The notes below the pieces were generated by a model. The model ran no database searches, was not told the DNA's origin, and saw only the letters and a list, made by a program, of their open reading frames with translations. 64,000 bases of DNA, taken from the IMG/VR virus record IMGVR_UViG_2846068587_000001. The stretch is one strand, 5' to 3'. The position numbers were made by a program, and so were the translations under genes. This DNA is from an uncultured virus (IMG/VR IMGVR_UViG_2846068587_000001). Lineage: Duplodnaviria; Heunggongvirae; Uroviricota; Caudoviricetes. Positions 1 through 64,000 of this stretch are shown here, in pieces. Each line of letters starts with the position of its first letter. Positions within the stretch are counted from its first letter, which is position 1.

Positions 1-291
1 CCAGGTGGCCTGGCGGAGGAGCGCTTCTACATTTTTTGGCGTGAGTGAGCGTGAGGATGCCGATACCACTGCGCCTTTGCTCATGCGCTTAACCGTATCG
101 GCAGAAAGCTCGGCATCTCCCCAGTTCAGCACGTCGCTAGCCGTCAGGGAAAAGCGGTTAAAGTCGGCGATCGCAGAGAAGGGCGGTTTGCTGAACAGCA
201 CGGTTAAATCAGCCCTACCACGGAAGCCGTCGCTAAACTCGACCTCGATAACATGGTCGCCGACCACATCCACATCAATAATTTTCAACAT
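1..291 (-). CDS. DUF2442/HTH antitoxin, 5' part (runs off the window)
   Basis: Near-identical to 29968-30258 (MLKIIDVDVVGDHVIEVEFSDG). Confidence 0.8.
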   Translation of the reverse strand, partial: MLKIIDVDVVGDHVIEVEFSDGFRGRADLTVLFSKPPFSAIADFNRFSLTASDVLNWGDAELSADTVKRMSKGAVVSASSRSLTPKNVEALLRQATW

Positions 292-300
292 AGCTGCCTC

Positions 301-395
301 TTACAGTTTCCCAGGATGCATCCCATTAACCGCCATCTGCCACATAGCCAGTAGCCTGGTTTTATTGGCCTTGATATGTGACTCGGCCAGTTTCC
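301..395 (-). pseudogene. 3' remnant of a DUF4160-family toxin gene
   Basis: Encodes RKLAESHIKANKTRLLAMWQMAVNGMHPGKL as in 30268-30362; the 5' part is replaced by unrelated sequence. Confidence 0.75.
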
Positions 396-625
396 TATTA
401 ACCCCCCCACCGGCGAGAGGAAGATTGGCCGAATAGCCAGATGGGCTCTGTATGGTCAGGCCAGAACGACTCATTACACCCCTATGATTTGTAAGTAAAG
501 TATCATAAATCGGAATTGGTTTTACCCGCGATGTCGGGGGTATAGTCCGCTCAGGTGCTAGAAACACCTCAACGCGGCCTCCGTACCCGATAGACTTGCG
601 TTTTTTTGTGGTCATTTTTTGGATA

Positions 626-703
626 TGGCCGAGTGTGGGCGAATACAATACCAGTGATGGGAATAAGCCCGCTTGACGTTGACAAGTTTCTAGCACTCGG
701 CCA
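626..703 (+). ncRNA. C4/CI-like antisense RNA upstream of rha (allele 1)
   Basis: Closing stem TGGCCGAGTG/CACTCGGCCA, 78 nt. Boxes 677-682 and 686-696 are complementary to upstream 555-574 and downstream 725-740. Confidence 0.7.
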
Positions 704-742
704 CCCGAGCCGTTCGGGTATCCTCTAGAAAAGGATCAACAA

Positions 743-1451
743 ATGGCTACCTCTCGCGTATCAAACGTTGCCAACCCTCCCAAAGTGTCTATCCATGATG
801 GTAGGGTGGTGACAACTACTGATGACGTCGCTGCCTATTTTGGCAAGCAAGCTCATCACGTTGTGCAAAAAGTAGAATCCCTTGATTGCTCAAAAGATTT
901 TATCATTCGCAACTTTTCGCGGATGATAAAAAACGTAACTCTGGCTAAAGGGGCAATGCGCCAAGTGGTCTACTACGAAATGACCAAAGATGGCTTCGTC
1001 TTCCTGGTCATGGGCTTTACAGGCAAAAAGGCCGCCGCGTTCAAAGAGGCCTATATCGCCGAGTTCAACCGCATGGAGAGGCAACTACTCACCCGCCAGC
1101 GGGGCGCGTACTCAGCCCCTAAGCCACAGCAGCTCTCCGACGGGGAGATAAAAAACCTGAAATGGCTGATCGACTCCATCGTCAACCAGTTCCGGTTCCG
1201 TGCCGCCTGGAATCAGGGCGTCTGGTACGCGCTGCGTCAGGCCACCGGTGTGCCATCCCCATATCCCTTTACCGTCGCCGATTTGCCCGCACTGGTAAGG
1301 GAGCTTTAACGCATCATGGAAATCGGCCATGAAACCCGCAGCCTGCTCCAGCAGCTGGAAAAGCAGGTACTACAGCAGGTGGTGCGTAACCGTGGCGAAC
1401 TCCGCCCGGTATTGAACCATATCCAGCATGACCTCCGGCAGCTGAGTCTGT
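743..1451 (+). pseudogene. Rha-family regulator/antirepressor, premature stop and 3' deletion
   Basis: Rha motif YEMTKDGFVFLVMGFTGKKAAAFKEAYIAEFN. TAA at 1307-1309 where the paralog (30895-31665) has CAA. Truncated at the ~1451 junction. Confidence 0.85.
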
Positions 1452-1601
1452 ATCTTAGCCAGCCGGCCACGGCTCAATCGGACGCAGCAGCACATCCGCC
1501 TCAGCGCCGAGGAGAAACGCCAGCGCATCGACAAGCTACTGGCGCGCCGCAACCACATCGTCCAGCAGGCGGTGAAGCGGATGAATCGGTGGTTTGAGTA
1601 G
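1452..1601 (+). pseudogene. 3' tip of the giant virion protein gene
   Basis: Matches 62583-62774 with an internal 42-bp deletion (62621-62662). Confidence 0.9.
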
Positions 1602-2211
1602 GTCTGATTTTATTAAGTCTATCCATTTGATTATTCGTTAAATTCATTCGCTATCGTGTTTTTTAGCCTCCTGACATAGATCCTTACGCGGATCTTATGT
1701 TATCAGATAGATAATTGGTTATTGGTTTTCTAGACTATTTCATAATTCTTCCATGTCTCACGGTTCTTCCCTATTCAGCATTATTACAGACAAAACAATA
1801 AACCATCTACAATAATACAATTGTTCGTTTATTATTCGCTGATGTGTCGGTTTTTTAAAACAATAGCTATTGCTATGATTAGAATCATGTTTTTTATATT
1901 TAAAGCCAAGTCTATTTTTTATTATTTTCGTATAATTATATTTGTGTGACGTATTTATGATCTGTCTTTGCTGTGGGTCTATACTATTTTCCTTAATTAT
2001 ATCAGACTTTCATTGCGCGGTCGTTAATCAGAATGAGATGATATATTAAGAGTGTGTCTTTTTAACAAGTATATGGTTTCATCCCTATCTTGCTGAAGGA
2101 GAACGCTGACGCATTAACTAATGCAATAGAGTATTTCCTATCAGGTTGACTGTCGATTATATTATAGTAAGTGTGTTATTTTATCAGGTAATCTATTGGT
2201 TAGAGGATATA

Positions 2212-3210
2212 ATGAGAATAGTTTTTGCTGAAAAAATTGCAGAGTATATAAAAAATTGTTCCCCTGAATATATTGCTGTGGCTTTTGTCGGGGCTGATTG
2301 GCGAGAGTTTATTCCTGATTGGAAGAAAATAAAATCAATAGTGGTTTCACCAACGTTGGGGTCAAACCCAAAAGCTATACATGAGATTGTAAAAGAATTG
2401 GGTTGGGAGAAAGTAGAGTTTCTTGATAATCTTCATGCTAAATTATATCTGGGAGAGAACAGTGCTATCAGTGGTAGTGCAAATTTAACTAAAAATGGTC
2501 TATCTGGAAATATTTTACATGAATTATGTACGGTAACTCATAATCCACAACATCTAAAATCATTCAAGATTTTTTTTGACCATATTAGGTCTAAAGCTAA
2601 AGATAGCTATCCTACCGTTGAGCAGAAGAAGCATAAATTGGATGAATTGTTTCAGGTTTGGGGAGCGGCTGTTTCTCAAAAGCTACTTAATGATACTCAT
2701 CATGCAACTCAATTTAAGGATTTTGAATTACTATCTAATAATCACTTCTATATCAGTTGGTATCAAATTTCCGACTGTGAGTACTCTGCGGAACTTCAGG
2801 GTGTTGAGGATTATATAGATGATAACATTCACTTTCTTCCTAGTGATAATATCGAGAAAAACCGTTGGGTGTTAACATGGAAAAAAACGAATGACGGAAA
2901 GCCACATAAGCGCGTAGCGCTAAATTGGCTTTATATACATGAGTTATTTGAAAATGGTATCGTGACACCGGGATATGGTTATACTAAAGTAGCTATTCAG
3001 CGAAAAGATCTCCAAAAACCGGAGCCACCTTTCGAATTAACTCCTGATGTAGTTAAGGCCTTTAAGGAAGTTGTCGCCTGCGGTGTCAATAGGAAGTATT
3101 TTGTTCAACCCGATGATGAGTTTTATAATACTAATTATGGGCAAACACAATTGCCTAAACTTATTGATGATATGAAAGAAAAAATCAAAGACATTAATGC
3201 GAGCAAATGA
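2212..3210 (+). CDS. PLD (HKD)-superfamily nuclease-like protein, AT-rich cargo
   Basis: LHAKLYL...ISGSANLT motif; GAGGA RBS before ATG 2212. Confidence 0.75.
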   Translation: MRIVFAEKIAEYIKNCSPEYIAVAFVGADWREFIPDWKKIKSIVVSPTLGSNPKAIHEIVKELGWEKVEFLDNLHAKLYLGENSAISGSANLTKNGLSGNILHELCTVTHNPQHLKSFKIFFDHIRSKAKDSYPTVEQKKHKLDELFQVWGAAVSQKLLNDTHHATQFKDFELLSNNHFYISWYQISDCEYSAELQGVEDYIDDNIHFLPSDNIEKNRWVLTWKKTNDGKPHKRVALNWLYIHELFENGIVTPGYGYTKVAIQRKDLQKPEPPFELTPDVVKAFKEVVACGVNRKYFVQPDDEFYNTNYGQTQLPKLIDDMKEKIKDINASK

Positions 3211-3426
3211 CTTGAATAAGTGGTTTGTGCTTATTGTGATTATTAATAAATAATCATATGGTGATATGATCGTTGTTGATTGTTTTTGACATAGGATGAA
3301 GCGACTTGTCATCGTGGATGTTACGTATTTTATTACCAGAGACTATATATGCGACGTAGGGCTGTACATAAACTCTCAGCGATGGTTTAGGCGCGCCAGT
3401 CATTTAGCTTGGTTCGAGAGTGGTTT

Positions 3427-3447
3427 AAAGCCCCGCGGGGCTTTTTT
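3427..3447 (+). terminator. Intrinsic terminator
   Basis: AAAGCCCCGCGGGGCTTTTTT. Confidence 0.6.
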
Positions 3448-3467
3448 CTCTCACTACTGTTCTGGAT

Positions 3468-3870
3468 TTACCATAACACCTGATCGGCGTACCGCTCATC
3501 ACTCTGCGTGATGATTTCCCAACCCAGTACGCCAAAAATCATCGTTTTCTCCCTCGCTTTTCCTACCGATCGCACCGTCCCATTTCTCCCCCACTGCATA
3601 ACCATGCAACCCAATCTGCTGCGCCCGGTTTCGCGACGGATTGCCCGCCTAACCTCCGTTTTAGCCCATTTTCTTTTTAAGCGCAGAGTTCCAGCCACGG
3701 CATTGCTGATATTCAGTGAGGATGTTTCCTGAAGTGGTAAGGGCACCATTCGCTTTTTTGGGTGGATCAGCTAAAAGCTGCTCTAATGTCGCCTTCTCTT
3801 CTTCAATACGTCGCCAGATCTCCCATCTAGCACTATTCTTCGCTTGCGGCCTGGTGTAACTCGTCATCAC
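3468..3870 (-). pseudogene. Hypothetical gene, probably frameshifted near 3670
   Basis: GGAGG RBS; two overlapping ORFs (3661-3870 and 3468-3749) can be joined in an A-rich run. Confidence 0.35.
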
Positions 3871-3934
3871 ATATGCCTCCAGTTGAGTGGGTTATTAACC
3901 TTACAATTAATTGTAAGCCTAGGTTGAGTAATTT

Positions 3935-5049
3935 TTATACTTCCTCCTCGTCCGGTATGTCGATCACATTCCACATGCTCTCCCGCAGATCGAGGTACTT
4001 CTCCGTCATCAGCCGGCTCTTGTGGCCGAGCAAGTGCTGGCAGAACTCCGTTCCGTACTGTGCCTGGTACATCCGTGAGGCGAGACTGCGGATCTCGTGG
4101 AAGGAGGGAGGATGGGGCGCGTGTACCAGCCCACTCTGATCGAGCAAGCGGGAAAAGCCCTTGCTCAACGTGTCCGGCACCAGCGGGCCGCCCGGTGCAC
4201 GGTGGAGACGCGGACGGCGGGAGTTGAGCAGGTAGTCGCTTGGCCCTTGAGCCCGGCAACGATCTAGCACCTCGCTCAGACGTAGCGCGTACGGCCCCAA
4301 CTGAAGATGCAAGCGGGTGGTGATGGCCAGGCGGGCACCGGTCTTGCCTTGGATCAGCCACAGCTTATTCTCCCGGACATCTTGCCAGCGCAAGGTGCAG
4401 AGATCTTCCCGCCGCTGACCGGTGAGCAGCGCCAGCTCGATGCCACGGGCCAGCCACGGTTTTTTGGCCTCGCCTTGTAATGCCAGACGGTAGACGGCTA
4501 ACAATGTCTCTTCACTCAGGCGACGCCGCTTGACGCGGATGGGGGGCGTGCGGGTCTGGGCCACCGGATTGTGATCGATAAAGCCTGCCGCGACCGCTTC
4601 ACGAAATAGGGCGTTGAGGAAGGAGCGCATCAGGCTGGCGGCGGTGAGGCGGCCATCGAGTATGTAGGGGTGCAATAAGATGGCGATATCCCGCGTGCTG
4701 ATCTGCGTCAGATAACGCGGCCCGATCATCGCGTGTACCGTTTTGCTCTGTGAGCGGCGGGCACGCAAGGTATTGGCCGCCACGCCACGCTGTTCGAGCC
4801 GTTGGAGGTATTCGGTGATCCATTGGCTGACGGTGGGGATCTCATGCGGATTGGGTAAGGGGCTGGCGTGATCGCGGCGAGATAGTGATTGGCCTCCCGG
4901 GCTTGGCGGATAGCCTCACGCCGGGTGATGTAGCCTAAGGGCAGTTCACTGCCGGTGAGGGGATGGCGCCAGACGAAAAATCCGTGCCGGTTATCCAGGT
5001 TATCCGGCAGATTTTGCCTAGCGTCGTTGCCTCGGCTATTTTTCGCCAT
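3935..5049 (-). pseudogene. int: Lambda-type tyrosine integrase split by a 1-bp frameshift near 4860
   Basis: Arm-binding N-terminus in ORF 4726-5049. Catalytic motifs TGQRRED, QGKTG, FHEIRSL and LLGHKS..MTEKY in ORF 3935-4783. Confidence 0.9.
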
Positions 5050-5281
5050 GTTTCAGTCGCTCCAGCAAGGTGTGGGGGGAGGCCGCCGTGGGTTTAGCGG
5101 CTTTCTGCTGCCAGGGGGGCAGGTAGCGGGCATCGCTCTGGATACGGTAGGCGCCGCCGTGGCGGTAGGGTTGCGGATAAATATAGCCGCGCCGGATCCA
5201 GCGCCGGACGGTGTCCACACAGGGCGGTTTATCGCCATAGTGCTGCTGCACCCACGTCTGGATAGTGAGGTAGGTTGTCAT
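5036..5281 (-). CDS. xis: Excisionase
   Basis: YLTIQTW...PPCVDTVRRWIRRGYIYPQP..HGGAYR; overlaps the int start. Confidence 0.9.
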   Translation of the reverse strand: MTTYLTIQTWVQQHYGDKPPCVDTVRRWIRRGYIYPQPYRHGGAYRIQSDARYLPPWQQKAAKPTAASPHTLLERLKHGEK

Positions 5282-5356
5282 AGCCAGCTCCGAGAGTCTG
5301 GGGGATGCGTTTTAATAAGAGAGAGTCAGCCGCGTGTCTAGGGCAGAGGAAGGGGC

Positions 5357-5638
5357 TTAGCAAACAGGGCGGGGACGCTTTAACCAACGGTCGCCGACCA
5401 GATGATAGCGGCGGCAAAACGCCCGGCCGAGTTTCCCTTCTGCGGGCAGTTTGATGCCGATCGGCAGCGGCGTTCGGCGCGGGGTGAAGTAATCATCCAG
5501 ATGCAGGGCGCTGGCCGTTAGCGCGCGGTAGAGTTGAGAATAGGCGACGCGCACACTGTCGGCCTGGCAGCAAAATAGCATGTCCTGCTGACCGGACTGT
5601 TTTTTGGCTTTAATAAAGAAGGCGAAATATTCAGGCAT
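5357..5638 (-). CDS. Stand-alone paralog of the RecE N-terminal domain
   Basis: Aligns by eye with residues 1-88 of ORF 12167-14656 (FAF..AKK.SG..DM.F.C.A...DYF.P.RT.LP...LPAE..L...FCR.Y..V...W). Confidence 0.75.
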   Translation of the reverse strand: MPEYFAFFIKAKKQSGQQDMLFCCQADSVRVAYSQLYRALTASALHLDDYFTPRRTPLPIGIKLPAEGKLGRAFCRRYHLVGDRWLKRPRPVC

Positions 5639-6041
5639 GGCGAGGCTCTCCGAGTGGTGATGATCATAGGGTGCTGGGGGATGTGCGCCCGGTCGTGTTA
5701 TTGCGCTAAATAGCGGTGTTACCCTACTAAGCTAAATTCACTTGGAGTTTTTTTATGAGCTATACGTACTACGCCGACCCTACCTGTACATGAGCAATAA
5801 GTACCATTGGCTGATTGCGCAGAGTCGGGTGATGGCTCATGAGGATATTCGTTTAGTGTTGGCCTTGGATATGGAGGGCTGGTCGCTGTCGTCCAAGGCA
5901 CAGGTGAGGGAGTGTGATAGGACAAATAGCGGACAAGATAGATGTTTTCCCCAAACCGAAAATTTAATTGATTGGTACATCAGATTTGGCTTGCGGAAAA
6001 CCGAAGGTCGTGTAGTGCAGAGTATTTACTGGTTATTCACG

Positions 6042-6923
6042 TCAAATAGTGAAAGCTGGACGTGGGCCTGGAAATCCTTCTGACTCCATTTGTATAGCTA
6101 AATCTGAAGTGGTTATTCTTCGTAAAGTGGATGCTGCAATAAATTGAACTCCGAGCGCCAATCGGACAACCTGCAGACGATTAAGTCCCGCTGGTTTATA
6201 ACGACTTGCTACATAAGATGGAAGGCTATTAATTACTGCTTTAATTAATCTATCGTCACGATGAGGTTTTTGGCTTATCATTGCGTGTGCCAAATAAGTC
6301 AGATTATGACCATTTTTACCTTTCAATGTATCCAAGCTAATACCACTCCAAACTAAAGCAGCTTTGCAAGAGAGTTCTGCTACCATACAGATGGGTTGGA
6401 TCACTGAATCATGGCTAAAGCTATTAGGAAGTGTATTTGCTATATCTTCGAGATTGGAACGGGACATATTCCAGAGAGTTAATGCTTCTGATGCATAATC
6501 CTCTATTTCATTTAGACCCATAGTGAAATCATGAATGTCAGCAATAGCAAAAGACACTTCTGCAGCGATTTTTCGCTCTTTTCTACACCACTCCCACCAT
6601 TCTACGTCACTTGAAAATCCTGCTATTTCCCAGATTTCTAGTTTGTTCTCTCCATATAAGATAGGAAATGTTATTTTCCTAACTTGATCTATTGATGCAA
6701 TCAGACCGATTCCAGCTCCAGGCCAACTTGTTGCGACTTCAGGCATCATCGCAGTGTAAGCATCTACAATGCTTTGAACCTCAGGATTGCTGAAAAAGCC
6801 AAAGCTGAAATCTGTTCCGAGTATATCAATTGCTGCCTTTAGAGGTCGCTGATGAACGTAAACACCTTCCTGAGCATATTTTTTATCCAGTCTGCGTAGA
6901 TCGTCAATTGTCCACTCAATCAT
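6042..6923 (-). CDS. AT-rich cassette protein with C-terminal HEPN-like domain
   Basis: AELSCKAAL...GHNL..L...SRY pattern typical of HEPN helical bundles. Confidence 0.55.
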   Translation of the reverse strand: MIEWTIDDLRRLDKKYAQEGVYVHQRPLKAAIDILGTDFSFGFFSNPEVQSIVDAYTAMMPEVATSWPGAGIGLIASIDQVRKITFPILYGENKLEIWEIAGFSSDVEWWEWCRKERKIAAEVSFAIADIHDFTMGLNEIEDYASEALTLWNMSRSNLEDIANTLPNSFSHDSVIQPICMVAELSCKAALVWSGISLDTLKGKNGHNLTYLAHAMISQKPHRDDRLIKAVINSLPSYVASRYKPAGLNRLQVVRLALGVQFIAASTLRRITTSDLAIQMESEGFPGPRPAFTI

Positions 6924-7191
6924 TCCGATGTCCTCTTACCTATCATAAGCATGTTATATAAATATGCTAGAAAATCGGTGAATAAACAATCATTAGTTAA
7001 TGCAAGTGAGAAATATAAACACCATGATTAACAAAAGTATCAATATGATTCTAACTTGATGATTTTGTTTGATTATTTTGAATGTGTGGAATGCTTGTTG
7101 GAACTTTATATTTTTAATGGTGAATTGTAATCACAGAATTTTTCAAATACTAGATGTAAATGATTTCTAATTACTCATTAAGAAATAAATA

Positions 7192-7215
7192 TCTATCCCC
7201 TCACTCTCAGTAGGC
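7192..7215 (+). repeat. Degenerate palindromic cassette site, type A
   Basis: Core CCTCACTCTC identical to the site at 9908; arms eroded. Confidence 0.55.
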
Positions 7216-7687
7216 CATCTAAGCAGATGGTTTCCGATGTCATCCGTGGTAAACGGCTTACCACGGGTAGACTCGGCGCTCACCTGTTACCCCCTCGATA
7301 CGCGACGACACTACCCACCCAATAGAACCATATCCCTCACACCGGCAACTCCCTTGCCAACTGCGCCAGGATCTCCCGCTTACCCGGTAGGCGGTTGCTT
7401 TGGTGAGCCTGTTGCCAGGCGCGGCGCTGGGTCTTGGTTTTATGCTGGAGTAAGACATCGATCTTGCTGGTGGGGATGCCGAGTAGGGTGGCGATCTCCC
7501 GGCGTGCGCATTGATGCAGATGCAGCTGGTAAATGGCGCTGACGATGGCGTAGGAGTAGCTGCGGCGCAGTCCAATATTAAAGCGCTGCGGTACTCGGCG
7601 CCGCTGCGTGGGTTCGCTCGGCACGGGACGAGGGCAGGGTATCCATGTTGCTCCATTACGGATGGCGGCGCGTTGGCGCAGGCTCAT
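7199..7687. repeat. Direct repeat of ~9915-10392, including a 5'-truncated copy of gene 10049-10516 (ORF 7337-7687)
   Basis: Near-identical DNA and protein (LRQRAAIRNGA.WIPCPRPVPSEPTQRRRVPQRF...RELPV). Confidence 0.9.
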
Positions 7688-8204
7688 AGGCGTGGGAGCT
7701 TGCCCATCCGTGTGGAGTCGGTTAAAGGATCGCCTCTTTCACCGGTGTATGGTGGTGTTGCCGGATTCTTACCCGTGTCCGGCGCACGAACTCCATCACC
7801 ACATGGAGGTTCTCCATTAACTCCACCCTATGGAGGGTAAAATGCGTATTAATCAATTTGGTGGTACAGAGCGTCCAAGACCTGACGGACATTTCAGGTG
7901 ACCTTCCAAAAAAATGAATGATTTACCAAGTCATTGTTGATGTGATTCTATTCATTATTGGCATTAATAAATTATTCTGAGATAAAGCCACAAATAGGGC
8001 ATATGACCGGGATTTTTATCAAGTCCCATCCTGGAGGGAATGGGACTCTTATATCATCGATACTTACCTCCGAGCGTGAGGCGTTTACCCATGGCTGCGA
8101 TTCGACGATGGCATTGCTAACCTAGTGACGAAACATAGCGCAATATGTCACCGCTTGAGTTTTCCATACAGAAATTATTTTTATACACATGTACAATATA
8201 GATA

Positions 8205-8627
8205 TCAATATGTATTTATACCGCTCTCAATGGAACCAACACAAAGTCTATTATAGAACGCACCACTTGTATTAGTATATGTCACAACACCATTATTTAA
8301 GGCTATTACCGCAACCTCTTTGCCATTGTTATAAAACTGAACAAAAACCATTTTACCTGATGCTTGATTAATATCAATAAACTGACCAGAGTAAAGATCT
8401 GTAGTCATCTTATAGCCTTTGGCATCTTGAGTTATAGAAAACTTCATGTTATCGAAATAATCTTTTTTAAAGTTATTCGTCTTACCAACGGCACCATCTG
8501 GAGAAAACATAACCGACGAGCAAGTTAGATGTCTAAATTTACCTTCAGCTACAACTCGGCTTGCGTTAGCACTCAACGATGTCATTATGGATACAGCAAA
8601 GATGATTGACTTTGTTTTTAACTTCAT
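8205..8627 (-). CDS. Exported hypothetical protein (signal peptide)
   Basis: MKLKTKSIIFAVSIMTSLSANA-S signal; two Cys; AT-rich. Confidence 0.65.
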   Translation of the reverse strand: MKLKTKSIIFAVSIMTSLSANASRVVAEGKFRHLTCSSVMFSPDGAVGKTNNFKKDYFDNMKFSITQDAKGYKMTTDLYSGQFIDINQASGKMVFVQFYNNGKEVAVIALNNGVVTYTNTSGAFYNRLCVGSIESGINTY

Positions 8628-8736
8628 CACATTACCTAAAACAAAAATAAAATTAGTTGGCAATAATACCAGACATCTCAAAATAACTATTTGACTCGCT
8701 TCAAACTTTTGATAACTACGAATGATTAATTGGTTT

Positions 8737-8860
8737 GCAGACCGTAGCTGGGTATGATTATTTTAATTGCAAATTATATTATTGATTATTGTATATTGTT
8801 TAATAGTCGAGTGTGTGTCGTGATTATACTGATAGTCGGCTTTGTGCTAGAAGCGGAAGT
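8737..8860. repeat. Diverged copy of ~15402-15525 (left flank of the N-proximal cassette locus)
   Basis: GCAGACCG.AG.TGGGTATGATTATTTTAATTGCAAATTATA...TTATACTGA shared, ending in a type B site. Confidence 0.85.
8835..8858 (+). repeat. Palindromic cassette site, type B
   Basis: GTCGGCT-TTGTGCTAGA-AGCGGAA. Confidence 0.75.
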
Positions 8861-8947
8861 TGCTACATATCTATTGTGTTAAAATCAAAGGGCATGAGCT
8901 AAGATGTTAAGTTATATTAATGTTGAAAATATCAAAAGGAGCTCTCT

Positions 8948-9157
8948 ATGGCTACTAATGTATTTTTTGAGGAAGTAATCAAGGATCAAGGAGGTAAAAC
9001 CTCTATGGCTCTGGAACTCGGTCGATCTTCATACTATCCCGAAGACAGCATCTATTTAATTGTTGATGGAAAAACTGTAATAATGGATCTAAAAACTGCG
9101 AAAAGATTTGTTGATGCCGTAATTTCTGTTGGTTCCTATCATGGTTTGGTGGGGTAA
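8948..9157 (+). CDS. Small hypothetical cassette protein
   Basis: AAGGAG RBS; 69 aa. Confidence 0.7.
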   Translation: MATNVFFEEVIKDQGGKTSMALELGRSSYYPEDSIYLIVDGKTVIMDLKTAKRFVDAVISVGSYHGLVG

Positions 9158-9207
9158 TGCTTACCACTTATTACGGTTTTCACATACAATCCTAAAGGTG
9201 ACTGAAT

Positions 9208-9759
9208 ATGCAAATCAAAGACAGTGAAAAACTTATCCTTCTTATGCTATGTGATTTGTACGATAAGAATGGTGTTGAAGGAGATATGGATCACAACTTC
9301 ATCCGTGAAGCTATTTTTGAGCAGCAGACTTGGGCTATTCCTTGGAAGTTTTCAGGTATTCCATTCGAAGAACAGGACACCCCTCCGGAAGTTAAGCATG
9401 TATTGGATATACTGCACATGTGGAGCGCTATTGAATACAGTTACGCTAAACTAAGCGAAGAAGATAAAGCAATGCTTCAGCATGATGCTGCACCTTTTGG
9501 TGATAATCCACGTTTTAGTGGCTTTGATGGAAATAATGAATCCGAACTGCTACTCACTGCAGAATTTATTATCAATAAATTGGATCGCTTTCAGGAGTTC
9601 AAAGGGCGACATTTAAACTCTCATTCCCAAAAAGTAGATTGCTACGACAGAATGCTTAAGGTGTTTAACAAGGCTTTCGAAAACTATATTGGACAAGTAC
9701 TGTCGCGTGAACAACTTACTACAATACTGTTAGAGATTATACATCCCTGTAACAGGTAA
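9208..9759 (+). CDS. YfbU-family protein
   Basis: VLDILHMW...FSGFDGNNE...LNSH...YDRML motifs. Confidence 0.8.
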   Translation: MQIKDSEKLILLMLCDLYDKNGVEGDMDHNFIREAIFEQQTWAIPWKFSGIPFEEQDTPPEVKHVLDILHMWSAIEYSYAKLSEEDKAMLQHDAAPFGDNPRFSGFDGNNESELLLTAEFIINKLDRFQEFKGRHLNSHSQKVDCYDRMLKVFNKAFENYIGQVLSREQLTTILLEIIHPCNR

Positions 9760-9907
9760 ATTTTTCATTTTTTATGTATCCATATTCGATGCATGAATAG
9801 CTAATTTAATCACAATAGTTATATACCTGCTCTAAAGCGGCGTTACTAGACGCCGCTAACATCGACTGTTTAAGTGAGTTCCAAGTTCCTTGATGCCTAA
9901 AAGTAGC

Positions 9908-9931
9908 TTCCGCTCCTCACTCTCAGCAACC
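9908..9931 (+). repeat. Palindromic cassette site, type A
   Basis: TTCCGCT-CCTCACTCTC-AGCAACC. Confidence 0.7.
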
Positions 9932-10048
9932 ATCTAAACAGATGGCCTCCAATGTCGCCTGTGGTAAACGGCTTACCACGGGTAGACTCGGCGCCCATCC
10001 AGCCCCTCGATACACGCCGATACTTCCCACCCAATAGAACCCTAACCC

Positions 10049-10516
10049 TCACACCGGCAACTCTCTTGCCAACTGCGCCAGGATCTCCCGTCTACTCGGT
10101 AGGCGGTTGCTTTGGTGGACCTGTTGCCAGGCGCGGCGTTGGGTCTTGGTTTTATGCTGGAGCAAGACATCGATCTTACTGGCGGGGATGCCGAGTAGGG
10201 TGGAGATCTCCCGGCGTGCGTATTGGTGCAGATGCAGCTGGTAAATGGCGCTGACGATGGCGTAGGAGTAGCTGCGGCGCAGGCCAATGTTAAAGCGCTG
10301 CGGTACTCGACGCCGCTGTGTGGGTTCGCTCGGCACGGGACGAGGGCAGGGTATCCATCTTGCTCCATTACGGATGGCAGCGCGTTGGCGCAGACCCCAG
10401 AGGAGCCGAGCCGTGTGGTCACAGCGATCGTCCTGGGTGCGCGGTGCCGGGTAGATTAAGGGATCGTACTGATCGTCGTCGTACTCTTCTTCTGGTGTGA
10501 TATCGCGGAGTTTCAT
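10049..10516 (-). CDS. Phage early hypothetical protein with HTH-like C-terminus
   Basis: AAGGAG RBS; ARREISTLLGIPASKIDVLL HTH-like segment. Confidence 0.7.
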   Translation of the reverse strand: MKLRDITPEEEYDDDQYDPLIYPAPRTQDDRCDHTARLLWGLRQRAAIRNGARWIPCPRPVPSEPTQRRRVPQRFNIGLRRSYSYAIVSAIYQLHLHQYARREISTLLGIPASKIDVLLQHKTKTQRRAWQQVHQSNRLPSRREILAQLARELPV

Positions 10517-10545
10517 TATGCGCTCCTTGCTCGGTTTAGGGCGGA

Positions 10546-10695
10546 TTACAGCCGGTGGATCAGCAGCAGCGTCAGCCCGGCGATGGCCAGGCAGGCCAGG
10601 AAAATGACCCAGCCGTGGGGAGCGCTCGGTGGTTGGCGCAGTGCTTTGCCGCTGAGTTTGTAGCGATACAGTCCATTAATCGGGGGTGTTTTCAT
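10546..10695 (-). CDS. 49-aa membrane peptide
   Basis: MKTPPINGLYRY...GWVIFLACLAIAGLTLLLIHRL, GAGG RBS; below the ORF-track cutoff. Confidence 0.55.
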   Translation of the reverse strand: MKTPPINGLYRYKLSGKALRQPPSAPHGWVIFLACLAIAGLTLLLIHRL

Positions 10696-10762
10696 GGCAG
10701 CCTCGGGATGGTTGAGTTCTCCTTATGGGGGATACCCCGGCCAGCGCCGGGGTGTGTCGTCG

Positions 10763-11068
10763 TCAGTCACCGCGATACACGGCGCCGCCGGGGCCTCGAT
10801 GCCATGGCGGCGTGGGTTCGTACAGTGCTCCGGCGCTGGGGTGAGGTGGCATTGGCTGGAGCACCTGACGGCGAGGCTGGCGTGGGTAGAACGCCGCCGC
10901 CCGGTCGCGTAGGCGGTCGGCTGACCATTGACGCCATGACTTACCATCAAACTGCGGGTTAGGCTGCCCGGCGCGTAATAGAGGAAGTAGCGCGATAACC
11001 TCGGCGACGAGGCGTTGGATCTGCCGTTGGCGGGCGTTGTCCGCTGGCGTTTCTTTGCACTTTTCCAT
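10763..11068 (-). CDS. Phage hypothetical protein
   Basis: AAGGAG RBS; in operon downstream of recT. Confidence 0.6.
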   Translation of the reverse strand: MEKCKETPADNARQRQIQRLVAEVIALLPLLRAGQPNPQFDGKSWRQWSADRLRDRAAAFYPRQPRRQVLQPMPPHPSAGALYEPTPPWHRGPGGAVYRGD

Positions 11069-11086
11069 GGCGGCTCTCCTTTAATA

Positions 11087-12157
11087 TCAGGCGTATTCGG
11101 CGCGCAGATCATCCAGCGCTAGGGTGAAGCGCTGTTGCTCGCCGAGCGGTAAGATCGCCAGGCGGTTTTTGACCAGATTTTCCAACTGCTGAAAGGCGGC
11201 GCGATCACCGGGGGATAGCGCATCGAACGCGGCTTCGATTTCCAGTGCCGCTTTATAGCCGCTGCGCTTTTTCTGGCTTTTCCCGCGCAGTTCGAACAGC
11301 AGCTGGCTGCCCAGCGTGGATTTATGTTGGGCGATGCGCTGTTCAACCTGACGGATTGCCTCCAGTGTCGAGGCCTCCTCCAAGGCTTGACGCAAGCTTT
11401 CGCCTAGCGTGGCGTCGTGGCTGTCCGCTGGCACCTCCGGTTGTGCGTCGTTTGCTGAGTTGGCACTGTCTACCAGATCGTTGATGGAGACGCTGGGGGT
11501 GATGTCTTTTTCTTCCCGTGCCTGTGGATCTTCCAACTCGTCGGTGGAGTAGACGCCCAGCAATACGTCTGGGGTGTAGAGGCGCGCCCAGCGTTTGGCG
11601 GCCAGGTAGGCCAGCTGCTGCTTGGGATCGCTGGCCCATAGGGTGGAGTTGCGCACCTGGGCCTGAGAGAGCATCAGCACCAGTTCGCGCGGCGTATCTT
11701 CACCGCGCAGGGTGGCCCAGACCTTAATCCCACAGCCTTTTTCATCGGCCAGCGTCCAGCCCGGCGCGATGTAGCTGTGCCCCTTGGCGGAAGTTTTTTC
11801 GATAAATTTGCCGATCACGTTTTCCCAGGGACCGAACCAGTCGTAGTGCAGGCGATCTTTGGTGGGTGACATGGTGGTGATGATGGCGTTGACCAGCTGC
11901 GCCTCATACCCCAGGGTGCCGCTGACGATATGGGTTTTCTGCGCGACGGCAAAGGGATCCATACCCCAGCGGGCGGCCTGCATGGTGACGGCCATGCAGG
12001 CGTCGGGACTCTTCTGGAAGTGGGCGGGCACCATGGCGCCGCTGCCGGCCATGACGCGGGAGAGGGTCATCAGGCGGTCAAACAGTTCGCCATTGGTCAG
12101 GATGGTGACGTTATCGATCAGCGCGTTGTGGTTGTTGTCGGTGGTTTCCGTTTTCAT
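11087..12157 (-). CDS. recT: RecT-family single-strand annealing protein
   Basis: VPAHFQKSPDACMAVTMQAARWGMDPFAVAQKT...GYEAQLVNA...WASDPKQQLAY; adjacent to recE. Confidence 0.9.
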   Translation of the reverse strand: MKTETTDNNHNALIDNVTILTNGELFDRLMTLSRVMAGSGAMVPAHFQKSPDACMAVTMQAARWGMDPFAVAQKTHIVSGTLGYEAQLVNAIITTMSPTKDRLHYDWFGPWENVIGKFIEKTSAKGHSYIAPGWTLADEKGCGIKVWATLRGEDTPRELVLMLSQAQVRNSTLWASDPKQQLAYLAAKRWARLYTPDVLLGVYSTDELEDPQAREEKDITPSVSINDLVDSANSANDAQPEVPADSHDATLGESLRQALEEASTLEAIRQVEQRIAQHKSTLGSQLLFELRGKSQKKRSGYKAALEIEAAFDALSPGDRAAFQQLENLVKNRLAILPLGEQQRFTLALDDLRAEYA

Positions 12158-12166
12158 ATGGGCTCC

Positions 12167-14656
<2,490 letters not shown>

Positions 14657-14756
14657 AGCGATGTTCTCCTGGCGTAAAGAGGAAAGGGAGAAGCAAAGGG
14701 AAAAATAGCGTGCGGGTGGCTGGACAGCGCTGGGGCTGTCCGGCCTGGGGTAGGGA

Positions 14757-14849
14757 TTAGTCGTCTGCGTGGCGGAAATGACGTGAGTCTTCGGCCAGCT
14801 CGATTAAATCCCCGTCGCGGTCAAAGAAGGCGACGCGGATATCGTAGAT
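14757..14849 (-). pseudogene. Headless 3' fragment of a phage early gene
   Basis: IYDIRVAFFDRDGDLIELAEDSRHFRHADD* with no start codon; abrupt GC drop at ~14847. Confidence 0.5.
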
Positions 14850-14867
14850 GTATCTGCTGCATTTACC

Positions 14868-15347
14868 GTGATAAAAGAGGTGCTTGGACTTCTTAACGTT
14901 GTTAATGGTGCAAAGTCTGACTATGAGATAAAAGCTGCAACGTCAGAAATTCAAGGAAAGTTAATCACGTTGCAAAACGATTGTTTTGCTCTTGGCGATA
15001 TGATTCGCGCGAAAGAAGCAGAAGTAGTAGCGCTCAAAGCACAAATTGCAGAGTTTGAAGATTTCAAACAGCAGGTAGAAGGTTATATCCTTGATAAGCT
15101 TGACTCTGGTACGCTTGTTTACGCTAAGCGTCACACCATAAATGGTGCGGAGACAATGGTGTATCTTTGCCCAAATTGCTTCACCAAACGTATAATATCG
15201 ATACTTCAACCAATAGTTATATCTTCGGATTTTCGCTTTCATAAGAGTCGTTGCCTGTCTTGTGAGCATGAATTCACGATAAATAAGAATGATGGCTATC
15301 GATCACCGGCTTCTCGGTATATGAGTAACTCAGGGTGGTCTTTGTAG
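14868..15347 (+). CDS. Coiled-coil plus Zn-ribbon moron protein, probably missing its native start
   Basis: CPNC...CLSC; frame stays open upstream (DVSAAFT) into the junction, with no RBS. Confidence 0.6.
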   Translation: MIKEVLGLLNVVNGAKSDYEIKAATSEIQGKLITLQNDCFALGDMIRAKEAEVVALKAQIAEFEDFKQQVEGYILDKLDSGTLVYAKRHTINGAETMVYLCPNCFTKRIISILQPIVISSDFRFHKSRCLSCEHEFTINKNDGYRSPASRYMSNSGWSL

Positions 15348-15350
15348 GTG

Positions 15351-15421
15351 CATACTCAGCTGCGGTCTGTGACTCACCGCCATGACGCCCGTTATGACAG
15401 TGCAGACCGCAGATGGGTATG
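15351..15421. repeat. Long imperfect hairpin at the left flank of the cassette locus
   Basis: CATACTCAGCTGCGGTCTG / CAGACCGCAGATGGGTATG; half-copies at ~8737 and ~18517. Confidence 0.8.
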
Positions 15422-15499
15422 ATTATTTTAATTGCAAATTATATCCTTAATTATTGTATATTACTTAATAGATTGTTGTGTGGTGTTATTATACTGACT

Positions 15500-15523
15500 G
15501 TCGGATTTATGCCAGGAGCGGAT
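15500..15523 (+). repeat. Palindromic cassette site, type B
   Basis: GTCGGAT-TTATGCCAGG-AGCGGAT. Confidence 0.75.
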
Positions 15524-15708
15524 ATAGCGACAGCATACATAATTTCATGAATTTTTTAAAATTTTCCGCGTGGTTTCTGATTGACTAATGAAAATTAATT
15601 GAAATTATAAAGCATTGGCAGTAAATTGTGCAGTGTCGATGGTATAGCATTTACAAAAAAACGATCGGATATATTTAACATTCTCAATCATTAGATGAAA
15701 AGTGAATC

Positions 15709-16614
15709 ATGGATAGCTTAAAAAAGAAAGAGAATATATTTGTCAGGGTGCTCATAGTGTTGTTCTGCATTTTGCTGGCCTCAATGATAATGTTTAGTTA
15801 TTTTTATCTCGACCCTAGAGGAGAAATAAATTCAGGTGTAATCATCTTACTTTCATTACTACTCATTCTAATTTTATCAGAGAGTTTTGATAATTTCTCT
15901 CTTGGGAAGTTAATTTCTATTAGTCGAGAGGTCAAGCGAAAAGAACAAGAGGTTAATAAACTTGAAAGAGAAAAAATAGAACTCTTTAATCAATTGATTA
16001 AATTTACCAGCATTCAGCATCAGACCCAGCAGCATACTAATGTCTACGGAGATTATCATGCGGGAAAAGGAGCCTCAGTTGAACGCGCATCTGAGCAGGA
16101 AGTTGAGGCTAAAGCTTCTGACGAACGTCCAAAATCTAATGATGCACCAGGGCAAGGATATCGTATCGATTTTCATAAAGTTGAATCAATTGCAATGCAG
16201 AAATATATTTCAGATAAGGGTATACATTCTGCAAATGTGATTCGTGAAGCAAAACTTGTCACACAATTTTATGGGATAGATCCCATAAGTAACAATCAAC
16301 CAATTTTTGATGGTTATTATAAGAGTGACGAAAAAGAAATATTTATAGAGTTTAAAGCAAATCGCGGCATGCACATGATGCTTAGAGATCGAATTTATAT
16401 GATGCTTTCTAAACTAAATCATTATCAAAATGCAAAAGGGATAAACGTACACCTCGATTTGGTTTTGTTGAATCTTCCAGAGGATGGGAGTACGTATAGA
16501 ATAAATGATCGCTTTATGCAGGACTTCGAACCAGCAATAGTCTCTGGGCTTTTACGCATAAAAGAAATAGAAATAACTCAAGAGGAAATGGATTCCTGTA
16601 GGCGAGAGGTGTAG
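15709..16614 (+). CDS. 2-TM, coiled-coil protein with C-terminal PD-(D/E)xK-like domain
   Basis: Two N-terminal hydrophobic helices; IFDGYY...IFIEFK motif. Confidence 0.6.
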   Translation: MDSLKKKENIFVRVLIVLFCILLASMIMFSYFYLDPRGEINSGVIILLSLLLILILSESFDNFSLGKLISISREVKRKEQEVNKLEREKIELFNQLIKFTSIQHQTQQHTNVYGDYHAGKGASVERASEQEVEAKASDERPKSNDAPGQGYRIDFHKVESIAMQKYISDKGIHSANVIREAKLVTQFYGIDPISNNQPIFDGYYKSDEKEIFIEFKANRGMHMMLRDRIYMMLSKLNHYQNAKGINVHLDLVLLNLPEDGSTYRINDRFMQDFEPAIVSGLLRIKEIEITQEEMDSCRREV

Positions 16615-16675
16615 ATGTTTATCTAAACATAACACTACATGCACACTAAAATAGTGCGTCGGTTGTATGAATGAT

Positions 16676-16741
16676 GTCCGCTCTTCGCACACAGCGAACC
16701 TTGTGGCCTTGATTTCTGTCCGCTCCGTGCTATATGTAGAC
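16676..16741 (+). repeat. Tandem type A plus type B palindromic sites (cassette-cassette junction)
   Basis: GTCCGCT-CTTCGCACAC-AGCGAAC, 18-bp gap, then GTCCGCT-CCGTGCTATA-TGTAGAC. Confidence 0.8.
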
Positions 16742-16913
16742 ACTGCAAATATAATTCTTTGTTAATCAGTAGGAAATGCTCAGTCTGTATTATGTAGGGA
16801 TGTAATACAGTCATTTTAATTTATATCTGTATGTTTAATTTTACTTTAACCTGCATTAAGCAGTATAATATTACTGACTTTATAAGAATTTAAGACGTCG
16901 AAAGAGTATTAAA

Positions 16914-17755
16914 ATGAAAAAAACTCAGTTAGCAAACGAATTGAACTATCACAAAATTCAAAATTGAATGGCTTTTGTCTTATATGTGGCACGGAGGGTA
17001 AGTTAACGAAAGACCACGTACCGCCAACTAACTCACTTTTAACTATCGTTGATAGCCAAAAAACAGCCGTGGAGTTTTTTTCTAGGGAAGGTAGCGTAAA
17101 ACCACAGCGAATAACAACAGGTAACTACTCACGCACGCTCTGTTCTGACTGTAATAATAATGTATTAGGTTCTTTAGACTCAGAAATAGGCATTGTGCAT
17201 AAAATGCTATCAGAGAAAATTTTAAAAAAAATAAATAACAAGCAAGAATGCAATGATGCCATTAATGTCCCGGTTAATATTTCCAAGTACATGAGAGCAA
17301 TGGTAGGTCATATAATAGCAGCATTACCCTCGTCCTTTTGCTCAAGACCTTTAGATACGCCATTCTACACACCATTAAGAAACTTTGTCTTAGGCGATGA
17401 ATCAGGCGCTGATAATTTCGACTTCTATTACTGGTTTTTCCCCATGAACTATCAGATGGTTATTAATAATTTTGCCTTTAATGATTCTAAGCAACTCAGA
17501 TACACATTAGGTTCAATAATTTCATTCTACCCAATATCATTTATGATTGTAGATAAGAGCAGTAAAGAATATAATAAAGGATATAGTGTTGCAATACCAC
17601 CTGGAGCCGTGAAAATGGAACTGGCTGATGATGAACTAAAAATAAACCTTTCATCCTGGAATGATATTAAAACAGGATTTCCTTACACAGGGATTAATGA
17701 GTATGAGGTGCTCATGTTAAGTGAGGATCTTTCATTTGTAACTTATAAAAAATAA
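16914..17755 (+). CDS. HNH endonuclease-like protein; ATG 16914 is out of frame by 1 nt in an A7 run (in-frame TTG at 16964)
   Basis: CLICG...LTKDHVPP...LCSDCNN..LG motif. Confidence 0.7.
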
Positions 17756-17821
17756 CAATTAACAATACATCACTTATGTGTGAGTAGTTTTAAAGTGTAA
17801 ACAATTCATAATGGAAAAAGC

Positions 17822-18112
17822 ATGATGATTGAAACTATAAAAATACTAGCGGCAATTAGTAGCATCATTGGCTCTATGATTCTGGCTTATCGAGTTACAG
17901 GAATTCTTGCAGCACTTTCTCTTGCAGTAAATTGCTATGAGGTAAACATTAGACAATTAATGCCAACTCATGAGGGGGATATTCATTATCTCTCAAATGT
18001 AACTATGCACGTTAAAAATGCGCAAAAGAAACGGCTCCTAATCACGGGGTTTATCTTTTTAATTTTATCTGGCTTTTTGCAGTTTACAGCTTTGATAATG
18101 GCAAATATTTAA
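17822..18112 (+). CDS. Small 2-TM membrane protein
   Basis: Hydrophobic N- and C-terminal helices; same cassette as the HNH gene. Confidence 0.65.
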   Translation: MMIETIKILAAISSIIGSMILAYRVTGILAALSLAVNCYEVNIRQLMPTHEGDIHYLSNVTMHVKNAQKKRLLITGFIFLILSGFLQFTALIMANI

Positions 18113-18185
18113 CAATGGAATGATGCTATCGGTGGTGCGGCTGAAACGATTTGTACGTCATTTAAGCCGCATCGAAATTTAAAGT

Positions 18186-18215
18186 AACGTCCACAGTTCG
18201 CTCTTAGCGGACGTT
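18186..18215 (+). repeat. Palindromic cassette site, type A
   Basis: AAC-GTCCACA-GTTCGCTCTT-AGCGGAC-GTT. Confidence 0.8.
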
Positions 18216-18223
18216 TGGTTAGT

Positions 18224-18418
18224 AGATTACACTCTCCATTATTACGATATCCTATACAGCGCCATCTGTGCCAAACAGCAGTTGTCCCAACTGGGCTGCG
18301 GCTGTTGGCGCTCACCGCTGCACAGTACGATCACATCTACCCGATGTGACACGCGCTTGCTGGCGATTTCTGCCCGGTTTAGGGCAGGGCGGTGCGCTAA
18401 TTTTAAACCTAACGCATG
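18224..18418 (-). pseudogene. Duplicated 3' half of the N gene
   Basis: Near-identical to ~20770-20961. Confidence 0.9.
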
Positions 18419-18760
18419 TGTGATTTGTCAGCTTACTGGATGTAGTCCTCTACAGGGTGTTCCCTTTTGCATTTCTCGATTATCTGCGATCCATCTCGGC
18501 ACTGTTTCGTGTAGATACATACCAAACTGCGGTCTGTGACTCTCCGTCATGACGCCCGTAAAGGCTGTACAGCCCGAATTAACGAATGGCAGGTAATATC
18601 CACAAGTTAACTAATCTAACCAATAGAAATTCAGGAGTACCTCACTAAAAATTGTTAATTATAACTTTAAAATGATATAGACATACTGGTTATGCTTTTC
18701 ATAATTGACTTTTTACTCTGGCGATCAACTATTTATACATTTTGTTAAAGTGGGCCTAAA

Positions 18761-20653
18761 ATGAGCAACATATACACCAAAGAATATATAAATTATTACC
18801 TTAGCCTTACAACTGAACCTCAATACGCCATTATGCTTAAAGGTGCTTGGGGGTCAGGTAAAACTTGGTTCATTGAGCGGGTTCTTGAAGAATATAAGGA
18901 AACTCATCCGGAATTCAAATTCCTAAAAGTGAGTTTGTATGGCATCAACTCCATTGAGCAGATTGAAGGTGAATTCTATCGTCAACTGCACCCTATCCTG
19001 TCAAACAAAGCCCTGATCTTTGGTGCCAACGTACTAAAAAATACGCTCAAGGCTTCGATCAAGATTGATCTCAATGGCGATAATAAACCTGACTTAAATG
19101 TTAACACCACAGTTCCCACTATTAATCTTAGCGAATTTAGCAGAAAACCTGATGGTTTTGTGTTGGTTTTTGATGATATCGAGAGAACTGGTATAGATTT
19201 GCCAATCCTATTTGGATATATAAACCACTTTGTAGAAGTAAACGGATATAAAGCGATCTTGGTTGCTAATGAAGATGAAATAATTAACAGTAAACGGCGG
19301 ATAGATAATAACGATGAAAAATCCAATGATGATTACCAGAGGACAAAAGAAAAACTTGTAGGTAAAACATTTGAAGTGATGTCAGATTTACACAGTGCTT
19401 GTAATGTTTTCCTAAGCGTAATTAGCAATCCACAAGTTTCTAATATATTTAAAGTTGATATGCAGTCAATAGAGGATCTCTATGTGTCGGCGAATTATAA
19501 TAATCTGAGGCACTTGAGACAGTTCTTTCTGGATGTACAACGCATCACTTCCCTTATGGAAGAAAAATATATCAAAAACGAGGATTTCATGAGGGTATTT
19601 TACCAGCAATTGTTAATCCTCTCGATGGAGTATCGGGGTGGAAACCTTAGTTACGAGGAGTTTAATTCAATAGGAAAGGTTAATTATGGAATACTCTTAG
19701 GTGGAAAAAATACAGAAAGTAAGTATGAAATGATCGTTAAGAAATATTCGTCTCCTGTATTAACCGAGAAGCTACTGGATGGAGAGCTCTGGAGGGAGCT
19801 AATCTGTGATGGAAAGGTAACGAATAGCATTCTCGCTCAACTGGATATTACACGATTTTTTAGAAGCTCAGATGCTCAAGCATGGGAATATTTGTGGAAC
19901 TATCGAGAACTAAATGAAAATACTCTTACTGAACAGTACTACATTGCAAAGGATAATCTGTTCTCAGGTAAGATCACCTCTTTAGGTGAAATTTTGATGA
20001 CTGCGAGTATTTTGCTGGAAATGGCGAAAGAAGGTCTAACCACAGATGTTGTTCATGACATTATAGATAAGGCAAAGCTTCATATAAGTAGTTATTACAA
20101 TAGATTGGGATCTGCGGATATACATAAGGAGTATATGCAAGCGTATTTTAACGATTTAATAGCATGGCGTGGCATGTGTTTTCTTGATAGGGATAGTGAT
20201 GATTTTAAACTCATTGTTGAGCATGTTAAGGTGTCAAGGACGAAAAGGTTTGATGCATCAGTTCAGGAATTTGCGACGCAGTTCAGTAATGAGTTGCAAA
20301 GGGGAAATCTCACGTTTCTATATGAACTGAGCCAGTCTAATAAAAGAAAGCTAAATCTTCATGATGTGCCTTTTTTGCACTTAATCGATCCTGAGATTTT
20401 CATTGAAAGCTATAGAAAGCTTGACCCAATAATCATGAGGGAATTGATGTTTAGCCTTGGGAGTCGCTATTCTGATGAGCATACAAGAAACAGACTGAAC
20501 GAAGAATACGAGTGGTTGAAGAGGCTAAAATGTACAGCTATAGATTTCGTCCAAAACGCAACCAGTAGTACCTTTCAGGTTTTTCACGTCAAATTTTTTA
20601 TTGACCATGCACTGACTGGCGCAATTAAATCATTTAATAATGGAACAGATTAA
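18761..20653 (+). CDS. KAP-family P-loop NTPase
   Basis: AIMLKGAWGSGKT Walker A, LVFDDIER Walker B, EKLVG, NLR motifs. Confidence 0.85.
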   Translation: MSNIYTKEYINYYLSLTTEPQYAIMLKGAWGSGKTWFIERVLEEYKETHPEFKFLKVSLYGINSIEQIEGEFYRQLHPILSNKALIFGANVLKNTLKASIKIDLNGDNKPDLNVNTTVPTINLSEFSRKPDGFVLVFDDIERTGIDLPILFGYINHFVEVNGYKAILVANEDEIINSKRRIDNNDEKSNDDYQRTKEKLVGKTFEVMSDLHSACNVFLSVISNPQVSNIFKVDMQSIEDLYVSANYNNLRHLRQFFLDVQRITSLMEEKYIKNEDFMRVFYQQLLILSMEYRGGNLSYEEFNSIGKVNYGILLGGKNTESKYEMIVKKYSSPVLTEKLLDGELWRELICDGKVTNSILAQLDITRFFRSSDAQAWEYLWNYRELNENTLTEQYYIAKDNLFSGKITSLGEILMTASILLEMAKEGLTTDVVHDIIDKAKLHISSYYNRLGSADIHKEYMQAYFNDLIAWRGMCFLDRDSDDFKLIVEHVKVSRTKRFDASVQEFATQFSNELQRGNLTFLYELSQSNKRKLNLHDVPFLHLIDPEIFIESYRKLDPIIMRELMFSLGSRYSDEHTRNRLNEEYEWLKRLKCTAIDFVQNATSSTFQVFHVKFFIDHALTGAIKSFNNGTD

Positions 20654-20719
20654 CATACTGTTGATTAACACAATGAAATATTATTAGAAGCACTATGGAC
20701 GGTCAGGAAAATTATTAAC

Positions 20720-20743
20720 GTCTTATCTTCACTCTTAACGGAC
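20720..20743 (+). repeat. Palindromic cassette site, type A
   Basis: GTCTTAT-CTTCACTCTT-AACGGAC. Confidence 0.7.
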
Positions 20744-20784
20744 CTTTAGTTACCCCTAGCGACGGCAGATTGCACTCTCTATTG

Positions 20785-21081
20785 TCACGATACCCTATAC
20801 AGCGCCACCTGTGCCAAACAGCAGTTGTCCCAACTGGGCTGCGGCTGTTGGCGCTCACCGGCGCACAATACGATCACATCTACCCGATGCGACTCGCGTT
20901 TGCTGGCGATTTCTGCCCGGTTTAGGGCAGGGCGGTGCGCTAGTTTTAAACCTAACGCATGATCGATACGCGACTCGATCAGCTCGCGTTGGATAGCCTG
21001 AGCCTTGCGGCGTTCGTGGCGGCGCTGGCGTGCATTTTTCTGTGCTGGCCTGACGGAGTTTCCCTTGGTGATCGCGGCCAT
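20785..21081 (-). CDS. N: N-type antiterminator
   Basis: Arg-rich motif NARQRRHERRK (P22 N-like), C-terminal DNCCLAQVALY; first gene after pL. Confidence 0.85.
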   Translation of the reverse strand: MAAITKGNSVRPAQKNARQRRHERRKAQAIQRELIESRIDHALGLKLAHRPALNRAEIASKRESHRVDVIVLCAGERQQPQPSWDNCCLAQVALYRVS

Positions 21082-21236
21082 AATCCCTCCTGGATAGATG
21101 ACGCTAACAACAGTGGACGACGGTGACTTAGGCGGTGTGGAGGAGACAGCATGATCCACACACCCCGAAGTCATCGGGATCGGAGTCAATGGGTGGTGCG
21201 TTGTCGGCACCTTCCGTAGAGCTGGACGGCTCGTTG

Positions 21237-21246
21237 GTTAAAGAGC
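21237..21246 (-). promoter_or_regulatory. nutL boxA
   Basis: GCTCTTTAAC on the minus strand between pL and N. Confidence 0.75.
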
Positions 21247-21266
21247 AATATTTGTGTTATTGCGAT

Positions 21267-21309
21267 AAAATACAAAAACAAAAAGATTATTGTCAATAAC
21301 TATAGTTGT
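21267..21309 (-). promoter_or_regulatory. pL promoter with operator
   Basis: TTGACA (21291-96)-N18-TATTTT; operator ATAAC-TATA-GTTGT at 21296-21309. Confidence 0.7.
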
Positions 21310-21520
21310 TTTTTTGCGGTTTTTTATTGTCGCATAGATGAAAAGAATATAAACGCATAAGATCATAAATCTTTCTGATTATATAGCGTTATTTCTTCTG
21401 TGTCGTTATTATTTTATATATTCATAATAACGGTAATTTGCACACGTTTATTTAGCAATCTATATGCTCATAATGTATGATTATACATCATATGTTGATG
21501 AAAAGCGTGGGTGAGTAAAA

Positions 21521-22651
21521 ATGAGTAGTATCAATGAGAAAATAAAAGAATTTAATGGAATTATTACCTACTTTAATGAGAATGTTAGTATTGTACAGAG
21601 TAGTGAGGCCACTTGTTTATGTGTTGATAAGACATTAGGTCTGTTATCTGAGTTGAGAGATGGATTAGTCCTGGAATATACAAATCACACACTTCCGCCT
21701 CTCAGTCAGAAGGAAAGTAATCTTTTAAAATCACTTTATGAAAAGATAAGCATTGCAGAGGAAAAAATAGCAAGCCATAAAGATGATGGGATTTTTGGGT
21801 TTATTCCTAACAGCGAGTTAAGGAAAGCTATTGTTGATGGTATATTGAGGCTAAAGAACTATAACCCAAGAATAGGCGTTATGGGGAAGACTGGTTCAGG
21901 AAAATCGTCATTATGTAATGCAATATTTGGTTCTAAGGCGTGTCCAACAAGTGATGTAGAGGCTTGCACTCGTAATATAAAAGAGTTAAAAATCACACAT
22001 GGTAAAAATACCCTAACACTTGTTGACTTGCCTGGTGTGGGGGAAAGTTATGATAGAGATAAAGAGTATTTCAAGCTATATGCTGAAGAAATACCTAAAT
22101 TAGATTTAATTCTATGGGTTATCAAAGCAGATGATCGCGCATTATCGCCAGATGAATCTTTCTATCAAAATGTGATAAAACAAATGAAGTGCGAAGAGAT
22201 CGTGATGTTTGTTATTAACCAGGCAGATAAGATAGAGCCGACAGTCCCTGGCTGGAATATAAAAAGTAACACTCCATCAAAAGAGCAATTTATCTCTTTA
22301 AATAAAAAGATCGATGATATTAGAAGTAGATTGTTTATTCCTAAGTTTGATATAGTGTCAGTATGTTGCAATGCAAGAAAATATAATATAGATATGCTTG
22401 TTAATGCTATGATTAGAAACCTCCCAAACGATAAAAGAAGTTCTATCTTTCGTTTTGTAGAGAAAGACAATAGGACGGAACAATCGGAAAATGATTCGAA
22501 AAACGGATTTGTTGAAGTTGTAGAAGATATTTTTGATGTTGCCATTGACATTATTCCAATGCCAGCGCCTGTAAAGACAATAGTAAAGAAACTAAAAACG
22601 AAAATTATTGATGGCGCCAGAGGGTTGTGGGATCGTATGTTTAATAGATAG
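21521..22651 (+). CDS. YeeP/YfjP-like GTPase with N-terminal helical extension
   Basis: GKTGSGKSS (G1), ACTR (G2), DLPG (G3), NQADK (G4), KADDRAL. Confidence 0.85.
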   Translation: MSSINEKIKEFNGIITYFNENVSIVQSSEATCLCVDKTLGLLSELRDGLVLEYTNHTLPPLSQKESNLLKSLYEKISIAEEKIASHKDDGIFGFIPNSELRKAIVDGILRLKNYNPRIGVMGKTGSGKSSLCNAIFGSKACPTSDVEACTRNIKELKITHGKNTLTLVDLPGVGESYDRDKEYFKLYAEEIPKLDLILWVIKADDRALSPDESFYQNVIKQMKCEEIVMFVINQADKIEPTVPGWNIKSNTPSKEQFISLNKKIDDIRSRLFIPKFDIVSVCCNARKYNIDMLVNAMIRNLPNDKRSSIFRFVEKDNRTEQSENDSKNGFVEVVEDIFDVAIDIIPMPAPVKTIVKKLKTKIIDGARGLWDRMFNR

Positions 22652-22658
22652 TAATTAT

Positions 22659-22680
22659 GGCGTCCTTCTAGTAGGGCGCC
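22659..22680. terminator. Hairpin between the convergent GTPase and cI genes
   Basis: GGCGTCCT-TCTAGT-AGGGCGCC. Confidence 0.55.
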
Positions 22681-22703
22681 ATAAGAGTAATTTTATATTT
22701 ATT

Positions 22704-23414
22704 TTATAACAAAGTAACACACCAAAATGCCCGCCCTAAGATCTCAACACTATCCAAATCAGCGGTTTCGTCTGCAAATTTTGCGCTGTTGTAGCTGCGA
22801 ATACTGAGGCTATTGGGCCCAGTTCGGTAGAGCACCTTGAGGCGCTTCCAGCCATTCTGATTGATGGCATATACCTTACCGTCGATGATTTTTGTATCGA
22901 GTAGGTTGATGGCAACAGTCGAACCAACAGGAATGGCTGGTTCCATGCTGCCGCCATCCATGAGCGGGAAGCACAGTACACTGTCTTGCTGAGCACCGGC
23001 ACGTAGTAGGGTAGACTTAGCGAGGCGGACCTGTAGCCCATCGTTGTCAGCTGTGCTGTAGATCCCGTTTGCGCTAACAAGTTCGATATCTTTCAAAAAA
23101 GGGACTTCGGTTTCTTCAGCGCCTACCAAGAGAGCACAACTTAACTCAGCTTCACTCTGCTGCTCATGGCTATAAGATGATGAACCTGAGTAATTATTTA
23201 CACACTTCATATCACCACGGCCATTGGCTAACCACTCTACATTGATCTCGAGTGCGTTAGCTATCTCAATGATTTTTGTCGATGATCTTGCTTTTCCTGA
23301 GGTCAGTTTCTGGACGCCAGCTTGTGTCATACCCGCCCGTTCTGCAAGCGATGCCTGGGTGTAACCGGCCTCGCGCATTGCGAGTTTTAATCTTTCTGAA
23401 AGAGTCGTTTTCAT
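22704..23414 (-). CDS. cI: CI repressor (HTH plus S24 autopeptidase)
   Basis: TQASLAERAGMTQAGVQKL HTH; GGSMEP and KRL catalytic motifs. Confidence 0.95.
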   Translation of the reverse strand: MKTTLSERLKLAMREAGYTQASLAERAGMTQAGVQKLTSGKARSSTKIIEIANALEINVEWLANGRGDMKCVNNYSGSSSYSHEQQSEAELSCALLVGAEETEVPFLKDIELVSANGIYSTADNDGLQVRLAKSTLLRAGAQQDSVLCFPLMDGGSMEPAIPVGSTVAINLLDTKIIDGKVYAINQNGWKRLKVLYRTGPNSLSIRSYNSAKFADETADLDSVEILGRAFWCVTLL

Positions 23415-23420
23415 AGTTAA

Positions 23421-23492
23421 AAAATACAACTTGAGTAGTCAGCAAGTCAAACAACAGAAGTGTTTGCCATTAAATAACTTTAGTTTTATTAT
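23421..23492. promoter_or_regulatory. oR with pRM/pR: three 14-bp operators; leaderless cI transcript likely
   Basis: ACAAC-TTGA-GTAGT (23426), ACAAC-AGAA-GTGTT (23451), ATAAC-TTTA-GTTTT (23474). pR is TTGCCA-N17-TATTAT. pRM is TTGACT-N18-TATTTT, ending 7 nt before the cI ATG. Confidence 0.75.
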
Positions 23493-23521
23493 AGTGTGTG
23501 TTTTACAGCGTGGGTGTTTTT

Positions 23522-23776
23522 ATGAATCCGATTATTAAAACCGCTATCAAGGCTGTTGGCACGCAGAAAAAGCTTGGCGCAGCATGCGGAGTGAGTCAAT
23601 CCGCTGTGCAGAAGTGGCTGTATAACAAGTCGAAAGTGGCGCCAGAAAATGTCATGCCATTGGTAGAGGCAACAAAAGGCGCTGTTCAGACACACGAAAT
23701 CCGGCCGGACTTGCCGAATCTGTTTCCGCCTCCGGCTGATACTAAACAACCTGAATGTTTGAAACGTACAACATAG
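23522..23776 (+). CDS. cro: Cro/YdaS-like repressor
   Basis: VGTQKKLGAACGVSQSAVQKW...EIRPDL. Confidence 0.9.
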   Translation: MNPIIKTAIKAVGTQKKLGAACGVSQSAVQKWLYNKSKVAPENVMPLVEATKGAVQTHEIRPDLPNLFPPPADTKQPECLKRTT

Positions 23777-23844
23777 CTCCATCATATCCCTATCCTCGTT
23801 GGACGCTGTGGGGATAGTCCTTTAACCCGATTAAGGACTGACCT

Positions 23845-24201
23845 ATGACCATACACCATCCCTCCCTTTCCCCGGCAGGGGCCCAGTTGGACATCTTGCG
23901 CCAGCAGCTACTGGCTCGTAAGCGCGTGGGTAAACCCGGCCTGCCGCTGCACCTGTTACGCGATGATCAGATCAAGACCCGCTGGACGGAGTCTGAGCTG
24001 GCGACCATTCGGGCGGCGTCCTCCGCCATGTCTTCCAATCCGGCTGTTGAAACCAATATCGCGGCGATCCGTGGCTTTCTGGCGATGTTCGCCGAGGCGC
24101 CGGAGATGCTGATCCATGTGCATCTGGCGTTGCAGGCCGCCGACGTTTCAGCCCCCGACTGGTTGCCGCCGCTGCCGACATCGGGCAGAGCGCCATCATG
24201 A
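23845..24201 (+). CDS. Hypothetical protein in the CII position
   Basis: AAGGA RBS, first gene after cro. Confidence 0.6.
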   Translation: MTIHHPSLSPAGAQLDILRQQLLARKRVGKPGLPLHLLRDDQIKTRWTESELATIRAASSAMSSNPAVETNIAAIRGFLAMFAEAPEMLIHVHLALQAADVSAPDWLPPLPTSGRAPS

Positions 24202-24431
24202 AACGGCAGCAGAAACTGAACACCACACAATCCGTGGCGCTGATTGCCGGGATCGTCGGTGAGAAGTTGGATTTGGCCGGGGAGGAGACCCGGCGTTTAG
24301 CCATCACAGGGGCTTTGCCCGGTGTGGCGCGGGCGTTTTATTCGCGCGAATCGGGCGGTGTAGCCTCCGGCACAGGAGAGCAGGTATGGCACACAGCACA
24401 GCAGGACGAGCACAGCCTTTCATCACGTTAG
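24198..24431 (+). CDS. Hypothetical protein
   Basis: ATGA overlap with the upstream gene. Confidence 0.55.
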   Translation: MKRQQKLNTTQSVALIAGIVGEKLDLAGEETRRLAITGALPGVARAFYSRESGGVASGTGEQVWHTAQQDEHSLSSR

Positions 24432-24462
24432 GCGTGCGCCAGACGGCGCCGGGAGGTGTCCG

Positions 24463-24714
24463 ATGAGCTGGTCGCAATTCATTCACGACAACATTCGGCG
24501 CCAGCTGGTGGGCGAGGGCTTCGACGAGGCATTGGCGCGCAAGGGGGCGGAGGCGGGCGTCGCACACTATGCTGTGCAGTCCACCCAGGCGTCCCGCCCT
24601 GGAACGCTATTTGATGACTGCCTGCGGGTGGCGCGCAGTTGGGCGCAGAGTAACCGCACGGCTCACGAGCGCAGTCAGCAGCGCCTCGCCCGCTCGGCGA
24701 ACGCACGGCGCTAA
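24463..24714 (+). CDS. Phage hypothetical protein
   Basis: GGAGG RBS; 83 aa. Confidence 0.65.
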   Translation: MSWSQFIHDNIRRQLVGEGFDEALARKGAEAGVAHYAVQSTQASRPGTLFDDCLRVARSWAQSNRTAHERSQQRLARSANARR

Positions 24715-24724
24715 GGAGGGAGGG

Positions 24725-24913
24725 ATGAGTCTATCGTGCGCACTCTCTCACACGCTTCACCATGATCTGGCGGGAGCCTCCCGCCGGCTCCAGGCAGTGT
24801 TTATCCAGCAAGCCAAACGAGGTTTTAGTGAATGCCGCCATGTCGCGGCATCGGTTGACTGTGCCCGTCGTCTGGCGATGCGAATTTCCACAGTGACGAA
24901 AAACGGTTGGTGA
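24725..24913 (+). CDS. Phage hypothetical protein
   Basis: GGAGG RBS; abuts the replication gene. Confidence 0.45.
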   Translation: MSLSCALSHTLHHDLAGASRRLQAVFIQQAKRGFSECRHVAASVDCARRLAMRISTVTKNGW

Positions 24914-24916
24914 CTT

Positions 24917-25855
24917 ATGAGCATGATGCTGATGGCGATGGCCATGAAAATTAAGACAGGGAATCCACTGCGCAAATTGGTGCTGCTGAAGCTGGCCGAC
25001 AACGCCAACGATCAGGGCGAATGTTGGCCGTCGATCCCTTACCTGGCAGCAACCTGTGAAATGTCCGAGCGTTCGGTGCAGAACCATATCAAATGGCTAC
25101 ATGAGCAGGGCTTTTTGTGGGTGGAGCCGCGCAAGAGCAAAAATGGCGGTCACCAGTCGAATATTTACCATTTGACGCTGGAACGGCGGCTGCGTTCTCC
25201 GCTGGAGGAGGATGAAAAGGGCGATCTGCCTCCGGAGGAAAATCAGGAAAAAAATGGCGCTGAGCAGGGGACGGGATCAGCCGGTGCAAATGGTGCGTCT
25301 TTGTCTGAGGTGCCAGCGCAACAAATACGCCAGGGGTTGTCGTTTGATTCACTAGGGGTAGCGCAACCATTGCACCCAGAACCTATCATTAAGAACCTAT
25401 CATTAGAACCTATACCCCCCTTACCCCCCAACAACAGCGAATTCGTTGAGCCCGACAAGGACAAAACCGATCGGGGAAAACCGGATTGGACAGAGCCCGA
25501 TCGACACCATCGCGAGCTCGATAATCCTGAAGCCGATCACCCAGAACGGGAAAATCTCACTCGACGATCGGCTGAACGTATGGACTATGGCGCTTATCTG
25601 GCCGCTTACAACGAGCTGGTGGGAGACAGGCTACCCCATGCGGTGACCGTCAACGAGGAGCGTAAGCGTAAACTGCGTTCGCTGGTGAAATCGTTGGCGA
25701 CGCCGAATCTGGAGGGCTTCAGGGCCTATGTCTCGGCGTTTCTCGATCATGCCAAGCCGTTTTACTTTGGCTTCGGCGATGCGGGCTGGATTGCCGATTT
25801 TGACTACCTGCTACGCCAAAAAACCTTGACCCGAGTACGGGAGGGCACGCTGTGA
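24917..25855 (+). CDS. Replication initiator (N-terminal wHTH, O-like)
   Basis: [20 protein letters not shown]...CEMSERSV; C-terminal W.ADFDYLL; precedes the helicase. Confidence 0.85.
25378..25413 (+). repeat. Iteron-like direct repeats, candidate origin
   Basis: AGAACCTATCATTA x2 plus AGAACCTAT inside the initiator gene. Confidence 0.5.
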
Positions 25856-27234
25856 ACGCCAATCTCCAGTACCTGGAGTCCAGTGTGATCGGCGGCCTGC
25901 TGCTGGGTGGCCTGACACCGGCTGCGCAGGAGGTGTTGGCATCGCTGGAGCCTGCCGCGTTTTCCATCCCGCTGTACCGGACGGTGTATCGAGTTATTCA
26001 GCGCCAGGCCAGAGCCCGCAACCTGATCGACTCGCTGATGGTGGCCGAGGAGTGTGGGGATGAACACTTTGCCGACGTGATGAGCACGGCCAAACACTGC
26101 CCCAGCGCCGCCAATCTGGCGGGCTATGCGGAAATGGTCAGTCAGGAGTATCAGCGGCGGCAGTTCGCCATCACCCTGGATGAAATGCGTCGCGAAATTG
26201 GTGCCGCCAACATCGAGCAGGCGGGGAACGCCATGGACAGCCTGATGAATCGTCTGGCGCTGATCCGCCGTCCCAAGCTGGAGCCGATCCCGGTGGTGCT
26301 GGGCGATGTGATGGGGGATTACACCGACACGCTGGAAAAACGCCTGAATAACGGCCTGGAGTCCGACACCGTCAAGTTGGGCATTGCGCCGCTGGATACG
26401 GTGACCGGCGGGGTGAATCCGCAGGATTTGGTCATCATCGCTGGTCGGCCGGGGATGGGTAAAACATCGCTGGCCATTCGCATCGCCACGGAGGTGGCGG
26501 GGCGGATGTTTCCCGGCAGCGCACAGCGGCGGGGTGTGTTGATTTTTAGCCTGGAGATGAGCGCCCAGCAACTGGTTGAGCGGGGGATCGCCGCCGCCGG
26601 TGGGGTCTCTGTCTCGCTGCTGCGCAATCCGGCTCTGCTGGATGACGAGGGCTGGGGGCGGGTATCGCAAGGCGTTGCTGCGCTGGATGGGCTAGATATT
26701 TGGATCGTCGATAGTGCCCGTTTGAGCGTGGAGAAAATCCGTGCCATGGCCGAACGGCAAAAGCAGGCATGCCCGACGCTGTCGCTGATTGTGGTGGATT
26801 ATCTCGGGCTGATCGAAAAACCGCGTGCCGAACGCCACGATCTGGCCATCGCGCAGATCACCGGCAGCCTGAAGGGGATGGCGAAAGATTTGGGCACGCC
26901 GGTGATTACCCTCAGCCAGCTTTCCCGCGAGGTGGAAAAACGCCCCAACAAGCGCCCGGTCAGCGCCGATCTGCGTGACTCCGGCAGCATTGAGCAGGAT
27001 GCCGACCTGATCGTCATGCTGTACCGCGACGTGATTTATCACCCCGATACGCCCGCCCGGCACCATGCGGAGTTGATCGTCACCAAAAGCCGCTTTGGTC
27101 AGGCCGGGGCGGTGATTTACCAGCGCTTTATCAACGGCCATTTTGTGGAGTGCGACCAGGACGAGGCGCGGCGGCTGTGTACCCCGATGGAGCAACCGCC
27201 ACTGGCAACGCGTTATCGCGGCGCCAGGGTGTGA
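25852..27234 (+). CDS. DnaB-like replicative helicase
   Basis: [39 protein letters not shown]. Confidence 0.95.
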
Positions 27235-27263
27235 GCGCAGAATTGAGACAGGGAGGAGAGACG

Positions 27264-27611
27264 ATGGACGTGAAACCGGATGTCAGTTTTCAAGAGCGCG
27301 CCAGCATCAACAACGGGCTGCGTACCTTGAATCGAGAAAAACGCTGGGATTGCGGTAGCACCCAGATGACGCGGGTGATCATCGCGGCGGCGGGTGCTGA
27401 CTGGCACACCCTGCGTGGCTTAGAGCGGCGCATGTTGCAGCTGTTTCCGCATGAGGGAGATACTCAGGCGGCCATCAGCGCCCGATTGCGGCAGATCAGC
27501 GTGGCGCGTCATGGCTTGGTCAAGCAGGTGCGCAAGGTGCGTAATCCTGGCAGTGGCAAAACGGTCTGGTTTTACCGCTTGGTGCCCGCCAGCCGCGATA
27601 GGGGTGTGTGA
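27264..27611 (+). CDS. Phage hypothetical protein (wHTH-like)
   Basis: GGAGG RBS; DTQAAISARLR...WFYRL. Confidence 0.6.
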   Translation: MDVKPDVSFQERASINNGLRTLNREKRWDCGSTQMTRVIIAAAGADWHTLRGLERRMLQLFPHEGDTQAAISARLRQISVARHGLVKQVRKVRNPGSGKTVWFYRLVPASRDRGV

Positions 27612-27720
27612 TGGCGAAAATTTCGCCTGTGCGCGTCGCTGAGGCGTTTTTAGCCTATCAGCCATACCAACCCACGGCATTGATGGCGACGCCGCGCCTG
27701 AGCCGTTCTGAGGCGATTTT

Positions 27721-28365
27721 ATGAGCAGTGCGCAGGGCAAGTCGCCGCGCCGCCATAAAGCCGAGGCGCTGGGCGTGCTGCTGCCGGGCGGTGGGATCTG
27801 CTATGCCACCGATCACGATCGTGACGTGATGCGGGCGGTGCCAGTCGGTACGCCGATTGCGTTGCAGCCGGTAGGCGACCGGCGCAACCTGAAGCACCAT
27901 CGTAAATTCTTTAAGCTGCTGGAGTTGGGGATGCAGTACTGGATCCCCCGTTGGGATTTTGTCAGCCGCTCGGAAAACTGGGTCGCCCATACGGTGGCGC
28001 GGCGCATTGCGGAGGCGGCTGCCGATCCGTCGCTGTATGACAACGTGACGCGGCAGATTGCGCAGGGGGTGCTGACGTGCCTGGCAGAGAAACGGCGTGG
28101 GCTGTTCGATGCCGAGGCGATCAAAACCGACGAGGCCTACCTGAACCACGTGATGACCCAGGCCGGGTTCTGTGATGTGAAGCCGGCGCCGGACGGTGGC
28201 ACCTTTCGTCAGCGTTGGAGCATTGCCTTTGCCAATATGGATCAGGCGACCTTTGACCGTATCTATCGTGGGGTGGCCGGGGTGATTTGGAATGAGACCC
28301 TGAGCCAGCATTTTGCCAGCGAGGCAGAAATGGCGCTGGCGGTGGATCAACTGATGGCGTTTTGA
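27721..28365 (+). CDS. DUF1367-like nin-region protein
   Basis: RRNLKHHRKFFKLL...SIAFANMDQATF..IY. Confidence 0.7.
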   Translation: MSSAQGKSPRRHKAEALGVLLPGGGICYATDHDRDVMRAVPVGTPIALQPVGDRRNLKHHRKFFKLLELGMQYWIPRWDFVSRSENWVAHTVARRIAEAAADPSLYDNVTRQIAQGVLTCLAEKRRGLFDAEAIKTDEAYLNHVMTQAGFCDVKPAPDGGTFRQRWSIAFANMDQATFDRIYRGVAGVIWNETLSQHFASEAEMALAVDQLMAF

Positions 28366-28367
28366 CG

Positions 28368-28673
28368 ATGAAAAAATCAGGCGCGTTTCGTAGCCGGGCG
28401 TGGCGGGAGTCGGCCCGGGGGCAGGGGTGTACCCTGCAAATTCCTGGGATTTGCAACGGTGATCCGCAGACGGTGGTACTGTGCCATCTAGCCAGCCCGA
28501 TGCATGGCATGGGGTACAAGTCGGATGACTTCTGGGCGGTGTATGGCTGTTCGGCCTGCCACGATGTATTGGATGGCCGGGCACCCTATGACTGGCGGCC
28601 CGGTGAGCGGGAGGAGGTGATGCTGGCGGCGCTGTATTGGACGCTGAGGGGGAGGTTTGAAAGGATATTTTAA
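28368..28673 (+). CDS. DUF1364/YbcO-like Zn-finger nuclease-fold protein
   Basis: ARGQGCTLQIPGICN..PQTVVLCH...GMGYKSDD...CSACHD. Confidence 0.8.
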   Translation: MKKSGAFRSRAWRESARGQGCTLQIPGICNGDPQTVVLCHLASPMHGMGYKSDDFWAVYGCSACHDVLDGRAPYDWRPGEREEVMLAALYWTLRGRFERIF

Positions 28674-28808
28674 AAAGGTGATTAACTTGTTTGTTTGATT
28701 GGGAAAATTAGCCAGTAAAAAATAGATGCGTTGTGTGAAAAACAGTGATACATACTCAGAGTATTCAAGTGAAACGACGCCAAGGGAAATACATAAAATG
28801 ATGCCATA

Positions 28809-29063
28809 ATGATTGAGGTCGATATGGATACTATGGATGTGAAAGAGAGTTTATATAGATATAGTGTAATAAGAAACATTATATTTTGCATGTCATTTGT
28901 TATTTCTGTGATAATTATATCGCTGTCTTATATCTACACTCCAATTATTCGTGCAGATGCCTATTCTGATAGGTGCCGTTATTTGGTGGATGGTAATAGA
29001 GTAAATGCTGGAAGTTGTCAATATCTACAGCTGACCCTCAAAAATGCCGCATCAGGAAAATAA
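28809..29063 (+). CDS. Single-TM moron protein (paralog of 31897-32127)
   Basis: SLSYIY.PI.RAD.YS.RC...DG.RV.A.SC.YL shared. Confidence 0.65.
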   Translation: MIEVDMDTMDVKESLYRYSVIRNIIFCMSFVISVIIISLSYIYTPIIRADAYSDRCRYLVDGNRVNAGSCQYLQLTLKNAASGK

Positions 29064-29086
29064 CATATAAAACAATAGGTAGCGTT

Positions 29087-29743
29087 ATGGATATAGTAAT
29101 CCTTGTCGCCATCATATTTGTATTGATTGTTTACATCACCAGAGATAAAACAACCGTATCTGATAAGACGGTAATAACGCAAAATAAAACAATAAAAACT
29201 AATGATGGGTTTGTTCAAGTAAATAGAACAAGAACTATCAATAGTACCTCTACCCAGTACCACAATATCGAGGGGAGTCGTGATAAAACAACCCTTATCT
29301 CAGCTAACCATGATCGCTATTTGCAGGAGATGAGGCAGCGTCAAGCTCTCTCAGAAGAGAGGCTTATCCCAGTGAAGGCTCCCCATTCGATGAGTTCCTC
29401 CCAAGGCTACATTTCTCCTCATCCAGCCCTCAGTGCGTACCCTCAAGCTGTTCACCACCACTCCGTTAATATTATTGAGCATGAACCGATGATGACAGAG
29501 AATGCAAAAATTTGTCCCCGCTGTGGCCGTACTCTCCAACTGAGCAAATTTAGGCGTTCTAGCAAGCATCCTGACGGCTATACCACATGGTGTGCCGAGT
29601 GCCTTGCTGCGCCACGTAATACCAAGCATATGAAGTATTGCCCTAAGTGTAAGCGTCGCCGTAGGAAAACCAGTTTTTACAAAAACAGTAAGCGGAAAGA
29701 TGGTCTGACGTTGTGGTGTAAGGATTGTATGAATCAATCCTGA
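29087..29743 (+). CDS. Membrane-anchored protein with two C-terminal Cys4 Zn-finger repeats
   Basis: N-terminal TM; CPRC..F..SKHPDG..WCAEC and CPKC..F..SKRKDG..WCKDC. Confidence 0.7.
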   Translation: MDIVILVAIIFVLIVYITRDKTTVSDKTVITQNKTIKTNDGFVQVNRTRTINSTSTQYHNIEGSRDKTTLISANHDRYLQEMRQRQALSEERLIPVKAPHSMSSSQGYISPHPALSAYPQAVHHHSVNIIEHEPMMTENAKICPRCGRTLQLSKFRRSSKHPDGYTTWCAECLAAPRNTKHMKYCPKCKRRRRKTSFYKNSKRKDGLTLWCKDCMNQS

Positions 29744-29745
29744 AA

Positions 29746-30258
29746 TTAGCCGTGCTGCGCGTTATTTTCACGCACGATAGCCAAAATCGCGCCGCTGATC
29801 TTTGCCAGTGATTTAAAGCTGGGGTTCGTTGATGGCGATAGCGTTTTGTATGCACTGCTGCGGCTGGCAATCCCGGCCCTCTTGATGACGTCCGCGTGGC
29901 CTAGCTGCTCCGCGTATCCCCTTAACGCGGCCTGCAAAATATCCGGGCGCCCCTCGCTCATGGATTCCCAGGTGGCCTGGCGGAGGATCGCTTCTACATT
30001 TTCTGGCGTGAGTGAGCGTGAGGATGCCGATACCACTGCGCCTTTGCTCATGCGCCTAACCGTATCGGCAGAAAGCTCGGCATCTCCCCAGTTCAACACG
30101 CCGCTGGCTGTCAGGGAAAAGCGGTTAAAGTCGGCGATCGCAGAGAAGGGCGGTTTGCTGAACAGCGCGGCTAAATCAGCCCTACCACGGAAGCCGTCGC
30201 TAAATTCGACCTCGATAACATGGTCGCCGACCACATCCACATCAATAATTTTCAACAT
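29746..30258 (-). CDS. DUF2442 plus HTH antitoxin
   Basis: IEVEFSDG...ADL...LNWG.AELSAD; C-terminal AGIASRSSAYKTLS...NPSF HTH. Confidence 0.75.
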   Translation of the reverse strand: MLKIIDVDVVGDHVIEVEFSDGFRGRADLAALFSKPPFSAIADFNRFSLTASGVLNWGDAELSADTVRRMSKGAVVSASSRSLTPENVEAILRQATWESMSEGRPDILQAALRGYAEQLGHADVIKRAGIASRSSAYKTLSPSTNPSFKSLAKISGAILAIVRENNAQHG

Positions 30259-30267
30259 AGCTGCCTC

Positions 30268-30525
30268 TTACAGTTTCCCAGGATGCATCCCATTAACCGC
30301 CATTTGCCACATAGCCAGTAGCCTGGTTTTATTGGCCTTGATATGTGACTCGGCCAGTTTCCTCTTTTTAGGGGGAAGGTAACCCTCCAAGGCCTCTCCT
30401 GAGTCGATCCCGATAACCAGCTCAAATTCGCCGTATTTCACATGGACATGCGGCAAACTGTGAGTTTGATTGTCGAAGAAATACATCACAAAGCTTAGCC
30501 CCATCAGGGCATCAATCTATGGCAT
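30268..30525 (-). pseudogene. DUF4160-family toxin with an amber stop at codon 3 (internal ATG at 30504)
   Basis: ATG CCA TAG ATT GAT GCC CTG ATG; H.LPHVHVKYG motif. Confidence 0.7.
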
Positions 30526-30776
30526 AACACATGTCCATATCAGTTATGTTATCAGTATAGACCTGTCTCCTATAGGAGACAACTGGTGTCTCGATAATCC
30601 CTTAATGCCCAGTGATAGCGTATTGCATTCCTATGATTTGTAAGTAAAGTATCATAAATCGGAATTAGTTTTACCCGCGATGTCGGGGGTATAGTCCGCT
30701 CAGGTGCTGAAAACACCTTACGAACGGCCTCCGCACCCGTCAGACATGCGGTTTTTTTGTGGTCATATTTCGGATA

Positions 30777-30855
30777 TGGCCGAGTGTGGGTGAATACAAC
30801 ACCAGCGATGGGAATAAGCCCGCTTGCCTTCGTACAAGTTTTCAGCACTCGGCCA
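30777..30855 (+). ncRNA. C4/CI-like antisense RNA upstream of rha (allele 2)
   Basis: Same closing stem, 79 nt. Boxes 30829-30834 and 30838-30848 are complementary to 30704-30724 and 30877-30893. Confidence 0.7.
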
Positions 30856-30894
30856 CCCGAGCCGTTCGGGTATCCTCTGAAAAGGGATACGAAT

Positions 30895-31665
30895 ATGACT
30901 ATTCAATTAGCTTTATCCTCACCAAAAGTATCAATTCACGACGGCAGAGCCGTTACCACCTCTCAGGCTGTAGCCGAGTTCTTTGGCAAGCAACACAAGA
31001 ACGTCATCCAGAAGATTGAAACGCTGGATTGCTCCCCGGAATTTGCGTCGGCTGAATTTTCAGCTCACGTGAAAAACATCCAGGCTGGCGCGGTAAACCG
31101 GGACTCCAAATACTACGAGATGACCAAAGACGGCTTTGTCTTTCTGGTCATGGGCTTCACCGGTAAGAAGGCCGCCGCGTTCAAAGAAGCCTACATCGCC
31201 GCCTTTAACCGCATGGAGAGGCAACTACTCACCCGCCAGCAGGGCGTGTACTCAGCCCCTAAGCCACCGCCACTCTCCGACGGGGAGATAAAGAACCTGA
31301 AATGGCTGATCGACTCCATCGTCAACCAGTTCCGGTTCCGCGCCGCCTGGAATCAGGGCGTCTGGTACGCGCTGCGTCAGGCCACCGGTGTGCCATCCCC
31401 ATATCCCTTTACCGTCGCCGATTTGCCCGCACTGGTAAGGGAGCTGCAACGCATCATGGAAATCGGCCATGAAACCCGCAGCCTGCTCCAGCAGCTTGAA
31501 AAGCAGGTGCTACAGCAGGTGGTGCGTAACCGTGGCGAACTCCGCCCGGTGTTGAACCATATTCAGCATGAGTTCCGTCAGCTGAGTCTGTTAGAGGAGA
31601 CTCGCTCCCGATTGAACAACGTCGAGCGGCAAAGCCTGGCCCGGCTAGAGCGGCGGGCTGGGTAG
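30895..31665 (+). CDS. Rha-family regulator/antirepressor
   Basis: TTSQAVAEFFGKQHKNVIQKIE...YEMTKDGFVFLVMGFTG. Confidence 0.9.
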   Translation: MTIQLALSSPKVSIHDGRAVTTSQAVAEFFGKQHKNVIQKIETLDCSPEFASAEFSAHVKNIQAGAVNRDSKYYEMTKDGFVFLVMGFTGKKAAAFKEAYIAAFNRMERQLLTRQQGVYSAPKPPPLSDGEIKNLKWLIDSIVNQFRFRAAWNQGVWYALRQATGVPSPYPFTVADLPALVRELQRIMEIGHETRSLLQQLEKQVLQQVVRNRGELRPVLNHIQHEFRQLSLLEETRSRLNNVERQSLARLERRAG

Positions 31666-31896
31666 CATGGGGCGCCCGGCGGGGAGGGGGCTGCCGGGCC
31701 CAATATGGGAGAGATGTGTAAATACCATCTAAAAATAACAGATTAAAAAAACGAGTAACATATTTATTTGATTGAAAAATCAGCCTATAAAAAATAGATG
31801 ATTTGTGCGGAAAACAGTGATACATACTCAGTGTTTTCAAGCGAAACGATATCTGGGAATATTCATAAAAATAATACAATAAGGATTGAAATCGAT

Positions 31897-32127
31897 ATGG
31901 GTACTATGGATGTTAAAGCGATCTTGCATGGGAGTATAAAAATTATTATATGGTGCATATCGCTTATCATTGCTGTGGCAATCATGTCGCTATCTTATAT
32001 ATATGCTCCCATTCTCCGGGCGGATTCATATTCTTATAGATGCGGTTTTTTAGATAATGGCTATAGGGTGGATGCTAAAAGTTGCCGTTATTTAGAGTGG
32101 TATATTAAGAAGGAGAGTTCGCGCTAA
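31897..32127 (+). CDS. Single-TM moron protein (paralog of 28809-29063)
   Basis: Shared motif with the paralog. Confidence 0.65.
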   Translation: MGTMDVKAILHGSIKIIIWCISLIIAVAIMSLSYIYAPILRADSYSYRCGFLDNGYRVDAKSCRYLEWYIKKESSR

Positions 32128-32175
32128 CATTGGTCGTAATAATATATCAATCCTATAAAAGCAATGGGTTGTGTT

Positions 32176-32751
32176 ATGGATATAGGAATTCTTGTTACCA
32201 TAGTAATATTTGTATTGATTATTTATATCACCAGAGATAAAACATCTGTATCTGATAAGGCAGCAATCAGAGAAAACAGAGAATACAATTCTCAAAATAA
32301 TACAACTGAGAGTCGCAATTGGTTTTTGAATATGTTGTGGCCAAAGTTGTCAGATCTGGATTCTTCTAACCATGCCGCTGATATTGGATATTTTGCCGCG
32401 ATGATAATCGCAGTTATTTCTGTGGTGTTATCGACTATAGCATTCATCATGTCGTTTGATCGGTTAATTTTAGAGCTAGTCTCGGTGTGGGTGTTTTTTG
32501 TTGTTGGGTATGGTTATGTGAAAGCCGCTGTGTTTTTCTTGATTGCGTGGAGAATTAAAAAATACTCTAGAGTTTTTTCCATTATAGGACTGGCATTGCA
32601 TGTTATTGATGTGCCTGATAGTAATATCTATTTGGGTATATATCTATTTACGTTATTTATGTTTATATCAGGTGTGCGAGGGGTGTTTGCATATCATAAC
32701 TTTAGTAAGTTTTATCCTGCTCGAACTATTACCCAAAAGCCTATAAAATAA
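32176..32751 (+). CDS. Multi-TM moron protein sharing its N-terminus with 29087-29743
   Basis: MDI.ILV..IFVLI.YITRDKT.VSDK followed by about four hydrophobic helices. Confidence 0.65.
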   Translation: MDIGILVTIVIFVLIIYITRDKTSVSDKAAIRENREYNSQNNTTESRNWFLNMLWPKLSDLDSSNHAADIGYFAAMIIAVISVVLSTIAFIMSFDRLILELVSVWVFFVVGYGYVKAAVFFLIAWRIKKYSRVFSIIGLALHVIDVPDSNIYLGIYLFTLFMFISGVRGVFAYHNFSKFYPARTITQKPIK

Positions 32752-32779
32752 CCAGACTCTCCCATGGAGGATCTGGTTT

Positions 32780-33598
32780 ATGCCTATCGCCATCGAACAA
32801 CTGATCAAGATGTTTGACCCGCGCAGCGTCAGCGCAGAATGCCTGCACCTGATCCGGGCGGTGCCGGGGATCACCCGGGAGCAAATCCTGGGCGCGTTTG
32901 CAGCGGTGGCACAGCGCCATCCGCTCGGCTTCGATTTGCTGCTGGCCCGCTACCGGGAAGATCGTCAGGCCGAACAGCGTGCGCGGCGGGCTGCCGCTGA
33001 CCGGGTGCGCCGGAGCCCACATCCCCTTTATGGCACTGCCGTTTGCCAGTTGGCCGTCACCGTGGCACTGGGGCGGACATTGCCCGCCCAGCAGGTGGTA
33101 TTGGCGGCGCTGCTGCGTAAACACGGCCCCCGGGCAACGCTGGCAGCCAAGCAGCTGGCCGATATTCAGCGTCAGCAAAAGGGACTGGAGAAAGCCCGGG
33201 TAATGCTGAGTGAGGGTGACTGGCGCTACCAGCGTAATCTGGCGCAGCACGATGCGCTGGCGGGCCGTTCTGTGGCTCTCCGCCGGGCGCTAGCCGATTG
33301 GGCCGATGCAGAGGCGGCTCGCTCACCCCATTGCCCACGCTGCCGTGGCAGCGGCCAGCTATTACGCCCGCAGCCCCATTGCTGTGATACCTGTAGCGGC
33401 CGAGGAAAAATCAGTGTGACCGCTGAGCATTTCCGGCGTTCGCTAGCGGATGAGGGCATAGTGATAATGCCTGAGCGCTGGCGAGCAGAGTACCAGCCAT
33501 GGGTGAATGATACGCTTAGCCGGTTATATCAGGAGATGCAGCTGGCCGGCGATGCCTTGTCGATACGGTTAACGTTGGAGGGGCAGGCGGTTGCATGA
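32780..33598 (+). CDS. Late antiterminator, Q-like with Zn finger
   Basis: CPRCRGSG...CDTCSGRG; directly upstream of a pR'-like promoter and the holin. Confidence 0.7.
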   Translation: MPIAIEQLIKMFDPRSVSAECLHLIRAVPGITREQILGAFAAVAQRHPLGFDLLLARYREDRQAEQRARRAAADRVRRSPHPLYGTAVCQLAVTVALGRTLPAQQVVLAALLRKHGPRATLAAKQLADIQRQQKGLEKARVMLSEGDWRYQRNLAQHDALAGRSVALRRALADWADAEAARSPHCPRCRGSGQLLRPQPHCCDTCSGRGKISVTAEHFRRSLADEGIVIMPERWRAEYQPWVNDTLSRLYQEMQLAGDALSIRLTLEGQAVA

Positions 33599-33603
33599 AG
33601 AGA

Positions 33604-33700
33604 TTGCCAATGGCTAATAAGTGAGCTAAATTCGGAAAGATGACCAAGCTATGTTTATAGCCAATTATTCATAAAAGCCTCGCTTGATGCGGGGCTTTTT
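33604..33700 (+). promoter_or_regulatory. Late promoter pR' plus tR' terminator
   Basis: TTGCCA-N17-TAAATT; hairpin AAAAGCCTCGC/GCGGGGCTTTTT. Confidence 0.7.
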
Positions 33701-33767
33701 CGTTCTACAGACCCTGGCGAATGCCGGGGTTTTTTTTATCCAAATTTCCCCAGCGCGGGGTAATGAG

Positions 33768-34115
33768 ATGGCACATATGCACCATAACCCAGGAAGTTGG
33801 TTGGAGTGGAAGGAGTTGCTGTGGGGCTGGTGGCAAGGGGAGACCCCGGTAGGCGGCGTATTACTGGCCATTCTGACGGCGGCTGTCCGGGTGACCTACC
33901 TGGGCGGCGGCTGGAAGCAAACGGCGTTAGAGGGAGTGTTATGTGGTGCCCTGACGCTGACCGTGGTGGCGACGCTGGACTATTTTAACCTCCCCAAGTC
34001 GCTGACCCCGGCGATCGGCGGTGCGATTGGTTTTATCGGTGTGCAGCAGGTACAGCATTTTGCCTTGTACATCTTGCACCGCAAGCTGGGACTACCGACA
34101 GACAAGGAGCGGTAA
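33768..34115 (+). CDS. Lambda-family holin (possible dual start M1/M4)
   Basis: Three TM segments, IGGAIGFIG motif, upstream of the endolysin. Confidence 0.85.
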   Translation: MAHMHHNPGSWLEWKELLWGWWQGETPVGGVLLAILTAAVRVTYLGGGWKQTALEGVLCGALTLTVVATLDYFNLPKSLTPAIGGAIGFIGVQQVQHFALYILHRKLGLPTDKER

Positions 34116-34117
34116 TT

Positions 34118-34669
34118 ATGGCACTCACCAAGGATCAAATTTTTGATGCCTTACTGGGGCGTGAAGGGGGGTACGTCGATCACCCTCACGACAAGGGTGG
34201 GCCGACCAAGTGGGGGATCACGGAAAAAGTCGCTCGGGCCCACGGCTATACCGGCGATATGCGCAATTTAACGCGGGCGCAGGCGCTGAAAATCTATGAA
34301 AGCGACTACTGGTCGGGACCCCGTTTTGACCAGGTGGCGGAGTATTCCGCGCTGGTGGCTGCCGAACTGTGCGATACCGGCGTCAACATGGGGCCGTCGG
34401 TGCCCAGTAAGTGGCTACAGCGCTGGCTGACCGCCTTTAACGATGGCGAACGCTTGTATCCAGATATCAGTGCCGATGGGGTGATTGGGCCACGGACATT
34501 GTCGGCGCTGCGTACCTACCTGGATGCCCGAGGAGAAGAGGGTGAGCAGGTGCTGTTACGGGCGCTCAATTGTAGCCAGGGTGATCGTTATCTGAATTTG
34601 GCCGAGCAGCGGGTGCAGAACGAGTCGTTTCTGTATGGCTGGGTTCGGGAGCGGGTGACGCTGTCTTAA
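34118..34669 (+). CDS. Endolysin, glycoside hydrolase family 108
   Basis: EGGYVDHPHDKGGPTKWGIT; DGVIGPRT; FLYGW. Confidence 0.9.
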   Translation: MALTKDQIFDALLGREGGYVDHPHDKGGPTKWGITEKVARAHGYTGDMRNLTRAQALKIYESDYWSGPRFDQVAEYSALVAAELCDTGVNMGPSVPSKWLQRWLTAFNDGERLYPDISADGVIGPRTLSALRTYLDARGEEGEQVLLRALNCSQGDRYLNLAEQRVQNESFLYGWVRERVTLS

Positions 34670-34849
34670 CCATCTCTGAAATATATCCAAGAGCCTCGGC
34701 TATGCCGGGGCTGTTTTATATCTGCGTATCGCAACGCATATCACCAAGAGCCTTTCAGGATGAACCTTGAGGAGCCGGCTGGCTGTCGGAGCCTTCTTGG
34801 GGCCGTCTTCCTGTGCGAACAAGGTTCATCACTAAAAGGTAAAGCCGAT

Positions 34850-35632
34850 ATGAACACCTCTGTAGCGTCTTCTTATACCGATGCATCAAGTAATCATCAT
34901 GTCGTTAATGAGTTCGCTGACATTGTTCCTGTTATCAGCGGCCGGATCGGTGAGCGTGAAACCAATATTGTTAGTGCCAGAGCACTGCATGGTGCTTTGG
35001 GGGTTGGTCGAGACTTCACCAACTGGATTAAAGGGCGGGTTAGCCAGTATGGCTTCGTGGTCGGAGTTGACTACATCGCTGTTGAAAATTTGAGCTCACC
35101 AAAACGGGCGAGCGCAAAATCTCGCCAACAAATAGAGCATGATTACTTGTTGACGCTGAATACAGCCAAAGAGCTGGCAATGGTCGAGCGTAGCGAACAA
35201 GGTCGCGCTATTCGTCGTTACTTTATCCAGTGTGAAGAGGCGTTACAGCTTACCGCTCCAGAAGTCGCCGCGCGTTATCGTCGCAAGTTAAAGGCTCGTA
35301 TCGGAGTGGCAAACCTGTTTAAGCCGATGTGCTCTGCGTTGGAATCGGTAAGGGCGGAACAGGGCAAGGTGACGCAGTCTCACCACTACAGCAATGAAAG
35401 TAACATGATCTCCCGCATCGTCCTGGGAGGTCTTACTGCGAAACAATGGGCAGGCATGAATGGCGTAGTGGGGGATCCTCGCGATTCGATGAATGCCGAG
35501 CAGTTAGAGCATCTGTCTTATCTGGAAAGTACCAATATCACTCTGCTGGATATGGGGATGGATTACCCGCAGCGGAAGGCTGAGTTGATCCGGCTGTCTC
35601 AGCGCTGGATGGCGCGGCGCCTGGGTTCGTGA
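34850..35632 (+). CDS. AntA/AntB-family antirepressor
   Basis: VSARALH..LGVGRDFTNWIK.R...Y.LTLNTAKELAMVE....GRAIRRYFI.CE. Confidence 0.85.
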   Translation: MNTSVASSYTDASSNHHVVNEFADIVPVISGRIGERETNIVSARALHGALGVGRDFTNWIKGRVSQYGFVVGVDYIAVENLSSPKRASAKSRQQIEHDYLLTLNTAKELAMVERSEQGRAIRRYFIQCEEALQLTAPEVAARYRRKLKARIGVANLFKPMCSALESVRAEQGKVTQSHHYSNESNMISRIVLGGLTAKQWAGMNGVVGDPRDSMNAEQLEHLSYLESTNITLLDMGMDYPQRKAELIRLSQRWMARRLGS

Positions 35633-35806
35633 CGGTTAGCAATAAAAACAACGAATTGGAGCATGTTAGGTTACGGTTTTTTTCACCAAGAGGTGCTCAT
35701 CTCATTGGTATGATGTCTCTTACATTAATGCGGATAGCAATTTAAAAGCTGAAGCGCACTCAGCCAAATTTTTGGCTGAGTATAAAGACAGGACCGGGCG
35801 CGACCT

Positions 35807-36349
35807 ATGTTAAGCAATATCTGGAAGCCACTGGCGATCATCTCGCTGGTGGCTTTGCTTTTATGGGGCCTCTCGACCTGGCGCTATGCGGCCGGTTACG
35901 CCGCTGGTAAGCGCCTGGCTGAGCAGGCGTGGCAGCTTAAGTGGGAGACGCGCAATCGGGATGAGGAGACCGCCAGGGCAAACCGGGAGCGGGGCGAGCG
36001 GGCTGAAGAACAACGTCGCTGGCAGGCCATGATTAAGGTGAAACAGAATGCGGATCAACAACTGGAACAGATTAAAGCCGATGCTGCTCGCTCTACCGCT
36101 GATGTTGAGCGCCTGCGGCGTACGCTTTCTCAATTGCGGCAGCAGTTGGCAGACCGTTCCCCCTGCCGAGTTTCCACCGCTGGTGGAGCCAGCCCGGCAA
36201 GCGCCGCTGCCGGATTTCTGTTTGCCGACGTGCTCGGCGAATCTCTCCAACGCAATGCAGCGTTGGCAGCCTATGCTGACCGGGCCCGAGCCGCCGGCCT
36301 GGCCTGTGAGCGGCTCTACGATGCCGTGACGCAGTCGCGGGCGCAGTGA
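35807..36349 (+). CDS. Rz-like inner-membrane spanin (DUF2514-like)
   Basis: N-terminal TM, coiled coil, YADRARAAGLACERLYD. Confidence 0.8.
   Translation: MLSNIWKPLAIISLVALLLWGLSTWRYAAGYAAGKRLAEQAWQLKWETRNRDEETARANRERGERAEEQRRWQAMIKVKQNADQQLEQIKADAARSTADVERLRRTLSQLRQQLADRSPCRVSTAGGASPASAAAGFLFADVLGESLQRNAALAAYADRARAAGLACERLYDAVTQSRAQ
36048..36329 (+). CDS. Embedded Rz1-like outer-membrane spanin lipoprotein
   Basis: Lipobox LSAC, Pro-rich, in the +1 frame within Rz. Confidence 0.7.
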   Translation: MRINNWNRLKPMLLALPLMLSACGVRFLNCGSSWQTVPPAEFPPLVEPARQAPLPDFCLPTCSANLSNAMQRWQPMLTGPEPPAWPVSGSTMP

Positions 36350-36424
36350 GGGTTGTGTTTTACGCGCATTTTGTGGCTGTGCTGAAAAAATGCTGACCGT
36401 GCGGTCATCGCTAGGATAACCATC

Positions 36425-37201
36425 ATGACAAAACCGGACTGGGCGGCGATTGCAGTGGCGTTCCAGAACGGTGAGCTCTCCCTGCGGGCTATCGGGGCTC
36501 AGTACTTCGTATCCGAAGGCGCCATTCGAAAAATGGCCAAAAAACATGGCTGGGTACGCGGTAAAAAAAACAGTACGCAAAAAGGTACGCAGGGAGGCAA
36601 AAAAGGTACGCAGAAAAAACAGAGGAAAAAATGCGTACCGATAAAAAGTGAGCCTAGACAGAGTCCTGTGACGCGGTACGCAGGCGTGCATCCCGCGATT
36701 TCTTCCGGAGAAAAACCAATTCGCGGCTCACGTCACGCGCCGCCCATCCGTCCTTTTCTGCCGCACAATACGGCGGCGGTGACTCATGGCGCCTATGCTC
36801 GCCGCATGCTGTGGCCTGATGACATTATGCAGGACGCGCAGTTGCTGCAACTGAACGACGAGTTATTGCTGTTGCGGGCGGCCAATTTGACGGCAGCGAC
36901 GAATATCGGACGCTGGATGACGCAGTTAGAGCAGGCTGAGCCGGAGCTGAGCCAGAACTTGCGCGACAATATCGGGGCGGCAGAGCGCGGTATTTTACGT
37001 AATACGGCGCGCATCGAATCGTTGGAGCGAACCTTACGGGTGAATGCTTTGAACGAGGCGACGACCGCCAAGCGTTGGGCGGAGACGCAGCGACTGACGG
37101 CGGAGAGCAGCGATGCCGATACGCCACTGCGGGAGGTGATTGAGCAGATCCAGGTGAGCCAGCGGGGAGGGCGACTGAATGCCGAGTCCGGCGATGAGTG
37201 A
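36425..37201 (+). CDS. Terminase small subunit
   Basis: PDW.AI...SLRAIGAQYFVSEGAIRK.AKK.GW HTH; precedes terL. Confidence 0.8.
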   Translation: MTKPDWAAIAVAFQNGELSLRAIGAQYFVSEGAIRKMAKKHGWVRGKKNSTQKGTQGGKKGTQKKQRKKCVPIKSEPRQSPVTRYAGVHPAISSGEKPIRGSRHAPPIRPFLPHNTAAVTHGAYARRMLWPDDIMQDAQLLQLNDELLLLRAANLTAATNIGRWMTQLEQAEPELSQNLRDNIGAAERGILRNTARIESLERTLRVNALNEATTAKRWAETQRLTAESSDADTPLREVIEQIQVSQRGGRLNAESGDE

Positions 37202-38855
37202 ACGGGAGCAGCAGGCGCTGGTCCACGGTTATCTGAGCGATCCTTGGTGGCGGTTGGATAACCTGTATCACGTCGTCAATGAGCAAGGGGTACTGGTGCC
37301 GTTTCGCATGCGGCCGGCTCAACGCCAGTTATTCCGGGAGATGCACGAAAAAAACCTGATCCTAAAAGCTCGCCAGCTGGGTTTTTCTACCGCTATCGAT
37401 CTGTACCTGTTGGATCAGGCGTTATTCAGTAAAAATGTAAAGTGCGGCATTGTCGCCCAGGATAAACAGGCGGCGGCAGAAATTTTTCGCACCAAAATCG
37501 AGGTGCCCTTCGATCATCTGCCTGGGTGGCTGGCGGGCTGTTTCCACGCGGTAAAGCGCCACGGTGGCGCATCTGGTGGGTACATCGAATTCGCGCACGG
37601 CTCCAATATCATGGTGGCAACCTCTTTTCGTTCGGGCACGGTACAGCGGCTGCATATTTCTGAGCATGGAAAAATTTGCGCCAAATATCCGGCCAAGGCG
37701 AAAGAGGTGCGCACCGGGACGCTGAACGCGGTGGCCGATGGCAGCATTGTATTTATCGAGTCCACGGCGGAGGGGGTAGGCGGCGATTTTTATACGATGA
37801 GCCAGCGGGCGCAGGAGATGGCGCAAAGCGGTTTAGCGCTCTCGCCCCAAGACTATAAATTCCATTTTTATGCCTGGTGGCAAGATCCCAAGTATACCGC
37901 ACAGCTCCCGCCGGAGGGATTGCGGCTTAGCCGCCATCATCAGGCGTATTTCGCCGCGGTGGAGCAGGTCGCGCAGATCACCTTAAGCGATCAGCAAAAA
38001 TGGTGGTATGTGCGCAAGGAGATCGAGCAGCAGGAGGAGATGAAGCAGGAGTTTCCCTCCACACCGAGCGAAGCCTTTTTAACCTCGGGGCGTCGGGTCT
38101 TCTCGTCGGCATCGATGTTACGGGCTGAGGGGCGGTGCGTTACGCCGCAGCTGGTGTATGACGTCGATCCGGTGACGGGGAGTAAAAATAAAGCCCAATC
38201 GTTGCGCCGGGGTGAGCGGGATGTCGTACAGCGCCAGTTGCTCAACCATTTGCTGGTGTGGGAGTTGCCGGATGCCGATGAGCAGTACGCCATCGGCGCC
38301 GATGTGGCGGAGGGATTGGAGCAGCGTGACCGTAGCAGCCTGGATGTGGTGAAACAAAGTAACGGTGAGCAGGTGGCGCACTGGGTGGGCTATTTGGACG
38401 CCGAGCTTTTTGCCCAGTTGCTGGATAAAGTTGGCCGGCAGTACGGCATGGCTTATATCGGCGTAGAGCGTAATAACCACGGCCATGCGGTATTACAGAA
38501 ACTGCGGGCGCTGTATCCGCTGCGTTATCTGTATAACGAACAATATCTCGACCACGATACCGATGAAACGACGCGGCGCTTAGGCTGGCTGACGACCCGC
38601 CAGAGTAAGCCGATCCTGATTGAGGGGCTGAAAACCCTGTTACGCAATGATGTGGATGGGATCCGCTGGATTGGCAGTGTGAGTGAGATGAATACCTACG
38701 TTTATGACAAAAACGGCGCGATGGGGGCGCAGGCGGGCTGCTATGACGATCAGGTCATGAGCTATGCCCTGGCCCAGGAGATGCGCGCCCGGATGCCGGT
38801 ACGCCGCCAGCCGGAGCCCATCAAGCATCAGACCGTCCACTGGATGACACGATGA
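37179..38855 (+). CDS. Terminase large subunit
   Basis: ILKARQLGFST, LHISE, IESTAEG, GADVAEG, YDDQVMS. Confidence 0.95.
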   Translation: MPSPAMSEREQQALVHGYLSDPWWRLDNLYHVVNEQGVLVPFRMRPAQRQLFREMHEKNLILKARQLGFSTAIDLYLLDQALFSKNVKCGIVAQDKQAAAEIFRTKIEVPFDHLPGWLAGCFHAVKRHGGASGGYIEFAHGSNIMVATSFRSGTVQRLHISEHGKICAKYPAKAKEVRTGTLNAVADGSIVFIESTAEGVGGDFYTMSQRAQEMAQSGLALSPQDYKFHFYAWWQDPKYTAQLPPEGLRLSRHHQAYFAAVEQVAQITLSDQQKWWYVRKEIEQQEEMKQEFPSTPSEAFLTSGRRVFSSASMLRAEGRCVTPQLVYDVDPVTGSKNKAQSLRRGERDVVQRQLLNHLLVWELPDADEQYAIGADVAEGLEQRDRSSLDVVKQSNGEQVAHWVGYLDAELFAQLLDKVGRQYGMAYIGVERNNHGHAVLQKLRALYPLRYLYNEQYLDHDTDETTRRLGWLTTRQSKPILIEGLKTLLRNDVDGIRWIGSVSEMNTYVYDKNGAMGAQAGCYDDQVMSYALAQEMRARMPVRRQPEPIKHQTVHWMTR

Positions 38856-40966
38856 CCGATTCCTTTTCCTCCATCGAGACGCCGACGGCGCCCGAGCGAC
38901 AGGGGCAGTTTACCTTAGAACAACTGCTGGCTATTACGGCCGATATCCACCATCAACCCGACTGGCGTTCGGCGGCGAATAAGGCTTGTGCCTACTATGA
39001 TGGCGAACAGCTATCGCCGGAGCTGATTGCCACGTTGCAGGAGCGCAGTCAGCCGTTGACCATGCATAATCTGATCGCGCCGACGGTGGATGGCGTGCTG
39101 GGCATGGAGGCCAAAACCCGCACCGAGTTGATGGTGGTGGCCGATGATCCGCAGCCGGAGTTTGAGGCATTGGCCGAGGCGGTAAATGCCGAGTTCGCCG
39201 ACGCCTGTCGCCTGGCCAATCTGGGCAAGGCGCGCAGCGATGCCTACGCCGGGATGCTGAAAGCGGGCTTGGAGTGGGTGGAGGTTAGACGCAACGACAA
39301 TGCCTTTGGGCCACGTTATAAGGCGGGCACGGTACACCGCAACGAGGTGTATTGGGACTGGCATAGTCGGCAGCCGGATCTGAGCGACTGCCGTTGGCTG
39401 CTGCGCCGCCGCTGGATGGATTTGGATGAGGCGCTGGCGGCGTTTCCGGCTAAGGCGGCGGTACTCCAAAATGCCCGGATGGAGTGGCGCGGCTTTATCG
39501 ATACCGAGTTGGCCGATGGGTTGGATGCCGATCTGGTCGCGGCCTATGAGGAGTATCAACAGTACAGCCGTAAAGATCTGGAGTGGTTGAGCAGTGATCG
39601 CCAGCGCGTGTTGTTACAGGTGGTCTATTACCGCACCTGGCTGCGGGTGCCGGTTATTCCGCTCGCGAATGGGCGGCTGATCGCCTACCAGGACACGAAT
39701 CCGTTGCATACGGCTGCCTTGGCTTCGGGGCGCATACAGATACGGATGGCGCGCACCAGTCGCATTCGGGAAGCCTGGTTCGCGGGGCCTCATCAGTTGG
39801 TGGACAGAGCCTGTACGGCACCGCAGGGGATGTTTCCGTTGATCCCGTTCTGGGGTTATCGCAAAGATCGTAACGGTGCGCCTTATGGCTTGGTCTCGCG
39901 GGCGATACCGGCGCAGGATGAAGTGAATTTCCGACGGATTAAGCTGACGTTTTTACTGACCGCAAAACGGGTCATCATGGATCATGATGCGGTGAACATG
40001 AGTCGGCAGCAGGTGCTTGAAGAGGTTGAACGACCAGATGGACTGATTATTCTGAACCCGGATCGGCTGAATAAGAGCACCATCGCTCAGTCATTGGAGG
40101 TGCAGCAAGATTTCCAGGTGGCGGAGCAGCAGTTCCAGGTGATGCAGGAGTCGATGAAGCTGATCCAGGATGGCATGGGCGTCTATTCGGCCTTTTTAGG
40201 GCAGAATTCTAACGCCACCTCCGGCGTCGCTATCAGCAATCTGGTTGAGCAGGGGGCAACCACCCTGGCGGAGTTGAATGACAACTATCAGTTTGCCTGC
40301 CAGCAGGTGGGGCAGCTGCTGTTGGGGTATCTGCTGGAGGATTTGGCGCAGGTGCGTAATCACACCATCGTGGTGAATCGGGACGATGCGCGTCGGCGAA
40401 AAAATGTGGTGGTGAACGAGGAGGGCGAGGGCGGCATGAATAATGATATCTCCCGCCTGCGCGCTCACATTGCGCTAGCGCCGATCCAGCAGACGCCCGC
40501 TTACCGCTCTCAGTTGGCGGAGCGGTTGGGTCAGGTGGTCGCCGGTCTACCACCGCAGGTGCAGGCCGCAGTATTGGATCTGTGGATTTCGTTGCTGGAT
40601 ATTCCCAATAAGACGGAGTTTATCGAGCGGATCCGCCAGGCGGTCGGCATGCCCAAGGCGGCCGACGAGATGACGCCAGAGGAGCAGGCTTCTGCCGAGC
40701 AACAGCAGCAACTCGAACAGCAACAGTTGGCGTTAGCGATGCGCGAGCTGGCCGCCAAAGTGGGTAAATTGGAGGCTGAAGCCCAGCGCGCGGCGGCCGC
40801 GGCCCAGCGAGAGCAGGCACAGGCCGAGGGGCAGCGTTTTCATGATATGAAGACGCAGGCAGAAACTGGGCAGATTTTGCAGGGGATGCAACAGGACGCG
40901 CAGGTCGCTCGCCAGCAACTGCTGACGTTGATCGAGCAACAGATCGCGGCGTTACCATTGCATTAG
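38852..40966 (+). CDS. Portal protein
   Basis: YYDGEQL...NLIAPTVDGVLG.E; long helical C-terminus; follows terL. Confidence 0.9.
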   Translation: MTDSFSSIETPTAPERQGQFTLEQLLAITADIHHQPDWRSAANKACAYYDGEQLSPELIATLQERSQPLTMHNLIAPTVDGVLGMEAKTRTELMVVADDPQPEFEALAEAVNAEFADACRLANLGKARSDAYAGMLKAGLEWVEVRRNDNAFGPRYKAGTVHRNEVYWDWHSRQPDLSDCRWLLRRRWMDLDEALAAFPAKAAVLQNARMEWRGFIDTELADGLDADLVAAYEEYQQYSRKDLEWLSSDRQRVLLQVVYYRTWLRVPVIPLANGRLIAYQDTNPLHTAALASGRIQIRMARTSRIREAWFAGPHQLVDRACTAPQGMFPLIPFWGYRKDRNGAPYGLVSRAIPAQDEVNFRRIKLTFLLTAKRVIMDHDAVNMSRQQVLEEVERPDGLIILNPDRLNKSTIAQSLEVQQDFQVAEQQFQVMQESMKLIQDGMGVYSAFLGQNSNATSGVAISNLVEQGATTLAELNDNYQFACQQVGQLLLGYLLEDLAQVRNHTIVVNRDDARRRKNVVVNEEGEGGMNNDISRLRAHIALAPIQQTPAYRSQLAERLGQVVAGLPPQVQAAVLDLWISLLDIPNKTEFIERIRQAVGMPKAADEMTPEEQASAEQQQQLEQQQLALAMRELAAKVGKLEAEAQRAAAAAQREQAQAEGQRFHDMKTQAETGQILQGMQQDAQVARQQLLTLIEQQIAALPLH

Positions 40967-41027
40967 ACTAAAAAGTGAGCTAATTTGCGAACGATGACCA
41001 GCCTCGCACTTTTTGCGGGGCTGTTTG
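40958..41027 (+). promoter_or_regulatory. Second pR'-like late promoter plus terminator
   Basis: TTGCAT-N17-TAATTT sharing AAGTGAGCTAA and GATGACCA with 33604-33646. Confidence 0.65.
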
Positions 41028-41037
41028 CTTTTGGGGG

Positions 41038-41319
41038 CTAACGGCTGTCTGCCGTCTGGTATACCTCGTTATCGGCCCGTTTGCCGATAGCGATCACCAG
41101 TAGGATGATTTCGTTATCGTTGACTTCATAGACGAGCCGGTAACCGGAAGCGCGTAATTTTATTTTATAACGGTTCGCGCGCCCACTTAAGCGTGCTGCT
41201 GGAACATGCGGGTTTTCCAGGCGTTCGATCAGTTTCTTTTTCAACTGGCTTTGAATCGGCGGTGCCAGCCTTTTCCACTCTTTCAGGGCACGTTTTTCAA
41301 AGCTCAGTTTATAGGTCAT
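41038..41319 (-). CDS. RelE/StbE-family toxin
   Basis: ALKEWKRL...YKIKLRASGYRLVYEV...VIAIGKR. Confidence 0.9.
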   Translation of the reverse strand: MTYKLSFEKRALKEWKRLAPPIQSQLKKKLIERLENPHVPAARLSGRANRYKIKLRASGYRLVYEVNDNEIILLVIAIGKRADNEVYQTADSR

Positions 41320-41560
41320 CGATACTTACGCTGACAAACTCAGCGTCCTCCAGACGCTCATCGGCGATACGATTAAGCGCCGCATCTTCAGCCAGTTCCA
41401 GATAGTAAGCGTAGAGTTCCGGTGGCACGCAGTAAAAGGCCGGCTCATTGCGGTTTAATATTGCTACGGCATTGCCGTCACCCTCCGCAATGGTGCCCAT
41501 CGGATTACGTTTCAGATCGGTAATGCTGGCGGCGGTGGTCGTGAGAATTTGGTATGCCAT
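41309..41560 (-). CDS. StbD/Phd-YefM-family antitoxin
   Basis: ASITDLKRNP...VAILNRNEPAFYCVP; overlaps the toxin start. Confidence 0.9.
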   Translation of the reverse strand: MAYQILTTTAASITDLKRNPMGTIAEGDGNAVAILNRNEPAFYCVPPELYAYYLELAEDAALNRIADERLEDAEFVSVSIDDL

Positions 41561-41838
41561 AGGCTTTCTCCTTGTGTAATAGCTACACTATAGCGCCTTT
41601 ATAGACGCCTTTAAAGGTGCTTTTAAGCATGCTGTTTGTATGCCTGGCCATCATCGTGCTCAGGGGATGAGTTCATGTTCCCTGCTGATAAACCATCATG
41701 TTAAGCATCACCTTGCAAAATAATGCATTGCACACGCCGCAAAGGGCTCTGTTATCGCAGAGCCCTTTTTCGCATGGGCAGCGACACGCCTTTTTCTGTT
41801 GCGGATCTATCCGATAAATAGGCAGGCAGGAGAGACAT

Positions 41839-42837
41839 ATGGACATCGACGACGCAGATATCGCCGGGAAAACACCAGATGAGTTGGAGGCATTACTGGC
41901 GCAGGCCAGTAGTAATGAGGACGAGGCGTCCGCGGGTGAGCGCGAGCCGGAGCCGGAAGCGACACCGAGCGCTGTGCTGCCCGCTGAGGCTGAGGAGTCC
42001 TCGCCCGCGACGGCATCACCAGCCGAGTCGGCGCAGGATGCTGCGCTCGCCGATCCTCCGCCTAAGGTGGTATTGGGGAAGGATGGCGTGCACCAGATCC
42101 CCTACGACGTACTGCAATCCGCTCGGGAGCAAGCCCGGCGCCATGCCGAGGCGGCATATTCCTCTGCCGAGGAGAACGCGGCGCTGAGGCGCACTCTGGC
42201 CTTGTTGCAGCAGCAGGTGAGTCGGGCAGGGATGCAGCCGGCCACCTTGCCGGAAGAGACGCAGATCAGCACTGAGCAGTTAGAGAAAGTGCGGGCGGAT
42301 TTTCCAGATCTGGCGGAGATGTTCGAACAGGTGGTTAACCAGGTGAACTACCTGAATGCGCGGGCGAAGCCGAGCCCCGTTGAGAGCGATGCCGACGTCA
42401 ACCCCGTGCTGGAGGCGATTGCGCGCAATCCCGATCTGGCGCTGTGGTTTGAGCGTGACATCGATCGGCGCGATTTTGCCATCACGGTAGATGAGCGCCT
42501 GAAAACCGATCCTGCCTGGCAAGAGCAAACCCTGGATGCGCGTTTCGCGGAGGCCGTCCGCCGTACCAAGGCCGCGTTTGGTGATAACGACGTGGCTGAG
42601 GCGGCGCCCTCCGGCGAGGCGCTCAAGCAGCAGGCGGAGGCGAAGCTGGCGGCGGTGAAGGCCGCGGTCAGCGCGCCGTCGTCACCCTCGGATGTAGGAC
42701 AGCCGGTCACCCAGTCACCGCAGTCGGTACTGGATAAGGCAGCCAACGCCAGTGAGACAGAGCTGCTCACCATGATGGCGGGGATGAGTGAAAGCCAGAT
42801 TGAGGCGTTGTTGTCACAGGCCGGTGAGGCGTTTTAA
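41839..42837 (+). CDS. Putative scaffolding protein
   Basis: Acidic, helical; immediately upstream of the capsid gene. Confidence 0.65.
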   Translation: MDIDDADIAGKTPDELEALLAQASSNEDEASAGEREPEPEATPSAVLPAEAEESSPATASPAESAQDAALADPPPKVVLGKDGVHQIPYDVLQSAREQARRHAEAAYSSAEENAALRRTLALLQQQVSRAGMQPATLPEETQISTEQLEKVRADFPDLAEMFEQVVNQVNYLNARAKPSPVESDADVNPVLEAIARNPDLALWFERDIDRRDFAITVDERLKTDPAWQEQTLDARFAEAVRRTKAAFGDNDVAEAAPSGEALKQQAEAKLAAVKAAVSAPSSPSDVGQPVTQSPQSVLDKAANASETELLTMMAGMSESQIEALLSQAGEAF

Positions 42838-42854
42838 CCGGAACAGGAAAAACC

Positions 42855-44117
<1,263 letters not shown>

Positions 44118-44172
44118 TCGATTCTCTCTGTGGTGTTAGGCAGGCTACGGCCTGCCATTTTTTTAGGAGCAG

Positions 44173-44577
44173 ATGATGAAAGATATTTATGCCCCCTCCC
44201 TGTCTGACCCGCTCTACCAAGGCGCACAGGGGAATGAATCGGTCGCGGAGAGTCAGGTGGCCATGACGAACTTGGTAACCAATGACCAAATCCATTTGTT
44301 TAACCTCCCTCCGGGGATCCGCATCAATGGATTGCAGATCACGGGGCCGCATTCGGATCCGGGAAAGTCGCTGCAATTCGTTTTGCTGCAACCCCCCTTG
44401 GAGGCGGTGATCTTAAGAACACTGGATATGAGCGCCAATGGGGAACTGTATAGCACTCTGTCGGTTAAACCGGTCACCACCGGTGAATCGGGCGGTGTCG
44501 TGGCATTGCGGATAAAAGCAGGGCCGATCAATATAACCTTTACTGTACTACTGCGTTATACCGTCATCGGATATTAA
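44173..44577 (+). CDS. Putative capsid decoration protein
   Basis: Beta-rich, 134 aa, after the capsid gene. Confidence 0.5.
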   Translation: MMKDIYAPSLSDPLYQGAQGNESVAESQVAMTNLVTNDQIHLFNLPPGIRINGLQITGPHSDPGKSLQFVLLQPPLEAVILRTLDMSANGELYSTLSVKPVTTGESGGVVALRIKAGPINITFTVLLRYTVIGY

Positions 44578-44618
44578 ACAACAGGCCCTGCGGGGCCTTT
44601 CTTTTTTTGGAGCCGAAC

Positions 44619-45083
44619 ATGTCTGAACAGGTTGCAGTGGTTTATATCGGTCCTAAGGCCGTGAAACACGATACGGTGACAGGTAGCCGGATGATCTTCC
44701 CACGTCATCAGCCGGTCACGGTGGCGGCGTCGCTAGCCTACCAGTTATTGGCCTTTCCCAGCGTATTCATTCCCGCTGAGCGGTTGCAGGCGTTTTTAGC
44801 CGCCGAGCAGGCGGAACAACAGCAGGAGCAGCAACAGCGAGAGCGTGATGCGCAGCTGGCGCAGCAACGTCGGGAGGCCGAACAGCAAAGCTTTATGCTG
44901 GAGGTCGAGGGCGAGCGCATCGATATCTCAAAATATACCGTGGCACAACTGAACACCTTTGTGGAGGCACAGGCGTTGATGATCCAGAAAGGTGCGCAGG
45001 AAAAAGCGGATGACTTTCGCGCCCGAGTCCGCGATGCCTACCGTGAAAAACAGCAGCGTGTGAGTGCGGATGAGTCAGATTGA
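44619..45083 (+). CDS. Virion-associated hypothetical protein
   Basis: Late operon; GGAG RBS. Confidence 0.6.
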   Translation: MSEQVAVVYIGPKAVKHDTVTGSRMIFPRHQPVTVAASLAYQLLAFPSVFIPAERLQAFLAAEQAEQQQEQQQRERDAQLAQQRREAEQQSFMLEVEGERIDISKYTVAQLNTFVEAQALMIQKGAQEKADDFRARVRDAYREKQQRVSADESD

Positions 45084-45651
45084 GCTGTTTTTGCCCGCGG
45101 TGCGCCAAGGGATCAGCGGCCCATTGGGCATGATGATGCGTGAGGCGCTGCTACGCGCCGCGATCCGCTTTTGTCGAGAGTCGTTGATCAGTCGGGAGAC
45201 GCTGACCTTCGGCAGCCTTCCGGCGGGGGAGATCGTCGTTTTGACCCCCGCCGAGCCGGAGCAGATCATGAGCCGTCTCTTGTCCGCCACCGCCTGCATT
45301 AATGCACAGAAGGCGGCGCTGTGGCATGGCGATGGCTTCGCCCTGCTGGCGGAGAGTCGCTTACGTCTGGATCGGGCGGTAGACCGCCTGTGGGTCCGGA
45401 TTGCGACGGAGCCCAGCGCCACGGCGGTCACGCTGCCGTCAGTGCTATTGGCCTACCAGGATGCGCTGGCGGCGGGTGCCTTGATGCAGCTCTATATGAT
45501 GCCGGATAAGCCCTGGAGCGATGTGCAGCGGGCGGACTATTACCGGATACGTTTCATCGAGGGGTATCGCGAGGCGTTTCGCAGTAGCAGCGAGGCCGCC
45601 CCGGATGAGACCGGTTTTCATAATCCCCCACGTCGGCACGCGTTTTTTTGA
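45070..45651 (+). CDS. Putative head-tail adaptor
   Basis: AAIRFCRES...GAL..LYMMPDKPWSD motif; position. Confidence 0.55.
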   Translation: MSQIELFLPAVRQGISGPLGMMMREALLRAAIRFCRESLISRETLTFGSLPAGEIVVLTPAEPEQIMSRLLSATACINAQKAALWHGDGFALLAESRLRLDRAVDRLWVRIATEPSATAVTLPSVLLAYQDALAAGALMQLYMMPDKPWSDVQRADYYRIRFIEGYREAFRSSSEAAPDETGFHNPPRRHAFF

Positions 45652-46313
45652 TGACGACCATCGCCGATGTGATTGGCCGGGTGAATACCCAGCTGAAAGA
45701 TACCCTCTGGGCGCGCTGGCCACTGGCTGAGCTGTGCGACTATTTCAACGATGCCCTGTGCGCCATTTTACTGGTGCGTCCTGAAGCCGGTGCCGAGCTG
45801 GCGCACTTGCCCTGTGTTGTCGGAACGCGCCAACAGCTGCCTGCCGGTATTTTCCGCTTATTGGAGATTGTCCGTGTTCATGATGGCCAGGCGTTGTTAC
45901 CCGTTCCGCGCGAGGTGCTGGACAGCCAGTACCCCGATTGGCATCAACTGACCGGCCCCGTAGAGCGCTATTGCTACAGCGATAAAACCCCGTTGATTTA
46001 CTACCTGTTTCCGGGAGCGGCGGAGGCGTTGATGTTGGAGGCGGTGGTGTGCCGCACGCCGACCGCCGTGAGCATTACCACCTTGCAGGATGAGACGGCG
46101 CAACAATCCGTACCGCTTGACCCGGTGTACATCAATCCACTTATCGATTGGATGCTGTATCGCGCTTTCAGTAAAGACAATGAGGGCGGCGCCAATGTGG
46201 CGTTGGCAATGCAGCATTATCACGTCTTTGCCGAGCAGTTGGGTATCAAGCAGCGTAGCGATGCGCTGCTTCGTCAGGCGTTGCGTAATCAGTATCTGGG
46301 AGGTGAGTCTTGA
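45651..46313 (+). CDS. Putative head-tail adaptor/tail tube protein (DUF6682-like)
   Basis: RW...EL.DYFND...RP...GTRQ.LP...[11 protein letters not shown]. Confidence 0.6.
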
Positions 46314-49111
46314 GTATTGTGATTTCCGGGGTATTGCTCGATCCCCTCGGCCAACCGGTCGCCCAGGCTCAGATTACATTAACGGCGACGACGAATAGCC
46401 TGCGTGTATTGCGGGGATTCAGTTGCAGTGTACCGACGGACAGCGCGGGGCGCTATACCTTGGCGTTGGAGGCGGGCAGCTATGCGGTCAGTGTGGCTCA
46501 CCAGGGGCGTAACTTTGTCTATGGCGCGGTGACGATCGACGCGGACTCGGCGCCGTCCTCGTTAAATGTGTTGCTCCAGCAACAGGTGATGGAGCAGCAG
46601 GTGACGCCAGAAGTCATCCTCTATTTTCGTCAAATCCAGCAGGTCGTTGCCGAGGATATGGCGGCGGTACAACAGTTGTCCGAGCAGGCGAATCAGGCGG
46701 CGGCTCAAGCACAGGGCAGTCAACGCGCGGCGGTTGCCGCCGAAAACGCTGCCGCGCAGAGTGCTCAGTCGGCAGCGCGTAGCCAGCAGGCGGCCTCGGC
46801 CGCAGAAAGGATGGCAGGACAAAGTCAACGGGCGGCGCTCTCCTCTGCCGAGGACGCACGGCACAGCGCTCAGGCCGCCGCACAGACGGCGGAGCAGGCG
46901 GCGACCCTGGCGGCCAGCCAGACGGTGACGCAGTTAACCGAGGCGGTCAGGGATGAGCGGGAACAGGTGGCAGATCTACACCGTCAGGTGGAGGAGGCCG
47001 CCGAACGGGGCGAGCAACAGGCACGGCAGGCCACGGCGCAAGCCGATGCTGCGCACGCCAGCCAACAAGCGGCCAGTGCGGCAGCGAGTGTCGCCGAACA
47101 ATCCGCACTTCAAGCGCAGGGTAGCCAGCAGGAGGCGGCCACCTCGGCGGCGCAGTCTCAGCGCAGTGCGCAAACGGCGCAGTCTAGCCAGCGGAGCATG
47201 GCGGTTGCTGCGGATAAAATCGTCAAAAGCGCTCAGACACTGCACAGTGACCAGCAGCATTTCAACAACTTGAGAAAGGATGTCGAATATTGGCAGGATA
47301 GAGCCAGGTGTTGGGCGGATGACGCTAAAATGTACGCCGGCCAGGCCGCAGGGAGTGAATTTGACGCGAGATCCTCTTTGTTCGAGACAAGAGATCTCCG
47401 CGAAAACATCTTAGAGATTGCAGCGGAGATAGACGAGAGTGTGCGGCAGGCAGAGGCTGCCGCGTCACAGGCAGCCGAACGGGCCGCTAGCGAGGCGGCG
47501 ACCCTGGCAGCAGAGCGCGCCGCCGCACAAGCCAGTGAGCAGGCTGCGGCCCAGTTGACGCAGATTTTCAGCGATGACCTTGCGCAAACGCAACAGCATC
47601 AACAGGCGGCTGCCGCCTCAGAGGCTGCGGCACAGCGTGCAGTGAAGAGCGCTGAGGAAATACTAGAGCAGGAACACGCGCGGACAAATGCTGTGTTACA
47701 GCAGGCGAACGAGGCCGCTGAAAATGCAGAGCAGTATGCGCATCAGGCTGAAATATCGCTAGAGGGAGCACGCGAAGCGGCTGAAAATGCGCAAGATTCA
47801 GCCTTACTTGCCCAGTCAGCCAAACAAGATACTGCCCAGTATGTCGCGGAGGTACAGGCGCATACGCGTCAGGTGGTATTATCGGCGCAACAAGTTAAGG
47901 ATGACACCGATACCAGTGTGCAGCTGGCAGAGGAAGTGGCTCAATTAGCGCAGACCACCCGATCTCTGGTGGTGAAAGGCCAGGAGCACGTTGAACGCAT
48001 CGAGCGAGATCTTCAGCTAAATGAGGATAAGGCACCGCTAGCGAGTCCGGCTTTTACCGGGCATCCCACGGCGCCGACGCCGGATAAGTCGGCTGCCGGA
48101 CAAGAGATCGCGACCGCGGCCTTTGTGTTGGCGCAGATAGCGCAGTTGATTAATGCTTCTCCGACGGCGCTGGATACCTTACAGGAGCTGGCCGCAGCGC
48201 TCGGTAACGATCCCAATTTTTCGTCAACGGTGATGACGATGATTGGCCAGAAGCTGGATAAGGCGCAGAACGGGGCTGATATTCCGGATAAGGCCCGTTT
48301 TCTGGAGAATATTAGTATCGTCGAGGCGACGACCTCGCGCAAAGGCATCGTGCAGTTGAGCGACAGTATCAGTAATAACAGCATGAAGGTAGCGGCCACC
48401 GCCAATGCATTACGGCGTACTTATCTGGAAGCGACGCGAGCGGCCAGTACGCGTCAAGTGGGCCGAGTACAGCTTAATGACACCTTAAACAGTATCAGCA
48501 CCACCCAGGCGGCGACGGCCAACGCCGTCAAACGCACTTATGACGAGGCCACCCGCACCGCCAGCTATAGCCAGTATGGGCGGGTACGAGTCTCTAATAA
48601 CACCAGTGATCCAGATACCACACGCGTGCCTACCTCAGATGCATTACGGCGAGTTTACCTGGAGGCCACCCGCTTAGCCACCGTAAACCAAGTCGGTCGG
48701 GTTCAGCTTGAGAATAGTCTCTATAGCAGTAGTACGACACGGGCAGCGACAGCCAAGGTGGTGAAAATTGCATACGCGACTGCCACTATTGAGGCCAGCC
48801 TCGAACGTCCAGGACGGGTGCAGCTCAACGACGATCTTGATAGCTATAAAACCAATCAAGCGGCAACGGCGAATGCCGTCAGGCGAGCCTTTGAAAAGGC
48901 GGCCGATGCGATGACGTTGGCGCAACAAGCTATGGCGCAGATAACGACGTTGTCCCGGCTTCCCGGACCGCCGGGGCCTCCGGGGCCGCAAGGTGAGCCC
49001 GGACCATCAGGTCCACCAGGGCCACAGGGGCCACCTGGCCCTCAAGGTCCTCAAGGTCCTTCAGGCTCTAGTTACTCCAGTTCGGGGGAGCGTCATGGTT
49101 CGATTCGCTAG
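46310..49111 (+). CDS. Tail fibre: prophage fibre N-domain, Ala/Gln coiled coil, fibre repeats, terminal collagen tract
   Basis: [22 protein letters not shown]; about five G.VQL...S...AAT..A repeats; (GXY)11. Confidence 0.9.
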
Positions 49112-49126
49112 TTCAAGGTTCTGCGC

Positions 49127-50752
49127 GTGGTAATAGATATCCCCCTGATGCGCGGAGAGCGTCCGCGTGTCATTGGCCACCTCTTACCGGAGGCGTGTGC
49201 CACGCAGGCGCGTAATTGCCATTTTCGTCATGGCGTGATTTCGCCCTTGAGGGAAGATCTGGAAACCTCCATTACACTGCCGATCACTCCGCGCACCCTG
49301 TTCCATTACCGGGATGACTTCTGGTTCACCTGGCCGCGACGGGTCGATGCCATACATAGCCCGGTGGCACAGGATCAATACGGCCGCGTCTATTTTACCG
49401 ATGGTCAGGCTCCCCAGGTGACCAGTGCATCGATCGCCACGCGGGGGCAAGGGCGTTACCCCGCAGCCAGTTATCGCTTGGGCGTCCCCGCACCGCCATC
49501 CCCGCCACAGATTGGGGAGATTTGTTATCCCGAGGGGGAGGAGTTGAATGATCCGCTGGATGACGAAACCCGGTTCTATGTCGAGACCTATGTGACCGCC
49601 TATGGCGAAGAGGGACCACCGGGGCCGGTCTCGCACGAGGTGACCATCCCTTATCCTGGCAGCCGGGTAACGTTACAGCTTGCCGCGTTGGTCGCGCAGA
49701 ATCACAACATTAGTCGCCGGCGGCTCTACCGTTCGGTCACCGGCGGCGGTGTGGCGGATTATCTGTTGGTCGCCGAATTAGATATCGCTCAGACCACGTA
49801 TGAGGATGCGCTGCCGTCGGCGGTCTTGGGTGGGGTACTGGAAACCTATGATTACCTGATGCCGCCGGACAATATGGTGGGACTGTGCCTGATGGCGAAT
49901 GGCATAGCCGCCGGTTTCGCCGGGAATGAAGTGCTGTTTTCGGCGGCTTACCTACCCTATGCCTGGCCGAACGCCTACCGGCAGAGTACCGAGCATGACA
50001 TCGTGGCGATGGCGGCGTTGGGCACATCGTTGGTGGTGACGACGCAAGGTTATCCCTATCTGTTTAGCGGGGTATCGCCGGGTAGCATGACCAGCAGTAA
50101 GCTGCCGATTTTGCAGGCCTGTAGCAGTGCGGATAGCCTGGTTGAGATGGATGGTTTCGTGCTGTATGCCTCGGTCAATGGCTTGGTGTCTGTTGATCAC
50201 CAAGGCAATGCGCGGCTCGCGACGGAGGGGATTATCGATCCCCGCCAGTGGCGTCGCCAGTTTCGGCCAGAGACGATACGTGCCTGGTCGGTGGAGGGGG
50301 AGTATTTCGCCCATTACCAAAATGCGCAGCAGCGGCGCGCCGGTTTTATTTTTGATCCTCAGGCGATGGACTTGCGCCATACCGATAGCGTTTTTGACTG
50401 TGCGGCCCGGCAGCTGGCGAGCGACCAGTGCTATATCGCCCGCCAACAACGGCTGTACCAACTCCAGCAGGGAACGCATCCCCGCGCCATGTACTGGTGC
50501 TCTAAGGTTTTCCTGGCACCGGCGAATACGGCTTTTTCCTGCCTACGGGTATTGAGTCCACAACCGTTACAGGTGGGGATCCACCTTATCATCGATGACG
50601 CGATCGCCTTTAGCTTACCGCCCGGTACGTTGACGGAGCCGGTGGTGAAGTTACCGCCGCTCACGGGACGGCGCTGGCAGATCGCCTGTTATGGTACGGC
50701 GCAGGTCGATCGCCTGACGCTCAGCACCTCTATGGCCAGGTTGCCCGCATGA
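49127..50752 (+). CDS. Tail tubular/nozzle-like protein
   Basis: YVETYVTAYGEEGPP, PYAWP..Y; position after the fibre gene. Confidence 0.6.
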   Translation: MVIDIPLMRGERPRVIGHLLPEACATQARNCHFRHGVISPLREDLETSITLPITPRTLFHYRDDFWFTWPRRVDAIHSPVAQDQYGRVYFTDGQAPQVTSASIATRGQGRYPAASYRLGVPAPPSPPQIGEICYPEGEELNDPLDDETRFYVETYVTAYGEEGPPGPVSHEVTIPYPGSRVTLQLAALVAQNHNISRRRLYRSVTGGGVADYLLVAELDIAQTTYEDALPSAVLGGVLETYDYLMPPDNMVGLCLMANGIAAGFAGNEVLFSAAYLPYAWPNAYRQSTEHDIVAMAALGTSLVVTTQGYPYLFSGVSPGSMTSSKLPILQACSSADSLVEMDGFVLYASVNGLVSVDHQGNARLATEGIIDPRQWRRQFRPETIRAWSVEGEYFAHYQNAQQRRAGFIFDPQAMDLRHTDSVFDCAARQLASDQCYIARQQRLYQLQQGTHPRAMYWCSKVFLAPANTAFSCLRVLSPQPLQVGIHLIIDDAIAFSLPPGTLTEPVVKLPPLTGRRWQIACYGTAQVDRLTLSTSMARLPA

Positions 50753-52317
50753 ATAAACGGCGAGCCTTTCGGGCCGGACGTAACCTAGAGGCGGTATATG
50801 AAAACATCGAGCTGATAACCGGCCAACGTGGTGATGGTCAGGATCGCGCCATTACGGCCCGTGATTTGGTGGCATTGGGACTCGCGCGCTTGGGGCGCGC
50901 ACCAGGCGGGCAGTTTCAACCGTTGCCGGGCGTGGATCCGGGGATTATTTCCCGTGACGGTGTAACGGGTGGCTTTGGTCAGGTCGATTTTCCGCCACCA
51001 CCCGAGGCGTTGCAGGCGCATGGGGGCTTTAGTGCGGTACTGCTGGAATGGAAAATCCCGCGTTACCGAGGCCATGCGTTAACGGAGATTTACCGCCATA
51101 GCGAAGATAATCTGGCCGATGCCGTTCTCGTGGCGACCTCGGTTTCGACGCTGTATGGCGACCCTGTCGATCCAGGGTGGCAAGGCTTCTACTGGGTCCG
51201 CTTCGTCAACATCGCGGGGGTGGCAGGGCCATTCAATGCGAGCGCGGGGACGCCCGCCCAAACCAGCCCTGAGATAGGTGTGGTGGTGTCGCTGATTGAG
51301 CGTGAGATTAATGACTCTCCCTTGATATCGGAATTAGCCGCTGAACTGGAAAACGGTCAACAGGCACTGATTGAAACAGGTGAGCGCCTAACTACCGTTG
51401 ATCGCGATGGTAGCCAGGCTTTCCAGGCCCTATGGAGCCAGAAAAGTCGCGTTGGTGAGATTAGCGCTGGTATCGGCATCGTCGCAGGCAGCGATGCGCA
51501 AGGGAATCCCTTGAGTCAGGTGGCGATTGCCGCCAATCAGTTTTTTGTCTTTGACCCCAATAATCCCAACGATGACGGCACCTACGCGTTCCCCTTTGTC
51601 GTGGATGGGACGAGTGGCCGGGTCATCATGGCGAAGGCGGCGATAGAGCAGGCGACGATCCAGATTTTACAGGCACAACGTATTGTGGCGGATGAGGTCA
51701 AGGCTGGGATTTCGCTCAGTGCGCCCCAGATCACCGGCGCGCAGATTTTTGCTTCCGCCATCACCAGTTTAGGGAATCCTCCTCGCTTCGCCTTGACGCC
51801 CGATGGGGGGCTGTTTGCGCGTCAGGCGGATATCAGTGGTCACATCAATGCTACCAGTGGCCGTCTGAGTCGCGTCACCATCGATGAGACATGCGATGTC
51901 AAAGAGATCCGCGCCGAAACCATCAAGGGCGATATCGTCAAGGTCATCACGCTGAGACTTGGCATGCCGTTGCAGATCAGTGCCGCCCCCTTTGATCGCC
52001 TACTGTTTGCCATGCCAGTGGCGGCCCATGGTACGACCTCGACCAGTACCACCAGTTCAGGGAGGGAGGGGCGAGATAGAACTAGTACCAGCTACTCTGG
52101 GACGCGAATAGGCATCAACATCAATGGCCGAGAGGTGGTGGTTGCTGACCAATTTGGCTCAGGGGTCGATGTAGGGACGGCTATCGAATCCATCCCCGCT
52201 GCAACGAATATTACGCTGGAGTTGTGGGTTGAAAAGAGGAATGGCAATTCTACGCGACGTTATACCGATGACCAGACTATCTCAATGACGCTCAATTGCC
52301 TGCTGTACAAGGCTTAA
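50749..52317 (+). CDS. Tail tip / host-specificity protein (J C-terminal-like)
   Basis: FN3-like YWVRFVN..G..GPF; AGIGI...SQVAIAANQF...PFVV. Confidence 0.7.
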   Translation: MNKRRAFRAGRNLEAVYENIELITGQRGDGQDRAITARDLVALGLARLGRAPGGQFQPLPGVDPGIISRDGVTGGFGQVDFPPPPEALQAHGGFSAVLLEWKIPRYRGHALTEIYRHSEDNLADAVLVATSVSTLYGDPVDPGWQGFYWVRFVNIAGVAGPFNASAGTPAQTSPEIGVVVSLIEREINDSPLISELAAELENGQQALIETGERLTTVDRDGSQAFQALWSQKSRVGEISAGIGIVAGSDAQGNPLSQVAIAANQFFVFDPNNPNDDGTYAFPFVVDGTSGRVIMAKAAIEQATIQILQAQRIVADEVKAGISLSAPQITGAQIFASAITSLGNPPRFALTPDGGLFARQADISGHINATSGRLSRVTIDETCDVKEIRAETIKGDIVKVITLRLGMPLQISAAPFDRLLFAMPVAAHGTTSTSTTSSGREGRDRTSTSYSGTRIGININGREVVVADQFGSGVDVGTAIESIPAATNITLELWVEKRNGNSTRRYTDDQTISMTLNCLLYKA

Positions 52318-52359
52318 GTCTAACCGGCGCATAAACGGCTGGAGCCCGAAGGCATAGTG

Positions 52360-52731
52360 ATGAAACCGACCCTCGATGCGCGCATTCGACGTGCCGCCGC
52401 CGCTGATGGCGGCCAAGAGCTGATCGATGAGATTAATCAGGCTTGCCGTCAGGGACGGGCGTTTTGTATCGGATCGGCGCAGGTGCGCATCGTACTGCGT
52501 TTACGCTTTCGGGATGGCGAGCCCTATGTGGTGGTCTGGTTGGCCGCCAGCACGTTACACGATGGGGTGCGGCGTTATACCCCACTGATCCAGGCAATGA
52601 CGCGCCAGGTCGGCGGCCGTTGGGCGGAGTTTGCCACGCGGCGCCGGGGATTTCTTCGCTTGGCTCGGCGGTTGGGTTTTGAGCCCCTGGCCGAGGAAGA
52701 GGGGTTGTTACGCTTTAAAATTCCGCTTTGA
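52360..52731 (+). CDS. Hypothetical protein (GNAT-like fold possible)
   Basis: F.TRRRGF.RLARRLGF motif; position. Confidence 0.5.
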   Translation: MKPTLDARIRRAAAADGGQELIDEINQACRQGRAFCIGSAQVRIVLRLRFRDGEPYVVVWLAASTLHDGVRRYTPLIQAMTRQVGGRWAEFATRRRGFLRLARRLGFEPLAEEEGLLRFKIPL

Positions 52732-52741
52732 GGAGACGGTC

Positions 52742-53317
52742 ATGGGTAAAGGCGGTAGTCGTGAAATTAAGGAGACCTCGCAGGAAAAGGCGGCGGCGGA
52801 GGTCGCGATGGCGCAGTGGAAGCTCTACCAACAAGAGTTGAGCCCCTTTGAAAATCTGTTTATGCGTCAGGTGGATGAGCTGGATAAGGAGAGCCAATAC
52901 ACACAGCGGGCGGGAGAGGCCAACCTAGGGTATCAACAGGCGTTCGGCCATGCTCGCCAGCAGACGGCGGATAGCTTGCTGGCGACGGGAACCGATCCGG
53001 GCAGCGGTAAGTTTCAATCTGCGTTGCAGAACAACACGAGCGATCAACTGGTGGGGCAGATCGATACCCGCAACCGGGCGCAGAGTAGCCAGCAAGATCG
53101 TTATATTGCTGGCCTGCAAGATGTGGCGGCCATCGGTGGCGGGCAGAAGGCGCTCGCGCTGAGCGGCTTTAACGATATTGCCGATGTGGCGCAGAAGCGT
53201 GCCGCCAACGATGCCTATCGTCATCTCAATGATCAACTGGCGTTAGGCGGTGCCGTCGGCACCGGACTCGGCATGGCGACGCGTTTCTATGGCATGCCGA
53301 ATAAAGAGAGAACGTAG
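52742..53317 (+). CDS. Putative internal virion/ejection protein
   Basis: MGKGGS start, Gln/Ala-rich, Gly-rich hydrophobic tail. Confidence 0.6.
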   Translation: MGKGGSREIKETSQEKAAAEVAMAQWKLYQQELSPFENLFMRQVDELDKESQYTQRAGEANLGYQQAFGHARQQTADSLLATGTDPGSGKFQSALQNNTSDQLVGQIDTRNRAQSSQQDRYIAGLQDVAAIGGGQKALALSGFNDIADVAQKRAANDAYRHLNDQLALGGAVGTGLGMATRFYGMPNKERT

Positions 53318-53353
53318 CGATGTGACGCGAGCGCGTCGCGAGAGGAGACGCAC

Positions 53354-53734
53354 ATGGGATGGGCATCCGATACCTTTGCCGATCTGACCCGCCAGCAATA
53401 TCAGGATTGGCGAGAGCGGTTTTACCCACGGCTGAAAACCTTGATGGAGCAGGCCTCAGGGGAGGCGTTGCTGGACCGCCAGCTTGGCCGGGCGGATTGG
53501 AATACACAGAATTCATTGCGTTCGGCGTTGAGTGCGCAGACCAACCAGATGGCACGCTATGGCACACCGCTCGGGCAGGAGGCGCAAGATCATCGTCTTG
53601 GCCTGCGAACGGCCTTGGCCCATGCGGGTGCCAAGAACGGGATCCGTGAGGCGGCGCGCTCGCGTCAGTTCGCTATCTTGACCGGCGGAGCATCGGGCAT
53701 TCGGGAGCAGGTGAGCGTGGGAGGAGACCGATAA
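53354..53734 (+). CDS. Putative internal virion protein
   Basis: GAGGAG RBS; late operon. Confidence 0.6.
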   Translation: MGWASDTFADLTRQQYQDWRERFYPRLKTLMEQASGEALLDRQLGRADWNTQNSLRSALSAQTNQMARYGTPLGQEAQDHRLGLRTALAHAGAKNGIREAARSRQFAILTGGASGIREQVSVGGDR

Positions 53735-53735
53735 C

Positions 53736-53996
53736 ATGGGATATGGATTGATTGACGTGGGCGCACAGACTCGGAGTCAGGCGCTGCAAGGGCTCAGGCA
53801 GAGCGCCGAGCGTGAGGAGCAGCGCAATATGCTCAATAAACAGATACGCCAGCAGCGTCAGGCCGGAAGGATGACGGCGACGGGAACGGCCGCCGGGCTG
53901 GGGGCGGCGCTAGGCATGGGCACCAGCGTTGGCGGGCCGGTAGGCGCGGTGATCGGCGGCGTATTGGGACTGTTGGCCTCAAGTTTATTTTCCTGA
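53736..53996 (+). CDS. Putative ejection protein with glycine zipper
   Basis: GLGAALGMG...GPVGAVIGGVLG. Confidence 0.6.
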   Translation: MGYGLIDVGAQTRSQALQGLRQSAEREEQRNMLNKQIRQQRQAGRMTATGTAAGLGAALGMGTSVGGPVGAVIGGVLGLLASSLFS

Positions 53997-54008
53997 CGGG
54001 AGGGCACG

Positions 54009-55448
54009 ATGGGTATTCAGGGTCTAGCGGAGGGGCTGCTGGCCGGTTTCAACGCCGCCGATCATGCGTTGAATCGCCGTGAGGCGTGGCGTAGACAAGA
54101 GGCCGAGAGTCAACGTCACCAGGCGAATAGCGATCGCCTGTTCACGCAGGCGAAGGAGCAAATGGATTGGAACCACGCGTATCAGCAGCGCCAGGAGGCC
54201 AGGGAGGATAAGCGTTGGGCGATGGGACAAGCCTTGGATCGTGAGCGTTTGGCGTTGATGAAGGCGGATCACGCGGAGCACCGAGCGCAGCAGATGAGAG
54301 ATCGGCGCACGTTACAGGAGATGCCGCTGGTTAAAGCGGGCTATGACGCGCTGCAAAACGGGCAGTATGAGCAGGCTAATCGCATTTTCTCACAGGTCTC
54401 TACGGACAGCCCACTGCACCCGGTACACTATTTTGGCCAGCAGCCGGTCGGCGTGGCGAAAGCGATCATTCAGGATGTGCCCAAAGTGCTAGCGGGGGAG
54501 TTGGATTACAACAGCCCCGACGCGATGGCGATATTGAATCAGGTCTTCGCCGCCGATCTGAAACGTAGCATTGGTCAGACTGATCCCGACAGCGGCAAGA
54601 AAATCACCGATAGCCAGCTGATACACCTGGGGCGAAGCGAAGATCAGCAGGGTTTTATCGGAACCCTCCAGATCACCTATGACGATGGCTCCTCTGCCGA
54701 GAAGCCGCTGACCCGCAATGGCTCTAGCGACCCACGGGATACCGTACCGATTATTCCGGTCAACGATCTGCTGGGGGGGCTGTACAACTATGTGCGTACC
54801 GTGGGTTATATCAACCAGCCGCAGCAGGTCGAGTTTATGAATCGTCTGGTTAACCCCGAGTCGGCTCCGCAAGAGGATAACCGCATGCTACGTGACTACC
54901 AGCGTTATGCCTATGAGCTGGACAAAGAGGAGGCCGGTGCATTGGTCGGTCTTGAGAAGCAGGACAGCCGGGCAGAAACGCAAGCTTATTATGACGGGCT
55001 GCGGGCACGGCTCGCACAACGTTTCGGTTATCACACGGAGGATGACCCGTCAGCGCAAGCCTTGCCCGCCGCGCTCCAGAGCTGGGCGGGGAGCGATGCG
55101 TCGAAGCAGGCCTTCTTGCGTGAGGGACACCAGCGCGGCGTACTGCCGGCAACGGTGACCCCGCGTCAATTGGACGCCATGTATGCCGATGCCCAATCGT
55201 TGTCGCAGAGTCCAGAAGGTAAGGCGCGGGCGTTTGCCCAAGAAAGCGATGACGCGTTGGATCGTAAGGCCGCTTTCCTGCGTAGTGATTTACAACATGC
55301 TACCGCGCCCGAACTCCGCTCGCGAATCGCCGGTGAGTTGATGGCACTGGAGCGGGAGTTAATGCGCCGTCAGAGCAAACCTGACCCGCGGGCGAGCCAG
55401 GAGCCCTCGCAGACTGACGCATTGTCCACGCCGTTTGAGGATCATTGA
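54009..55448 (+). CDS. Putative ejection (DNA transfer) protein
   Basis: GLAEGLLAGF N-terminus, coiled coils. Confidence 0.6.
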   Translation: MGIQGLAEGLLAGFNAADHALNRREAWRRQEAESQRHQANSDRLFTQAKEQMDWNHAYQQRQEAREDKRWAMGQALDRERLALMKADHAEHRAQQMRDRRTLQEMPLVKAGYDALQNGQYEQANRIFSQVSTDSPLHPVHYFGQQPVGVAKAIIQDVPKVLAGELDYNSPDAMAILNQVFAADLKRSIGQTDPDSGKKITDSQLIHLGRSEDQQGFIGTLQITYDDGSSAEKPLTRNGSSDPRDTVPIIPVNDLLGGLYNYVRTVGYINQPQQVEFMNRLVNPESAPQEDNRMLRDYQRYAYELDKEEAGALVGLEKQDSRAETQAYYDGLRARLAQRFGYHTEDDPSAQALPAALQSWAGSDASKQAFLREGHQRGVLPATVTPRQLDAMYADAQSLSQSPEGKARAFAQESDDALDRKAAFLRSDLQHATAPELRSRIAGELMALERELMRRQSKPDPRASQEPSQTDALSTPFEDH

Positions 55449-55535
55449 TGGAGCCTCCTTTCCTTCCATGAACCGCTGATAGGCGGTTTTTTTACGCCTG
55501 AAATTTAGGCATTCCCCTCTAGCCGGAGGCATACC

Positions 55536-58500
55536 GTGGCGAATTCCCCTCAAGATCTGCGCCCTGAACAGCAACGATACGCTGTCGAGCGGCAGTCGTT
55601 GAATATCCAGCAACCGGATGAAGGCCTGGCGCGCTACTGGGACAGTTATGATCCCCAGAAATACTCCGGGCTTTCTGATGAGTCAGCGGAAAATAGCGGC
55701 AATATTTTTTCCGACACCGGTAATCTGCTCCTGAGTGGTGTGGCCTCTACGGCAGCCAGCCTGCGGGAAGGGGCAAGAAAGGCGATGCCAAATAGTGTCG
55801 TTTCTACTGCCGCGGATCTGCTTGCCCAAGGATTGGGTTTTGATGAAGAAAAATTTTGGCGAGACAGTCAACAAAAGGCTGTGAGTCGGTTGTCACCGGA
55901 TATGCAGCAGGCGCGGGACAAGACGTTCTGGGAGAGCGGCCAGGGCTTTGGGGAGGCCTGGAGTGATCCGCGCAGCTATTTCGCCGGGGCCGTCGAGTCG
56001 CTGCCGGGTATGGTGGTGTCCATGGTACCGGCCATGAGGCTGGCTAAGCTTACCTATAGCGCGAAGGTAGCGCAGGGGGTCGCGGCGGAGCAAGCAGCGA
56101 AACAAGCAGCGCGGGTCGCCAGGTTGGCCGGAGCCATCTCGGAGGGGGTGCAGGCAGGAGGCGCGTCATCCCGTACGGTTAAAGAGACCATTTATACCCT
56201 GCCGGATGATGTATTACAGAACTCGGAGGCGGTACAGAATATGTTGTCCTCAGGGATGAGCGTGGAGGCGATACGCCGGGCGCTGGCGGAGGATGCCTCG
56301 ACCAAGGCGTTTCTCATTTCGGGGGTGGCGACGGGAATGTTCGGCGGCCAAGGCGATACGGTGATCGCCAAAATTATGACCGGTCAGCTCAAACAGGGGG
56401 TGATGAGGCGCTTTGCCAAAGGGGCGGTGGCTGAGGGGCTTTTTGAGGAAGTCCCGCAGTCGGCTCTTAGCCAGATGGCGGAAAACTATGCCTTACAATC
56501 CGCCGACCCGCAGCGCCCGCTCTCCGATGAGGTAATGAATCAGGCGCTCGGTGGACTGGCCATCGGCGGCGTGATGGGCGGATCGCTGGCGGCGGGGAGT
56601 CGCACGGGTAAGTGGCAGGCGCAACACGATACGCAGCAAGCAAAAAACGATCAGCTGGCGACAGACGATGCCGCAGGGCCAACAGAGGCGCAAGCGCAGG
56701 AGGCCTATTCACGCTATCAAACGCAGTTTGCGTCGTTGGATCGCGACACGCTGTTACAGCATTACGCCGAGGCCGATCTGTCTGAGGCGCCGGATGCGGC
56801 AGAGAAAAAACGCGCGGCCCATGAGCGACTACAGGCGCTAGAACATGACGAGGAGGTCAAGAAGGCGGCGAAGGCGTTGCGCGGGTTACCTCGAACCGAT
56901 CTGCTGGCGCAGTACCATACGCTGAATGAAAAGGCGACGCGCACGGCGACGGAGCAGCTACAGTGGGAGGCGGCCCGTTGGCTTCTGAGGCAGCGGATGG
57001 CCGCGGCGACCCCACGGACTTCAACGAGTGCGGCATCGGGGGATGGGGTGGAACAGGAGAATGCGGCACGGGAGGATTTGCGGACATGGCAGGCCGCCCC
57101 CTTATCTGACCAGCATATCCGCGGGGGCCCTGAATCTATGAACGAGGCCCGCTGGCTAGGGGCCCCTCCCGATCCTGCTGTGGTGCAAGCGTCATGGCCG
57201 GAGGAAAAAACGGTCGAGCTTTCCTCGCAGCCAGCTTATCAGCGACGCGATCCACGGATTCAGGGTTTTGCGGAGGATAGCCCGTTACAACAAGTGTTAT
57301 CTCAGCCTGGGGCACCTTCGGCGATAGAGCTGGTCCAGGCGCAAATGCAGCGTGGTGAGCAGGGGCTGACGCCTGATGAATGGAGGACGCAATTACAGGC
57401 GGAAGAGTCCCGCCAACAGCGAGCGCCCCGGTTACCCGCGCCGGGAGATATTTCACCGGGAAGGGGATTTCCGCTACCGGGCCCGGTGGCGCAGGTGGAC
57501 GATAGGCCAGCAGGGTCTGAGCCAGAGTTTTCTGCGGGGGTTCGCACGGTTTTACGTCCTGGCGAAGCGGACTCACCAGGCACGGCACAGAGGGCTGCGC
57601 AATCATCAACAAATCCTGCGTCAACGTCTGAACAGCGTGCCGTGGTTATGCCCACGTCGATGGAGCCGCAGGCTAGCGGGCAGCCTCCGTCTGTGGTACC
57701 GCCGGACGATAAGGGGGCTCGCGTCGAGCGGGATATCCCGGCATCGACCGAGATCGCGCCGGAGCCACGCCAGAAGACGTTTTATTCACACCAGCCCGAT
57801 CGTCCGAACGGTAGCTTATCTTTTGAGCGCGTGTCGCAGATTGTCCAAGATTTTGAACAGGAGTATAAGGGTAATATCCCTATAGAGATTAGGGTTTACC
57901 GGCGTCAGGAGGATGCATATGGACCACAAGCCACCAGAGAAAACGTTGGACGTATTGCCGGAGCCTTCCACGGAGGGGCAGGACGAAGGGCAGTATCTCG
58001 ATATCCCGATGCGAGTAACGCGCTTCGAACCGCCGCCGGCACCCTCCACGGAGGGAGAGGGCAAGTATCTGGAGATCCCCGAACTGATAACGTTACGCGA
58101 CCCTCCTTTGTCTTGGTCAACGCCGCCAGCATCCGAGACGAAGCCGATGCAAGACGTACCCTGCGACACGAAATCCTCGGCCACTTCGGCCTCAATACCT
58201 TTACGCCAGCGGATAAAAGACAGATTTTGGACGCGATTATGGCGGCGCAAGGAGAAAAAGAACTAAGCACGTTGTGGAATGAGGTCAGACGTGGCTACTC
58301 CCATAAGTCTCAGTCTATCCAGGCTGAAGAGGTGTTTGCCTTAGCCGCCGAGCAGGAGCGAAAGGAGCGCGGCGTCCGTTCTGGGCGGCGTGTTATCCCA
58401 GCTCGCGTATTACATCTTGTGCAGAAGGGATTACGCCGCATCGGACTGGTCACGGGAGGCATGAGGCTTGGCGAACTGTATGATGCCGTGGATGCAATTT

Positions 58501-61500
58501 CTGAAGGTATTCGACATGGTCATCGTCAGCAACAGATCTTCCCGGTGGATGATCATGCGCAGTTTAAGCGGGAGGAGGCTGACGTTGCCGACGGGCGTAC
58601 GCTGCCGCATCCGGCTCAGCGCCCGCCTTGGCCAGACGATTTCCCCGATGTGGTGCTCCATGCCCGGCTGGGGGGCGCGACGGGCCATCCTGACTACACG
58701 GCGGCCAAAAACGGGGATAAAGACGCTGCTTACAGGTTGGTTGCTGATGTGCTTAATAAGGCTGCCATCGACGATATCAGGAGTATCATCGGTAACCACC
58801 GCGTAGTGTTGACCGCCGTTCATGCCGAAGAGGCGAGCGGACGTAATAAAATTCCGTTGGCGATGGCTGAGGTATTGGGAAAAGTTCTGCATCAAGAGGT
58901 CGATAGCGGCATCGTGCAGACTGTGCGAGTGGGGCGCAGCGGAATGGATGGTTTTGCTCGCCTAGCCAATCAACCCAGTTTCGCCGGAGAGGTGCGCCGC
59001 GATGCGCACTATTTCATCCTGGACGATACCCTGACGCAAGGGGGCACCTTGGCCGGATTGCGGGGGTATATCGAGGCGCAGGGGGGCCAGGTGATCGGCG
59101 CCTCGGCGTTGACGGGTAAAATGTATTCAGCAAAAATGGCGTTATCGGCATCGACATTGTCGCGCCTGCGCGTCCATTTTGGAGGGAGCAACCTTGAAGC
59201 GTGGTGGAAACAACAATTTGGCTACGGTTTCGACGGACTCACCGAGTCCGAAGCCCAGTACCTCCTTCGTGCCGGGGACGCTGACGCCATCCGAGATCGC
59301 CTCCTTGCAGCGCGACAAACGGGAGGCTCACCAGTATTACCAGAAACTACTGGAGACGGTAGACCTCTCCCACCTGATGTAACCAACCGCTCTGCGCAAA
59401 ACGCCTCCCAACACGGAGGCGTTTCTGTTTTAGGCGAGGATAACCGGCTGACGGAGACGGGACACAGCCCAGAAGTCGCCAGCGGGAATAACCCGATCCC
59501 ACAGATTAATGCCGTCGTGCGGGGCGTCCTGCGCAAGCTGAATGCGCCATCGCTGCATGTGCGGGTCGTGCAGACGCAGAAAGAGGCCGAGCCCTTGGCC
59601 GGTGAACCGCTGGAGCAATACGGCAAGGTTCACGCCTTCTACCGCCCACAGTCGCGGGAAATCGTACTGATTGCCGATAACCTCCCTACGCCGCGCATGG
59701 TGCGGGAAAAACTGCGCCATGAAGTGATCCATCACGCCTTAGAGCAGGTGATCACGCCCGAGGAGTACCAACGCATCATTGACCGGGTGATGGAGACCCG
59801 AGCGAGCCGAGATGCGGTGATCCAACAGATTTGGCGCCGAATCGATGCCGCCTATGGACAGGAGTCGGTCGCGGTACAGGCCGGGGAGTTTCTGGCCCAC
59901 ATGGCAGAAAAACAGATGCCGGGCCGCTTTAGCGCGTTATGGGATCGGGTCGTCTCACTGATCAAAACGCTCCTCAACCGCATCGGGCTGCTGCCTACGG
60001 TCGATGCCGAGAATCGCATCTATCTACGAGATACCTTACGCACCTTGGGTCAGCGGCTACGCCAGGGGTATCGACCGACCGGCTCCGCCACATCAGCCGA
60101 TGTCCCCAACGCGAAGGCGTCTACACCGCAAGAGCCCCTCAATCCGCTGGCTGACGATGTGCGCAATAATCAGTCCCGTTACTCGCGTGAGGGCAGCGCC
60201 CTTGAGCAAACGATACGGCGTAAAATGGGACTCGAACCTGAACATGGCTGGGGCGATAAGGCGCACGATTTCTACCGTGATTGGAAGGCCCAGAGTCCAT
60301 CGGCGCGTCGGGCATGGCTGCGTGATCTGGGACGGCGCTTAAATACCGCCACCTTTGATGGCCTGGCACCGATCAAATATGCCGAAGCGAGCCAAGGCAA
60401 CGTGGAGGCGGCCCGTTCGGCCTATATCGCCGCGCGCCTGGCCGCCGGCGCCAATACGGTGATGGCGGCGACGCTGGAGCATGGCCTACCTGTCTACAAT
60501 CCGCAGAGTGGCGTCATTGAGCGCAAGGCGGGCAGCGGCAAATCGGATGCCTTGCTGGGGATCTTGGATGCGCTGGGGAAACACCGCGAGGACTTCTTTA
60601 TTTGGATTGCCGGGCATCGCTCCGAACGCCTGATGCAAGAGGGGCGAGAGAAGCTGTTCAGCGCCGATGAAATTCGCCATATGAAGGCACGGGATCGCGG
60701 CAAGGAGACGCTCTTTGCCCAGCAGAAGGTAAAGTATGACGCGCTGGTCAAATCCCTATTGGATTTACAGCAGGCCACCGGACTTATCGATCCCGAGCGC
60801 CGAGCCGTGTGGGAGGATGCCTGGTACTTACCTTACTTTCGCCAGACCGAGGATGGCGGAGTATTGGGGCCTTGGTCTACCCGCGGGATCGCCAACCAGC
60901 GCAGCACCGTACGGCGTCTGAAAGGGGGTGAGCAGGCGATCAACGATCCGGTCGAGAATCTGGTGAATTACGTGGCGCGCGCCATCGATGCGGCGATGAA
61001 GAATGAGGCGATGCGCCGGATGGTGGTCAATCTGGCGGATAGCGGCGTAATTGCGGTGATCGAGAAACCCAATCGTATCGACTATCAGCGCCTAGGTAAG
61101 CGCCAGGGCGTGGCCAAAGTCTATCTGGAGGGCGAGGAGCAACTGGTCGAGGTGAGCGATCCGGCGTTATTCCGCGCCATCACCATGATGGATATGGAGC
61201 GCAGCAATGCCTTGTTTATGCGTGCCGCGCGTCAGGCTAAACGCATTCTGACCATCGGCACCACCAGCATGCCCGATTTTATCATCCGCAACTTTATGCG
61301 CGACTCGTTGCATTCCTGGGCCATCAATCCGGATGGGGTCCGCGCCGTCACCAGCGCCTGGGCCGGGCTGAAAAAAGCCTACCGCCAGGATGATACGCTG
61401 ATCGAGATGATGTTCGCCGGTGCCACCTTTGGCGGCGGCTATGCCAACGCCTATGATCCGGCCAGCACCGCACAGAGTCTGCGCGCTATCCTGCGGCGCA

Positions 61501-62774
61501 AGGGGTACAGCGACAGCCAAGCGCGCCAGTTCGAATCCACTATTCTCCGCGATGGGCAGGACGTATTACGCCGATTAGGTGGCGTCTGGTCGCGCTATCG
61601 CCACCTGAGCGAGGCGGCGGAGAATGCTAACCGCGTCGCGACGTATCAGGCGGCGTTAAAGGCGGGTAAGGGCAGAGCTCAGGCGGCCTATGAGGCGCGC
61701 GATTTGATGGACTTCAGTATGCAGGGGGCGGCGAAGAGCATGATCGTCCTGACGGACATGTTGCCCTTCTTCAATGCCCGTATGCAGGGGCTGGGCAAGT
61801 TGGCGCGTGCGGTAAAAGCCGATCCACAGGCGGTATTGAAGCGGGGCGGCCTGATCGCCGCCGCCTCCGTGGCGCTGTTGGCGGCCAACTGGGATGACGA
61901 TCGTTATGAGGCATTGCCGGATTGGGATAAGGATATCTACTGGCATTTCTTCATCGGCGATCAGCACTTCCGTCTGCCGAAGCCGTTTGAGATTGGGCTG
62001 ATGTTCGCGACGCTACCGGAGCGGATGATCCGCGCCATCGGCGGGCAAGAGAGCGGGAAAAAATTCGCCAAACTGGTGGCGCACAATTTCATGGAGCAGC
62101 TGGCGTTTAATCCCATTCCCCAGATCGCACTGCCGCTGGCCGAGAACCTGGTGAACTATGACTTTTTTAGCGGAAATCCCATCGAGGGAATGGCCGATGC
62201 CAATCTGCTCTCTGGCGCCCGCTATGATCAGCGCACCAGCCTGCTGGCCCGCCAGATCGGCGAGCAGTTGGGTTGGTCACCGAAGAAGATTGACCACCTG
62301 ATCACCGGCTATACCGGCACCCTGGGCGCCTATGTGCTCGGGGCGATGGATATCGTGCTGCGCGGCATGGGGGATTACGGCGAACGCCCGGCGCTGCGCG
62401 TCGATGAGCTGCCGGTGATCAAGTCGTTCCTGCGCGGATCGGCTGCGCCGAAATCAACCCAGTACAGCGACGATTTCTACCGCATGATGCAGCAGGCCAA
62501 CCAGGTTTATGGCACGGTGCAGCGCTGGAAACGGGAGCGCCGGCTACAGGATAGCCGTGCGCTACAACGGGAGCAGCGCCACATCTTAGCCAGCCGGCCA
62601 CGGCTTAACCGGACGCAGCAGCAGGTACGCCAGCTAAACAGCCAGATCCAGATGATACAGCTGCACACCCGCCTCAGCGCCGAGGAGAAACGCCAGCGCA
62701 TCGACAAGCTACTGGCGCGCCGCAACCACATCGTCCAGCAGGCGGTGAAGCGGATGAATCGGTGGTTTGAGTAG
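55536..62774 (+). CDS. Giant polyvalent virion/ejection protein (two zincin-like motifs, PRTase-like domain, LPD38-like C-terminus)
   Basis: LRHEILGH (~58161), ILDDTLTQGGT (~59015), LRHEVIHH (~59712), LPDWDKDIYWHF...LPKPFEIG. Confidence 0.8.
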   Translation: MANSPQDLRPEQQRYAVERQSLNIQQPDEGLARYWDSYDPQKYSGLSDESAENSGNIFSDTGNLLLSGVASTAASLREGARKAMPNSVVSTAADLLAQGLGFDEEKFWRDSQQKAVSRLSPDMQQARDKTFWESGQGFGEAWSDPRSYFAGAVESLPGMVVSMVPAMRLAKLTYSAKVAQGVAAEQAAKQAARVARLAGAISEGVQAGGASSRTVKETIYTLPDDVLQNSEAVQNMLSSGMSVEAIRRALAEDASTKAFLISGVATGMFGGQGDTVIAKIMTGQLKQGVMRRFAKGAVAEGLFEEVPQSALSQMAENYALQSADPQRPLSDEVMNQALGGLAIGGVMGGSLAAGSRTGKWQAQHDTQQAKNDQLATDDAAGPTEAQAQEAYSRYQTQFASLDRDTLLQHYAEADLSEAPDAAEKKRAAHERLQALEHDEEVKKAAKALRGLPRTDLLAQYHTLNEKATRTATEQLQWEAARWLLRQRMAAATPRTSTSAASGDGVEQENAAREDLRTWQAAPLSDQHIRGGPESMNEARWLGAPPDPAVVQASWPEEKTVELSSQPAYQRRDPRIQGFAEDSPLQQVLSQPGAPSAIELVQAQMQRGEQGLTPDEWRTQLQAEESRQQRAPRLPAPGDISPGRGFPLPGPVAQVDDRPAGSEPEFSAGVRTVLRPGEADSPGTAQRAAQSSTNPASTSEQRAVVMPTSMEPQASGQPPSVVPPDDKGARVERDIPASTEIAPEPRQKTFYSHQPDRPNGSLSFERVSQIVQDFEQEYKGNIPIEIRVYRRQEDAYGPQATRENVGRIAGAFHGGAGRRAVSRYPDASNALRTAAGTLHGGRGQVSGDPRTDNVTRPSFVLVNAASIRDEADARRTLRHEILGHFGLNTFTPADKRQILDAIMAAQGEKELSTLWNEVRRGYSHKSQSIQAEEVFALAAEQERKERGVRSGRRVIPARVLHLVQKGLRRIGLVTGGMRLGELYDAVDAISEGIRHGHRQQQIFPVDDHAQFKREEADVADGRTLPHPAQRPPWPDDFPDVVLHARLGGATGHPDYTAAKNGDKDAAYRLVADVLNKAAIDDIRSIIGNHRVVLTAVHAEEASGRNKIPLAMAEVLGKVLHQEVDSGIVQTVRVGRSGMDGFARLANQPSFAGEVRRDAHYFILDDTLTQGGTLAGLRGYIEAQGGQVIGASALTGKMYSAKMALSASTLSRLRVHFGGSNLEAWWKQQFGYGFDGLTESEAQYLLRAGDADAIRDRLLAARQTGGSPVLPETTGDGRPLPPDVTNRSAQNASQHGGVSVLGEDNRLTETGHSPEVASGNNPIPQINAVVRGVLRKLNAPSLHVRVVQTQKEAEPLAGEPLEQYGKVHAFYRPQSREIVLIADNLPTPRMVREKLRHEVIHHALEQVITPEEYQRIIDRVMETRASRDAVIQQIWRRIDAAYGQESVAVQAGEFLAHMAEKQMPGRFSALWDRVVSLIKTLLNRIGLLPTVDAENRIYLRDTLRTLGQRLRQGYRPTGSATSADVPNAKASTPQEPLNPLADDVRNNQSRYSREGSALEQTIRRKMGLEPEHGWGDKAHDFYRDWKAQSPSARRAWLRDLGRRLNTATFDGLAPIKYAEASQGNVEAARSAYIAARLAAGANTVMAATLEHGLPVYNPQSGVIERKAGSGKSDALLGILDALGKHREDFFIWIAGHRSERLMQEGREKLFSADEIRHMKARDRGKETLFAQQKVKYDALVKSLLDLQQATGLIDPERRAVWEDAWYLPYFRQTEDGGVLGPWSTRGIANQRSTVRRLKGGEQAINDPVENLVNYVARAIDAAMKNEAMRRMVVNLADSGVIAVIEKPNRIDYQRLGKRQGVAKVYLEGEEQLVEVSDPALFRAITMMDMERSNALFMRAARQAKRILTIGTTSMPDFIIRNFMRDSLHSWAINPDGVRAVTSAWAGLKKAYRQDDTLIEMMFAGATFGGGYANAYDPASTAQSLRAILRRKGYSDSQARQFESTILRDGQDVLRRLGGVWSRYRHLSEAAENANRVATYQAALKAGKGRAQAAYEARDLMDFSMQGAAKSMIVLTDMLPFFNARMQGLGKLARAVKADPQAVLKRGGLIAAASVALLAANWDDDRYEALPDWDKDIYWHFFIGDQHFRLPKPFEIGLMFATLPERMIRAIGGQESGKKFAKLVAHNFMEQLAFNPIPQIALPLAENLVNYDFFSGNPIEGMADANLLSGARYDQRTSLLARQIGEQLGWSPKKIDHLITGYTGTLGAYVLGAMDIVLRGMGDYGERPALRVDELPVIKSFLRGSAAPKSTQYSDDFYRMMQQANQVYGTVQRWKRERRLQDSRALQREQRHILASRPRLNRTQQQVRQLNSQIQMIQLHTRLSAEEKRQRIDKLLARRNHIVQQAVKRMNRWFE

Positions 62775-62807
62775 GAATAGTCTGGTTTTTGATTCAAAAT
62801 CAAAGAA

Positions 62808-62831
62808 TAAAACCCGCAGTAGCGGGTTTTA
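62808..62831. terminator. Bidirectional terminator
   Basis: TAAAACCCGC-AGTA-GCGGGTTTTA. Confidence 0.75.
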
Positions 62832-62845
62832 TGGTGCTTCTAGAC

Positions 62846-62989
62846 TTATTTTTTAGTCGTGCAGTTGCATAGCGGAATAGGGAAAGGTTTCCCTTTTTTG
62901 GCGTGTCGAACAACCCCATCTACACATGTAGTGTAGCGGAATATGATCTCACAGGAGCTTCCACATTTGCGACAGGTTCCCATTGCCAT
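62846..62989 (-). CDS. 47-aa Cys-rich micro-protein
   Basis: MAMGTCRKCGSSCEIIFRYTTCVDGVVRHAKKGKPFPIPLCNCTTKK; not in the ORF track. Confidence 0.65.
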   Translation of the reverse strand: MAMGTCRKCGSSCEIIFRYTTCVDGVVRHAKKGKPFPIPLCNCTTKK

Positions 62990-63010
62990 AGCGTTGGTTT
63001 CCCTGCATAC

Positions 63011-63026
63011 CTGTAAACCCATACAG
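63011..63026. promoter_or_regulatory. Putative LexA box
   Basis: CTGTAAACCCATACAG (CTGT-N8-ACAG), 21 bp upstream of the micro-ORF ATG. Confidence 0.55.
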
Positions 63027-63170
63027 ATTGCGATTTGTTGGGAGAACCGCTAGACTGCAACTCGTAGAGGTTGGTTGAGTGTAGCGGTGGGTTTCCTCCA
63101 TACACACTGGAAAATTTCTCAGATTTTCCAGTCCCTAAGCCCTGTTACTAGCAGGGCTTTGATTTTCGAG

Positions 63171-63311
63171 TTACGAATAGCGATATTTTGATACTGGAAT
63201 CTTAATTGGAAAGGCAGTTAGCCCTTTCTGGTATGCAAAGATTCGTTTGCCCTTCACTGTAATGAAAGGGCGGTAGATCGTGATGTATTCTTCAGCATTC
63301 GTAATTGTCAT
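63171..63311 (-). CDS. 46-aa micro-protein, paralogous to 62846-62989
   Basis: IYRPFITVKGKRIFAYQKGLTAFPI resembles IFRYTTCVDGVVRHAKKGKPFPI. Confidence 0.6.
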   Translation of the reverse strand: MTITNAEEYITIYRPFITVKGKRIFAYQKGLTAFPIKIPVSKYRYS

Positions 63312-63370
63312 GGTTTTTACCTGATAAGTTTTGCTGTTGACAAAACCTAAAGCAAGCGTATACTGCAACC

Positions 63371-63431
63371 GCCAAGTTATTCGTATTCGCTTACGATAGG
63401 ATAAGCCAGCGACAGCATTACGCTGGCTTTT
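63371..63431 (+). ncRNA. Predicted ~60-nt sRNA
   Basis: TTGACA-N16-TATACT (63337-63364) followed by terminator AAGCCAGCG/CGCTGGCTTTT with no ORF between. Confidence 0.5.
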
Positions 63432-63433
63432 CG

Positions 63434-63994
63434 TTAACTATATCTAGTATTTGCATTTTTTTGCTTCCAGGTTATAGCTGCCTGCTTGCTAACTCCAAAG
63501 ATGGTACTGATGTCGTCTTCAGACATCGACGGGGTAACTAATCTGGCATCGATAAGGAAGTGACTAGCAAAAACATCAGCTTGCCATTCGCTATCTTCGT
63601 ATATTTTATGTCCTCCAGGAACTTTGTCTCGGGCATAAGCTATCTGATTTCTATGCATTATCAGGTGCCCTAACTCATGCGCAACAGTAAAGCGGGCATG
63701 TTTATCGCCATCGCATAAAGCGTCATAGATGGATTGCTGTAACACAATTTTATTTTTATCTGGATAGGTTACAGCATAACGTCCTGGTAAGTTATGGTCT
63801 TCTACAATTTCTAGGTTAATGATCTCTGATTGCATGAGCGCTTCTAAAATAACCTCTAGCTTAAGATACGGCTTGTTTGTTATCTGAAGCATTTCTCTGA
63901 GGTTATCCCTGAAGTAATGTGCGTAAAATTTGATCTTGTTATGACTTAGAGGTGAAACGCGATGGCCAAGTTCTCGTTTCGCAGTGATCATCAT
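63434..63994 (-). CDS. ImmA/IrrE-family metallopeptidase
   Basis: RFTVAHELGH, EWQADVFA, C-terminal FGVSKQAA HTH-like segment. Confidence 0.9.
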   Translation of the reverse strand: MMITAKRELGHRVSPLSHNKIKFYAHYFRDNLREMLQITNKPYLKLEVILEALMQSEIINLEIVEDHNLPGRYAVTYPDKNKIVLQQSIYDALCDGDKHARFTVAHELGHLIMHRNQIAYARDKVPGGHKIYEDSEWQADVFASHFLIDARLVTPSMSEDDISTIFGVSKQAAITWKQKNANTRYS

Positions 63995-64000
63995 CAGTCC

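Follow-up and report, generated by a model that had tools for sequence, protein, structure and literature searches.

In the pdif modules of Acinetobacter plasmids, cargo is placed between two oppositely oriented short sites and is moved by XerC/XerD, enzymes that act in trans, and the modules are shared between replicons. Recombinase-mediated cassette exchange is an engineered method utilizing Cre or Flp, in which heterospecific sites lead to directional replacement. At fun(Z) of phage P2, inverted repeats and a site-specific exchange are reported, in papers citing it, to have been proposed in an earlier study (Nilsson, Karlsson and Haggard-Ljungquist 2004, Mol Biol Evol 21:1).

The stretch of DNA analysed here (64 kb, referred to below as the window) carries an array of accessory genes bounded by short palindromic sites. 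We regard it as reasonably probable that this array is made up of gene cassettes that belong to a system of site-specific recombination, with a 200-aa tyrosine recombinase as the likely enzyme. This tiny recombinase, encoded elsewhere, probably swaps the cassettes between phages, plasmids, and chromosomes. A preliminary description of the window had proposed a site-directed exchange platform, distinct from attC integrons and served by an enzyme in trans, and this proposal is supported by the site scan, by the polarity of the sites, and by the breakpoints in sister prophages.

The P2-like Z/fun slot contains the same site family, and a part of cassette 4 of the window recurs in such a slot, whereas the array described here belongs to a lambdoid prophage, where it occupies two slots of the leftward early operon with five cassettes. 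Integrons are similar in having arrays of short cassettes between recombination sites, anti-phage cargo, and a tyrosine recombinase (here a candidate), and their circular-cassette logic is plausible here as well. Unlike integrons, the locus has no fixed platform of integrase, attI, and common promoter, and its cargo is found in both orientations; it utilizes two short heterospecific sites in place of one long folded site, with arms devoid of compensatory pairing, and its candidate enzyme, of only 200 aa, scores far below the curated integron and Xer cut-offs. Site-bounded cargo, an enzyme in trans, and sharing across replicons are common to the pdif modules, although these differ, as described, in site architecture and sequence, and depend on the host Xer pair rather than on a small recombinase candidate. 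The laboratory method of cassette exchange is alike in its shared arms, differing spacer, and pairing of like with like, while the system considered here would be a natural one. The caution in the preliminary description that related repeats might be found in other phages was justified, since those of P2 fun(Z) have already been published. The literature searched gave no account of a two-core grammar, of the A-18 bp-B joint, of a breakpoint placed in the core, or of a link between the sites and the 200-aa recombinase; some of these points may be contained in Nilsson et al. (2004).

Sites and cassettes in the window

The sites belong to two classes with identical 7-bp inverted arms (GTCCGCT and AGCGGAC) and different 6-bp cores. 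B sites, with the consensus GTCCGCT-nn-GTGCCA-nn-AGCGGAC, are located to the left of the cargo, and A sites, with the consensus GTCCGCT-nn-TCGCTC-nn-AGCGGAC, to the right, with adjacent cassettes joined by A-18 bp-B. A plain search of the 64-kb window for the 7-10-7 arms, with up to 3 mismatches allowed, returned 7 matches against 2.85 expected, a number reached in none of 100 shuffles; five of the seven are the sites starting at 8835, 15500, 16676, 16718, and 18189. With position weight matrices (PWMs) trained on unrelated viral contigs (35 A sites and 56 B sites), only seven positions in the window score 14 bits or more, all of them on the + strand and between 8.8 and 20.8 kb. The single match outside the array, at 37042, is marginal (8.1 bits), and block shuffles yield a mean of 0.84 matches at 8 bits or more. 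The matrices thus recover seven of the eight 24-bp sites listed in the preliminary description, with the same assignment to core classes and the same common orientation, and the exception is the site at 7192.

Cassette 2 (cargo 8859..9907, + strand) extends from a B site at 8835..8858 (26.9 bits), the left half of which, GTCGGCT TT, is common to sister prophages, to an A site at 9908..9931 (17.9 bits) that abuts the backbone gene 10049-10516 on the - strand. It carries a 69-aa open reading frame (8948-9157) and a YfbU-family gene (9208-9759, Pfam YfbU, 3e-20). Cassette 3 (15524..16675, +) starts with a B site at 15500..15523 (16.3 bits) and encodes a 301-aa membrane protein (15709-16614); Mrr_cat is found in 22% of a cluster of rank 9, so that the PD-(D/E)xK assignment is a lead only. 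The joint of cassettes 3 and 4 (16676..16741, +) consists of an A site at 16676..16699 (28.2 bits), an 18-bp linker, and a B site at 16718..16741 (14.7 bits). Cassette 4 (16742..18188, +), which ends with an A site at 18189..18212 (26.0 bits), includes a 263-aa gene (16964-17755) and a 96-aa gene with two transmembrane segments (17822-18112); its cargo matches phrog_21495, and the HNH_5 match of the 263-aa gene (E 0.0038) is below the threshold. Cassette 5 (18577..20719, +) contains a gene for a KAP-family P-loop NTPase (18761-20653; Pfam KAP_NTPase, 4e-23; PADLOC PDC-S49, 1e-154) and ends with an A site at 20720..20743 (14.7 bits), 42 bp downstream of the stop codon of the N gene, which is on the - strand.

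The five B-gene-A cassettes proposed in the preliminary description are therefore complete only for cassettes 2, 3, and 4, whereas cassette 5 has only its A site and the first cargo has only a decayed one, with no left site. A lone right arm at 5928 (scored at 5911) and an eroded candidate at 18588, both suggested there as further B sites, score below -22 and are not supported. The first cargo gene (6042..6923, - strand, 293 aa) lies in an AT-rich insert that spans approximately 5907-7191. It has no match in Pfam, PADLOC, or PHROG, and its HEPN-like character is a lead only, taken from the nearest Atlas clusters, in which 15-51% of the members are HEPN proteins (TM 0.70). At its right edge, the A-type site 7192..7215 (+ strand) scores -9.2 and, at the beginning of a duplication (7199-7681 and 9915-10393, 91% identical), can be aligned with the 9908 site; it is supported only as a probable decayed homologue of 9908, through this alignment. 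Of the earlier domain calls, YfbU and KAP are thus secure, HNH is sub-threshold, and HEPN and PD-(D/E)xK are leads only; the accessory cargo of the region is partly of the defence type. The sites of the window, at 14-28 bits compared with up to ~40 for intact sites, are eroded and may have lost their ability to work.

The site family in phages and bacterial genomes

B sites are present in at least 122 viral-contig stretches, where the core positions that the search pattern left free show a conserved GTGCCA. The B-gene-A polarity is kept in independent phage contigs, with 51 B to A pairs spaced by 622-3755 bp and 18 A to B pairs spaced by 39-51 bp. Twelve of the latter are spaced by exactly 42 bp, as is the joint 16676/16718 of the window measured from start to start. 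The consensus of the A to B linker is CTTCAGCTCAGTTACCTG, and the complete A-linker-B joint is present in 1867 of 5426 E. coli genomes. The largest open reading frame is on the + strand in 20 and on the - strand in 16 of 36 non-redundant cassettes; a cassette consists of one to four cargo genes, in either orientation and with their own signals. The cargo is diverse in this family and includes DarT/macro, a reverse transcriptase plus an ATPase, TIR, RelA/SpoT, a deaminase, and others. In 151 sampled genomes of one family, the strict B pattern (no more than one mismatch) was found in 49, in 1-14 copies, while a reversed control pattern did not occur in the same sample. Thus, the motif is not a general intergenic repeat.

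The site family is widespread and is the same as that of the repeats flanking fun(Z) of phage P2. In P2, a B site follows gene G and a degenerate A-type site, adjoined by extra repeated boxes, precedes FI, so that fun(Z) is bracketed. In 200 sites, 311 arm positions differ from the consensus; 246 of these differences break a pair, 15 are compensated, and 50 create G-T pairs. Because most departures disrupt pairing, the arms behave as half-sites for a protein rather than as a hairpin.

A candidate recombinase

In two loci (L129 and L130), a gene for a conserved 200-aa tyrosine recombinase is located between A and B, where it replaces the linker. Among enteric-type viral loci, an A core lies upstream of this gene in all 14 distinct cases, and GTGCCA with the right arm follows its stop codon in 11 of the 12 in which the 3' end is intact. 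In distant taxa, 27 of 75 loci have the right half of B no more than 110 nt from the stop codon, compared with 161 of 5350 control windows, and sequences resembling the arms are still found next to homologues (60% identical) in other classes of Proteobacteria. The catalytic residues R51, K79, H148, R151, H174, and Y183 are invariant in the protein. Its gene is found in at least 579 species genomes and, at many positions, in 848 of 5426 complete E. coli genomes. A strict B site is present in 12 of the 14 genomes with the recombinase (two have none), compared with 37 of the 76 genomes of at least 3 Mb without it (p = 0.017).

The nearest solved structures are those of XerD, XerC-like, XerH, and XerA proteins. 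The score against curated integron and Xer models is only 54.6 bits (cut-off 220). Matches to models of tyrosine-type DNA invertases are weak (E 2e-6 and 7e-4; 27.5 bits against a cut-off of 222 for the families). The FimB/FimE-type invertases, likewise of ~200 aa, consist of the catalytic domain only, with no N-terminal domain, as does the candidate; they differ in that their sites bound an invertible promoter, whereas the sites described here frame exchangeable cargo, and the candidate scores far below their cut-offs. The 200-aa recombinase, which is linked to the A and B sites by association only, is the most likely enzyme.

It is possible, but unlikely, that the sites are real and another enzyme acts on them, such as the host XerCD, a phage integrase, or another recombinase, with the 200-aa gene being a passenger at the joints. 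The gene is indeed scarce near the arrays: apart from one fragment, only 2 of 122 viral loci (both on one contig) have it within 4 kb of a B anchor, and no sister locus has it. The A-linker-B joint occurs in more than twice as many E. coli genomes as the gene itself (1867 and 848, respectively). Moreover, a 335-aa Xer-like recombinase is encoded 770 bp downstream of a four-cassette array (L036). However, the gene is flanked by the two cores in enteric-type loci, arm-like sequences are retained beside its distant homologues, and a passenger ought to lie within a B...A unit rather than take the place of the linker.

Breakpoints of homology

Sister prophages share int, RecT/RecE, and N with the window at 80-99% identity and differ in their cargo. 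The homology of the left flank ends at B+14 to B+31 and that of the right flank sets in again between A-9 and A+9 in most pairs and only at A+35 to A+60 in some, with unrelated cargo in between; the cargo swaps break at the sites, the outcome in favour of the preliminary description, which had named this test. In the window, the homology of three sisters (L212, L215, and L216) begins at 9907-9916, that of the flank at the left end of cassette 3 stops at 15514-15525, and that on the right of cassette 4 begins at 18184-18243. An A site (24-36 bits) is found in the sisters at the same place beside N as the 20720 site. The nearest provirus has one cassette of 1.1 kb where the window has three.

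Three cassettes of the window recur in E. coli prophages, in a P2-type slot, and on plasmids, bounded by the same sites. The segment 15510-16730 matches, at 94.4% identity, a cassette in the array of an E. coli e14-like prophage (L295), the match starting within one B site and ending within the next. The segment 17516-18212 matches cargo from a P2-type Z/fun slot of E. coli (L296) at 92% identity, and the match stops at the last base of A. On plasmids, 9178-9874 has an 82% identical counterpart among the cassettes of a B...A array of Raoultella, and 18577-20751 is 86% identical to a Pantoea cassette with perfect B and A sites. The query has matches in 50 E. coli genomes, and 37 of the 40 matches listed are to the KAP cassette and end at window position 20722. 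In the copies on the Pantoea plasmid and in an E. coli chromosome, a B site is located 22 bp before the start of homology at 18577, whereas to the left of this position in the window the corresponding stretch is replaced. The KAP cassette once had a B site, which has since been lost in the window.

Comparison of sites that share one flank and differ in cargo places the exchange more precisely. In 135 pairs of B sites with the same left flank, positions 1-9 are identical in 118 and positions 16-24 in 19; of 72 pairs of A sites that have their right flank in common, 52 have identical right halves and one has identical left halves, although these pairs are not independent and many come from the P2-type slot. 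The half-sites track their own flanks, and the exchange point is therefore in the 6-bp core. Such a breakpoint fits the crossover of a tyrosine recombinase and not transposition or homologous recombination.

The surroundings of the sites could nevertheless offer homology. The array occupies two slots of the leftward early operon, one beside N and the other beside the gene 10049-10516, and both slots are tandemly duplicated along with pieces of the backbone. An AT-rich block, D3, precedes B in the phage lineage of the window (8736..8834, + strand, 83% identical to 15401-15522) and is conserved in sister prophages up to the B site. A 67-bp hairpin-containing element, D5 (15343..15409, + strand), recurs as a direct repeat, 81% identical, at 18510-18576, and is conserved on the left of the slot in sister prophages. 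On the right, the N antiterminator gene (20785..21210, - strand; Pfam N_peptide, 1.4e-11) is the backbone flank of the slot, and a duplicate of its 3' fragment (18224..18418, - strand, 93% identical to 20767-20961) is the right-flank backbone of a second slot copy; three relatives (L214-L216) have similar N fragments. It is thus conceivable, though we consider it quite improbable, that the sites are short conserved linkers and that swaps proceed by homologous or relaxed recombination (for example, RecET) via the 24 bp and their flanks. The operon with the cassettes also encodes RecT and RecE, conservation among the sisters extends to the ~100-150 bp on the left of B (D3/D5) and, on the right of A, to the end of N, which could be homology arms, and the slot duplications point to unequal homologous exchange. 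Against this, the cassettes cross unrelated backbones (lambdoid, P2-type, e14-like, and plasmid) that share only the 24-bp sites, and the breakpoint lies between site positions 9 and 16 rather than across the arms or flanks.

Since B resembles the reverse complement of A, with the same arms and with cores of the form G-T/A-G-C-C/G-A, several sites score on both strands and the cassettes are framed by imperfect inverted repeats, which might be read as the ends of transposons without a transposase (an IS481-type derivative), mobilized in trans; the repeated boxes beside the A site of P2 could be taken in the same way. This is very improbable, as the outer half-site stays with the flank (118 of 135 and 52 of 72 pairs), opposite to the behaviour of a transposon end, the joints keep a fixed 18-bp linker of conserved sequence, and no target duplications were seen at the junctions read. 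Equally hard to accept are palindromes that only regulate morons, as an operator or 5' hairpin at B and a terminator at A with no role in mobility: a promoter-like match with an extended -10 does lie just before B (15465-15492) and one A site is flagged as terminator-like (18196-18212), yet only one of seven sites is so flagged, the cargo is found in either orientation (20 versus 16), the arms lack compensatory changes, the two conserved classes are set by the loops rather than the stems, and homology between genomes breaks within the sites.

Proposed mechanism of cassette exchange

In the site-specific exchange that we favour, the recombinase would bind the arms and exchange strands within the core, and because the cores differ, each site would pair only with others of its own class. 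Recombination of B with B, or of A with A, within an array would release a circle comprising one cargo and one A-linker-B joint, which could then be inserted at any other B or A site. No public run contains the DNA of the window (best share of words 0.16), and neither a circle, an empty site, nor another product of recombination was seen. An event between B sites followed by one between A sites would then replace one cargo by another.

No recombinase of the 200-aa family is found in the 64-kb window, in agreement with the preliminary description, which saw no dedicated recombinase nearby. Since this gene is missing from the window and the sites are eroded, the array of five cassettes is probably at rest and in part fossil, and would be mobilized only in trans. 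Variable DNA devoid of sites is also found in the same operon, at the left edge of the HEPN-like cargo, where one sister (L210) has different DNA between window positions 5906 and 7318, and in the segment 14850-15350. Such DNA and the tandem slot duplications indicate that other routes of recombination also shape the region.

Cassette sites and slots in the early operon

In the window, the genes recognized by Pfam make up the left arm of a prophage of lambdoid type. It is read on the − strand and comprises the prophage integrase (3935–4783), an N-terminal fragment of exonuclease VIII (5357–5638), RecT (11087–12157), RecE (12167–14656), the N antiterminator (20785–21210), and a cI-type repressor (22704–23429), with replication genes beyond the latter. 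This order of genes places the cassette region in the leftward early operon, which extends from N to int. The backbone, with a G+C content of about 60%, is interrupted by AT-rich blocks of 34–42%, and those found in the early operon are inserted cargo, located mostly on the + strand (G+C fraction of the cassettes 0.35–0.42). Five cassettes can be distinguished, carrying a HEPN-like lead (cassette 1), a 69-aa protein and YfbU (cassette 2), a 301-aa membrane protein (cassette 3), a weak HNH and a 2-TM protein (cassette 4), and a KAP NTPase (cassette 5). Searches of cargo 1 and of the 158-aa, 69-aa, and 96-aa genes with PADLOC, PHROGs, and Pfam gave no useful match.

The preliminary description had placed this cargo between 24-bp palindromic sites, with arms GTCCGCT and AGCGGAC embracing a 10-bp center, of which type B lies to the left of a cassette and type A to the right. 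In the wider family of such sites, the core is GTGCCA in type B and TCGCTC in type A. The plain pattern indeed matches the window seven times, compared with 2.85 matches expected. PWMs constructed for A and B from sites in unrelated viral contigs reach at least 14 bits at three B sites (8835, 15500, and 16718) and four A sites (9908, 16676, 18189, and 20720) and nowhere else, each of the seven being in the + orientation; a shuffled control gave 0.84 matches at 8 bits or more. An eighth site, at 7192, is present only as a decayed copy of that at 9908, where part of a backbone gene has been duplicated with 91% identity (7199–7681 and 9915–10393), and two additional B candidates, at 5928 and 18588, were rejected by the PWM. 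The two classes are closely related, with B differing from an inverted A at just two core positions; the segment 16676–16699 scores 28.2 as A and 29.0 as a reversed B, and 8835–8858 scores 26.9 as B and 23.6 as a reversed A. The seven sites are eroded, scoring 14–28 bits compared with about 40 bits reached by intact ones; in addition, one B site is gone, one A site has decayed, and the gene of the enzyme considered below is absent. As we read its sequence, the window probably holds a resting array of the cassette system, occupying two slots, one beside N and the other beside the gene at 10049–10516.

Both slots have been duplicated in tandem together with their backbone flanks, as follows from the location of the sites within longer repeats. 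To the left of B lies repeat D3 (8736–8857 and 15401–15522), preceded in the slot beside N by the 67-bp repeat D5 (15343–15409 and 18510–18576), which contains a 10-bp stem, CTGCGGTCTG...CAGACCGCAG, and is kept to the left of the slot in sister prophages. To the right of A, the duplicated slots carry part of the backbone gene that flanks them, namely the 3' end of N (18224–18418, a copy of 20767–20961) and a piece of the gene 10049–10516 (at 7199–7681). Fragments of the 3' end of N are also found in three related proviruses (L214, L215, and L216), and slot duplication therefore seems to be a regular route by which cargo may be stacked in these phages.

A widespread site family and its grammar

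When viral contigs were scanned for GTGC between perfect arms, at least 122 stretches were obtained, in which the core positions left free in the search are conserved as GTGCCA. In these B-anchored loci, a B site is followed, in the same orientation and 622–3755 bp further on, by a site with the A core in 51 pairs. From an A site to the next B the distance is 39–51 bp (18 pairs, of which 12 have 42 bp), and few pairs follow another order (three BB and two AA). The 18-bp linker between A and B has the consensus CTTCAGCTCAGTTACCTG, and the joint at 16676–16741 of the window has the same spacing as the A-linker-B joints found elsewhere. Such joints occur in 1867 of 5426 complete E. coli genomes, where they are never annotated, and the strict B pattern is present, in 1–14 copies, in 49 of 151 sampled genomes of one family, with 0 of 151 for the reversed control. 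The sites were recovered by pattern scans; when a 75-bp joint was compared with the phage collection by BLAST, no match exceeded the level of chance.

The arrays reach four cassettes, as in locus L036, and their cargo ranges from DarT with a macro-domain protein, reverse transcriptase with an ATPase, TIR, RelA/SpoT, and a deaminase to genes not related to defence. At L036 (5392–8024), a gene for a 335-aa Xer-like recombinase and a 542-aa open frame are located 770 bp past the four-cassette array.

Homology breaks and shared cassettes

Comparison with other genomes supports the interpretation of the region in terms of cassette exchange, as put forward in the preliminary description, since homology breaks at the sites, with variable AT-rich cargo between them, in the nearest provirus as well as in the sister prophages. 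Relatives of the N protein are encoded in seventeen viral loci, where RecT/RecE, N, and the replication genes are 80–99% identical to those of the window. Their cargo, of 1.1–4.1 kb, is unrelated and lies between the A site adjacent to N and a B site with D5/D3 on its left. Homology on the left stops at B+14 to B+31, and on the right the majority of pairs match again from A−9 to A+9 onwards, and some from A+35 to A+60. The nearest provirus, which shares 51% of the sampled words of the window and matches its backbone at 95–99%, has none of the window cassettes and carries a single 1.1-kb cassette beside N. No public sequencing run in which excised circles or empty sites could be sought contains the window (best share of words 0.16, contigs only).

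The individual cassettes are, in turn, found in other contexts. The KAP cassette is 86% identical on a Pantoea plasmid, where it extends from a perfect B to a perfect A, followed after 18 bp by another B; in E. coli chromosomes it is about 81–83% identical and the match stops at position 20722 of the window. Cassette 3 is 94.4% identical in the array of an e14-like prophage of E. coli, from inside one B to inside the next, and the YfbU gene is present in a B...A array of a Raoultella plasmid. In a P2-type slot, the 3' part of cassette 4 recurs with 92% identity; the match stops at the last base of A, and in this slot the segment is fused to the leader of cassette 3. This chimera (L296, 7001–7842) combines the leader at 15494–15640 with the 3' part at 17516–18212 of the window, showing that the cassettes are also remodelled internally.

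The exchange point lies inside the core

Since the positions flanking the core vary between sites, two of them on each side could be used as markers of ancestry. For B sites with the same left flank and different cargo, the left half is identical in 118 of 135 pairs and the right half in 19 of 135, and for A sites with the same right flank and different cargo, the right half is identical in 52 of 72 pairs and the left half in 1 of 72, the pairs being non-independent and many of them coming from the P2-type slot. The reciprocal half-site sets, which are smaller, agree with these counts, and the presence of distinct cargo in one slot implies at least one exchange per cargo. Within the lineage of the window, the left half is GTCGGCT TT in every B adjacent to D3, and it is the right half that varies with the cargo; in most of the A sites adjacent to N, the right half stays close to TT AGCGGAC and the left half varies with the cargo. 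Each half-site thus tracks its own flank, which places the junction of ancestries between positions 9 and 16, in the conserved 6-bp core. Such a pattern of half-sites is the trace that would be left by a short-overlap crossover of the kind made by tyrosine recombinases.

Homologous exchange over the arms and flanks could also replace the cargo, yet it would not leave such a trace in the core. A transposon with terminal inverted repeats, such as a derivative of the IS481 type, would account for inverted arms at both ends of the cargo; however, the whole repeat should then travel with the cargo, whereas the outer half-sites follow the flank. Target-site duplications were absent from the junctions inspected.

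A candidate recombinase within the A-B joint

A search by phmmer with the integrases of the window and of P2 returned a single Xer-like gene; the candidate enzyme, missed by that search, was identified through RefSeq annotation of two E. coli arrays, in which a 603-bp gene for a 'site-specific integrase' lies within the array. An A-type site is located just upstream of this gene, with a hairpin covering the ribosome-binding site and the start codon, and the stop codon is followed by a second hairpin and then by the B core and right arm, so that the gene stands in place of the 18-bp linker. Among viral contigs, the upstream A core is present in all 14 distinct loci of the enteric type, and the downstream B core with its arm in 11 of the 12 that have an intact 3' end. 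The leader hairpin is conserved (L129, an array with the recombinase gene, 11010–11051, and equivalent loci), with GGAG and ATG contained in its 3' arm, which suggests that translation of the enzyme may be controlled at this point.

The 200-aa product consists of the catalytic domain of a tyrosine recombinase (Pfam Phage_integrase, 2e-17), with Arg51, Lys79, His148, Arg151, His174, and Tyr183 invariant in nine sequences down to 60% identity. With the Xer, integron, and invertase models it remains far under the respective cut-offs, and its closest solved structures are those of Xer proteins, at E values of 1e-6 or weaker. The gene is found at many positions in 848 of 5426 E. coli genomes (827 of 850 matching records are 90–100% identical). 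Across the Gamma-, Beta-, and Alphaproteobacteria, with a few other phyla, at least 579 species genomes carry it, the 78 loci kept showing at least 60% identity. No more than 110 nt separate the stop codon from a right half of B in 27 of 75 loci, compared with 161 of 5350 control windows, and in the family sample a strict B site is present in 12 of 14 recombinase-positive genomes and in 37 of 76 negative genomes of at least 3 Mb (p = 0.017). The gene is seldom found beside cassettes (2 of the 122 B-anchored viral loci); it was not found in the window, in its sisters, or in the other places that carry the window cassettes, and a search of the window for remnants of the recombinase module gave just chance 10–12-mers.

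Homologues with 60–66% identity are present in Pseudomonas, Lysobacteraceae, Achromobacter, and an alphaproteobacterium (L152, L153, L156, L175, L231, L242, L279, and L288). They keep the downstream hairpin, which is followed by a GGCCAGAAGCGGA-like sequence, and some of them have an upstream GTCCGCTT-GGGTCG motif. The variant sites found beside these homologues could define sister systems.

Proposed mechanism and relation to known systems

In the mechanism that we propose, the small recombinase would act in trans and exchange would take place inside the core; B and A would serve as heterospecific partners, and the intermediate would be a circle consisting of one cargo and one A-linker-B joint. 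The complete reading is that of a natural two-site cassette exchange by a minimal 200-aa tyrosine recombinase, the gene of which rides in the A-B joint. The enzyme would join B to B, and A to A, in the 6-bp core, and single cassettes of defence and other accessory genes would in this way be shuttled between prophages (P2-like and lambdoid), plasmids, and chromosomal islands throughout the Proteobacteria; we put the chances of this reading being correct at about even. If it is true, gene cassettes would be captured by a second route, independent of integrons, and most arrays, including that of the window, would be served in trans.

An integron would likewise collect cassettes at repeated sites, with an IntI-type integrase encoded beside attI and a cassette promoter. 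However, the only integrase in the window is that of the prophage (3935–4783), and the small recombinase reaches 54.6 bits with the archaeal XerA / integron-integrase model, compared with a cut-off of 220. Cassettes of attC type are expected to be co-oriented and mostly promoterless, and to end in a single folded site each, whereas the largest ORF runs along the B→A direction in 20 and against it in 16 of 36 non-redundant cassettes, each of which has sites of two classes. A folded, attC-like site is disfavored by the arms of 200 distinct sites, in which 246 departures from the consensus break a pair, 15 are compensated, and 50 create a G-T pair; the scarcity of compensated changes favors sequence-specific duplex half-sites over a selected hairpin. 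Transcription terminators are an unlikely explanation, only one of the seven window sites being flagged as such.

The closest likeness is to phage P2, in the reference genome of which fun(Z) is surrounded by a B site with one arm mismatch, located past gene G, and by a degenerate site of type A ahead of FI. According to a passage in a review, repeats at P2 fun(Z) were described in a paper of 2004 (Nilsson et al.), and these are probably sites of the same family; in the passages searched of Rousset et al. 2022, that paper is cited for variable loci only. Hotspot surveys (a P2/P4 study of 2026 and a preprint of 2024) describe the turnover of accessory genes, and the parts of their text that were searched contain no passage on palindromes or sites and name no enzyme for the swaps. 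Full-text searches found no paper containing the site strings and one unrelated paper for the arm strings combined with 'prophage', and searches at the level of titles gave nothing relevant on a cassette system with a small recombinase. As a whole, the system remains undescribed in the literature searched. The present comparisons add the precise grammar of the sites, the crossover point in the 6-bp core, a candidate enzyme, and the occurrence of joints in a third of complete E. coli genomes. In the window, the repeats known from the P2 fun slot are seen to organize a lambdoid prophage as well, in its early-left region. The rapid exchange of anti-phage genes in the hotspots of phages and islands is still to be explained in the field; with such sites, cassette boundaries, and hence new defence candidates, would be predictable from sequence.

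Other variable regions of the window

Between RecE and D5, the segment 14850–15350 contains a 159-aa gene (phrog_1244, a weak coiled-coil match) and varies among the sisters, with neither edge carrying an A or B site. The tandem slot duplications, as well as site-less variable DNA of this kind, found here and at the left edge of cargo 1, indicate that other recombination is also active in the region. An AT-rich gene for a dynamin/GTPase-like protein with weak matches to LeoA (21521–22651) is located between N and the gene of the cI-type repressor, on the opposite strand, with no A or B sites nearby. Another AT-rich gene, for a PLD-like nuclease with weak matches to DpdK/DrmC (2146–3210), lies at the left end of the window. 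This end (1–1602) repeats the region of a Rha-type regulator (29968–31591) with 83–97% identity, in addition to the final 118–190 bp before the right end of the prophage (62583–62775), which suggests that remnants of a second, related prophage may be present beside int.
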